A stretch of DNA of 32,000 nt from NCBI RefSeq assembly GCF_000012805.1, contig NC_007484.1, positions 2,520,001-2,552,000 on the forward strand. Reading direction: 5' to 3'. Below, one piece after another: positions 1-32,000 of the stretch (positions within the stretch are counted from its first letter, which is position 1; each line of letters opens with the position of its first letter). Under the pieces are notes generated by a model that was not told the origin of the DNA, ran no database searches, and was given only the letters and a program-made list of their open reading frames with translations. The DNA comes from Nitrosococcus oceani ATCC 19707 (lineage in GTDB: Bacteria; Pseudomonadota; Gammaproteobacteria; Nitrosococcales; Nitrosococcaceae). The translations under genes were made by a program, and so were the position numbers.

Positions 1-133
1 GAATTCCTCTTTCCGGGCACGGGCGCCCTATTCGCATAACACTGACAGTGGGGCTAATCCGGCAATTTTTGCCTAGTTTGTCCACCCCAGAGTAATGCTC
101 GGCAAAAGGAGGAAAGCCCTGTAACTCGCTCAT
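1..133 (-). CDS. 5' fragment of a CDS that runs off the left edge; possibly a hexapeptide-repeat (left-handed beta-helix) acyl/acetyltransferase
   Basis: There is a minus-strand ATG at 133..131, 8 nt after the stop of the upstream CDS. It opens 44 sense codons to the window edge (MSELQGFPPFAEHYSGVDKLGKNCRISPTVSVMRIGRPCPERGI). The stretch 'GKNCRISPTVSV' resembles a hexapeptide-repeat unit. The fragment is too short for a firm call and is not in the supplied ORF track. Confidence 0.3.
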   Translation of the reverse strand, partial: MSELQGFPPFAEHYSGVDKLGKNCRISPTVSVMRIGRPCPERGI

Positions 134-140
134 CCCTACC

Positions 141-1046
141 CTAACCTTCCTTGGCAGGGGTACATTTAAAAAATTCTTCTACCAGCCACCAAAAATGCCA
201 AGCCGGAGGATCTTGCGAAATTGCCTCGGAAAAACAGTCAGCCAGGGCTTCCGCGAGCCGGTGGGGATCATGGGCAGGCAGGGGCTCTGTAATGTGCAAA
301 CACCGCCGGCCAGTCTCCGGGTCCAGGGCAACCGTAAAAGCCACTACCGGGATACGCTCCCTTACCGCTAGCCCTATCAACCCGCTGGGCCACCAAGCCC
401 GGCGCTGGAAAAGGGTAACGGGCAAACATGTCCCCACTTCGCGAGGAGGAACATCAATCAGCGCCGCCACAGCTTTACCCTGGCGGAGAACTTCCAAAAG
501 GCGGGGCACGCTGCCCCCTTTATAAATCACTTTGGTTAATCCCGCCCTTTCCACTTCCCTCGTCCGCAAGCGGGAATAATAATAAGCTACCCGCCGTTTG
601 GCAAAACTGCTTTTATCAAAACGAGTGGATAAAAAGGCCGTAGCCATCCCTTGACTGCGCAGATGACGCAGAGACCATAATCCCACTCCCCAATGGAAAG
701 TAATAGCCAAGAAGGAGGGATGCTTAGGCCAATTCGCTCCGGTAAGGTCCAGATATTTTCTCAACCAGCGATCCGAGCGAAAACGGGAGAGATAGAGATC
801 CCCATGATCCACCAACTGGGTTAACCGGTAAGCTGCGCACCAACGGGTGGGATCACCTATAGGGATGACTTTCTGGGCCGCCGCCAAGGACTGCTCCGTC
901 AATTCCCTATACAACCATGATTGCCGGCTACAGTAACGGTAGAAGCGGAAACACCAAGGCCAAGGAAGAAAAATAGCGGTCCCTGGCAATAATACCAGTT
1001 CAACCAAATCCTTGAATTCTCGCCGTAGCTTACTCAATAATCCCAC
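141..1046 (-). CDS. LpxL/HtrB-like (lipid A / lysophospholipid) acyltransferase family protein
   Basis: This is a 301-aa ORF directly downstream of the Wzm/Wzt pair. Its overall pattern resembles late lipid A acyltransferases. 'ITFHWGVGLW' sits where that family carries its HX4[D/E] box. The assignment is by recollection of the family, not a computed alignment. Confidence 0.5.
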   Translation of the reverse strand: MGLLSKLRREFKDLVELVLLPGTAIFLPWPWCFRFYRYCSRQSWLYRELTEQSLAAAQKVIPIGDPTRWCAAYRLTQLVDHGDLYLSRFRSDRWLRKYLDLTGANWPKHPSFLAITFHWGVGLWSLRHLRSQGMATAFLSTRFDKSSFAKRRVAYYYSRLRTREVERAGLTKVIYKGGSVPRLLEVLRQGKAVAALIDVPPREVGTCLPVTLFQRRAWWPSGLIGLAVRERIPVVAFTVALDPETGRRCLHITEPLPAHDPHRLAEALADCFSEAISQDPPAWHFWWLVEEFFKCTPAKEG

Positions 1047-1055
1047 AGCGTGTTT

Positions 1056-2276
1056 CTAGGGTAGATTTTCTTGCCACTCATGGGCTAGATGGCACACCCC
1101 CAGCTCACGAGTCCGGCCCACCACCTGAAACTCCCTTTCCACCACATCGAACAACCGCATTCCCTCAGGGTCCATGGCATGAGCGCAAAGTTTGTACCTA
1201 CCAGGCAAAAGCGCCAGCCGGGGAAAAGTCAGCGCAAAACGAAAACGGGTGGGCTGTTGGCGTTTCAGCACAACCCCATCCACATCGGAGGTAAAGCCAT
1301 AAATTTCGGCGCCATTGATTCGCATAATCCCCACCGCCACAGTCGGTGTCCTATCATCGGGGGAATAGACTTCACCTCTGACTTTAAGCTCCTCCCCCAT
1401 GGGAATCACCGCCAGCCCTCCCTCTTTTTCCCCTTGTAACCATAGATCCTTTACCTGGTAAGCCGCAGCGGATAAAGCGGTCTGGGGGCGGACTTCCTGG
1501 CGGGACTTCTCCTCATGATAAGCCAGATATTCTTGGGTCACCTGAAACGCTTCGCCATAGGACACCATACGTCCTTCTTTTATCCAGCACGCTTTCTGGC
1601 AAAGCTTCTGAACATGGAACATGCTATGGGAGCACAGCAGCAAGGTTCCGCCATTGCCAAGGTAGTCTTCCATCCAGTGGGTGCATTTTTTCTGAAACGA
1701 TTCATCACCCACCGCCAGGACTTCATCAGTAATGAGCAAATCAGGTCGTGACGCGGTAATCAAGGCAAACCCAAGCCGTACCACCATGCCGGAGGAGTAG
1801 TGTTTAATAGGCTCGTCAATGTAAGCACCAATATCCGCAAACTCGATAATTCCAGCTAGCTTATCCTGCAGTTCGGCATCGCCCATACCCATCAAGGCAC
1901 CGGAAAGCTGTAAATTTTCCCGCCCCGTGTACTCGGGATGAAAGCCTGCGCCCAATTCCAGCAAAGCACCAATCCGGCCAGTCACTCGCACCTTACCAGA
2001 AGAAGGTTTAACCACGCCGGCAATATGCTTGAGCAAAGTGGATTTGCCCGCGCCGTTCTCACCGATAATCCCCAGGGTTTCCCCTTGGTAAACTTCCAGG
2101 GAAATATTCTGGAGCACGGGATGCCTGGCATATTCCCCCTTCCCCCGCAATACAGCCCATAACGCCTGCAGCCGCTCCCGTGATGAGGTCAGCTTGGGGT
2201 AAAACTTATTGACGTTCTCCAGCTTTACGAGAAGTTGCGCAGCCACGCTATAAAAATTCCTCGAACCGACCGGCAC
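1056..2276 (-). CDS. Polysaccharide/O-antigen ABC exporter ATP-binding protein (Wzt/TagH-like) with C-terminal extension
   Basis: It has Walker A GENGAGKST, the ABC signature YSSGM and Walker B LLITDE. An extension of about 150 aa follows the NBD, as in Wzt glycan-binding domains. The ATG at 2276 overlaps the permease gene by 29 nt. The GTG at 2246, just after the permease stop, is an equally plausible start. Confidence 0.85.
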   Translation of the reverse strand: MPVGSRNFYSVAAQLLVKLENVNKFYPKLTSSRERLQALWAVLRGKGEYARHPVLQNISLEVYQGETLGIIGENGAGKSTLLKHIAGVVKPSSGKVRVTGRIGALLELGAGFHPEYTGRENLQLSGALMGMGDAELQDKLAGIIEFADIGAYIDEPIKHYSSGMVVRLGFALITASRPDLLITDEVLAVGDESFQKKCTHWMEDYLGNGGTLLLCSHSMFHVQKLCQKACWIKEGRMVSYGEAFQVTQEYLAYHEEKSRQEVRPQTALSAAAYQVKDLWLQGEKEGGLAVIPMGEELKVRGEVYSPDDRTPTVAVGIMRINGAEIYGFTSDVDGVVLKRQQPTRFRFALTFPRLALLPGRYKLCAHAMDPEGMRLFDVVEREFQVVGRTRELGVCHLAHEWQENLP

Positions 2277-3027
2277 AACGCCGGAATAATCGTAACCCCA
2301 CTATAAAGAGCAACCCGCTGCCCAGCAATGCCAGAACATCGGCTCCGCTGGGAACCCACTCCCCAAACATCAGCAAGGCCCGTAAACGGTCGAGAAAATA
2401 GCTCAAGGGATTGGCCAGAATCAAGGTGCGGAAAGGCTCCGGCACTAATGAGAGGGGATATAAAATCGGCGAAGCGTAAAATAAAAGCATGAACACCGGG
2501 GCAAGCAAATGCTCAATATCCTTCAAAAAAACTTGCAGCGCGGACAGAATTAGTGCTATCCCCAGGGTCAGTAGCAAGAGTAGCCCCCACAACCACAACA
2601 CCAGCGGCAAAGTATTCAGAAACAACTCGGCACTAAGCATCGTGAGCACCCCTAACACTAATAAAAAACCTACTCCATGGACGATGTAGCTGCCGCCCAC
2701 CGCCGCATACACCAGCAACTCATAGGGCAAGGCAATTTTTCTAATCAGCCCCGCATTATTAGTGATAGCCGTCGTTGCCCGCATAACCCCCTCATGAAAG
2801 GCGACCCAAGGCCATAGGGCAATGGCGACAAACTCCACAAAACTGTGCTGCTCGAGCTCCGGAAAGCGAACCTTAAAAATAGTGGTAAAAACCAGAGAAT
2901 ACAAAGCGAGCTGGGCCAGCGGCTGAACCAGAACCCAGAAATAACCGCTGATACTGCCAAGATACCGGCTTTTAATTTCCCGCGCCAGAAAACGCCGGAA
3001 AAGGGCACGATGTCGCCATATTAACAT
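2248..3027 (-). CDS. ABC-2 type polysaccharide export permease (Wzm/TagG/KpsM-like)
   Basis: The 259-aa ORF is hydrophobic with about 6 predicted TM segments. Its N-terminus (FRRFLAREIKSRYLGSISGYFWVLVQPL) is typical of ABC-2 permeases. It sits immediately upstream of the cognate ATPase. Confidence 0.85.
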   Translation of the reverse strand: MLIWRHRALFRRFLAREIKSRYLGSISGYFWVLVQPLAQLALYSLVFTTIFKVRFPELEQHSFVEFVAIALWPWVAFHEGVMRATTAITNNAGLIRKIALPYELLVYAAVGGSYIVHGVGFLLVLGVLTMLSAELFLNTLPLVLWLWGLLLLLTLGIALILSALQVFLKDIEHLLAPVFMLLFYASPILYPLSLVPEPFRTLILANPLSYFLDRLRALLMFGEWVPSGADVLALLGSGLLFIVGLRLFRRCAGRFEEFL

Positions 3028-3257
3028 ACCGGCGACTCACCGATCAGCTCCCGCCAGCATGTCGATGCTTCACAAGACATCAAGCCCATGACCGCGGCTA
3101 AAAGAAAATAATGGGGAAACATGTTCTGCAGAATACTGCGCAATCCAAAGTGCAAGCTATACACGGTAAGAGTGTAATACCTTTATCTTTTAAAATAATG
3201 ATCTGGCCTTAATTGAAGTCGCTAGCAGTCCAATCAAGCTTCGCGACCATTCCCCTC

Positions 3258-4283
3258 CTAAAACTCGCCATAGGCAGCGAGCATCTGCACCGCTCTTTGC
3301 CAAGCGGGATTATGGTATAGCTGGGAGCGGGTCAGGGGATAGCGGCCATAGAGTCGCAGCAGACGGGGGGAAGTCTGAGGGTAAGGGTCCCCCTTCAACT
3401 CATCCAATAAGAGAGCATAACCGTCAGGATCATTACAGACTAAGGCCATATCACAGCCGGCGCTTAAAGCCGCTTGCATCCGTGCGCTCATATCCCCTAC
3501 TTCCGCCGCGCCGGCCATACTCAAATCATCGCTAATAATGGCGCCTTGAAAGCCCAATTGCCCGCGCAAGACGGTCTCCAGCCAGAAAGGGGAAAAACCG
3601 ACGGGGCGGGAATCCACTGAAGCATAGCGCACATGGGCGGGCATGACCGCTGGCAGGCCGGCTCTCGCTAAATGCTCAAAAGGCAGAAGATCCCCCTCCC
3701 GGATCTGCCGCCAGGAACGTTTATCTACTGGAAGGGCGGTATGGGAGTCGGCCACCACTGATCCATGACCCGGAAAGTGTTTACCCACCGCAGCCATGCC
3801 CGCCCAGGCCATCCCCCGGATATAAGCTCTAGCTAAGGCTATCACGGCGTCAGGCTCCCCGTGAAAGGCCCGATCTCCTATCACCGCGCTGACTCCCCGA
3901 TCCAAATCCAAGACAGGGGAAAAACTGAAATCAACGCCAACCGCCCGCAATTCAACCGCCATCAGCCAACCAGTTATCATCGCTAAACGCTGAGCTTGGC
4001 GCTGATCCCGATCATAAAGCTTACCCAGGAGAGAGGCCGGCGGTAAAAGGGTAAAGCCATCCCGGAAACGCTGTACACGTCCTCCCTCATGATCCACGGC
4101 CACCAATAACCGAGGTTCCTTGAGCGCGTGAACTGCCTTGATCAACGCTGCAATTTGTTCCGGAGATTCATAGTTACGGCTAAATAAAATGACTCCGCCT
4201 ACCCAGGAATGGCCTAACCACGCCCGTTCCTCCGAGTCCAGCGTTACACCTTTTAAGTCAATCATCAAAGGGCCTAGAGTCAT
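3258..4283 (-). CDS. nagZ: Beta-N-acetylhexosaminidase NagZ (GH3, peptidoglycan recycling)
   Basis: The 341-aa ORF carries the hallmark motifs '[11 protein letters not shown]' and 'GKHFPGHG'. Its length and layout match NagZ. Confidence 0.9.
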
Positions 4284-4295
4284 CGCTTAATTCCT

Positions 4296-5099
4296 CTATT
4301 TTCTCCTTGACTGTCTTACATCCAGCCGATCCCGCAGCCAATCCCCCAGGAGATTGATGGCCAGCACCACCAGCATCAGCGCTATTCCTGGAGCCAATAC
4401 CATATGGGGGGCGACCAGAAGATAACGGGTTCCATCCCGGATCATACTGCCCCAAGAAGCCGCGGGCGGCTGTACTCCCAGTCCAAGGAAAGACAGCCCC
4501 GCTTCCGCCACGACCACTCCTGCCACCCCAAAGGTGGCCTCCACAATCAGCGGCGCCAGAATCAAAGGTAGCAAATGCCGCCCCACAATGCGCGGGATTC
4601 CGCTTCCCAGGGCAATCGCCGCTTGTATATGTTCATGGTGCCGAAGACTCAGCACCTGCGCCCGTGCCAGGCGCGCGTAACCAACCCACCCCACCGCGGC
4701 CAAGGCAAATACCACATTCTCAATTCCCGGCCCTAGAATGCCTGCCAGGGCAATAGCCAGCAAGATACCAGGGAATGCTAGAAAAATGTCCATTATCCGA
4801 GCGATCCCATGATCCCACCAGCCTCCTAAATAGCCGCTTAACGTCCCCACCAAGGTGCCGAGAAATCCAGCGGTAGCCACCACACCTACCGCTACTAGAA
4901 AAGAGGTCCGAGCGCCAACGACCAAGCGATCCCACAAGGGCCGTCCCAAATCATCGAAACCCAACCAGGATTCCGGACAGGGAGGATTTAATATCCTTTC
5001 TAAGTGGATAGCATTAGGTTTCAGCCCCCACCAAGGCCCTAGTAAGGCAAGTGCCGCCCATGCCAGCAAAATCCCCATGGGCAGCCACGCGCCCTTCAT
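4296..5099 (-). CDS. Peptide/nickel-type ABC transporter permease (DppC/OppC-like)
   Basis: It has the BPD-transporter EAA-like loop (AAIALGSGIPRIVGRHLLP) and multiple TM segments. I prefer the ATG at 5099 because it forms an ATGA overlap with the upstream permease stop. The ORF track starts 12 codons earlier, at 5135. Confidence 0.85.
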   Translation of the reverse strand: MKGAWLPMGILLAWAALALLGPWWGLKPNAIHLERILNPPCPESWLGFDDLGRPLWDRLVVGARTSFLVAVGVVATAGFLGTLVGTLSGYLGGWWDHGIARIMDIFLAFPGILLAIALAGILGPGIENVVFALAAVGWVGYARLARAQVLSLRHHEHIQAAIALGSGIPRIVGRHLLPLILAPLIVEATFGVAGVVVAEAGLSFLGLGVQPPAASWGSMIRDGTRYLLVAPHMVLAPGIALMLVVLAINLLGDWLRDRLDVRQSRRK

Positions 5100-6025
5100 T
5101 CCCCAATACCTAATCGCACCCGCGGATCGGCCCAACCATAGATAAGATCCGTTAAGGTATTAACGGCCACATAAGTCAGGCTAATCAATAGCACACACCC
5201 TTGTACCACAGGATAATCCCGCCGTTGAATAGACTCTATCGTAAGTTGACCAATTCCCGGCCAGGAAAATACCACTTCGGTAATAACGGCCCCCCCTAAT
5301 AAAGCGCCTAATTGCAGGCCCAGCACCGTAATGAGCGGAAGCAAGGCATTACGCAGCCCATGCCACCATATTACCCGTCTTGCCGACAAACCTTTGGCCT
5401 TTGCCGTTCGGATATAGTCTTCTCCCAAAACTTCCAGCAGGGCAGCACGCACCATCCGGGAAAGAATGGCGGCCAGGGCACTCCCCAAGGTCAGGGCCGG
5501 CAACACCAAAGAGCTCAGCCCGGCCCGCCCGCTGACTGGAAACCAACCCAAGCCGATGGAGAAAATCAGGATCAGCATGGGTCCCAGCCAGAAGTTAGGC
5601 ACTGAAACTCCGAGTAAGGCAAAGGCGCTCGCCGCCCGATCCCAAATGGTCCCCCGGCGCACCGCCGCCAATACCCCTAAAGGAAAAGCAATCAGTATCG
5701 CCACTAACAGCGCCGCTAGAGCCAGTTCCACAGTTGCCGGCAAACGTTCGGCCAGCAGCTCCATCACCGGCCGTTGAGAATAAAGTGAAGTCCCTAGATC
5801 CAATTGGGCTAGTCCTTGGAGAAATTGACTCAATTGCACCAGCAAGGGACGGTCCAGCCCTAAAGCCTGACGCAATGCCTCCCGGTCAGCGGGCCGCGCG
5901 CCTTCCCCTAAAATGACCTCCACGGGATCGCCTGGAATAAAATGGATGAGCAAAAAAACGAGGCAAGCCACTCCAAGCACCACGACCGCCGCGCTTAGCA
6001 GCCGGCTTAGCAAGAAATATCCCAT
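5096..6025 (-). CDS. Peptide/nickel-type ABC transporter permease (DppB/OppB-like)
   Basis: The 309-aa ORF starts with the typical 'MGYFLLSRLL..IHFIPGDPV' N-terminus. It has the EAA loop 'EDYIRTAKAKGLSARRVIWWHGLRNALLP'. Confidence 0.88.
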   Translation of the reverse strand: MGYFLLSRLLSAAVVVLGVACLVFLLIHFIPGDPVEVILGEGARPADREALRQALGLDRPLLVQLSQFLQGLAQLDLGTSLYSQRPVMELLAERLPATVELALAALLVAILIAFPLGVLAAVRRGTIWDRAASAFALLGVSVPNFWLGPMLILIFSIGLGWFPVSGRAGLSSLVLPALTLGSALAAILSRMVRAALLEVLGEDYIRTAKAKGLSARRVIWWHGLRNALLPLITVLGLQLGALLGGAVITEVVFSWPGIGQLTIESIQRRDYPVVQGCVLLISLTYVAVNTLTDLIYGWADPRVRLGIGE

Positions 6026-6036
6026 TGGAAAACCGC

Positions 6037-6534
6037 TTAGCTAATGAATACCCGCATTCCCGGCTTCACTTGCTTAAACAATTCAAGCAGAGGTCCATTA
6101 TGGATGCGAATACAGCCATGGGAGCCCGGAAGGCCCATGATCGCCGCATCCGGAGCCCCATGGATATAAATATACCGGCGAAAAGTGTCTACCCTGCCGA
6201 AACGATTTTTACCCTTTTCCAAACCACTTAGCCATAAGATCCGCGTCAATATCCAATCCCGATCCGGGTAAGCCTGCCCCAGCTCAGGGGTATAAATTTC
6301 ACCTGTTGGCCGCCGCCCCCGGAATACGGTATTCACGGGACAGCCGGTACCAATTTTAGCGCGGATCTGGTGCCACCCCCGAGGTGTGCATTCGCTCCCC
6401 ATTTGCTCGCCTAAACCCTTTTTTGCTAGAGAAACAGGCGCCTCAAACAATACTTTCCGCTCCCTCCTTAGGATAAGCCGCTGTTCCAGGAAATGGACAC
6501 GAATATAGGGTTCTGGCTTCATGAGCGTTTCCAA
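6037..6534 (-). CDS. L,D-transpeptidase (YkuD/ErfK) catalytic-domain protein without a signal peptide
   Basis: The YkuD active-site motif is present: 'IHGAPDAAIMGLPGSHGCIRI' (His...Gly...Ser-x-Gly-Cys-Ile-Arg). The protein is 165 aa. I see no hydrophobic N-terminal leader. Confidence 0.8.
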   Translation of the reverse strand: METLMKPEPYIRVHFLEQRLILRRERKVLFEAPVSLAKKGLGEQMGSECTPRGWHQIRAKIGTGCPVNTVFRGRRPTGEIYTPELGQAYPDRDWILTRILWLSGLEKGKNRFGRVDTFRRYIYIHGAPDAAIMGLPGSHGCIRIHNGPLLELFKQVKPGMRVFIS

Positions 6535-6900
6535 ACTACTCTTCCCTTAACTCAAAGCACGGCATGAAACACAAGCTACCAGCTTTTTAATACGGGCTTG
6601 CAAGCAGAAATATATTTCCCCAAAGAAAGACCTGTCTCACAACTATAAAATTTATTATGCGTGACTACACTATCTAGAAAAGGGTGAAATGCTATTAGGC
6701 TACCCAGAACCAGCTTAACTATAATACTTAAATATCTCACAAATAGTTCAGCAATGCCTATTTATAGAATTTTTTTAACTAAATTCCTCTGCAAAAGATC
6801 AAAGACTCATTCATAATGAGTTTCAAGCAACGATACCAGGCACTTACCGCCCACAATACTTTATAAAAGCATTTATTTTTATTGCGTGGAGAAATACTTC

Positions 6901-7503
6901 ATGACATCAAAACAGAACGAGATGCAGGAATTAGAAGAACCCGAATCTTTGGAAATCACGGATAAGGACGAGACAAAGCGTTCCCATCGTTTAACCCTGG
7001 ATGAATACTTGTTTTATGGATTAATCCTATTCTCCCTTATCGGCGTTGCCATTTCGGAGTCCTCCGGGGGGGCGGGCCACTTATATTGGCTGGCGATGGT
7101 ACCCATGCTCGCGGCCGCTTCTCTCTACGTGGAATGGGCTCATGCCCAACTAGGAACAGGGGTTAGGTGGAAAACCTTACTGAAGACTCAGCTCATTCAT
7201 TGGGGCTCGCTTTTGGTTGCCGTGCAATTGGCCTATATGCTTTTACAATTTGGTACACTCAACGAACAAAATATCGGCCAGGTGGTGCTGCTTTTAGTAG
7301 CGCAAACCACCTTCCTTATGGGTATATACGTGGATTGGCGATTTTATGTACTCGGGGCCTTTCTCGCGCTTTGTCTGATAGTCATTTCCTATTTAGAGGC
7401 TTATATATGGCTATTGATACTGATTGCAATTGGGATTATAACCCTCGGCTTGTACCTGCATAGAAGGTTTGATATTTCGCCACATAACCGCAGCCGCGCC
7501 TAA
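6901..7503 (+). CDS. Integral membrane protein of unknown function (acidic N-terminus, about 5 TM helices)
   Basis: A GGAGA Shine-Dalgarno at 6887-6891 precedes the ATG at 6901. The track starts at the GTG at 6886. Hydrophobic segments FYGLILFSLIGVAI, LYWLAMVPMLAAASL, WGSLLVAVQLAYML, VVLLLVAQTTFLMGI and others are visible. A strong terminator follows. Confidence 0.6.
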   Translation: MTSKQNEMQELEEPESLEITDKDETKRSHRLTLDEYLFYGLILFSLIGVAISESSGGAGHLYWLAMVPMLAAASLYVEWAHAQLGTGVRWKTLLKTQLIHWGSLLVAVQLAYMLLQFGTLNEQNIGQVVLLLVAQTTFLMGIYVDWRFYVLGAFLALCLIVISYLEAYIWLLILIAIGIITLGLYLHRRFDISPHNRSRA

Positions 7504-7512
7504 TCTTAATAG

Positions 7513-7550
7513 AAAAAAAGGGCCGGCCTTTTTGGGCTGGCCCCTTTTTT
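7513..7550. terminator. Bidirectional rho-independent terminator
   Basis: Stem 7520-7528 (GGGCCGGCC) pairs with 7535-7543 (GGCTGGCCC), giving 9 bp including one G-U, with a 6-nt loop. An A7 tract lies on the 5' side (7513-7519) and a T6 tract on the 3' side (7545-7550). It sits between convergent genes ending at 7503 (+) and 7673 (-). Confidence 0.75.
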
Positions 7551-7672
7551 AGTTTTAATTGTGCCTTAGCGAGCGGGACGCTTGCAGACCGCGCCCTTCA
7601 CCTTGAAGCAGACCATCTCGGTGGTAGAGTCGTAAGGTTATGAACTTGCTAGACTATTTCGAATACACGAGT

Positions 7673-8536
7673 TCAAGGTTTAGCATGCATCCACCCACTC
7701 ACCTCCTCGAAAAATTCGAGAGTGACGCGTGCCGCATACCCCTGCCACTTTTTATGCTCACGGCCCTTTTCATCGATCTCGGTTACTCCGTCCTTCTTAG
7801 CGCTCGTGTTGATACCTACCATAAACCGGGTCGAGAATCGTTTAGAGCGAACTTTGTACCAAATGGGGCCGCCGCTCATACCTCTGGCTCGTTTCTCCAA
7901 CGGTGCTAAGGCGTCGAATACCATGCCCCGACCAGGTATTACTCCCCCCTGGCCGTCGGGAACGACGAGACCTGAACCCGGAATGTTGCCCCAACGGACC
8001 TGCATAGCTCTTTTCGTTTCCTTATGGTAGCCGGCGGTGAAAAACCTCTTATTTATCCTTGACTGCAGCCACTGAATTCCAAGCGGAGCAAAAACTGTTT
8101 TGTGCCCCTGGCTGGGATGGCCCCAGTAACCCAGCGGTTTACCTTCCAGCGCCTTGTGACGATCGGTGGTGATGTTGTCGTTCGATAGAATCACCATGCC
8201 GTAATCGTAGGCTCCATTATCCAACGATTTTTTATGTTTTCCTGCTCGCCAGCCCTTGCTCACCTCAAGATCCGAAACGGAGGAGTAGCTTCCTAACGAG
8301 TCGCTACCATCATATGCCGGAAGGACCTCAACATTCACCAGCCTAGCTCCCTTCCGATAATGGGGATCGAGGACGTGGGCGGCCGTGAGCACGTGTCGCG
8401 GTCCAACGAGGATTCCTGTTGCAGACTTTCCCTCTATCACGAGCCGACAGATCCACCGAAAGGGAATATCAAAACTCTTGGGAACCGTTTTCCCACCCGG
8501 CTTGATCTGATACTCAATAGTGACTCGTTTATTCAT
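7673..8536 (-). CDS. Trypsin-fold (S1/V8-like) serine peptidase, no signal peptide; operon gene 6 of 6
   Basis: A catalytic triad is readable in the canonical order: His54 in 'VLTAAHVL', Asp111 in 'YDYGMVIL' and Ser221 in 'GMSGGPIW'. The N-terminus (MNKRVTIEYQIKPGGKTVPK) is hydrophilic. A 111-nt gap separates it from the upstream gene, and I see no obvious SD. Confidence 0.8.
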   Translation of the reverse strand: MNKRVTIEYQIKPGGKTVPKSFDIPFRWICRLVIEGKSATGILVGPRHVLTAAHVLDPHYRKGARLVNVEVLPAYDGSDSLGSYSSVSDLEVSKGWRAGKHKKSLDNGAYDYGMVILSNDNITTDRHKALEGKPLGYWGHPSQGHKTVFAPLGIQWLQSRINKRFFTAGYHKETKRAMQVRWGNIPGSGLVVPDGQGGVIPGRGMVFDALAPLEKRARGMSGGPIWYKVRSKRFSTRFMVGINTSAKKDGVTEIDEKGREHKKWQGYAARVTLEFFEEVSGWMHAKP

Positions 8537-8647
8537 GAATGCAGCGCATAAACCAGTTTATTTGGTGAACAAACACAGTATTGAAACCAAATCGCCGGAG
8601 CTTGTTAACTGGTGAGAACAATGTGGCATAGCATGACCCTAAAAACC

Positions 8648-10450
8648 TCATTTTATTTCTTTAGTTGTGGGTCGGATCGCCAGCAACCGCTTTAAAAAAC
8701 GGTCTGCATCTGCAGGTTTGTCAGATCGGGGATTAGTTTTCCTCCGATCCGGCTGACTGGCTGCTGTAAGTCGTGCGATCGCTCGAGGATAACTCCCCCT
8801 CATAAAGAGAATAATGCGACGAACGGGCCACTCATACGGCCGCATCCCAGGTCTTCCAATCTCTTTGGCATCTTTGAGTAATTGCTCCGCGATCTTTTCA
8901 CCACCGGGTGCATTAATATGTGCCTTCTTTACGATGTAGGAAGCATCTACCCACACGCGAACCAGGGACTCGGTCACATTCCAAGAAGATAGAAATGCCT
9001 TCTGGGTATTGCGGATCCATTCGAAGGCCAATAACTTGAACATTCTGGAGCCGGTTAGCCAACCATTCTCGCGTTTCCAATCTAGGTGATTGGCATAATC
9101 GACGAGCTGTTTCTTATATGCCTTCCGCTCAGTTCGCGGCATGCCCTCGTATCTGCGACGGACAAGCGCGAAATAGTTCGTCTTGGCCCTTCTGAGCTTA
9201 ACCTTCTGCTTGGTAAGTACGCGGGCGAACTGGACGATAAAATCCCGAAGCTGTGCCCTCTCGCGTGCCTTTTCGGCGCGAGCATTCTCTGCTGCGAGTG
9301 CATCGAGGATACCCTCGACGTGGCCCACCACCTTTGATCGCTTAGCCAATGTATTAAGCAGCTGCTTCTCAATATAATTCTTCAGGACACTAGCGAATTT
9401 CGCGCTGCCCTCCGCATCAGAAGCAGACTTCAATACCTCGCCAAATTGCATCAGTGCTGATTCCCAAGCCTCTAACATCATATACTCAGCTTCGTAGATC
9501 TCCATTGCAAGTTCGCTCGGGTTTTTATCCACGTTGGCGAGTGCAGTTGGTGAGACTTGCGAGGGCGATACGGGCGGCGGAGCATCATACTTTGGCATGT
9601 GAAACCGAAGGCTGGCCCACGTATTTGGCCCTATGATTCCGTCTGGCTTCTTATCGCCCTGAGCTTCCTGCCACATATACACTGCCCGTGCAAAATCCTC
9701 CGGCGTTTCAATGGACAAAAGCTCGAGTTGGCTCACCAAGAAATTTTTTATCTCGTGTCTCTTCAGGTCCCATTTCAGCTTTTTGGCATAGTATTTGTTT
9801 CTTACCACCGCACGTCTGACATTGAATGATATTTCTTGCTCAAGAAACCCCGACCCTACTACATCTTCTTGCTTATTCCCTAGGTCAAAATCCTCCCACT
9901 CTTCATATTCAATGTCATCGTCAATCGCTTCCTCGTACTCATAGCTCGAAAATGGTGATTCCCGTTGTTGGAAAAACCCATCCTCAGACTCATCTCTAAC
10001 GTCAACGTAGCTATGCCATGCACCAGCAGGAGTATCCTGGGATCCTCTATCGGCTTGCTTCGGAGTCATCATTTCGTTGGTCTTTTCAGAATCATAAAAA
10101 TCCCTTTCCTCCGACCCTTCCAATTCATCAGTGTTTTCATCAGGAAGGAGTGATTCTTCCACTTCTTCTTCGCGATCTAGCTCATCAAAGAATTCTTCTT
10201 CTTCTAGTTCCTCGTCTATTTCCCCCTTGCGAATATCCCCCCTGAACCCTTCAGCTTCCTCGGCTGATTCACGTAAATCATTAAGAAAAGGGTTTTCTAG
10301 ATGAAACGTCTCTAGGCGGCTATCCAGATTCTCCACTTCCGCTAATTCAGCATCTGAAAACAGTTCCTCATTAAGGAATGGTGAAGCAGAATCATCTTTT
10401 GAACCGGGCTGGGAGGAATATCTATCAATATGTTTCTTTTGCGAATCCAT
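8648..10450 (-). CDS. Hypothetical 600-aa protein: acidic N-terminal about 200 aa with SPF motifs, PG_binding_1-like motif, helical basic C-terminal half; operon gene 5 of 6
   Basis: The long ORF has coding-like composition. AGGGAG lies upstream of the ATG at 10450. Residues about 20-200 are very rich in D/E. 'ARAVYMWQEAQGDKKPDGIIGPNTWASL' matches the C-terminal half of the peptidoglycan-binding-domain-1 consensus (DG-x-hGp-xTw-xxL). I recognise no catalytic motif. Confidence 0.7.
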   Translation of the reverse strand: MDSQKKHIDRYSSQPGSKDDSASPFLNEELFSDAELAEVENLDSRLETFHLENPFLNDLRESAEEAEGFRGDIRKGEIDEELEEEEFFDELDREEEVEESLLPDENTDELEGSEERDFYDSEKTNEMMTPKQADRGSQDTPAGAWHSYVDVRDESEDGFFQQRESPFSSYEYEEAIDDDIEYEEWEDFDLGNKQEDVVGSGFLEQEISFNVRRAVVRNKYYAKKLKWDLKRHEIKNFLVSQLELLSIETPEDFARAVYMWQEAQGDKKPDGIIGPNTWASLRFHMPKYDAPPPVSPSQVSPTALANVDKNPSELAMEIYEAEYMMLEAWESALMQFGEVLKSASDAEGSAKFASVLKNYIEKQLLNTLAKRSKVVGHVEGILDALAAENARAEKARERAQLRDFIVQFARVLTKQKVKLRRAKTNYFALVRRRYEGMPRTERKAYKKQLVDYANHLDWKRENGWLTGSRMFKLLAFEWIRNTQKAFLSSWNVTESLVRVWVDASYIVKKAHINAPGGEKIAEQLLKDAKEIGRPGMRPYEWPVRRIILFMRGSYPRAIARLTAASQPDRRKTNPRSDKPADADRFLKRLLAIRPTTKEIK

Positions 10451-10497
10451 AGTACTCGTTAAACTCCCTATCGAGATCTAGCCATTCGATACAAGTT

Positions 10498-11664
10498 TCA
10501 AGCCGACGTGACCTTCCTTGCCTTCAAATCATGTCCCGTCGTGATCGACCAATGGGTAATAATGGTCCTGATATCGGCCTCCGGCCCACCAGATACTCGC
10601 GTGTAAAGTGCAGGTACTGCCCCAGGATCATTGTAAATGCCGGTCTCGATCTGAATCAGAACCCTAGAGATTGCATCCGCCATATCGAAGAAATTTTTTG
10701 ATAAAGCATGCGCAGGCAAACCGACCCGCTGAGCGATTTTGTGCAGTCTTTGCTCGGGACTGGTGCCTTCTGCCCGAAGTGATAGCACAATCGGCGAATC
10801 AAATTCCAAGGTGAGCTGAAACCAGGCCATCATGGAGACAAAGAAAAACTCTTCCCGGGCCAGGTTGCTGCCCAGTCGGCGCGTCACCAACATATCATGG
10901 AGTTTTTCGGCAAGATTGGCGATTTCCGCATCATCAGTGGGATTGGAGCCACTGGTATTATTGACGTTAATAACACCCAACCACACTTCGCGAAGAAATT
11001 CCTCGAAGATGTAGACAAATTCAGAATTGGCTGCCTGGGCCTTTTCATAAGGTATTTTATCCTCGCCTTGATGATTCAGCTCCATACCGAACATTCGGTA
11101 ATAGGCGTTACGGCGGGAGGAACAAAGATTGGGGCGAATAAAGCTGCCCAGTGAATAAATAAAAAACGATGCTGGTTCCTTGTAAAAAAGCTCTTCTGTG
11201 TTGCGCAACCAATGCTCAGCGCCTTCAATGGGGACGCCTAATTGCTCACCATGTCGAAATTCATGTAATACTTTGCGGAAGATCTCATAGACCCGCGTGT
11301 TTTCGATCATGTAAGCATAAATGAGGTGGTCCCACATCACACAGCGGGGAAGATCTCGGGGCTCTAAGCAAGGATTATTAGGTGGGAGATTTACGGCTTC
11401 AACTTGGGGATCCGAGTCGCAAATATCTTTAATATTGTCTTCAGTACAGGCAAATAATTTGAGTAAATAATGGGGCAACCCAGGAAGATTGCTTCGCCGA
11501 AAGGGATGTCCTTGAGGCTTATCATTTGGAGGCGTATCATCATGTCTTCTTAATTCCCAAGCCTGCTCTAACAAGGCGGCTAATTCCACCGGGTGTAACC
11601 GGAAGAGTTTCCGCGCCCCCTCGTCCATCGAGCCTGGAAAAGATCCTGCAAATTGTCTGAACAT
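10498..11664 (-). CDS. Hypothetical 388-aa protein; operon gene 4 of 6
   Basis: A strong SD (AAGGAGGG) lies upstream of the ATG at 11664. The gaps to both neighbours are 46-47 nt. The sequence looks soluble and has four Cys between residues 73 and 108. I can name no family. Confidence 0.7.
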   Translation of the reverse strand: MFRQFAGSFPGSMDEGARKLFRLHPVELAALLEQAWELRRHDDTPPNDKPQGHPFRRSNLPGLPHYLLKLFACTEDNIKDICDSDPQVEAVNLPPNNPCLEPRDLPRCVMWDHLIYAYMIENTRVYEIFRKVLHEFRHGEQLGVPIEGAEHWLRNTEELFYKEPASFFIYSLGSFIRPNLCSSRRNAYYRMFGMELNHQGEDKIPYEKAQAANSEFVYIFEEFLREVWLGVINVNNTSGSNPTDDAEIANLAEKLHDMLVTRRLGSNLAREEFFFVSMMAWFQLTLEFDSPIVLSLRAEGTSPEQRLHKIAQRVGLPAHALSKNFFDMADAISRVLIQIETGIYNDPGAVPALYTRVSGGPEADIRTIITHWSITTGHDLKARKVTSA

Positions 11665-11710
11665 TTCCTATCCCTCCTTTGAGGCTGTGATAGCAAAGAC
11701 AAATTATTCC

Positions 11711-12040
11711 TTACTCCTTCTCCTTCGCGCGCGCTGACGGATTAGCCCTTGGATTAATGGGAGGCAGGCGCCATTTTTTTAGAGGATCTATATTGGGATC
11801 GAGTTGTGTAGGCACCCTAAGCGCAATCTTAATGGCCTTAAATTGTTCAATCGCCTGGTCCGGTAAGCTGCCTTCTTCAAAAGGTTGCCTAGTCCGCGTC
11901 TGAACCAGATCGCGGACTTCTTCAAAAATACCCGTAAGTAATTGGACAATTTCCTGGGTATCCACCCCTTTCCCCACCTGAGATCCTGCTGAGCTGGTTT
12001 TCTCCGGAGACCGCTTCGATGTATGTTTTTCGTCTGCCAT
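11711..12040 (-). CDS. Hypothetical 109-aa hydrophilic protein; operon gene 3 of 6
   Basis: A strong SD (GGAAGGAGAGG) lies upstream of the ATG at 12040, 31 nt after the preceding stop. The protein is charged, has no hydrophobic segment and has basic termini. Confidence 0.6.
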   Translation of the reverse strand: MADEKHTSKRSPEKTSSAGSQVGKGVDTQEIVQLLTGIFEEVRDLVQTRTRQPFEEGSLPDQAIEQFKAIKIALRVPTQLDPNIDPLKKWRLPPINPRANPSARAKEKE

Positions 12041-12071
12041 GATTGATTACCTCTCCTTCCAAGCACTAAAA

Positions 12072-13334
12072 TCAAGCTGCTTTTAACGACGCACCTAACC
12101 GGAGCATCCACGCTTCCTGTTTTTTCAGTATCTCGGCGGACTGTTCCGGCATCGTCGCCACTTGCAACCCAGTAAGCGCCAGCAAGCGCAGCGCTTCCGT
12201 CCATATCCAATGCATTGAGGTGTAAAGGGCGGGGCCTAATTGCCGCTCTAGCTGTATCAAGCTTGCGGGACTAACACGGGAGGGGTCGATTAACCTACCG
12301 AGGGCTCGTCCCCGGAAAGCTCGCATGGGCGTCCGCAGCACAATGTGGACCACCTTTGGCAATAACGGCAACGACTGTTGTAGTAGCTTGCCCGTTGAGA
12401 GCCTGGCGTTCTTCAGAGAATGGGCCTTGGTCCATACACGCACCAAATCGTCCCATGGCCCTGCCCCATAAAACTGCCGGCACATCTCTATGCCCAATAG
12501 GACGCGGATATAGCTAATGGGGTGGGGATCGCCTAAACGATGCCGGAATACGAAGCCATCGCTTCCGGATAATACGTCATGAAGTCCAGCCACAGCTGCA
12601 TAGCCCGTATGGGCAAAGGCGAAAGCATCCGCTGCGATCTCGCTGGCCCATCCCGCCCACATCTCGGCCACCTCAGGCGATACCTCTGCAAATGTTTCTT
12701 CCAGCGCGGCAGCCAATTCATTATTCCAACCAACGATATGGGCGACCTGATGGCCTGTTTCGTGGATCAGCGCCGTGGGGCGATAAAGATTATGATAGAC
12801 AATTTTTATTGCCGCAGCCGGGCTTTCCGTGCGCTGGTCCCAAAGCCGAAGCCCCGCTTTCAGAATTGAAGCGCCTAATCCCTTATCCACATAGGTTAAA
12901 ACCAAAGGAATCGGCTTGCCTATTGGGTCAAGAACCTGGGCCATGCTACGATAGGCCAGCGCATCACAGGCCCGAAGCAATGCCGCCAGGTGGGGATTCG
13001 TTCGGATATTTATGGCGTCGGCGTAAAAATCCAGCGTAATTTCGGTGCGCAAGTAACGCTTACGAAAATCGACCAATTGCCGGCGGACCTGATCCAAAGC
13101 GTCATCATCATGGGCCGCGTTTAAGGCAGCATGAAGCTGATCGCCTTGCCGGAGCAGTTGATCGACCGCCTCTCTCAGCCTTTGGCGAACCGCCGTGCCA
13201 AGATAATATTCCAAGCCCTCCCAGGCACTCGGTGCAATGAGACTTTCCAGTTCGCCCAGCCTAGAGGCCGCCATGGTCCAATGCCCAACCTGACGGGTAA
13301 ACTGTGTCCGCGTTATATTGAGTAACTCATTCAC
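12072..13334 (-). CDS. Putative zinc metallopeptidase (HExxH; gluzincin/M3-like arrangement); operon gene 2 of 6
   Basis: 'ALIHETGHQVAH' (HETGH encoded at 12750-12764) is followed about 40 residues later by 'WASEIAADAFAF'. This is reminiscent of the third-ligand Glu helix of gluzincins. The GTG start at 13334 overlaps the upstream stop as GTGAATGA, which suggests translational coupling. I see no signal peptide. Confidence 0.55.
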   Translation of the reverse strand: MNELLNITRTQFTRQVGHWTMAASRLGELESLIAPSAWEGLEYYLGTAVRQRLREAVDQLLRQGDQLHAALNAAHDDDALDQVRRQLVDFRKRYLRTEITLDFYADAINIRTNPHLAALLRACDALAYRSMAQVLDPIGKPIPLVLTYVDKGLGASILKAGLRLWDQRTESPAAAIKIVYHNLYRPTALIHETGHQVAHIVGWNNELAAALEETFAEVSPEVAEMWAGWASEIAADAFAFAHTGYAAVAGLHDVLSGSDGFVFRHRLGDPHPISYIRVLLGIEMCRQFYGAGPWDDLVRVWTKAHSLKNARLSTGKLLQQSLPLLPKVVHIVLRTPMRAFRGRALGRLIDPSRVSPASLIQLERQLGPALYTSMHWIWTEALRLLALTGLQVATMPEQSAEILKKQEAWMLRLGASLKAA

Positions 13335-15738
13335 TGTAATATCCTGGAATAGTTTGCACGCGGATTTCCGGCATGGCTTCGGAGAAATCCATGCCGCGCA
13401 GGCTTATCGTTTTCCTTTTCAAAGCGTCGCGAAGAGCTGGCAAACCGGGCAGATTATCAAGAGTTATTGCCAAGGTGACGCCCTCTGCCGGATCTTCGGT
13501 GGCAACGATAAAGCTCTGGGGCTGTTCCCGGAAGTAATGGCTCAATCCTTTGCCCAACCACTCCGTTACCTTCATCAGTAAGCTTTCTTTAATGGGCTGT
13601 GGGACCTCCATAAGCGCGGGGCCACGGGCGCCTTGGGGCAACATGGCTTCATGGATGATCTTTACCTGGCCGCATATCCCGCTGATTAGCGCATGCTTCA
13701 AGCCGGGTTCCATACCCGACTTCAAGGAAATCATCACCACACCGATTGGCGTTCGCTGACGCAGCTTAACGGCGATATCCTGTGCCTTGGTCTCGCTCAG
13801 GAAGTGGTAAACTCGAATCTGCTGCCGCGCAAAATCCAGGATAACCTTAACTTCACTACAGCGCCTCATCATTGCATTGGCGCCAGCCATAGGACCCATT
13901 CGGAGCCGTACGCCTGGGATTTCCAAATAATAGAAACGCTGTCCAATCCCCGTCACACGGCGGTTGGCAAAATACTTGGGCGGCATTATGCGTCCTAGTC
14001 CAGGATGCCCGAGCAATATTCCAGCCGCTTCAGGAGTCAGGGGGTGCAACTGGGAATAGGCGTAATTTGCAGTCATTCCCAAGCCAGGAGTGTTGTGTTC
14101 GTGTTTGCTGATTTGCGGGAGCATGGCGCCAGACATCATTTCGTAGAGGTGAACTCTGGCCTCAACGTCTACACCTGGAGAAAGCCCGAGTTGTTCCTGC
14201 AAAACTTCCGACAGTGGGATACCACCGTAGGTTTTAACTGCCCGCAGCTTCGGGGGAGAGAGTTTAGCATTTAAAATTCGGCTGTATTTTTTATAAAATT
14301 TCCTCCCCCGCAATGGCTGGAGTATCCAGGTCGCCTTAAGGCCCTTCGTCTCCCGCAAATCTGGCCGCTTGAGATATGCTTCTTCCGGGAGAACTTCAGG
14401 CAAATTGCGTGTGGCGGCCTGCTCAAAAGCTTCTAGTACATAGCCTTCTAATAGCTCCTCGTCGTCCAAGACATAATCGGGCAGCACCGCAACTTGACGC
14501 AGGGTATCTTCAACCGTCGCCGCAACCGCGGCACCCACTGCCTGGCGCGCATCTTCTTCCGTCGCCTCGAGGTTAATTAACCGGAGGCCGGCATCGACAA
14601 TCGCTTTCGACAAGGGACGAACATACCTGCGTCCAACAAAACGTTTAATAAGTTTTGCGACATATTTAGCCAGGAAATTGACGAGCTTTGGCCGCCCAAT
14701 AAACCGTATACCCAATTTTACCAGGGGCAAGATGGCAGGAATAAAGTTCTCCACAAGCGGAGTGGGGTCATCGCCCTCTTCTAGCTCCAAAACTCCTTCG
14801 ATAAACTGCTCACGCGCCTGATCTAAATCGCCAAGGGGATCGGCGCTAGGTTGCCGGGCCTCAGAGCTCACTTCCGCCAGCATGAGCTCCTGCTCTGTTT
14901 CATCCTCGGAAAACAGTAGATTCGCCAGCATTAAATCAAATTCTTGCTGGAACTGGTTGATTTCAGCGACAGTATCTTCGCCTCCGTCGAACGATCCCTG
15001 GTCTTCAATTTCTTTTTGAAAGCCTAGCCGCTTGGCTAGTATTTGAGCCAAGGGCCGGTATTTTTTAGGCAGTTTATTGATCGCAAAAGTTGTGATTTTT
15101 TTGATCCACGGTTTTATATATTTTCTAAGTTTTCTCAGGGCAATCCTGAACGCTTTTCTCGCGAGCGCCTTGCCTTTTTTCTTGACCCAATCAACCCCCT
15201 TTTTGAGCGCTTTTTTGACCTTCTTCTTGGCCCATCCAAAAATATTTTCAAAGGCAGGTGAAAGCGGCTGGCTAGGCGCATAGTGGTCAATAAAGGCATC
15301 AATTTCAGACTCGCTCATCGCTTCAAGATCACGATGATCGATATCCTCGGCCATTGCCTCCAAAAGCGTCTCTAGCTCGCTAGCCAAGGGTGAGAGGTGC
15401 GCCTCCAATATGCGCTCGGCTTCCAGGGTCTGCTCGGCTGGATGCCGGTATTTGGACACAAACTGATCGTCATACAACCCGGAGGCTTCAGTGATCAGTT
15501 CAAAGACAGCTTCATCGAATTCTTCATCGTATAGTTCGGTCACAAATTGCACGAACTCTTCAGATTCCGGATCGACTCTTTCTTCGCCATCTTCCAGTTC
15601 ATAAACAGAAACAAACGGGCTGGCAGACTGAAGCGTCGCTGAAGATGGAGCGTGTTCCTGATCTACTTCAACCTCTGACGCTGGAAAGCTGGTCACATCA
15701 AGAAACGGTGAATGGGAAGTCTTGGCGGGCTGGGACAT
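13327..15738 (-). CDS. Hypothetical 803-aa protein with alternating acidic and lysine-rich blocks and an unassigned about 400-aa C-terminal domain; operon gene 1 of 6
   Basis: The SD AAGGAGG (15744-15750) lies 5 nt upstream of the ATG at 15738. The N-terminal about 166 aa are strongly acidic and contain two SPF[LV] motifs. Residues 167-240 are K/R-rich (encoded at 15019-15240). Residues 241-334 are acidic again. Residues 335-387 form a second basic-hydrophobic block (14578-14736). I recognise no family. Confidence 0.7.
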   Translation of the reverse strand: MSQPAKTSHSPFLDVTSFPASEVEVDQEHAPSSATLQSASPFVSVYELEDGEERVDPESEEFVQFVTELYDEEFDEAVFELITEASGLYDDQFVSKYRHPAEQTLEAERILEAHLSPLASELETLLEAMAEDIDHRDLEAMSESEIDAFIDHYAPSQPLSPAFENIFGWAKKKVKKALKKGVDWVKKKGKALARKAFRIALRKLRKYIKPWIKKITTFAINKLPKKYRPLAQILAKRLGFQKEIEDQGSFDGGEDTVAEINQFQQEFDLMLANLLFSEDETEQELMLAEVSSEARQPSADPLGDLDQAREQFIEGVLELEEGDDPTPLVENFIPAILPLVKLGIRFIGRPKLVNFLAKYVAKLIKRFVGRRYVRPLSKAIVDAGLRLINLEATEEDARQAVGAAVAATVEDTLRQVAVLPDYVLDDEELLEGYVLEAFEQAATRNLPEVLPEEAYLKRPDLRETKGLKATWILQPLRGRKFYKKYSRILNAKLSPPKLRAVKTYGGIPLSEVLQEQLGLSPGVDVEARVHLYEMMSGAMLPQISKHEHNTPGLGMTANYAYSQLHPLTPEAAGILLGHPGLGRIMPPKYFANRRVTGIGQRFYYLEIPGVRLRMGPMAGANAMMRRCSEVKVILDFARQQIRVYHFLSETKAQDIAVKLRQRTPIGVVMISLKSGMEPGLKHALISGICGQVKIIHEAMLPQGARGPALMEVPQPIKESLLMKVTEWLGKGLSHYFREQPQSFIVATEDPAEGVTLAITLDNLPGLPALRDALKRKTISLRGMDFSEAMPEIRVQTIPGYYSE

Positions 15739-15759
15739 GAACGCCTCCTTATACTTTCC

Positions 15760-15777
15760 TTAGATCATTTAGATCAT
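15760..15777. repeat. Exact tandem 9-mer (TTAGATCAT x2) just upstream of the operon's first start codon
   Basis: I read it directly: ttagatcat at 15760-15768 and again at 15769-15777. It lies 22-39 nt upstream of the ATG at 15738, in the 5' UTR or promoter-proximal zone. On the minus strand it reads ATGATCTAA x2. Confidence 0.5.
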
Positions 15778-16268
15778 GGTGTGGCGGCTAAGTAAGTACC
15801 TTGCAAAAATTTTCCAGTAACACGGCAAATCCCCGCGGAATCCAACCGCCTGCCCATAAACCAGCGTGCCTCTGGCCGCTGTTTTCCCGCACACTCTCCC
15901 AGGATTGGGAAACCTTTATTTGCAGAAATGCCAGAACTCCACGGGTTGCTGGAGCGATCAGGCGCAGGGAATGGGATAATCAACCACCTTAGCCGAGTAT
16001 TGTTCCTAAACAGCGTGCAAAACCGGATTATGAGGGCTCCCGCTATCTGGGCACTGAAGGGTTTCCACAGGGGTCTTTCCATGGGTATTCTCTGGTAAAC
16101 CGGGCTCAAACTCGTAATCTGTTAAAATCGGTCTCGGTTTTAACCTCCACTTATATAGATATATAGACCATGGCGCTGAATGTAGGCAGCCATTTTTCCC
16201 CCTGGGAAAAACGCTATTCTCTTACCTGCCCATGGCCTGCAATAAACACATCCAGGAGCATTTCCACG

Positions 16269-17993
16269 ATGGAACACGGCTTTGACTTCACCCCGGTGCT
16301 GATTTTCCTGACGGCCGCGGTGGCACTGGTACCCCTGTTTCAAGCCTTGGGGGTCAGTCCCATCCTCGCCTATTTAGCCGCTGGCGCCATCATCGGCCCC
16401 CATGTCCTGGGGTTAATCAAGGAAGTGGAAAACATCGGCCATGTGGCAGAATTTGGAGTCATTTTTCTCTTGTTTACCATTGGCCTGGAATTATCCATTC
16501 TCCGGTTAATGAACATGCGCAGGGAGGTGCTGGGCCTGGGCACCGTTCAGGTATTGGTAACCGCCTTGCTTATCGGCTATGGAGCTCACCAGCTAGGCAG
16601 TTCCATAGAAGTGGCGATTCTGATTGGTGGCGGCTTGGCCTTTTCCTCCACCGCCATGGTAATGCAGCTACTGGCCGAGCGGGGCGAAAGCGCCGGCCGT
16701 ACCGGCCGTGGCGCCTTTTCCGTGCTGTTGTTTCAAGACTTAGCGGTGGTGCCTTTTATGGCTCTATTGCCCCTCTTGGCAAGTGATGGCAGCGATATTG
16801 GGACAGCCTTGGCACTGGCGGGAGCCAAGGCGATACTCGCCCTTCTGGTCATTTTTTTCATTGGCCGTTTCCTGCTCAGCCCCCTCTATGACCTGGTGGC
16901 CCGCACCCATAATCGTGAACTCTTCGTCGCTACCACCTTGCTTATCGTATTGGGCACCAGTTGGACCACTGGCCGCATGGGATTGTCACTGGAACTAGGC
17001 GCTTTCCTGGCGGGCCTGCTGCTGGCCGAAACCCAATACCGCCATCAGGTGGAGGGCGACATCAAACCTTTTAAAGGGTTATTCCTGGGACTTTTTTTTA
17101 TGTCAGTGGGGATGGCAATTGACTTGCAACTAGTATGGACCCAAATTGGTACGGTGCTGCTACTGCTGGCTAGTCTGTTAAGCCTGAAATGCGCGGTACT
17201 TGTCCTGTTCTGCCGGCTGTTTGGCTTTCCCATGGCCACTGCCGTTCATATTGGGTTATTGCTAGCCCAAGGCGGCGAGTTTGCTTTCGTGCTCTTTGGC
17301 TTCGCCATGATTCTAGGGATTATCCCCACGGAAATCGGCCAGCTTCTATTAGTCACTGTCAGCCTTAGCATGGTGCTGACTCCCTGGTTGGCAAGCCTGG
17401 GTGCCTACCTCTCCCGCCGGCTGACTCCGCCTCTGGCTAATCAAGAGGAGCGCATTCAAACCGCTAGCGAGGACTTGCGTAATCATGTCATTGTGGGAGG
17501 GTTTGGACGGGTAGGACAAACAGTAGCCCGGCTGCTGCAAAACTATAATGTGCCCTATATTGCTCTTGATGTGGACCCCCTTAAAGTCGCCCAGGGGCAA
17601 GCACAGGGCTATAGCGTCTATTATGGCAGCGCCGCCCAGATTGATGTGCTCAAAGCGGCAGGTTTGGAATGGGCCCGTTTGCTGGTGATGACCCTGGATC
17701 GCCATCCGGAAAGGACTCACTATTTAATCGGCGACCTGCACCGTTCCTATCCTGATTTGGAAATTCTGGTGCGGGGACGGGATCAAATCCAGAGCAAGCA
17801 ACTGCGCCAAGCCGGCGCCGCCGCGGTGATTCCCGAAGCCCTGGAAGCCAGTTTGCAGCTTTCTAGCCTGACCTTAAAATGCTGGGGGATTCCGCCGGAA
17901 GCCGTGGAACAGGCTTTAGAGGAAATACGCCGCGAGGACTATGCTCCCATCGTGGCCTTGCTCGCCAAACGGCGAAAAACAACGGATAAATGA
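16269..17993 (+). CDS. CPA2-family monovalent cation:proton antiporter with C-terminal TrkA-N/RCK domain (KefB/KefC-like K+ efflux)
   Basis: The N-terminal half has about 12 TM segments. The NAD-binding fold motif 'VIVGGFGRVGQTVARLL' follows. The start is set at the ATG at 16269 (MEHGFDFTPVLIFLTAAV...). The 33 upstream codons of the track ORF look non-native. Confidence 0.88.
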   Translation: MEHGFDFTPVLIFLTAAVALVPLFQALGVSPILAYLAAGAIIGPHVLGLIKEVENIGHVAEFGVIFLLFTIGLELSILRLMNMRREVLGLGTVQVLVTALLIGYGAHQLGSSIEVAILIGGGLAFSSTAMVMQLLAERGESAGRTGRGAFSVLLFQDLAVVPFMALLPLLASDGSDIGTALALAGAKAILALLVIFFIGRFLLSPLYDLVARTHNRELFVATTLLIVLGTSWTTGRMGLSLELGAFLAGLLLAETQYRHQVEGDIKPFKGLFLGLFFMSVGMAIDLQLVWTQIGTVLLLLASLLSLKCAVLVLFCRLFGFPMATAVHIGLLLAQGGEFAFVLFGFAMILGIIPTEIGQLLLVTVSLSMVLTPWLASLGAYLSRRLTPPLANQEERIQTASEDLRNHVIVGGFGRVGQTVARLLQNYNVPYIALDVDPLKVAQGQAQGYSVYYGSAAQIDVLKAAGLEWARLLVMTLDRHPERTHYLIGDLHRSYPDLEILVRGRDQIQSKQLRQAGAAAVIPEALEASLQLSSLTLKCWGIPPEAVEQALEEIRREDYAPIVALLAKRRKTTDK

Positions 17994-18040
17994 AGAAGCC
18001 AGTTATTTTTATCTCCTTCTTCTTCTAGGGACATTGCCCC

Positions 18041-18931
18041 GTGAATCATTACAAAATACCGATGGCGTTTCTAAGAAAAAAAACCCGGAGAAAAATCTAC
18101 CATGGGCTTGCCGAGGCCCGGGATTACTTCAGCGCTCATGTCTTCAGTGCCTCCCAGGGGAAGCACTTCCAGCACGTTGAAGCTTACTGCATGTTTCTGG
18201 GCTCTGGACGGAGCGGGCACAGTATGCTTGGCGCCCTGCTCGATGCCCATCCCAACGTACTGATTGCGAATGAATTCAATCTGATTAAGCGCCTTAAGTT
18301 TGGCTACAATCAAACCCAGCTTTTTTATCTCCTGATGAGGTATTCGCAAAAGCTGGCTGAACGGGGACGCATCACCTCCGGCTATGATTATCGGGTTCCC
18401 AACCAATGGCAAGGAAAATTCACGCAGCTCAAGATCATCGGTGATAAAAAAGGCGGAGGAAGCGCAGAGGCCATCAGAAAAAACCCTGCATTGCTGGATA
18501 AACTTCACCATGTCATCAAAGTGAAAATCAAATGCCTTCATTTCATGCGAAATCCCTACGATAACATTGCCACCATGGCCAGAAGAAAAAAGGCTATGGG
18601 CACCGTAAATTCCACCGACCTCACACAGGCTATAAGCTCATATTTCCGTAGAATGGAAACAATCCAACAAATAAAAAATAAGCACTGTTTGGACATCCTC
18701 GATATGCGGCACGAAGACTTTATTCACGATCCCCAGGCTCATCTTGAAAAAGTTTGCGAATTTCTCCAGCTCGAAGCTTCCCAGGACTATCTCAGGGACT
18801 GTGCAAGTATTGTTTACACCCAACCCCATCGGAGCCGTCACAAAATTGACTGGCCCCCGGGTTTGATAGAGTGCGTACGGGAACACATCGCCAGCTACCC
18901 CTTTCTCGCTGGTTACACATTTGATAATTAA
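18041..18931 (+). CDS. Sulfotransferase-family protein
   Basis: It has a PAPS 5'-phosphosulfate-binding-loop-like motif, 'FLGSGRSGHSMLGALL', near the N-terminus. A later 'MRNPYD' segment is typical of the 3'-phosphate-binding region. The protein is 296 aa. The start is either the GTG at 18041 or the ATG at 18062. Confidence 0.65.
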   Translation: MNHYKIPMAFLRKKTRRKIYHGLAEARDYFSAHVFSASQGKHFQHVEAYCMFLGSGRSGHSMLGALLDAHPNVLIANEFNLIKRLKFGYNQTQLFYLLMRYSQKLAERGRITSGYDYRVPNQWQGKFTQLKIIGDKKGGGSAEAIRKNPALLDKLHHVIKVKIKCLHFMRNPYDNIATMARRKKAMGTVNSTDLTQAISSYFRRMETIQQIKNKHCLDILDMRHEDFIHDPQAHLEKVCEFLQLEASQDYLRDCASIVYTQPHRSRHKIDWPPGLIECVREHIASYPFLAGYTFDN

Positions 18932-19131
18932 CCGGAGCACTGTTGCATACACCACTAAGACGGCCGCGGAGGACTCAGGTTTACGTTGTCAAAGCGCATC
19001 GTGAGCTATTGCCGCATCCAGGATAAATCTGCTGCACAAGCCAGCCACGTGTTCATGGGCGAATACATGAATCAATACCAAAAGCAAACCGATAAGGAGG
19101 GCCCCTTCCCTCCCAGAAGCGGTACCGCACT

Positions 19132-21375
19132 ATGACAATTGAGACGAAATTCAACATCCCTCTTGTGGCCAGTCTCGCGCTACGCGAGAAGCAGATTCAG
19201 CAGAATTACAGGCCGATCATTGCTGTCCACAAATGGTTTGCACGGCGGCCTGGCAGCCTTTTCAGAGCGCTGGCTCTGGCTGAATTTGGCGAGGCGCCGC
19301 TTGCCGATCTATACTTTACGGCCAACAATTTTCCGGGGAGGCAAGTCGCCGATCCCTTCATGGGTGGCGGAACGCCACTGATCGAAGCTAACCGCATCGG
19401 TTGCGATGTGACTGGGTTTGACATCAATCCGATGGCCGCGTGGATAGTCCGCGAGGAAATCGAGCATCTTGACATCACGGTTTATCAGGAGGAGGCCAGC
19501 CGGTTTCTCCACAAGTTGCGCCACGAGATCGGGCCTCTGTATGTGACAGACTGCTCCCTCTACGGCGATACCGACGTGCCGGTAAAATATTTCCTCTGGG
19601 TTAAAGTCATCAGCTGCGAGTCCTGTGGACAGGAGGTGGATCTGTTTCCCGGTTATGTCCTCTCCCAGAACGCCCGCCATCCAAAGAATGTAATGGTTTG
19701 TGCCGATTGTGGGGAACTGAGCGAGGTTAATGACCGAGCGGTGCCTGGGGTGTGCAAAAGCTGTGATGCAACCTTGCATGCCAAAGGCCCCGCGGGTCGG
19801 GGTCGCTGCGTTTGCGCCCATTGCGATCATGAAAATAGATACCCGCGCGCCAGCCAAGGACCATTACAACATCGGCTCTTCGCCATTGAGTATTACAATC
19901 CACACCGTAAGGCGCAGCATAAGGGGCGCTTTTTCAAAAAGCCAGATGCAAAGGATCTGGCGCGCGTTGCCGAAGCCAAACAGCGGTGGCATGAATTCCA
20001 TGCTCATTTCGTCCCAGAGCAAAAAATCCTCTCGGGTGATGAAACCGACCGGCTTCACCGGTGGGGCTACAGCCATTACCGGGAAATGTTTAACCATCGG
20101 CAGCTTCTGGGCCTGGAGCTAAGTTGCCGTCTGATCGCCCGTGTCAAAAATGAGCGCGTGCGTCATGCGCTGGCTACCAATCTGTCCGACCTTCTGCGCT
20201 ATCAGAACATGCTTTGCCGATACGACACCTGGGCGCTCAAGTCCCTCGATATCTTCTCTGTGCATGGCTTTCCGGTCGGGCTAATACAATGCGAATCGAA
20301 CCTGCTCGGCATTATTAATAACAAGGGCACCAATGTCGGCTCGGGCGGCTGGACCAACATTATCGACAAGTATACCAAGGCCAAGCGCTACTGCGATACG
20401 CCGTTCGAGGTGCAACGGCATGGCACACGCAATGTTCAGATTCCGATTCAAGGCGAATGGATCGGGGAAAAATTGAATGGTGAGCAGCGGCGGAACGTCG
20501 CTATTCATTGCGCTGACGCAACCACGGTGAAGTTGGCGCCGAATAGTCTCGATGCCGTGTTTACAGATCCTCCCTATTTCGGGAATGTACAGTATGGCGA
20601 GCTGATGGATTTTTGCTATGTCTGGCTGCGCCGTCTGGTGGGGAATGAAGCTGAAGGGTTCTGGCGACCGTCAACCCGTACCGATGGAGAACTCACCGGC
20701 AATGTTACCCGGTCTTGGGGACTTCCTCGCTTCACCGAGGGCCTTGCCCGAGTCTACCGGCATATGGCCGAGGCGCTACAACCTGGTGCACCACTGGCGT
20801 TTACCTACCACCATAATAAACTCAACGCCTATTTTGCTGTGGGTGTTGCCATCCTTGATGCCGGTCTAACTTGTTCGGCCTCCCTACCCTGCCCGGCCGA
20901 GATGGGGGGGTCTATTCATATCCACGGCACAACCTCATCGATCATCGATACCGTGTTCGTCTGTCGCGACACCGGCCACGTACCCAGGCGCTGGCTTTTC
21001 GAGTCTACCGATCAGCTCGCGGCCATTGTCGCCCATGATCTTGCACAGGTTGCCGAGGGGGGGCATAAACCAAGTATGGGCGATACGCGGTGCATTATCT
21101 TCGGTCATCTTACCCGTATGGCCATTTGGAATTTAAGACTGACGTGGGAAGCAAAGCTTTCGACTGATGAAAAGCTGGATCGCTTCGCCAAAGCGGTTCG
21201 CGCTCTGGCCGATCCCGACGATCTTCTCGAACGACTGCAAGCCGATGGGCGAGTGTCCGCTCCCGCCGAGCCGCTCTTTTCAGCGGCCACAACTTTGGGA
21301 AGGATTCGTGATGCCGTTTCCTTTCGAAGTTCCCTTTGCAGAGATCGAAAGCGATCTCGGCACTTATGTCGATGA
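19132..21375 (+). CDS. DUF1156 / COG1743-type DNA methyltransferase with internal zinc ribbons (N6-adenine or N4-cytosine class)
   Basis: The N-terminal 'AVHKWFARRPGSLFRA' is characteristic of DUF1156. The SAM-binding motif I is 'ADPFMGGGT' (19351-19374). Four CxxC pairs lie at 19615-19824. The catalytic motif IV is 'DPPY' (20566-20577). Confidence 0.85.
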   Translation: MTIETKFNIPLVASLALREKQIQQNYRPIIAVHKWFARRPGSLFRALALAEFGEAPLADLYFTANNFPGRQVADPFMGGGTPLIEANRIGCDVTGFDINPMAAWIVREEIEHLDITVYQEEASRFLHKLRHEIGPLYVTDCSLYGDTDVPVKYFLWVKVISCESCGQEVDLFPGYVLSQNARHPKNVMVCADCGELSEVNDRAVPGVCKSCDATLHAKGPAGRGRCVCAHCDHENRYPRASQGPLQHRLFAIEYYNPHRKAQHKGRFFKKPDAKDLARVAEAKQRWHEFHAHFVPEQKILSGDETDRLHRWGYSHYREMFNHRQLLGLELSCRLIARVKNERVRHALATNLSDLLRYQNMLCRYDTWALKSLDIFSVHGFPVGLIQCESNLLGIINNKGTNVGSGGWTNIIDKYTKAKRYCDTPFEVQRHGTRNVQIPIQGEWIGEKLNGEQRRNVAIHCADATTVKLAPNSLDAVFTDPPYFGNVQYGELMDFCYVWLRRLVGNEAEGFWRPSTRTDGELTGNVTRSWGLPRFTEGLARVYRHMAEALQPGAPLAFTYHHNKLNAYFAVGVAILDAGLTCSASLPCPAEMGGSIHIHGTTSSIIDTVFVCRDTGHVPRRWLFESTDQLAAIVAHDLAQVAEGGHKPSMGDTRCIIFGHLTRMAIWNLRLTWEAKLSTDEKLDRFAKAVRALADPDDLLERLQADGRVSAPAEPLFSAATTLGRIRDAVSFRSSLCRDRKRSRHLCR

Positions 21376-21895
21376 AATCTTTTCCTGCCTGCAATCTGAA
21401 TTCCTGACCTTGCCCAAAGGTCCGGGATTCGTCGAATATCCAGCGTTTGAGAGCGGCTATGAAGCGCTGAAGCGAACCACGGGCAACTTCCGGAACCTTT
21501 CGCCAGGGCCGGTGATTGAAACCGTCTACCGGGTGCCGATCACCTTGGTGGTACTGCGCTGTATGCTGGGTTTTACGCCGCCGGAATGGGCCTATGTCAC
21601 TTCCCAGCGGACCCATGTGGCAGTATCGCAGGGTGCGATCCGTACTATCGACCGCAAAATCCGCATGGAGCCTGCAACGCCGCTCAGGAACAGGGGCGGT
21701 GTGACAGGGGAGCGCATTCGCTCGCTCGTCACGACCGCCTGCCAAATTCTAACTGAAGGTGCCCCCGAGGAGCCGGAAGAGATTATTCACCGTCTCAATA
21801 AGGCCGATACAAGCAGCGGTCTTGCCAGCTTGCAACCACTGGCAGATCTTGGTGTACCCTACGCCATGCTTCTCTGTAACTGTTCCGCCAGCTAA
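21311..21895 (+). CDS. Hypothetical protein (about 194 aa) overlapping the methyltransferase 3' end; C-terminus possibly altered by the adjacent IS
   Basis: The ATG at 21311 is preceded by GGGAAGGA. It overlaps the methylase ORF by 65 nt in another frame. Its composition is coding-like, whereas the antisense ORF (21110..21745) is Arg-rich junk. The last 10-40 codons run into the predicted right end of the tnpB element. Confidence 0.5.
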   Translation: MPFPFEVPFAEIESDLGTYVDEIFSCLQSEFLTLPKGPGFVEYPAFESGYEALKRTTGNFRNLSPGPVIETVYRVPITLVVLRCMLGFTPPEWAYVTSQRTHVAVSQGAIRTIDRKIRMEPATPLRNRGGVTGERIRSLVTTACQILTEGAPEEPEEIIHRLNKADTSSGLASLQPLADLGVPYAMLLCNCSAS

Positions 21896-21960
21896 AGCTG
21901 GCGGCTTTCCACTGCACAAGGAGCACACTTATGCGCGAACATAGGCTGAGTTACAGCAGC
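21780..21960 (-). ncRNA. Candidate TnpB omega-RNA (reRNA) overlapping the tnpB 3' end and right end
   Basis: This is the position expected from established TnpB biology. Nested structure is visible. An outer 8-bp pairing joins 21873-21880 (CTGTAACT) to 21948-21955 (AGTTACAG). It encloses the 8-bp hairpin at 21885-21904. A further 6-bp hairpin lies in 21821-21845. The ends and guide were not determined. Confidence 0.3.
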
Positions 21961-23170
21961 CCTTCTGGCGATATTGCCAGCGGCGTTATGGTCTGCGTGA
22001 TTACTGTGCCCGCATTCCACACACCGAAACTCAGACTGGGTTGGCCGGTTAGCTTTGTCGATACGGCCACAGGCCGGGCACTCGCGGCTAGTGTTGCGTG
22101 GGTCGACTATCACCACCGGCACGCCAGCACGTTTAGCCTTATACTCGATAAAGGCACGAAGCTGAGCGAAGCCCCAGTTATGCAAGCGTTTCCTCTGCGC
22201 TTTGTTGGCCTTAACCCGTGCCCGGATATGCTTGAGATTTTCAAGTCCAATGCCGAGACGGGAGCGTTCCGCAGTCGAGACGATGCGTTTGGAGATACAA
22301 TGGTTCTCGTATTTTTGAAACCGTTTCTGCCTGCCGCTTATGTGGCGAAGGCAGCGTTTAGCGGCCCGTGTGCCGAGGCGCTGCAAGGTGGCGCGTCGTT
22401 TGGCGTAACGCTCACGGTAGGCTTGGACTTTAGCCCCGCAGTACCTCTCACCCAGGCTGTCAGTGGCGATATTGACAATACCGAAATCCACACCCAACAT
22501 GCCTTCAGGGGTCAGCAATTTGGGGTCGTCAAAGTCACATACAGCGGCCAAATACCATTGGCCGCGCACGAACATCAAATCGACTTCGCCCTTGCGGTGT
22601 TCAAGCAATTGGCGCTGGTGATCGCTACCAACATAGCCAATCTTTTCTCGACCCGACAAAAGCCACAGGGAGACTTTCTCATCACAGACAAAGCGCAGGA
22701 TACGGTCATCATAGGGATGCGCCGCATGCTTACGAAAGGCGCGCTGGGTTTTCTGGTCAAGCTTGTAGGCGTGCGCCACTTTAGCAATGCAGCGCACCGC
22801 CACCTGAGCGGACAATGCAAATTTGGCGCGCACGGCTTGATAGCAGAGCTTATGCAAATCGTATTGCCGGAATGTCTTCGTTTCCCAAGCGCGCTCAGAG
22901 AGCCAGTTGCACGCTTCATTACAGCGCGCCAGCGTCAAACGCAACTCGCGTTCTTGCGCTGGAGTTGGCGTCAGTTTGAGGTTAGCTACCAACTTCATAA
23001 GCTCAAGTATAGAGTGCTTTTATGGATAGATCTATCAACGGGCGGCTTTCTTCCACCCCCTGAAGGAGGCGCTCTCCAGCCGCAATTTTTATGAACGGTT
23101 CCTTGGCCGTCCCTTCGCCGGGCACCGCGATTCCGTCAGCGAACTGGCCGGTGATAGAGCATCTCTATCT
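21800..23170 (-). mobile_element. IS200/IS605-family, tnpB-only (IS1341-like, non-autonomous) element; boundaries approximate
   Basis: It contains an intact tnpB and no tnpA. A perfect 8-bp hairpin (21885-21892 / 21897-21904) spans the tnpB stop. The 10-mer GGCGGCTTTC is shared by both ends (21900-21909 and 23041-23050). A 7-bp hairpin GATAGAG-CAT-CTCTATC at 23153-23169 sits at the composition break with the DUF262 fragment. The exact LE and RE ends were not determined. Confidence 0.55.
21892..22998 (-). CDS. tnpB: TnpB (IS605 OrfB family RNA-guided endonuclease)
   Basis: The 368-aa ORF has RuvC-I 'LGVDFGIVNIAT', RuvC-II 'IGLENLKHI', the zinc finger 'CPACG...CVECG' and RuvC-III 'HADHNAAGNIARRA'. 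The N-terminus 'KLTPTPAQERELRLTLARCNEACNWL' is typical of OrfB. Confidence 0.9.
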   Translation of the reverse strand: MKLVANLKLTPTPAQERELRLTLARCNEACNWLSERAWETKTFRQYDLHKLCYQAVRAKFALSAQVAVRCIAKVAHAYKLDQKTQRAFRKHAAHPYDDRILRFVCDEKVSLWLLSGREKIGYVGSDHQRQLLEHRKGEVDLMFVRGQWYLAAVCDFDDPKLLTPEGMLGVDFGIVNIATDSLGERYCGAKVQAYRERYAKRRATLQRLGTRAAKRCLRHISGRQKRFQKYENHCISKRIVSTAERSRLGIGLENLKHIRARVKANKAQRKRLHNWGFAQLRAFIEYKAKRAGVPVVIVDPRNTSRECPACGRIDKANRPTQSEFRCVECGHSNHADHNAAGNIARRAAVTQPMFAHKCAPCAVESRQL

Positions 23171-23607
23171 TTACCTGGCCGAGCAAGGATACGGTTGAGG
23201 TAGAAATCATGATCCGTATCGTTCAGCTTTATATAGGGTGTATCTTCTAATGTTTCTAAATCTTTCTTAGAGAGATGGTCCTGCTGTATTATATCTGCAC
23301 GCTCACTATCACCATTCTTCAAGAAATAATCCCTTATGGAAGCCAGCAATATGCTCGTTGTTGTCAGTCTTTGCTGGCCGTCAATCACCCATTGACCACC
23401 TGTAGGCTCTTTTGCAATTACCACTGTTCCTAAAAAATATTCGCTTTCCTTATTTCGAATCGCATCATTCAAATCCTTGAATAGAGCAGAGGTCTGTTCG
23501 TCTGTCCACGCATAAAGACGTTGATACGGCGGTACAGCTACTCGCCGTGAGGAAAGAACAGTCCCTAATCCTGCAAGAGAAACATCGAGTTTTTCTATAG
23601 ATGACAT
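23089..23607 (-). pseudogene. Truncated DUF262 (ParB-like nuclease / GmrSD N-terminal domain) gene
   Basis: The N-terminal DUF262 motifs 'PPYQRLYAW', 'YFLGTVVI' and 'IDGQQRLTT' are present. Only about 145-150 native-looking residues remain. The frame then continues into GC-rich sequence with a junk-like tail (SPASSLTESRCPAKGRPRNRS) next to the IS left end. Full-length family members are several-fold longer and carry a C-terminal HNH/DUF1524 domain. Confidence 0.6.
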
Positions 23608-23711
23608 GATCCAATAATCCTATAAAGGAGGTTGACCAAAATGGCTTGAGAAGAATAATGCCTAGGTATTGTCCTCATAAGAAATTAACCCAAATTGCGA
23701 TACAGAAAGTT

Positions 23712-24680
23712 TTAATGGCAGCAACTAGAACACCCTTTTGACAAGGCCGAAGCCGACTCCGAAACTCTCGTCGATTCCAGGGGAGCGCCTAAAAAATGAA
23801 GCAGCGCATGGCGATATTCGCGGACGTTGAAGGTACCAATATGACGGGTATGGGTAGATAGAAAGAATTTGGGGGAGCGAGCGGCGGCAAAAAGCTCCTC
23901 GCCATGATGATAGGGAATAATCTCATCCTCCTTGCTGTGAATAAGAAGCAGCGGTGTGGGTGAAAGCTTGGCAATATGATCGACAGGATCATAAGTCCCT
24001 GGCAACAACCAGGACAGGGGATACTGAAATGGCCAGGTCAGCCAAAATGCACCCAGTTTCTCCCGGGCAATGCCCCGATAACTGGTAAAAGCGGCACCCA
24101 AAATGATGCCATCGATCTGTTCATGCAAGTCCGGGACATGGGCGCCAAAAGCCACCAAGAGGGCCGCCCCTAAACTTTGTCCCAATAAAAACACGGGCTT
24201 TTCCCCGCTTTCGGGCCGGGCTAACAACCACTGGTAGCCGGTTTCGATATCCTGCAACGCACCGGCAATATCCGGGGAACCGGTCGAGCGGCCATACCCC
24301 CGGTAATCCAGCAAAAAGACCTGATAGCCATGGGCGGGAAGCCACATGACGCTGGCAATATGGGTGCTAATATTTTCCGCATTGCCGTGCAAGAAATAAA
24401 CCGAGCCGCACAGTTTTCCCTGCGCGTGAAGCAGCCAACCGTGAAGGGAATAGCCATCCGGCGTGGACAAGGTGATATCGTCATAGGCCAGACCAAGCTG
24501 CCGGGGAGTAAGAATCTCTTTCTTGCCCGGCAAAAAGAATACCTGGCTGCATCCACTCAAATGGGCAATAAGGACGGTCAAGCCGAGCCACCCCAACAAC
24601 ACCCTGGCGCTCGATGGTGGTAACCAGGCTCGGACTCCCTTAAAAATAAAGCCGAACGCCGCCTTGGAGGATAATGGCAT
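23712..24680 (-). CDS. Alpha/beta-hydrolase (serine hydrolase) with lipoprotein-type leader
   Basis: It has the nucleophile elbow 'GQSLGAA', a lipobox-like 'LIAHLSGC' and the acid/His region 'HSKEDEIIPYHHG ... THTRHIG'. The ATG at 24680 overlaps the upstream gene by 41 nt. The GTG at 24602 is an alternative start. Confidence 0.8.
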   Translation of the reverse strand: MPLSSKAAFGFIFKGVRAWLPPSSARVLLGWLGLTVLIAHLSGCSQVFFLPGKKEILTPRQLGLAYDDITLSTPDGYSLHGWLLHAQGKLCGSVYFLHGNAENISTHIASVMWLPAHGYQVFLLDYRGYGRSTGSPDIAGALQDIETGYQWLLARPESGEKPVFLLGQSLGAALLVAFGAHVPDLHEQIDGIILGAAFTSYRGIAREKLGAFWLTWPFQYPLSWLLPGTYDPVDHIAKLSPTPLLLIHSKEDEIIPYHHGEELFAAARSPKFFLSTHTRHIGTFNVREYRHALLHFLGAPLESTRVSESASALSKGCSSCCH

Positions 24681-26529
24681 AAAAATCCCCGCTCTTCTCC
24701 CGTCCTATATTGAAAGTCAGCCCCCAGCCGGGCGGCCAATATAAATTCAGACTGGCGCTACCCCGATAATAGGGATCTTCATTCTGGCCTGGGAAAAATT
24801 GACTCTGAGCTTCGACCCGAAAACTTCCCCAGTACCGTTGTAAATTCCAGCCCAGGGCGATGCCCGGCGATAGCTGATAACTATCCTGGAGCTGAGTGCC
24901 TATCCGGCCGGTACCGGTAGCTAAAGCATAGGCCAATCCATGGGCAATACCGTAACTCACCCCCGCACCGCCTTTAAGATAAGCGGCCAAGGGGCGCGTC
25001 CCTTCACTGGTCAACTGGCGATCCGCGCCAAAACCCGCTTGCCATGAAATGGGACGGAAGAAGCGATCCCGGGCAGACAAGGAAATAATATCCACGAGAT
25101 TTAGCTGCTCAAGCTCAAACTGATTGCTCTCCCAATAATAACGCAGCTCCGCATTTAGAAACTGAAGCTGGGAGCCAAGCCGGTAACCCGGCGCTGGGTC
25201 CGAAAAATCATGGTAGGCGGGCCGCAGCGATAACCCCAGATAAGGACGTTGCCCTTGGCGGCCCGCCATAGCCGTTATGCGGCCGGTCGGATGGCCTTGA
25301 TCATCCCGCACCTTGGGCCGGGGCGCAGCCGATAAAGGGGATGATCCCGGTATCTTGCTGCGCGCTTGCAGCAATCCATAGGACAAATCGGCGGTAGCCT
25401 CGCGGGATAATTGCTCCTTTTGGACCCGATAGCGCACCAGCTCATAGGCTGTTTCCAGAACCGCCGCATACCGCTCCGGCGCTAAGCCGGCAGTGGCTTT
25501 CTCAGAAGGAAGCTGTTGGCTTTCATTCATTGAAAATACCCAGTGGCGCTCGGAAGCCTTGAGTTGGCTTAAATGGTGGCGTAACTCGGTCGCCTGGGAG
25601 GGGCGAAAATAAACTGAATCGACCAAATGATTGGCGACCACAATACGCACCGTATCGGAAGGAATAGCCCGCAAAATGCTCACTTGGGGAATCAGCCTGG
25701 TGCCAGGACGGGCTACATCAATCAGGGCCAGCAGACGATAGGCACAGTTTTCGTCAAAGAAAAAATAATCAAACCGCTTATCTTTTATTTCCCAGACATG
25801 GCGAAGTAACTGGGTCACCTCATCAGGACGCAGATTCAACGCGTACTCCCACAGATCCCGGTTTTCCAGTTTGCTATAGAGGCGAAGCTTGTCGAAATAA
25901 GGCTCTACCGTGGTGATTCCCGGATAACCCCCAAAAATACCCCGGTAAGCAAACATGATTTCGCTGTCATGGGCCGCGGCATCTGCGGCATAGCTGACCG
26001 TGCTGGCTAAAATCAGGCTGTCCTGATTGAAGCTGGGCGGATCTAACCTCAAAAAGGTATGGCCAAACATGGAGGATGGGCTATTGAGATAGGAGGAGGC
26101 AAATACCAGGGTAACCCGGGCCGTATTCAATTGCTCCAACCAACTTGCAAGCTGTGGGCATGGCACCGCCGGAATACGGGAGAAAGGATGGCCCTGTTGT
26201 TGTAGCCAATAAAAGCGAGCAGGAAAGCGGCATTGGGGATGAGTCCCCTGGCCATCCCCATTGCGCAACGCTATGAGCGTTGCCGTAAGCTCCCCATGGG
26301 GATCGGTTTTCCCGTTTTTGGCAAGAAAAAAACGGGGATCGTCCGCTTGGCTTTTGTGAGTCCATCCCAGCACGGTCGGCCGGTAATGAAGCAAGGCCCA
26401 CCACGCGGGGCGTTCCGAAAGCTGCTGTTGCTGGGCTGCCGCCAGCAGTTCCTCCAGGGTGGGAATCTCCGCCTGGGCCCAGCCGCACATACCATAAAGA
26501 AGACAAAATAAACCCAGGTGGCGAAGCAT
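24640..26529 (-). CDS. DUF4105 (Lnb-N-like) periplasmic-domain protein with C-terminal outer-membrane beta-barrel-like region
   Basis: The signal peptide is MLRHLGLFCLLYGMCGWAQA. 'SSMFGHTFLRL' and 'FFDENCAYRLL' are, as I recall, characteristic of DUF4105. The C-terminal third has alternating-residue strands and ends in ...GGVRLYF. A terminal Phe is typical of outer-membrane proteins. Confidence 0.6.
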   Translation of the reverse strand: MLRHLGLFCLLYGMCGWAQAEIPTLEELLAAAQQQQLSERPAWWALLHYRPTVLGWTHKSQADDPRFFLAKNGKTDPHGELTATLIALRNGDGQGTHPQCRFPARFYWLQQQGHPFSRIPAVPCPQLASWLEQLNTARVTLVFASSYLNSPSSMFGHTFLRLDPPSFNQDSLILASTVSYAADAAAHDSEIMFAYRGIFGGYPGITTVEPYFDKLRLYSKLENRDLWEYALNLRPDEVTQLLRHVWEIKDKRFDYFFFDENCAYRLLALIDVARPGTRLIPQVSILRAIPSDTVRIVVANHLVDSVYFRPSQATELRHHLSQLKASERHWVFSMNESQQLPSEKATAGLAPERYAAVLETAYELVRYRVQKEQLSREATADLSYGLLQARSKIPGSSPLSAAPRPKVRDDQGHPTGRITAMAGRQGQRPYLGLSLRPAYHDFSDPAPGYRLGSQLQFLNAELRYYWESNQFELEQLNLVDIISLSARDRFFRPISWQAGFGADRQLTSEGTRPLAAYLKGGAGVSYGIAHGLAYALATGTGRIGTQLQDSYQLSPGIALGWNLQRYWGSFRVEAQSQFFPGQNEDPYYRGSASLNLYWPPGWGLTFNIGREKSGDFYAIILQGGVRLYF

Positions 26530-26606
26530 GAAGGTGGAAAAAATGGAGTTATGGGAAAAGCCGGGATTATAACTAAGCGGTCTGCCAGATCAGAAGATCT
26601 TAGAAG

Positions 26607-26636
26607 CATGAAGCCGGTCGAGTGCCCGGCTTCATG
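26607..26636 (-). terminator. Perfect 11-bp intercistronic hairpin (possible attenuator or processing site)
   Basis: CATGAAGCCGG (26607-26617) pairs with CCGGCTTCATG (26626-26636) around an 8-nt loop. It lies between the DUF3015 stop (26653) and the DUF4105 start (26529). No clean U-tract follows it on the minus strand, so it is not a canonical terminator. Confidence 0.3.
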
Positions 26637-26652
26637 GCTTCAGCGTGAGAAA

Positions 26653-27123
26653 TTAACTTAGATATTTGGCTAGGGCGGTATCCCCTTTCATCACTTTTTC
26701 TAGCCCAGAGAGGGCTTCCTTAGAAGTGACATTCTGATTGGGAAAGATAACACTGAATTGATTTTTTACCGTGGCCTTAAAGTGGTCTTTATCGGCTTCC
26801 TGAACCTTCATGAGCGTTATCAAGGCGTTCAGGTGCTCACCTTCGCCACGGCTCATATCCGTTGCCAATTGTTCCATGTTTTGATCAAAAAAATTGGCGG
26901 CCATCACATCAATGGGCTTGCTGGTATCACAGCCCAAGGTGCCCGTGGTCATCCCAAACGTTTGGTTACCAAAACTGGCATTAGTGGTTGCCGCCAGTAC
27001 GTGCGGAGCAAGCCGATCTTGCCCTTTAAAGAGCACAGAACCAGCCCCACAGCCTGGCCCGCTATCGGCGAATGCAAACCCAGAAATAGCAGCTAGCAGT
27101 AGGCCCAAAAATACTTTTCTCAT
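26653..27123 (-). CDS. Small secreted protein, DUF3015-like
   Basis: The signal peptide is MRKVFLGLLLAAISGFAFA. The mature start 'DSGPGCGAGS' and 'TTNASFGNQTFGMTTGTLGC' match my recollection of DUF3015. The SD GGGAGA lies upstream. It is the first gene of the DUF3015, DUF4105 and hydrolase cluster. Confidence 0.55.
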   Translation of the reverse strand: MRKVFLGLLLAAISGFAFADSGPGCGAGSVLFKGQDRLAPHVLAATTNASFGNQTFGMTTGTLGCDTSKPIDVMAANFFDQNMEQLATDMSRGEGEHLNALITLMKVQEADKDHFKATVKNQFSVIFPNQNVTSKEALSGLEKVMKGDTALAKYLS

Positions 27124-27753
27124 TATTAATCTCCCTGTTTAGTGGATTTATCAAGGGACGGCAATATTGAATTAAACCCATGGCTTATCACAACATCGCC
27201 AGCTTATTTATTAATAAGTAGTATAGTGCTAGTTTTTATAAATACCATAAAATCCAATGTCTGATGAAAGAAGCTCAGGACCGCTAGCCTTCCTAACCAA
27301 ATAGCAGCGCATCCCTCCTGCCCGCTTATTTAACGGGCAATATCCGAACTGGGATGAAAGGAAAAAATCGCATTATCGTGGAACAGAGGATCGAACTGGT
27401 AAAAAAGCTGGGCGCTAGCCCGAGGCGCCTCGGTGTAGGCCACGATAGTGCTATTACCAGCTACCGGACGCCCATCTTATCCACTCCTAATAATAGCCAT
27501 TATTCAGCCCCGCCAATATCCCCGTTTCCAGGTGGAGGATTAGGTAGGGAATCCGCGACCGAGTTGGGGGAATTAGGCACCTAAGGCATTTAGCCGTCCC
27601 GAAACCTTCAGCATCGAGCCCTACTAACACCCCATTCAGACCATCAGAATCACGCAGGAACTCACCTGCCACACCCCGATGCGGGTTACCGAACTGAGTT
27701 GAGCACGATGGGTACCCGGATAGCGGCAATCTCATAATACTTTACGGGTGGGC

Positions 27754-27999
27754 CTATAGGGCAGGATTGGGCCTGGTAAAGGATTTCCTTATGGCGGCCC
27801 GCAGAATCAGTCCCTCGGTCTGCTCGTGGCTTTTAACCTTAAACCCAGTTTGCTTCTCGACGGACTGCTCGAATTTCTCCTCCAGCGGTGAGTGCCCTTC
27901 ACTGGCATAGAGAGGCGTTGACAACAATCCCGTCAGGAGAAAACCTGCTACGGAAAGCACCCGGGAATAGACCCTAGGCCGATTTTGCTTCGCTTTCAT
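27754..27999 (-). CDS. Small secreted hypothetical protein (81 aa)
   Basis: The ATG at 27999 is preceded by GAGAGAGGGA. The signal peptide is MKAKQNRPRVYSRVLSVAGFLLTGLLSTPLYA. The mature part is charged. The track ORF starts 10 codons earlier. Confidence 0.5.
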   Translation of the reverse strand: MKAKQNRPRVYSRVLSVAGFLLTGLLSTPLYASEGHSPLEEKFEQSVEKQTGFKVKSHEQTEGLILRAAIRKSFTRPNPAL

Positions 28000-28355
28000 T
28001 TTTAATTCCCTCTCTCTGAGGCTTCTCAAAGAATGAAACCCATTAGGGAATGTTCTAATCCAGGATGTGGAGAAAAAAAGTAAACTTTGTTACAGGACTG
28101 GCGTGGAAAGTGTTACTTTTGGAGATAAGCGAATCGCCTTAGCATGATTGTGCTTGCGCTAGCGGTACTTTTGGATGCGTTTCATGTAAACGACGAGGCT
28201 TCGCTGGTAAGCATCACAATGCTTAGACAAATCAGAATAGAAAAACCCTACTTTAATATAGGGGGGGCAACAACCGAGGACTTCGGTTCTTCGTCAAGCA
28301 CAAAAAAACAAGGAATCACGTGACACGATCCGAACCCAAATTCAAAACCGCGGAG

Positions 28356-29132
28356 ATGAATATCATGATAAAAAATACCTCACCCACCGGACTGTTGATA
28401 ATCATTCTGACAACTCCGGCGCTCCTGAATGCGGCGCCAATCATTGAGGGTGAAGCGGATCTATTAACATCTTTTTTTAGCCATTCCCCTGGGGGGCCTC
28501 TCAGCGGTAGAGTTGAGATGGATGGCGTTCGCGGAATAGACACGCCGGCTAATGATGGTGTCTTCCTTTTTTCCTTTAATGGTTTCGGGGAAACTATTTT
28601 AAATTTTGAAACCGGAGACTTAATATCATTGGATGGTGGTGTTTACACTTGGAACGGTGGCGGTTTTATTACTCAAAGCGGTGCGCTAGGGCCACCCTCT
28701 ACCATGGGTGCCGGAGACTTTATTGTACCTGATATCACCTTTTTAGCAGGCGAGTGGATGGGGCCCATCACCGGGCAAATCGAGGACTCAGGCGATTTTG
28801 TTGTAAGGGGCTCTGGCACGGACGTTAAGGATCAAACGCTGCTTGATTTTTATGGGATTCCGGCTGCGGATAATAGCTGGCAATATTCCTTTGAGCTTTC
28901 CTTGGCACCAGAGGAAATAGTTTTCCAACCAGATGGTAGTTTTGATCTTTTTGCTGACATCTCTCGTCCTAATCTATTTTTTAATAACACCAATACCGCT
29001 ACTAGCGTACCAGCGCCAACGACTCTCATTTTATTTATGATCGGGCTAGTCACCTTGGGTTTCTATAACTTTCGGCGAAAACGCTCGAACTTGCATAATC
29101 CCTTCGATAGCAGCGTTGCCTGGGTACAATAG
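28356..29132 (+). CDS. PEP-CTERM sorting-domain protein (exosortase substrate)
   Basis: The C-terminus 'VPAPTTLILFMIGLVTLGFYNFRRKR' has the PEP-CTERM layout: a VP(E/A)P motif, a TM helix and an Arg/Lys cluster. The N-terminal signal is MNIMIKNTSPTGLLIIILTTPALLNA. The ATG at 28356 has a GGAG SD. The track starts at the GTG at 28320. Confidence 0.8.
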   Translation: MNIMIKNTSPTGLLIIILTTPALLNAAPIIEGEADLLTSFFSHSPGGPLSGRVEMDGVRGIDTPANDGVFLFSFNGFGETILNFETGDLISLDGGVYTWNGGGFITQSGALGPPSTMGAGDFIVPDITFLAGEWMGPITGQIEDSGDFVVRGSGTDVKDQTLLDFYGIPAADNSWQYSFELSLAPEEIVFQPDGSFDLFADISRPNLFFNNTNTATSVPAPTTLILFMIGLVTLGFYNFRRKRSNLHNPFDSSVAWVQ

Positions 29133-29235
29133 GTACGCTGAATGGAGACTCCGGATTGGCGTAATTACAACCAATCTATCATGGAACACTAAATTGGCAT
29201 CGCCTGATACCCACCAAGGAGGCGATAATCGCCGG

Positions 29236-29278
29236 TAGAAAAAGAAAGAGGGGGGCGGAAGCGGCCCTTCTCTTTCTT
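29236..29278 (-). terminator. Probable rho-independent terminator of the vapBC operon
   Basis: An outer 9-bp stem joins 29242-29250 (AAGAAAGAG) to 29270-29278 (CTCTTTCTT). An inner GGGC/GCCC pairing joins 29253-29256 to 29264-29267. On the minus strand a T-rich run (TTTCT) follows. It lies about 100 nt downstream of the vapC stop. Confidence 0.35.
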
Positions 29279-29374
29279 AAAAAGCATTGTTGTAAAAATA
29301 TTGCAGCTATAGCGTAGGTCATCAGGTTTATTGTCATCGCGGTGGATCAAGAGCCGGCAGCGTGTCAAACCGAA

Positions 29375-29827
29375 TCAGGCAGCGTAATCATTCAAACAAA
29401 CCACCTCCATCCCATCAAATCGCCGCCAATTACGATCATTGGTTACCGCACAAGTGGCACCGTTCTCAAGGCCAGTTGCCAAAATGAGGGCGTCAGGAGT
29501 TTTTAATCCGAAACGCGCGCGGAGCAGGCCCGCCGAATGCAGAACAGGGCGGATAATGGGGCAAAGCGTGAGATTCGGGAATGCCTCCAGCAGGAGTTCG
29601 TATTCATCGGCGATATCCTCCCGCCCTTGGCGCAGAGGTTGGATTTTGATTTCCAACAAAGAAAGTTCGGAAGAGACGGCTCGGTTACAGCCAGAAGCCA
29701 CTTGTTCCAAAATCTTTGTGGTCAACGGGGCGAATATGGGATGATCTTCGATGTGATAGATCCAAACACAACTGTCGAGGAGCAAACATGAATGTTCCTG
29801 CAAAGCGGCCTCAATCGTCCCAGGCAT
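29375..29827 (-). CDS. vapC: Type II toxin VapC (PIN-domain ribonuclease)
   Basis: PIN acidic residues appear in the usual contexts: 'LLDSCVWIY', 'SELSLLEI', 'TPDALILATG' and 'AVTNDRNW'. I prefer the ATG at 29827, which overlaps the antitoxin stop by 17 nt. The track starts at 29857. Confidence 0.8.
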   Translation of the reverse strand: MPGTIEAALQEHSCLLLDSCVWIYHIEDHPIFAPLTTKILEQVASGCNRAVSSELSLLEIKIQPLRQGREDIADEYELLLEAFPNLTLCPIIRPVLHSAGLLRARFGLKTPDALILATGLENGATCAVTNDRNWRRFDGMEVVCLNDYAA

Positions 29828-30053
29828 CCCGCTCCTTTTCCAGGTAATTCTTGCCATTCTCCTGGGGCCAAACTTCTCGATGCAGACCGCGCAGTTTAGC
29901 GACGAAATCCTCCGGCCGCGGCACCATGACCAAATGATCTCCCCGCGCCAGAACCAGCAGTTGCTGACCTGGTTTTAGTTTCAGCGCTTCCCTGGCGGCA
30001 CGGGGAATGACCACTTGATTTTTTGAACTCAAAGTTACGAGATTATTCGTCAT
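29811..30053 (-). CDS. vapB: Type II antitoxin, AbrB/SpoVT/MazE-fold (VapB)
   Basis: Starting at the ATG at 30053 gives an 80-aa protein, MTNNLVTLSSKNQVVIPRAAREALKLKPGQQLLV..., with the typical swapped-hairpin AbrB motif. The 58 upstream codons of the track ORF overlap the prpD 3' end and look non-native. Confidence 0.8.
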   Translation of the reverse strand: MTNNLVTLSSKNQVVIPRAAREALKLKPGQQLLVLARGDHLVMVPRPEDFVAKLRGLHREVWPQENGKNYLEKERDAWDD

Positions 30054-30192
30054 GGTTATAGGTAAAGCATAAATGTATTTACGCTTTACTTTAGGATCGA
30101 TGGCCAATTTCGTCAAGCGAGAAGTTAAACAACAGCCGGCAGCAAAACGATACCCCGCAGGCCGGATTAAGCGCCGCGTATCCGGCGAAATA

Positions 30193-31644
30193 TCAGGCCG
30201 TGCTAATAAACAGTTCCATGAACTCATCCACGGGCATGGCCGCCAAACGCTCCCGGTCGCTAAAGAGATCCAAAATTGTCTGGCAACGTTCCGGAGGAAA
30301 ACAGCCGCCCAGGCTGTTCTGGAATTTATCCCGTAGCAGGGGCAAGGCTTCGGCGCGCCGCCGCCGGTGGCCTAAAGGATAGGTCACCTCCACCCGGAGG
30401 GTAGCGCTGCCATCGCTGAAAAATACCTGGACCGCATTGGCAATCGCCCGTTTCTCGGGATCTAAATAATCCTCGGTAAATTCCTTCTTTTCGATGACCT
30501 CCATCTTCTCCCGCAGGGCGTCAATCCGGGGGTCCCGGGCCCGTTCATCTTCGTAATCCTTCATGGTGATCTGGCTCTCCAGCAAGGCTACCGCCACCAT
30601 GTACTGCAGGCAGTGATCCCGATCCGCAGGATTATGGAGGGGACCAGTCTTGTCGATGATTCGCACCGCCGGTTCCTGGGTCTCAATGACAATCCGTGCC
30701 ACCTCCGACAATCGGGACGTCACCTGGGGATGGAGTGAAATCGCCGCCTCAATGGCGGTCTGGGCATGGAACTCCGCCGGATAGGCTACTTTGAAGAGGA
30801 TATTCTCCACGACATAACTGCCTAAAGCCCGAGGCAAGGTAAAGGACTCTCCTTTGAATAACACCTGGTAAAACCCCCAGCCAGGGGCCGTCAAAGCCGA
30901 CGGGTAGCCCATCTCCCCTTGCAAGGCCATAAGAGCTAAACGCACCCCCCGGCTGGTAGCATCCCCCGCGGCCCAGCTTTTCCGTGAACCGGTATTGGGG
31001 GCATGGCGGTAGGTCCGCAGGGGCCCCCCGTCCAGCCAGGCATTGGAAAGGGCGTTGATAATCTGCTCCTGAGTACCGCCTAATAAAGCTGCTGTCACGG
31101 CGGCGCTAGCCACCCGTACCAGCACCACATGATCCAATCCCACCCGATTAAAGGCATTCTCCAAGGCCAACACGCCCTGAATTTCATAGACTTTGATCAA
31201 TGCGGTCAGCACCTGGCGCATCGCCAGCGGCGGCGCGCCTTCTTGCCGCCGCTGGCGGCTCAAATAATCGGCAATGGCTAGAATAGCCCCCAGATTATCG
31301 GAGGGATGGCCCCATTCAGCGGCCAGCCAAGTGTCATTGAAATCCAGCCAGCGGATCATGATGCCGATATTGAAAGCGGCCTGCACCGGATCAAGGACAT
31401 AGCCGGTTCCCGGCACCCGGGCGCCCGCGGGGAAAATCACGCCAGGGACAATCGGGCCAAGCAGGCGGGTACAGGCAGGATTATCCAGGGCGAGCAAAGC
31501 ACAGCCAAGGCTGTCCATTAAGCAGTCATGGGCAGTCTCATAGGCTTCGGGACGGTTAACTTCCCCCTGGAGAACATAATCCGCTAAGATCGTCAGAACC
31601 TCATCCGGCGGCGGCCGCTGGGCTGAACGTCTGTCATTACTCAT
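30193..31644 (-). CDS. prpD: 2-methylcitrate dehydratase PrpD
   Basis: The 483-aa ORF is collinear with E. coli PrpD over long identical stretches. Examples are '[24 protein letters not shown]', '[31 protein letters not shown]' and '[15 protein letters not shown]'. Confidence 0.95.
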
Positions 31645-31656
31645 GGAAGAAACCTG

Positions 31657-32000
31657 TTAGCCACGCTGCTCAATGGGCACAAAATCCCGGGGCTCGGGAC
31701 CAATGTAGTTGGCCATGGGACGAATCAAGCGGTTATCGGCCCGTTGTTCCATAATATGGGCGGCCCAACCCGCCACCCGGGAACACACAAAGAGGGGCGT
31801 ATAAAGATGAACGGGAATTCCCAAAAAGCGATAAGCCGGGGCGATATAAAAATCCAAATTAGGAAACAAGCCCTTTTCCCGCTTCATGACGACCTCGATC
31901 CGCTCGGCAATGGGAAACAAATAGCTGTCCCCCGCCCGTTCCGCCAATTGCCGGCACCAATCCTTGATAATGGCGTTCCTGGGGTCGGCTTCTTTGTACA
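31657..32000 (-). CDS. prpC: 2-methylcitrate synthase / citrate synthase family (PrpC), 3' portion; gene continues beyond the right edge
   Basis: The frame stays open to the window edge (...YKEADPRNAIIKDWCRQLAERAGDS...). The C-terminal 'FPNLDFYIAPAYRFLGIP...LFVCSRVAGWAAHIMEQ' is the conserved citrate-synthase C-terminus. It sits immediately upstream of prpD. The 'M' at 31947 in the track is an internal TTG. Confidence 0.85.
   Translation of the reverse strand, partial: YKEADPRNAIIKDWCRQLAERAGDSYLFPIAERIEVVMKREKGLFPNLDFYIAPAYRFLGIPVHLYTPLFVCSRVAGWAAHIMEQRADNRLIRPMANYIGPEPRDFVPIEQRG

Follow-up and report, generated by a model that had tools for sequence, protein, structure and literature searches.

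A six-gene operon of Nitrosococcus oceani belongs to an undescribed cassette of conserved core genes and swappable, leader-tagged cargo

Polymorphic toxin systems were reportedly described by Zhang, de Souza, Anantharaman, Iyer and Aravind in 2012. Prolysostaphin, a class III bacteriocin (bacteriolysin), is a secreted zymogen from which a protease removes an acidic repeat pro-region. Polymorphic toxin and effector systems have been summarised (PMC12419801), weaponised peptidoglycan hydrolases are found in archaea too (PMC12352652), and EAD coupling has been recorded in NTP-dependent conflict systems (Kaur, Burroughs, Iyer and Aravind 2020; PMC7159879). In this study, we analysed an operon of Nitrosococcus oceani ATCC 19707 that is like each of these systems in some respects and matches none of them. 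It lies in a stretch of 32,000 nucleotides (the window; positions below are those of the window), is one copy of a self-contained cassette, A-B-C-D-E, and has the following features.

7506-7558, no strand: bidirectional intrinsic-terminator-like hairpin, common to the convergent gene 6886-7503
7673..8536, minus: gene F, 287 aa, S1/trypsin-fold protease
8648..10450, minus: gene E, 600 aa, leader, acidic linker, PG_binding-like module and ~270-aa cargo domain
8741..9583, minus: C-terminal cargo domain of E, aa ~290-570 (representative search)
9605..9694, minus: PG_binding_1-like module of E, aa ~253-282, inside a ~90-aa repeat (sub-threshold in Pfam/NCBIfam)
10271..10387, minus: leader of E, aa 22-60, ASPFLNEELF … ENPFLNDL (motif and hhalign)
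10498..11664, minus: gene D, 388 aa, Noc_2190, conserved all-alpha core protein
11711..12040, minus: gene C, 109 aa, small core protein whose length varies between loci
12072..13334, minus: gene B, 420 aa, Noc_2192, start overlapping the stop of A by 8 nt
12750..12764, minus: HExxH codons of B, aa 191-195 (motif reading)
13327..15738, minus: gene A, 803 aa, conserved core protein
15034..15240, minus: Lys-rich amphipathic segment of A, aa ~167-235, net charge ~+25 (charge blocks)
15598..15714, minus: leader of A, aa 9-47, HSPFLD … ASPFVSVYELE (motif and hhalign)
15739-16268, no strand: upstream non-coding region (ORF map and gene calls)

Positions 7673-15738 hold six minus-strand ORFs of 803, 420, 109, 388, 600 and 287 aa, and the ORF map recovered every coordinate and length given in an earlier note on this DNA. 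The A/B junction (GTGAATGA) is an 8-nt overlap, followed in gene order by gaps of 31, 46, 47 and 111 nt, in agreement with that note, which also claims strong Shine-Dalgarno sequences for most genes; good ones lie ahead of A (AAGGAGG), of C, of D (AAGGAGGG) and of E (GGGAG), and none was found before B, which is coupled to A, or before F. The proposal of a single tightly packed operon is supported, and the bidirectional terminator placed downstream was recovered as a G+C-rich hairpin at ~7506-7558 with T-runs flanking both sides. Region 15739-16268 is presumed to be a promoter or regulatory stretch shared divergently with an Na/H exchanger gene; its minus strand carries no convincing sigma-70 site, and the 530-nt length reported for it is right if the exchanger uses the called 574-aa start, but shrinks to 431 nt when measured to the longest ORF. 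The AT-richness previously judged by eye is real but modest (operon 0.504 vs flanks 0.54); only C, D and E show it, with values of 0.48-0.49, against 0.551 in B. None of the six proteins has a TM-like segment (maximum 19-aa Kyte-Doolittle mean 1.38) or a Walker-A match, as had been noticed before for TM helices and P-loops, and no signal peptide, ATPase or export machine was found in the cassette proteins. A YkuD L,D-transpeptidase gene adjoins the operon in the window.

A total of ~80 loci were recovered from ~19 phylum-level lineages of bacteria and archaea, including Methanosarcina and Methanothrix, with the plan A (~800 aa), B (~420 aa, HExxH), C (small), D (~380 aa) and one or more large E cargo proteins after the core genes. 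Wherever a locus is long enough to judge, A-B-D have the same order and strand in essentially all cases, and because this order recurs in ~80 independent loci, the operon is more than a chance arrangement. Between loci, identity is 29-50% in A, 46-65% in B and 34-58% in D; comparison across domains puts the three proteins at 30-65%. The 8-nt A/B overlap is present in 46 of 69 loci. Matches number ~119 among 185,579 species genomes; the copies lie in unrelated genomic contexts, their occurrence being rare, patchy and not lineage-conserved, and we infer that the cassette is horizontally spread. No other recurrent gene family was seen in the flanks, no linked immunity gene was found in the neighbourhoods, and sheath, tube, baseplate, spike and ATPase genes are absent from all ~80 of them. 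Co-occurrence outside this genome, proposed earlier as a check, was found for A, B, C, D and a leader-tagged E together in ~80 loci. No relatives of A, B or D turned up in Pfam, NCBIfam, PADLOC, PHROG or PDB; the cassette is undescribed, and the earlier statement that no known system has this gene set agrees with our family and profile searches, in which no described system was matched.

Protein A, found upstream of B in ~80 loci, belongs to a family of >508 members, every one annotated as hypothetical and none with a Pfam or PDB match. Its bipartite SPFL leader is followed by an acidic block, the Lys-rich amphipathic segment, another acidic/cationic pair and, C-terminally, a conserved domain of ~480 aa, the charge blocks alternating between acidic and cationic. 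The Lys-rich segment (net charge +12 and +13 per 40-aa block) is kept in the family consensus as 'KKxxKKxxKKAxxLAKKG…LIKPLLKKVL' and is a candidate membrane-active or polyanion-binding element; A matches no gasdermin or holin family.

The leader is shared by A and E, in which a homologous two-part N-terminal 'SPFL…SPFL' is followed by an acidic stretch, the linker in E being long. The motif occurs in 33 of 48 E-position proteins (Fisher p ~2e-34) and in 53 of 72 A proteins (Fisher p ~3e-48), each against 1 of 322 control ORFs; a profile of the E leader, aligned by hhalign with the N-terminus of A, matched the two motifs in register at a probability of 90% (E 1.6e-6), and A and E are the only carriers among window ORFs of >=100 aa. 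The propeptide-like regions which the earlier note had seen on two large proteins are borne out by this homology. Leaderless E-position proteins also exist, such as the amino oxidases of loci L035 and L043.

Protein B has >2,521 homologs at 46-75% identity, and the HExxH motif reported before was located at aa 191-195, with H191, E192, H195, E232 and D236 invariant in the alignment. In its AF2 model (pLDDT 90.6), strands 145-150 and 174-179 precede the HExxH helix 187-201, a strand-strand-helix arrangement that appears zincin-like; the model has no PDB fold neighbour. B is described here as a predicted zinc metallopeptidase in a new fold context. It has no detectable relationship to curated peptidase families, so that its catalytic role is argued from motifs; it is unrelated to the eCIS_core zincin, and a search of 50,697 phage genomes gave no match to it. 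Protein C has the motif (E/Q)F..IK.AL…W.LP, read in the window as 'EQFKAIKIALRV…KKWRLPP'; most loci have a motif-bearing ORF between B and D, extended elsewhere by Ig-like CARDB or fn3 domains. Protein D has >1,574 homologs and a confident AF2 model (pLDDT 90.0), for which no fold neighbour was found in PDB or BFVD, and its sequence has no PDB match.

Protein E is polymorphic. Among 45 E-position proteins, the cargo domains change from genome to genome by swapping, with murein hydrolases in the majority; the set comprises PG_binding_1, DUF2272/CHAP, SLT, Amidase_2, VanY/M15, M23, M74, VgrG3-C, Trypsin, PLD and amino oxidase. In some loci two leader-tagged cargos stand in tandem, and the Methanosarcina and Methanothrix copies carry the murein-specific SLT, DUF2272 and VanY/M15 with PG_binding_1. 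The 600-aa protein is the variable effector itself and no second constant part of the cassette. In the window no recognisable hydrolase was detected in E (41% identical to E of Aquimarina, L038). The PG-binding-like motif noticed before falls below the Pfam cut-off when taken alone (PF01471, E 0.016; 15.8 vs 23 bits), but in the representative search the stretch aligns to bona fide PG_binding_1 proteins with Amidase_2 or S8. The C-terminal domain, a putative shuffled toxin-type domain, gave 76 representatives at E<=1e-10; in some proteins it follows other SPFL leaders (P0364, P0368), in others eCIS_core/DUF4157 domains (P0382, P0386). E also gave a weak PHROG endolysin match (E 0.03).

For F, the trypsin fold and complete triad claimed previously were confirmed (H54/D111/S221 intact; Pfam Trypsin, 25.2 vs 20.6 bits). 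Its assignment as a core maturation protease did not survive, since an F-like gene is found in only ~15 of 80 loci and in none of the other ~65, and elsewhere the domain directly follows an SPFL leader; F is similar over its full length to leader-proximal trypsin domains in L026 (E 5e-18) and L049 (E 7e-19). F is an accessory, leaderless stand-alone domain of cargo type and probably a second cargo of the window. Of the earlier maturation idea, processing by the HExxH protein stays a reasonable inference; joint action of two proteases on two substrates is not supported.

Like polymorphic toxins, the cassette joins a constant N-terminal region of trafficking type to highly variable enzymatic tips that are shared with other delivery systems (the window cargo domain occurs on eCIS_core proteins), may hold several cargos per locus and spreads by horizontal transfer. 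Unlike them, its leader is a short linear motif pair with an acidic linker rather than LXG, PAAR, RHS, MuF or DUF4157, it has no linked known secretion pathway or immunity gene, and A, B, C and D are without relatives in any described system. EAD systems likewise put one N-terminal tag on a constant core component (here A) and on swappable effectors (here E), include trypsin-type and lysozyme-type effectors and have many multicellular or filamentous prokaryote hosts, as the cassette seems to have; the cassette, however, has no STAND, MoxR-vWA or GTPase core nor any P-loop, its tag is a linear motif and not a folded alpha-helical EAD, and its effectors are mostly murein hydrolases acting outside the cytoplasm. 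The cargo recalls T6SS and eCIS payloads (amidases, SLT/lysozyme-like glycosidases, M15, M23, the VgrG3 C-terminal domain and PLD lipases), one domain being common to eCIS_core (DUF4157) proteins, but sheath-to-ATPase gene sets are lacking in the ~80 neighbourhoods, the cassette occurs in monoderms and archaea, and B is not akin to the eCIS_core zincin. As in prolysostaphin, a murein hydrolase with a wall-binding module stands behind an acidic pro-region, and it is plausible that one protease is dedicated to the processing; the cassette differs in having no Sec/Tat signal peptide or femAB-like immunity gene, a multi-protein conserved core alongside the cargo, and a leader also on the non-hydrolase A. 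In concept it resembles the protease-activated bacterial gasdermins and the holin-endolysin cassettes: a protease gene goes together with a protein in which a pro-region seems to mask the membrane-active part, and wall hydrolases have to pass a membrane; yet A has neither a family match to gasdermins or holins nor a TM segment, B is a predicted novel zincin and not a caspase-like, trypsin or CHAT protease, phage context is missing and the archaeal copies speak against self-lysis.

We give about an even chance to the reading that the cassette makes and deploys leader-tagged antibacterial effectors against the cell envelope. The leader would serve as an address that lets the core recognise its clients, C and D serving as adaptors or chaperones; B, translationally coupled to A, would cut off the leader and acidic pro-regions, unmasking the lysine-rich amphipathic segments of A, which would permeabilise a membrane, either the producer's own (release) or the outer membrane of the target (access), and setting the cargo enzymes free to act on the walls of bacteria nearby. 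The cargo in the window would be E, with its PG-binding-like module and ~270-aa toxin-type domain. To our knowledge, Methanosarcina and Methanothrix lack murein, and since archaeal copies bear murein-specific cargo in hosts outside the lineages known to make murein or pseudomurein, the target is taken to be other bacteria; among archaea, such walls are cited only for Methanobacteria and Methanopyri (PMC12352652). A counterpoint is that the cassette holds no export-type component (TM segment, signal peptide, ATPase). Also against this reading stand the missing kinship of B with curated peptidase families, the window E without a recognisable hydrolase and the leaderless E-position proteins. The lack of a linked immunity gene would be unusual for kin-directed toxins, although weapons that act on distant targets are expected to lack one (PMC12419801).

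An abortive-infection or programmed-lysis role, in which B is triggered by phage or damage to cleave the pro-regions, A forms pores from inside and E degrades the cell's own wall until the cell dies, seems unlikely to us; it is the reading closest to the gasdermin parallel of the earlier note, and neither that parallel nor the one with trypsin-linked conflict systems found sequence or family support. The murein-specific cargo of the Methanosarcina and Methanothrix copies is intact and cannot lyse a murein-free host, a PADLOC match is absent, the core has no sensor-type domain (NTPase, STAND, nuclease), and payloads like murein hydrolases, L-amino-acid oxidase or VgrG3-C typically belong to antagonism, not to abortive infection. 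Self-lysis would nevertheless suit the sporadic distribution driven by horizontal transfer (~119 of 185,579 species genomes), the predicted cytoplasmic location of all components, which have no signal peptide, the failure to find an immunity gene, the acidic pro-piece before the cationic amphipathic segment of A, as in a protease-activated pore-former, and our impression that many hosts are filamentous or aggregating, a habit linked to altruistic conflict systems (PMC7159879). Rather improbable is a new export pathway, with the leader as secretion signal, A-D forming or recruiting a translocation apparatus, A as a co-secreted, non-lytic translocator, and a surviving producer: a constant leader with variable cargo mirrors signal-dependent secretion systems, several cargos per locus fit, and A, B and D are strongly conserved between domains, which points to a closely fitted complex, but the core proteins offer no membrane-spanning segment, ATPase or energy source, or outer-membrane component, no transporter gene is linked, and one core would need to serve diderm, monoderm and archaeal envelopes.

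We regard as very improbable that the cassette serves its host in housekeeping or development, through wall remodelling or autolysin maturation. Its presence in murein-free archaea, its great rarity and patchiness in unrelated contexts, cargo such as PLD, amino oxidase and a toxin domain common to eCIS_core proteins, and the absence of signal peptides all count against this, in spite of the prevailing murein-active cargo and the neighbouring YkuD gene. Just as improbable is a phage remnant or domesticated module, with genes for virion-associated lysins, for a lysis cassette or for particles filled with protein: murein hydrolases that carry PG_binding domains are characteristic of phage lysins, E has its weak endolysin match, and the acidic cargo linker and cationic segment of A could, speculatively, co-assemble electrostatically, whereas B is unmatched in the phage genomes, PHROG families for A-D are absent, the D model has no BFVD neighbour, and the flanks hold no capsid, tail, terminase or integrase genes. 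Its build, four conserved proteins with swappable and mostly wall-degrading cargo that shares a short tag, probably makes the cassette an antibacterial weapon of a new kind.

The six minus-strand ORFs that an earlier note had read as one operon, together with their lengths, the overlap, the gaps and a terminator-like hairpin, were borne out by a check of the sequence. The genes are designated A to F, in order of transcription.

7673-15738, minus strand: six ORFs of 803 (A), 420 (B, HExxH protein, Noc_2192), 109 (C), 388 (D, Noc_2190), 600 (E) and 287 aa (F)
~7506-7558: G+C-rich hairpin with T-runs on both sides, at the operon 3' end

The stop of A overlaps the start of B (GTGAATGA), and the junctions that follow have gaps of 31, 46, 47 and 111 nt. 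Good Shine-Dalgarno sequences precede A, C, D and E and are absent before B, which is coupled to A, and before F, so the strong sites previously ascribed to most genes hold for the former set. The reported AT-richness is real and modest (G+C of 0.504 for the operon versus 0.54 for the flanks); it comes from C, D and E, and B is not AT-rich. Scans for hydropathy and Walker-A motifs agreed with the previous reading, as no TM-like segment (maximum 19-residue hydropathy 1.38) and no Walker-A motif was found in any of the six proteins, nor was a signal peptide. The flanking genes are ordinary chromosomal genes (YkuD L,D-transpeptidase, ABC permeases, Na/H exchanger and sulfotransferase). Island marks (a tRNA gene, flanking direct repeats) were lacking in the window, the Rfam scan of it returned no RNA families, and the promoter scan gave nothing exceeding shuffled expectation.

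Judged by sequence comparison, the operon is one copy of a widespread, self-contained cassette consisting of an A-B-C-D core and a swappable cargo gene at the E position. Searches recovered more than 2,521 relatives of B, more than 1,574 of D and more than 508 of A (90%-identity clusters; for A, the best 8,000 word-sharing candidates were scored), all of which are annotated as 'hypothetical' and none of which carries a Pfam domain. A pattern scan of 185,579 species, one genome per species, located B relatives at 119 places, of which 80 were kept. The cassette loci belong to about 19 phylum-level lineages, including Nitrospirota, Cyanobacteriota, Acidobacteriota, Actinomycetota (Streptomyces, Nonomuraea), Bacteroidota (Chitinophaga, Runella, Fibrella, Aquimarina), Bacillota (Paenibacillus), Myxococcota, Planctomycetota, Verrucomicrobiota, Gemmatimonadota, Chloroflexota and Pseudomonadota (Nitrosomonas, Rubrivivax) among the bacteria, and Methanosarcina, Methanothrix and a Hodarchaeota MAG among the archaea. 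When the six window proteins were used in tblastn, A was found directly 5' of B, and D 3' of it, all on one strand, in virtually all loci of sufficient length, with identities of 29-50% for A, 46-65% for B and 34-58% for D; the co-occurrence in other genomes that the earlier note had proposed to look for is thus seen for A, B and D, in conserved order. The stop of A and the start of B overlap by the same 8 nt in 46 of 69 loci, which points to conserved translational coupling of the two genes. Clustering of all flank ORFs from 84 loci gave no other recurrent flank family, the leftover clusters being shadow ORFs within A, B and D or generic kinases and ABC ATPases, and the genomic contexts are unrelated to each other.

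Phage origin and plasmid carriage of the cassette were both considered and dropped: no match to B was found in 50,697 phage genomes (INPHARED), and 72,556 plasmids contained only distant matches to its core domain, on rhizobial megaplasmids. One such place (L093, Ensifer adhaerens megaplasmid NZ_CP118611.1, 7600-14900) encodes a 451-aa distant relative of the B core, with 33% identity over aa 142-305. Its neighbours include two short proteins that both combine an acidic stretch with an 'SPF' motif and an amphipathic peptide rich in Gly and Lys ('LEQFLGDFIKKAVSVVGQAAK…', 'LEQFLGGLFKKVGAGLKSVGKF…'), a 724-aa protein and a PG_binding_1 plus GIY-YIG protein. Homology of these neighbours to D and to a 'mini-A' was unsupported (hhalign probabilities of 0.06% and 7%). 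The locus may represent a reduced sister system whose clients resemble antimicrobial peptides.

From the host list (L013-L092), we gained the impression that carriers are often filamentous, aggregating or otherwise multicellular, for example filamentous cyanobacteria, Streptomyces, Myxococcota, Anaerolineae, Methanosarcina, Methanothrix, Thiotrichaceae, Saprospiraceae and Runella/Fibrella. This echoes an enrichment in multicellular-type prokaryotes that has been reported for other conflict systems (PMC7159879).

The core proteins resisted assignment. When the six proteins were scanned with Pfam, NCBIfam, PADLOC and PHROGs, only the trypsin match of F and sub-threshold PG_binding matches of E came up; the best match of any component in PADLOC-DB v2.0.0 had an E-value of at least 0.03, and an NCBIfam hit to Avs1b had an E-value of 0.34. 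Neither sequence nor profile comparison of A, B and D with all PDB chains gave anything meaningful, nor did comparison of F with PDB sequences. A match of SRN2 (PDB, E 7e-4) to the N-terminal coiled helices of B was discarded as a coiled-coil artefact. AlphaFold2 models of B and D, built from alignments of 53 and 56 homologs, were confident (pLDDT 90.6 and pTM 0.88 for B; pLDDT 90.0 and pTM 0.90 for D), and Foldseek found no neighbours for either in PDB, nor for D in BFVD (best E 0.4-0.9, TM ~0.1-0.17). As predicted from these models, B and D are two new folds. The profile searches suggested previously, the structure predictions of B and D, and the literature, in which no account of the cassette turned up under locus tag, leader motif, hosts or concept, uphold the claim that the gene set matches no described system.

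In the family alignment of B, H191-E192-x-G194-H195 is invariant, as are E232 and D236 within 'SEIAAD', and H199 is nearly so. The model places the HExxH residues on a helix (187-201) that is preceded by beta-strands 145-150 and 174-179, a layout predicted to be a zincin catalytic core within an otherwise new helical protein. Pfam, PDB and Foldseek searches did not relate B to any peptidase family, and kinship with the eCIS_core/DUF4157 zincin was ruled out (hhalign probability 0.3%). D also contains an HExxH string (HEFRH, aa 134-138, window 11251-11265), which was rejected as a candidate and is probably not a metal site because the family consensus does not conserve its first His. In A, acidic blocks alternate with strongly cationic amphipathic blocks (net charge per 40 residues of -4, -15, -4, -11, +12, +13, -11, -9 and so on), and the Lys-rich consensus is conserved in the family. 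The gene in the interval between B and D, at the C position, ranges from ~50 to 250 aa and keeps the motif (E/Q)F..IK.AL…W.LP, and in some loci it carries CARDB or fn3 Ig-like domains. We rate the core machinery as categorically new; its function is putative.

The key feature, shared by core protein A and the cargo, is a two-part N-terminal leader. In E-position proteins its consensus is '…(L)ESPFL(D/E)EELF…(about 25 aa)…ESPFLxAFE', and a long acidic region comes next; the N-terminus of A reads '(S/T)PFLDxxSF…EE…SPF(L/V)S(V/I)YE(L/F)E' and continues with 'DPExEEYxxFLNELYDEEFDEA'. Within their first 70 residues, 33/48 E-position proteins and 53/72 A proteins carry the strict motif [ST]PF[LVIM], versus 1/322 control ORFs of the same loci (Fisher p ~2e-34 for E and ~3e-48 for A), and the 'misses' are mostly near-variants such as SPYL, TPYF and SPFT. 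When a profile of 29 E leaders was compared with the N-terminus of the A family, both motifs aligned in register (hhalign probability 90%, E 1.6e-6). The leaders of A and of the variable cargo are homologous. Apart from A and E, no ORF of 100 aa or longer in the window carries the motif, whatever its frame, and some loci (L026, L066 and L025) encode two leader-tagged proteins in tandem. Not every cargo-position protein is tagged, since the E-position flavin amine oxidases of two loci (L035, 11754-15158; L043, 11684-15013), of ~1,100 aa, have no SPFL leader and begin directly at the FAD-binding motif.

Most genes that lie 3' of D are large (500-1,700 aa), and BLAST between loci does not detect similarity among their products, whose domains after the leader are exchanged freely. 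A total of 33 different Pfam families were found among 45 E-position proteins.

Table. Domains found in E-position proteins
PG_binding_1: 9/45
DUF2272 / CHAP-like: 5/45
Trypsin_2: 5/45
SLT: 4/45
Amidase_2: 3/45
VanY: 3/45
Amino oxidase: 2/45
PhoD: 2/45
T6SS VgrG3-like C-terminal domain: 1/45
PLD: 1/45
Also at the E position: M15 variants, Amidase_6, M23, M74

These domains make up the payload spectrum of interbacterial antagonism systems. In the window, E comprises the leader (aa 22-60), an acidic linker to ~aa 200 with a net charge of ~-50, a PG_binding-like module (aa ~210-300) and a C-terminal domain of ~270 aa. Its PG_binding_1 score in Pfam is 15.8 bits, versus a cut-off of 23 bits; proteins whose PG_binding_1 repeats are clear align to this stretch, and clear matches occur in E proteins from other loci. 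When aa 201-600 were searched exhaustively against 1.84 billion representatives, 228 relatives emerged, 76 of them at E<=1e-10. Among the proteins from this search, the C-terminal domain recurs behind SPFL leaders in P0364 ('ESPFIDQQLF…ESPFVEAL') and P0368, and also behind eCIS_core/DUF4157 in P0382 and P0386 (PF13699, E 1e-34 and 2e-29). Because it is reused behind other N-termini, it behaves as a shuffled toxin-type cargo domain.

F is trypsin-fold with a complete triad, as had been described: its PF00089 score is over the cut-off (25.2 versus 20.6 bits, the N-terminal part alone being covered), and H54, D111 and S221 are intact in the motifs TAAH, DYG and GMSGGP. It aligns over its full length, the 'IP.RWIC' start included, to the trypsin domains (Trypsin_2) that lie directly behind the leader of cargo proteins at L026 (E 5e-18) and L049 (E 7e-19), and F-like sequences occur in ~15 of 80 loci, mostly within E proteins. 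F is therefore a cargo domain copy that stands alone and has no leader, and not a constant maturation protease. The earlier proposal of a proteolytic maturation module for an effector, with no known counterpart, is retained in kind and revised in two of its parts. The trypsin loses the maturation role given to it, its domain being of a cargo type present in few loci, and the 600-aa protein, whose identity had been misread, is leader-tagged cargo. Taken together, the description as a conserved cassette with leader-tagged polymorphic envelope-directed cargo is one that we hold with high confidence.

Several neighbouring genes of the window were recorded beside the cassette.

6886-7503, plus strand: 205-aa protein convergent on the operon terminator; four TM-like segments, no match to any family
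6037-6534, minus strand: YkuD-type L,D-transpeptidase gene just past the operon
19132-21375, plus strand: 747-aa protein with weak N-terminal matches to DUF1156 and N6-adenine DNA methyltransferase families
21892-22998, minus strand: 368-aa ORF with Cas12f1-like TNB and OrfB_IS605 domains, a TnpB-type transposon-associated nuclease
21931-23094, opposite strand to the TnpB-type ORF: 387-aa shadow ORF
24640-26529, minus strand: 629-aa periplasmic protein with Lnb_N, DUF7840 and DUF7843
23712-24680: alpha/beta hydrolase, following the 629-aa protein

The 205-aa protein was rejected as an immunity protein, being adjacent to the cassette only in N. oceani. The position of a cell-wall cross-linking YkuD enzyme beside a wall-effector cassette may be a coincidence, because it was not seen at other loci. 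The 747-aa protein may be a large restriction/modification or defence-type methylase.

Comparison with known systems placed the cassette outside every family considered. Like polymorphic toxin systems, it joins a conserved N-terminus to variable C-terminal enzymatic or toxin domains; it differs in having no recurrent downstream immunity gene among 84 loci, a clustering that diverged cargo-specific genes could escape (in the window, E is followed by F and then by the terminator), and no T1-T7SS, Sec/Tat, PVC/eCIS or MuF route. Secretion-system Pfam domains were absent from the neighbourhood gene tables, and none was recurrent in flank clustering. Sheath, tube, baseplate or spike genes of T6SS/eCIS type are likewise missing from cassette neighbourhoods, one shared cargo domain being the single link, and no component significantly matches the anti-phage defence systems of PADLOC-DB v2.0.0. 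The parallel with protease-activated bacterial gasdermins drawn in the earlier note found no backing, as neither A, with 45 family members, nor the other proteins had a gasdermin match in Pfam, nor A one among PDB sequences, a comparison by sequence only. Holin-endolysin cassettes differ in that no TM segments and no phage matches are present here and endolysin-type domains occur in the cargo of relatives only. The EAD-coupled NTP-dependent conflict systems (PMC7159879) also place the same N-terminal tag on a core component and on variable effectors, but their core NTPase (STAND, MoxR-vWA, GTPase) is absent from the cassette, A-D having no AAA, NACHT or vWA Pfam match and no P-loop motif, and the cassette tag is a linear motif and not any described EAD domain. 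By analogy, the cassette would work like a polymorphic toxin/effector system, with a resemblance to EAD coupling.

A mechanism can be proposed in which the leader would be the handle by which the core recognizes its clients, and B would take off the leader and the acidic pro-regions. Cleavage would uncover the cationic segments of A, which would permeabilize a membrane, and would also activate or free the cargo; C and D would be adaptors. Release may need membrane permeabilization or lysis of some producer cells. We regard the whole chain, from leader recognition through cleavage by B to permeabilization by A and release of cargo against other bacteria, as evenly balanced between right and wrong. 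Its main weakness is that the cassette has no exporter-like component (no TM segment, signal peptide or ATPase). As to the target, Methanosarcina and Methanothrix are not known to make murein, and three Methanosarcina loci and one Methanothrix locus have intact cargo that combines PG_binding_1 with SLT, DUF2272 or VanY/M15. Murein-directed cargo cannot serve self-lysis in such hosts, and the archaeal copies support other bacteria as the target. The missing linked immunity gene would fit weapons against distant targets (PMC12419801), and 68% of archaeal peptidoglycan hydrolases have been reported to lack a signal peptide, their deployment being left unexplained (PMC12352652).

The same archaeal cargo weighs against an abortive-infection or programmed-lysis module, a reading also opposed by the lack of both PADLOC matches and a sensor. 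Such a module, which we consider unlikely, would fit a patchy distribution, cytoplasmic components and the lack of an immunity gene. A true secretion pathway, in which the producer survives, would suit the signal-plus-cargo design but would have to operate with no membrane or energy component, and is accordingly judged quite improbable. Endogenous wall remodelling and a phage remnant or particle are both opposed by the distribution, the cargo types and the phage-negative searches, and both of these readings seem very remote. Antagonism of other bacteria, taken to its full extent, would make the cassette a cross-domain protein-deployment machine, in which four soluble new-fold core proteins recognize the linear SPFL leader, cleave it off and release or deliver interchangeable envelope-degrading enzymes without an ATPase, membrane channel or phage-tail apparatus, killing bacteria and used by bacteria of many phyla and methanogenic archaea alike. 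This broader picture is offered tentatively, as one that we lean somewhat against.

A tightly conserved multi-gene cassette is present in thousands of genomes and metagenome contigs and named by no database, and the folds of its B and D proteins, predicted with confidence, lack structural neighbours. It is abundant, spans two domains of life and follows a simple, testable leader-and-cargo logic. If suicide lysis were true instead of antagonism, the cassette would be a defence-type system of a new kind, activated by a new protease. If antagonism is true, it would represent a new deployment route for antibacterial enzymes and would explain the use of some of the archaeal peptidoglycan hydrolases that lack signal peptides. 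The leader would then be portable and might load arbitrary cargo, and the leader-tagged domains, including the 270-aa domain of N. oceani, would form a catalogue for toxin discovery.

Follow-up and report, generated by a model that had tools for sequence, protein, structure and literature searches.

A charge-alternating protein in a four-gene core of bacteria and archaea, possibly a latent membrane-active component of a cassette that carries wall-degrading enzymes

Introduction

Gene A of Nitrosococcus oceani ATCC 19707 (minus strand, 13327-15738 of the window, i.e., the whole 32,000-nucleotide stretch analysed; stop codon at 13327-13329) is an open reading frame whose 803-residue translation alternates strongly acidic with lysine-rich blocks. 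This arrangement raises the question of why one chain should carry both. The first-pass annotation of this DNA had proposed that the acidic blocks are anionic propieces neutralising cationic peptides, to be cleaved by co-encoded proteases, or alternatively that the lysine-rich block binds nucleic acid or takes part in an intramolecular autoinhibitory pair. The reading tentatively favoured here takes A for a core protein with a membrane activity that charge masking keeps latent and that a partner with an HExxH motif may unmask; it does not take A for a polyprotein from which free peptides are released.

A is the largest constant component of an undescribed four-gene core, A-B-C-D, and no description of this cassette was found in a literature search. 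The family of A comprises more than 500 full-length homologues (45-86% identity) and 1058 representative clusters at 50% identity, distributed over more than 10 bacterial phyla as well as Methanosarcina and Methanothrix. Scans of the products of genes A to F against Pfam, NCBIfam, PADLOC, and PHROGs yielded no consistent family, with 0 matches for A, a lenient Pfam scan of 20 homologues found no consistent family, and the profile of A gave no meaningful match among PDB sequences. Likewise, hhalign comparisons between segments of A, the B protein, and the D protein found no relationship. A phage origin of the gene was rejected, with 0 matches in both PHROG and BFVD, and so was a role in anti-phage defence (0 PADLOC matches, and a cargo that targets the bacterial wall even in archaea).

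Charge Alternation and Compensation

From the N-terminus, A holds acidic block 1 (residues 1-166, 15241-15738; net -35, 25% D/E), basic block 1 (residues 167-240, 15019-15240; net +26, with 21 K, 6 R, and 1 D), acidic block 2 (residues 241-334, 14737-15018; net -24), basic block 2 (residues 335-387, 14578-14736; net +12), acidic block 3 (residues 388-460, 14359-14577; net -13), and a C-terminal alpha/beta domain (residues 461-803, 13330-14358; net +17), all on the minus strand. Both basic blocks lie where the first-pass annotation had placed them, and the strings quoted there match the translation. The alternation it described is borne out by block charges, shuffles, and homologues: the net charge over 50-residue windows has a range of 38, compared with 17.6 +/- 2.6 (maximum 28) in 5000 shuffles of A (z 7.9), and the sign order -,+,-,+,- is kept in 93/93 close homologues and in all 318 relatives from bacteria and archaea, 164 of them less than 40% identical. 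The charge alternation of A is a designed, family-wide feature. Lysine is favoured in the basic blocks (14.4 K versus 4.7 R per block in the 318-sequence set), and the best-conserved parts of the protein are basic block 2 and acidic block 3 (74-77% column identity), the latter being the most conserved block (77%).

The acidic and basic charges also vary together. With phylogeny ignored, their sums are negatively correlated across A homologues (rho -0.65) and in the 318 A sequences (rho -0.51), and the strongest covariation with basic block 1 is that of acidic block 2 (rho -0.72, again ignoring phylogeny). The total charge of A has a standard deviation of 4.9, compared with the 9.5 expected under independent block variation. 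The charge of the C-terminal domain shows no covariation with the basic blocks and acidic block 2 (rho -0.04 to -0.18), and its relation to the other acidic blocks is weakly negative (rho -0.33 for acidic block 1 and -0.26 for acidic block 3). The acidic/basic covariation (rho -0.65) points to intramolecular masking, in which the acidic helices of A would cover its basic hairpins. Of the two ideas put forward in the first-pass annotation, an autoinhibitory pair is the better fit to the charge compensation (rho -0.65 and -0.51), and a neutralising propiece also agrees with it. The single predicted fold of A is unlike a string of excisable peptides.

Dense charge, the preference for lysine, and the compensation of basic charge by acidic segments would also suit hairpins that bind a polyanion, such as nucleic acid, teichoic acid, lipopolysaccharide, or polyphosphate, the acidic blocks acting as competitive mimics. 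However, Pfam scans detected no nucleic-acid-binding domain, the cargo of the cassette is directed at the envelope and not at nucleic acid, and the conserved hydrophobic face of the helices would be needless for polyanions alone, so that this explanation is considered quite unlikely.

Predicted Fold and Basic Hairpins

AlphaFold2 models A as one compact folded protein (pTM 0.79), in which both basic blocks take the form of amphipathic helical hairpins between acidic helices, structured with a pLDDT of about 67-86. In acidic block 1, residues 1-54 are predicted to be disordered and residues 57-151 to form acidic amphipathic helices. Basic block 1 is modelled as the hairpin H164-188/H190-219 followed by a conserved low-confidence segment (223-240), acidic block 2 as helices 259-276, 280-295, 301-317, and 326-339, basic block 2 as the hairpin H346-368/H370-388, and acidic block 3 as helices 394-417 and 427-445. 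The C-terminal alpha/beta domain is predicted with a pLDDT of about 90 and, as modelled, is a new fold. Foldseek gave 0 matches of the A model to PDB and BFVD at E <= 0.001, and found no fold similarity to known pore formers in these databases.

The hydrophobic moments of the first hairpin agree with the amphipathic character suspected from the sequence (H164-188, muH 0.48; H190-219, muH 0.52; z 2.5 each). H164-188 is amphipathic in 93/93 homologues (median muH 0.53) despite sequence drift and indels, and those of 4, 7, and 11 residues in its region preserve the helical phase.

This evidence bears on an architectural explanation, possible though unlikely, by which the helices would form a charge zipper that only holds together the helical domain or an A-B-D complex, from which they would never detach, with no activity on membranes or polyanions. 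The compact model and the peak of conservation at residues 335-460 speak for it, charge compensation is expected from a salt-bridged bundle, and the coupling of A with B, together with the extreme conservation of B (see below), suggests an obligate complex. The compact predicted fold and the conserved basic block 2 are just as compatible with a role that is structural and permanent. Nevertheless, the first lysine-rich helix drifts in sequence and length and keeps its amphipathicity and charge in all 93 homologues, a combination that amounts to compositional selection, which is typical of a surface- or membrane-seeking helix and not of a tightly packed core. Moreover, a charge of about +26 over 74 residues would be extreme for a structural helix.

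Each hairpin is immediately preceded by a junction motif on the minus strand, SPAFENIF for the first (residues 160-167, 15238-15261) and TPLVENFIP for the second (residues 326-334, 14737-14763), and both fit the family pattern P-x-Phi-E-x-F-Phi. The signal of an internal duplication (160-220 versus 326-380) is weak (P 0.005, probability 7%). These similar junctions, the amphipathic first basic helix, whose composition we take to resemble that of magainin- or cecropin-type peptides, and the HExxH protein that always adjoins A would agree with a polyprotein precursor, from which proteases would free the basic blocks as cationic antimicrobial peptides and discard the acidic propieces. Such a precursor is nonetheless improbable. 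The hairpins are structured within a single predicted fold, and the high conservation of basic block 2 sets it apart from host-defence peptides, which evolve fast. No signal peptide was found in A, whose N-terminus is hydrophilic and disordered, and its alignments hold no conserved dibasic processing sites. In addition, the conserved 340-residue C-terminal domain would be left without a role, and the trypsin-like gene nearby is cargo, outside the core.

Core Partners and Cargo Enzymes

Gene A is followed by the translationally coupled gene B, the small gene C, gene D, and then the cargo, and the synteny of A, B, and D is kept at every locus with sufficient DNA. Gene B (12072-13334, minus strand) encodes a helical protein of 420 residues, and its start overlaps the end of A by 8 nt, an overlap present in 41/72 loci. 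It holds the motifs HExxH (12750-12764) and ExxxD (12627-12641), and residues H191, E192, H195, E232, and D236 are the same in all of 48 sequences, thus providing a gluzincin-type HExxH with its downstream Glu. The conservation of B is extreme, with 61-75% identity and a length fixed at 420 residues. The motif is what marks B as a putative protease, since no peptidase family was matched in Pfam, NCBIfam, or PDB sequences, and a Foldseek search of its model (pLDDT 90.7) against PDB gave 0 matches at E <= 0.001 and no zincin fold. A PDB profile search weakly matched B residues 41-98 to the coiled coil of the ESCRT-I protein Srn2 (E 3.9e-4), a match that is probably due to composition. Of the co-encoded proteases invoked in the first-pass annotation, the HExxH...ExxxD protein is always tightly coupled to A, whereas the trypsin-like gene is inconstant. 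Furthermore, their translational coupling suggests that A and B form a stoichiometric complex, more than that one is an enzyme and the other its substrate.

Gene C (11711-12040, minus strand) lies between B and D and encodes a small variable protein of 109 residues. Gene D (10498-11664, minus strand) encodes a conserved core protein of 388 residues with no fold assigned, which shares 58-61% identity with the D proteins of Methanosarcina (L001) and of two metagenome contigs (L003 and L005); its profile gave no meaningful match to PDB sequences. No transmembrane segment was found in any protein of the operon, and neither the window nor the inspected cassette neighbourhoods hold a known secretion apparatus (such as T5-T7SS or a contractile injection system), an ATPase, or a membrane protein.

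The genes after D encode leaderless cargo enzymes, which are swappable between loci and at some loci stand as several tagged genes in tandem. Their domains include PG_binding_1, Amidase_2, M15, SLT, M23, DUF2272, YkuD, PLD, trypsin, and S8. A and the cargo enzymes have in common an N-terminal twin SPF tag with an acidic leader. In A, the tag is represented by SPFLD (residues 10-14, 15697-15711, minus strand), whose P11 and F12 are found in 96% of the 318 relatives, and SPFVS (residues 40-44, 15607-15621, minus strand), with P41 98% and F42 99% conserved, so that the P and F of the tag rank among the most conserved residues of the protein. An [ST]PF tag occurs within the first 60 residues of 91/93 A proteins and 53/64 products of post-D genes, compared with 2/511 background ORFs, and it is often doubled, with the copies about 27-30 residues apart.

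In N. oceani, gene E (8648-10450, minus strand) encodes a leaderless cargo protein of 600 residues with twin tags (SPFL at 10373-10384, then NPFL) and a long acidic leader; it also has a weak motif that resembles a peptidoglycan-binding one. Gene F (7673-8536, minus strand) encodes a trypsin-like protein of 287 residues, untagged here, which is accessory or cargo-class and lies outside the constant core. A does not always have a trypsin-like gene as its partner, and trypsin domains are one class among the many swappable, tagged cargo enzymes. The presence of the cassette in Methanosarcina and Methanothrix, archaea without murein, argues for its use against bacteria.

Comparison with Known Systems

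In polymorphic toxin and effector cassettes, a constant N-terminal trafficking region is joined to variable C-terminal enzymes, a concept said to come from Zhang, Aravind, and colleagues. The constant [ST]PF tag and acidic leader on highly variable enzymes resemble this arrangement. However, no known secretion apparatus lies in or beside A-B-C-D, the largest core protein is itself tagged, and the constant core falls outside the described families.

Colicin- and pyocin-type bacteriocins are leaderless, with a disordered N-terminus that bears short linear motifs and no classical secretion signal, and their antibacterial domains include pore formers and wall-directed enzymes. A and the cargo are leaderless too, and the disordered N-terminus of A carries short conserved motifs. 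Unlike colicins, A lacks a hydrophobic helical hairpin: over windows of 19 residues, its Kyte-Doolittle score peaks at 1.38 (residue 329), in its top hydrophobic stretch, within basic block 2, and the family median of maximum scores is 1.35. Pfam detected no colicin domain in A, and a Foldseek match to pyocin S5 is at noise level (E 2.5). Another difference is that the SPF tag is constant across many phyla and archaea, which argues for recognition by a cassette-encoded partner rather than by a target-specific receptor.

In bacterial gasdermins, reportedly described by Johnson et al. in 2022, an inhibitory segment keeps a pore former inactive until an adjacent protease releases it. The proposed latent membrane-active protein beside a putative protease recalls such operons. 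In contrast to gasdermins, A is helical with a novel alpha/beta domain instead of a beta-sheet, and the PADLOC gasdermin HMM gave 0 matches; the HExxH partner outside known families, the wall-degrading cargo, and the archaeal occurrence are further differences.

Multi-copy amphibian precursors, of which prepromagainin is one, and the cathelicidin and defensin precursors combine anionic propieces with cationic peptides of compensating charge. A similarly alternates anionic segments with cationic amphipathic helices whose charges compensate. These precursors differ from A, which shows no signal peptide and, in its alignments, no conserved dibasic sites, is predicted as one 803-residue fold with a large extra domain, and is the cytoplasmic product of a bacterial or archaeal gene.

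Finally, in ESCRT-III, PspA, and Vipp1, a basic helical hairpin is autoinhibited by acidic C-terminal helices. In A, too, a single chain combines basic hairpins with acidic helices, and autoinhibition of a membrane-binding surface by charge is a common idea, although A has two hairpins, arranges its elements differently, and is much larger. Comparison with Snf7 and PspA_IM30 gave 0 Pfam matches, and Foldseek gave 0 at E below 0.001.

Proposed Mechanism and Significance

The A-B-C-D core is horizontally mobile and followed by interchangeable, leaderless, envelope-attacking enzymes. Under the favoured reading of A as a latent, charge-masked protein, its two lysine-rich hairpins and three acidic helical segments would form one soluble helical domain joined to the C-terminal domain, within which the acidic helices would neutralise the cationic hairpins. 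A would thereby be zymogen-like, remaining latent until the acidic mask is displaced. Displacement may be brought about by B, made in stoichiometric amounts with A and acting on its tag, leader, or junctions, or by an anionic bilayer that competes for the hairpins. Once freed, the cationic hairpins would bind and breach the membrane, and the breach would let the wall-degrading enzymes leave the producer or cross the envelope of a target. What the data show are the blocks with their conservation, amphipathicity, and charge compensation, along with the predicted fold, the synteny, the common tag, and the kinds of cargo; that the charges are masked and later unmasked, that A acts on membranes, and that B is proteolytic are steps that we infer.

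A broader and rather doubtful proposal is that A-B-C-D constitutes an unrecognised deployment system, devoid of ATPase and integral membrane part and spread over many phyla of bacteria and methanogenic archaea, in which protease-unmasked A would open the membrane for SPF-tagged lytic enzymes on their way to the walls of bacteria.

If the favoured reading is true, A would contribute both a new fold and a further case of charge-masked membrane activity, and searches for more effectors could start from the constant SPF tag and acidic leader. It would also be a working part of a widespread, unannotated route that deploys wall-degrading enzymes with no known secretion signal or machine. Among archaeal peptidoglycan hydrolases, 68% lack a signal peptide, and their exit route from the cell is unexplained (PMC12352652); the reading proposed for this cassette would bear directly on how these enzymes get out.

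Charge Blocks and Predicted Structure of A

Protein A is encoded on the minus strand (13327-15738) and translates to 803 residues, along which acidic and lysine-rich blocks alternate. This alternation, described in the first-pass annotation, is borne out by the net charge of each block and by comparison with shuffled sequences; the basic and acidic strings quoted there are present in the translation, and both basic blocks do lie at 15019-15240 and 14578-14736. The net charge is -35 in residues 1-166 (acidic block 1), +26 in residues 167-240 (basic block 1, with 21 K, 6 R and 1 D), -24 in residues 241-334 (acidic block 2), +12 in residues 335-387 (basic block 2), -13 in residues 388-460 (acidic block 3), and +17 in the C-terminal domain (residues 461-803). 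Over 50-residue windows the net charge spans a range of 38, compared with 17.6 ± 2.6 (maximum 28; z 7.9) in 5000 shuffles of A itself. The sign order -,+,-,+,- is found in all 93 close homologues and in 318/318 family members, 164 of which are less than 40% identical to the query.

Mean column identity is highest in acidic block 3 (77%) and basic block 2 (74%), with values of 57-60% in the remaining blocks. Basic block 1 favours lysine (14.4 K versus 4.7 R over the 318 sequences), and its first half drifts in sequence among homologues, tolerating indels of 4, 7 and 10-11 residues. Binding of a polyanion by A was also considered, and we regard it as improbable.

An AlphaFold2 model built with 93 sequences (mean pLDDT 76, pTM 0.79; low confidence at residues 1-54 and 223-254) is helical over residues 57-460 and forms an alpha/beta domain over residues 470-803 (pLDDT about 90). 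Basic block 1 is predicted as a helical hairpin (H164-188/H190-219, pLDDT 67-86), as is basic block 2 (H346-368/H370-388, pLDDT about 79-82), and the acidic blocks are likewise predicted as helices. No transmembrane segment is predicted in A or in any other operon protein (maximum Kyte-Doolittle score 1.38). The charge alternation is thus conserved and selected, a design made up of helical hairpins and helices within one folded, soluble protein. The earlier proposal that A is a polyprotein yielding free peptides is disfavoured by this single fold, by the large conserved C-terminal domain, and by the absence of a signal peptide and, in the alignments, of conserved dibasic sites; we regard it as improbable. 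Foldseek found no match to the model in PDB or BFVD at E <= 0.001. A profile search of PDB sequences returned no match either.

Charge Compensation and Junctions

The helices of basic block 1 are strongly amphipathic (muH 0.48 for H164-188 and 0.52 for H190-219; z 2.5 versus shuffles), in keeping with the amphipathic look first ascribed to the lysine-rich blocks. H164-188 is amphipathic in 93/93 homologues (median muH 0.53, z >1.64 throughout), and the long acidic helix H100-135 also reaches z >1.64 in 85% of them.

The block charges of A compensate each other. Summed basic and acidic block charges are anticorrelated across homologues (rho -0.65, p 2e-12), and the relation holds in the 318 sequences (rho -0.51), with statistics that ignore kinship. 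The strongest pair is basic block 1 with acidic block 2 (rho -0.72), while the charge of the C-terminal domain shows no correlation with basic blocks 1 and 2 or acidic block 2, and weak anticorrelations with acidic block 1 (rho -0.33) and acidic block 3 (rho -0.26). The standard deviation of the total charge is about half of that expected for independent blocks. This compensation is the one part of the analogy with the anionic propieces of eukaryotic host-defence peptides that survives; the rest does not carry over to A.

A conserved junction stands before each basic hairpin: L-[ST]-P-x-F-E-x-F at residues 159-166 and the similar [TA]-P-x-[VIL]-E-x-F at residues 326-332. In a profile-profile self-comparison, residues 160-220 align with 326-380 (P 0.005), a hint, and no more, of an internal duplication; comparisons among A segments, B and D gave P 0.06-0.54. 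Residues 223-240 (15019-15072), with the motif KLPxxYxPxAxxLAKRLG, are highly conserved (P224 in 98% and A231 in 96% of 318 sequences) yet modelled with low confidence (pLDDT 30-46), and could be a linear motif folding only on a partner.

Family and Distribution

A word-indexed search retrieved more than 500 relatives of A, the best 120 being full-length at 45-86% identity and all named ones being called "hypothetical protein". Their sources include Nitrosococcus wardiae (86%), Methanosarcina, cyanobacteria, Nitrospira, Verrucomicrobia, Fischerbacteria, and a Hodarchaeota MAG. An exhaustive profile search gave 1058 representative clusters at E <= 1e-3, the best 150 of which are proteins of about 800 residues, or truncated pieces thereof, with the same architecture. 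When one genome was scanned for each species, 79 loci were located, in Cyanobacteria, Acidobacteriota, Actinomycetota (Streptomyces, Nonomuraea, Amycolatopsis, Mycolicibacterium), Bacteroidota (Dyadobacter, Chitinophagaceae), Ignavibacteria, Myxococcota, Planctomycetota, and Proteobacteria, and among archaea in Methanosarcina and Methanothrix. No model of Pfam, NCBIfam, PADLOC or PHROGs matches A, and 20 homologues scanned leniently against Pfam gave nothing consistent. The family is real, widespread, and unannotated. Since it is patchy among close kin of the host (one of three other Nitrosococcus species and 0/37 further genomes searched in its family and order), the gene is accessory and horizontally spread.

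The Cassette and Its Cargo

Four neighbourhoods from Methanosarcina and metagenomes share the same gene order: A (~800 residues), B (~420), the small variable protein C, D (~380), and a large protein whose domains are related to peptidoglycan. With HMMs from our alignments, A-B-D occur in order in every locus whose contig reaches far enough, and loci without B or D all stop at a contig edge. B (12072-13334), an HExxH protein, has a fixed length of 420 residues and 61-75% identity across bacteria and archaea, with H191, E192, H195, E232 and D236 invariant. Its model is confident (pLDDT 90.7), and neither a PDB profile search nor a structure search matched a peptidase or other structure. Residues 41-98, an N-terminal helical hairpin, weakly match the C-terminal coiled coil of yeast ESCRT-I Srn2 in the profile search (E 3.9e-4), probably through coiled-coil composition. 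In 41/72 loci, the window included, the start of B lies exactly 8 nt ahead of the end of A. This translational coupling, together with the compact model of A and the conservation of basic block 2, favours a charge zipper with an architectural role alone, inside an A-B-D complex, an explanation we consider possible but doubtful.

C (11711-12040) is variable outside a C-terminal motif W-x-L-P-P-[IL]-N-[PD]-R (KKWRLPPINPR in the window, KPWVLPPLNDR in L005, 13722-13880). Certain copies seem to be decayed or rearranged: in L003 (12483-13741) B is broken into pieces of 326 and 92 residues, in L006 (13916-15094) D (10498-11664 in the window) is split over three ORFs, and in L053 (8684-13695) A is split, with D positioned upstream of it. 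Upstream of the cassette in the window are divergent antiporter and sulfotransferase genes, and other accessory genes lie beyond them, namely a methyltransferase-like gene (19132-21375), whose matches to DNA-methylase models and to DUF1156 are weak and sub-threshold; a TnpB-like gene (21892-22998); and a short GmrSD_N fragment (23089-23607). On the other side (141-6534) are housekeeping genes for transport and cell-wall recycling.

In the disordered N-terminus of A, [ST]PF occurs twice with a spacing of about 30 residues, and acidic sequence follows. The product of the gene after D has both motifs as well, with a spacing of about 27 residues. This tag lies in the first 60 residues of 91/93 A proteins and of 53/64 products of the gene after D, compared with 12/71 further downstream and 2/511 unrelated upstream ORFs, and the 38 most conserved positions of A (318 sequences) include P11, F12, P41 and F42. 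PG_binding_1 is found in 11/41 tagged downstream proteins; further domains are DUF2272, Amidase_2, Peptidase_M15_4/VanY, trypsin, SLT, YkuD_2, PLD, M23, OmpA, amine oxidase, and S8. A thus belongs, as a constant and tagged component, to a mobile cassette carrying envelope-directed enzymes. Cargo arrays of two to four consecutive SPF-tagged genes follow D in L026, L030, L022, L066, L077 and L010.

In the window the cargo is E (8648-10450, 600 residues), tagged and with a long acidic leader. It has no Pfam domain, and as its sole match is a sub-threshold NCBIfam peptidoglycan-binding one (E 0.02), its C-terminal 300 residues are a candidate for a new effector domain. The trypsin-like F (7673-8536) has neither a tag nor an in-frame upstream extension; the trypsin-like gene of the related cassette L006 (16896-17675) is tagged (SPFQ).

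Proposed Mechanism

As a plausible, still tentative reading of the whole, the two cationic amphipathic hairpins of A would be masked by its acidic helices and released either by the coupled protein B, acting on tag, leader or junctions, or by competition from an anionic bilayer. Unmasked A would be membrane-active and let wall-degrading cargo through a membrane, and the acidic leaders of the cargo may likewise mask their basic wall-binding domains.

Like polymorphic effector systems, the cassette places a constant N-terminal region on variable enzymes; unlike them, it shows no known apparatus for delivery, no ATPase and no membrane protein in the window or the neighbourhoods inspected. A and B resemble in logic bacterial gasdermin-protease pairs and the charge-autoinhibited ESCRT-III/PspA, although tests of sequence and fold place them in neither family. 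Archaeal peptidoglycan hydrolases can kill bacteria, and 68% of them have no signal peptide (PMC12352652). That Methanosarcina and Methanothrix carry murein-directed cargo speaks for the cassette being used against bacteria rather than for self-lysis.
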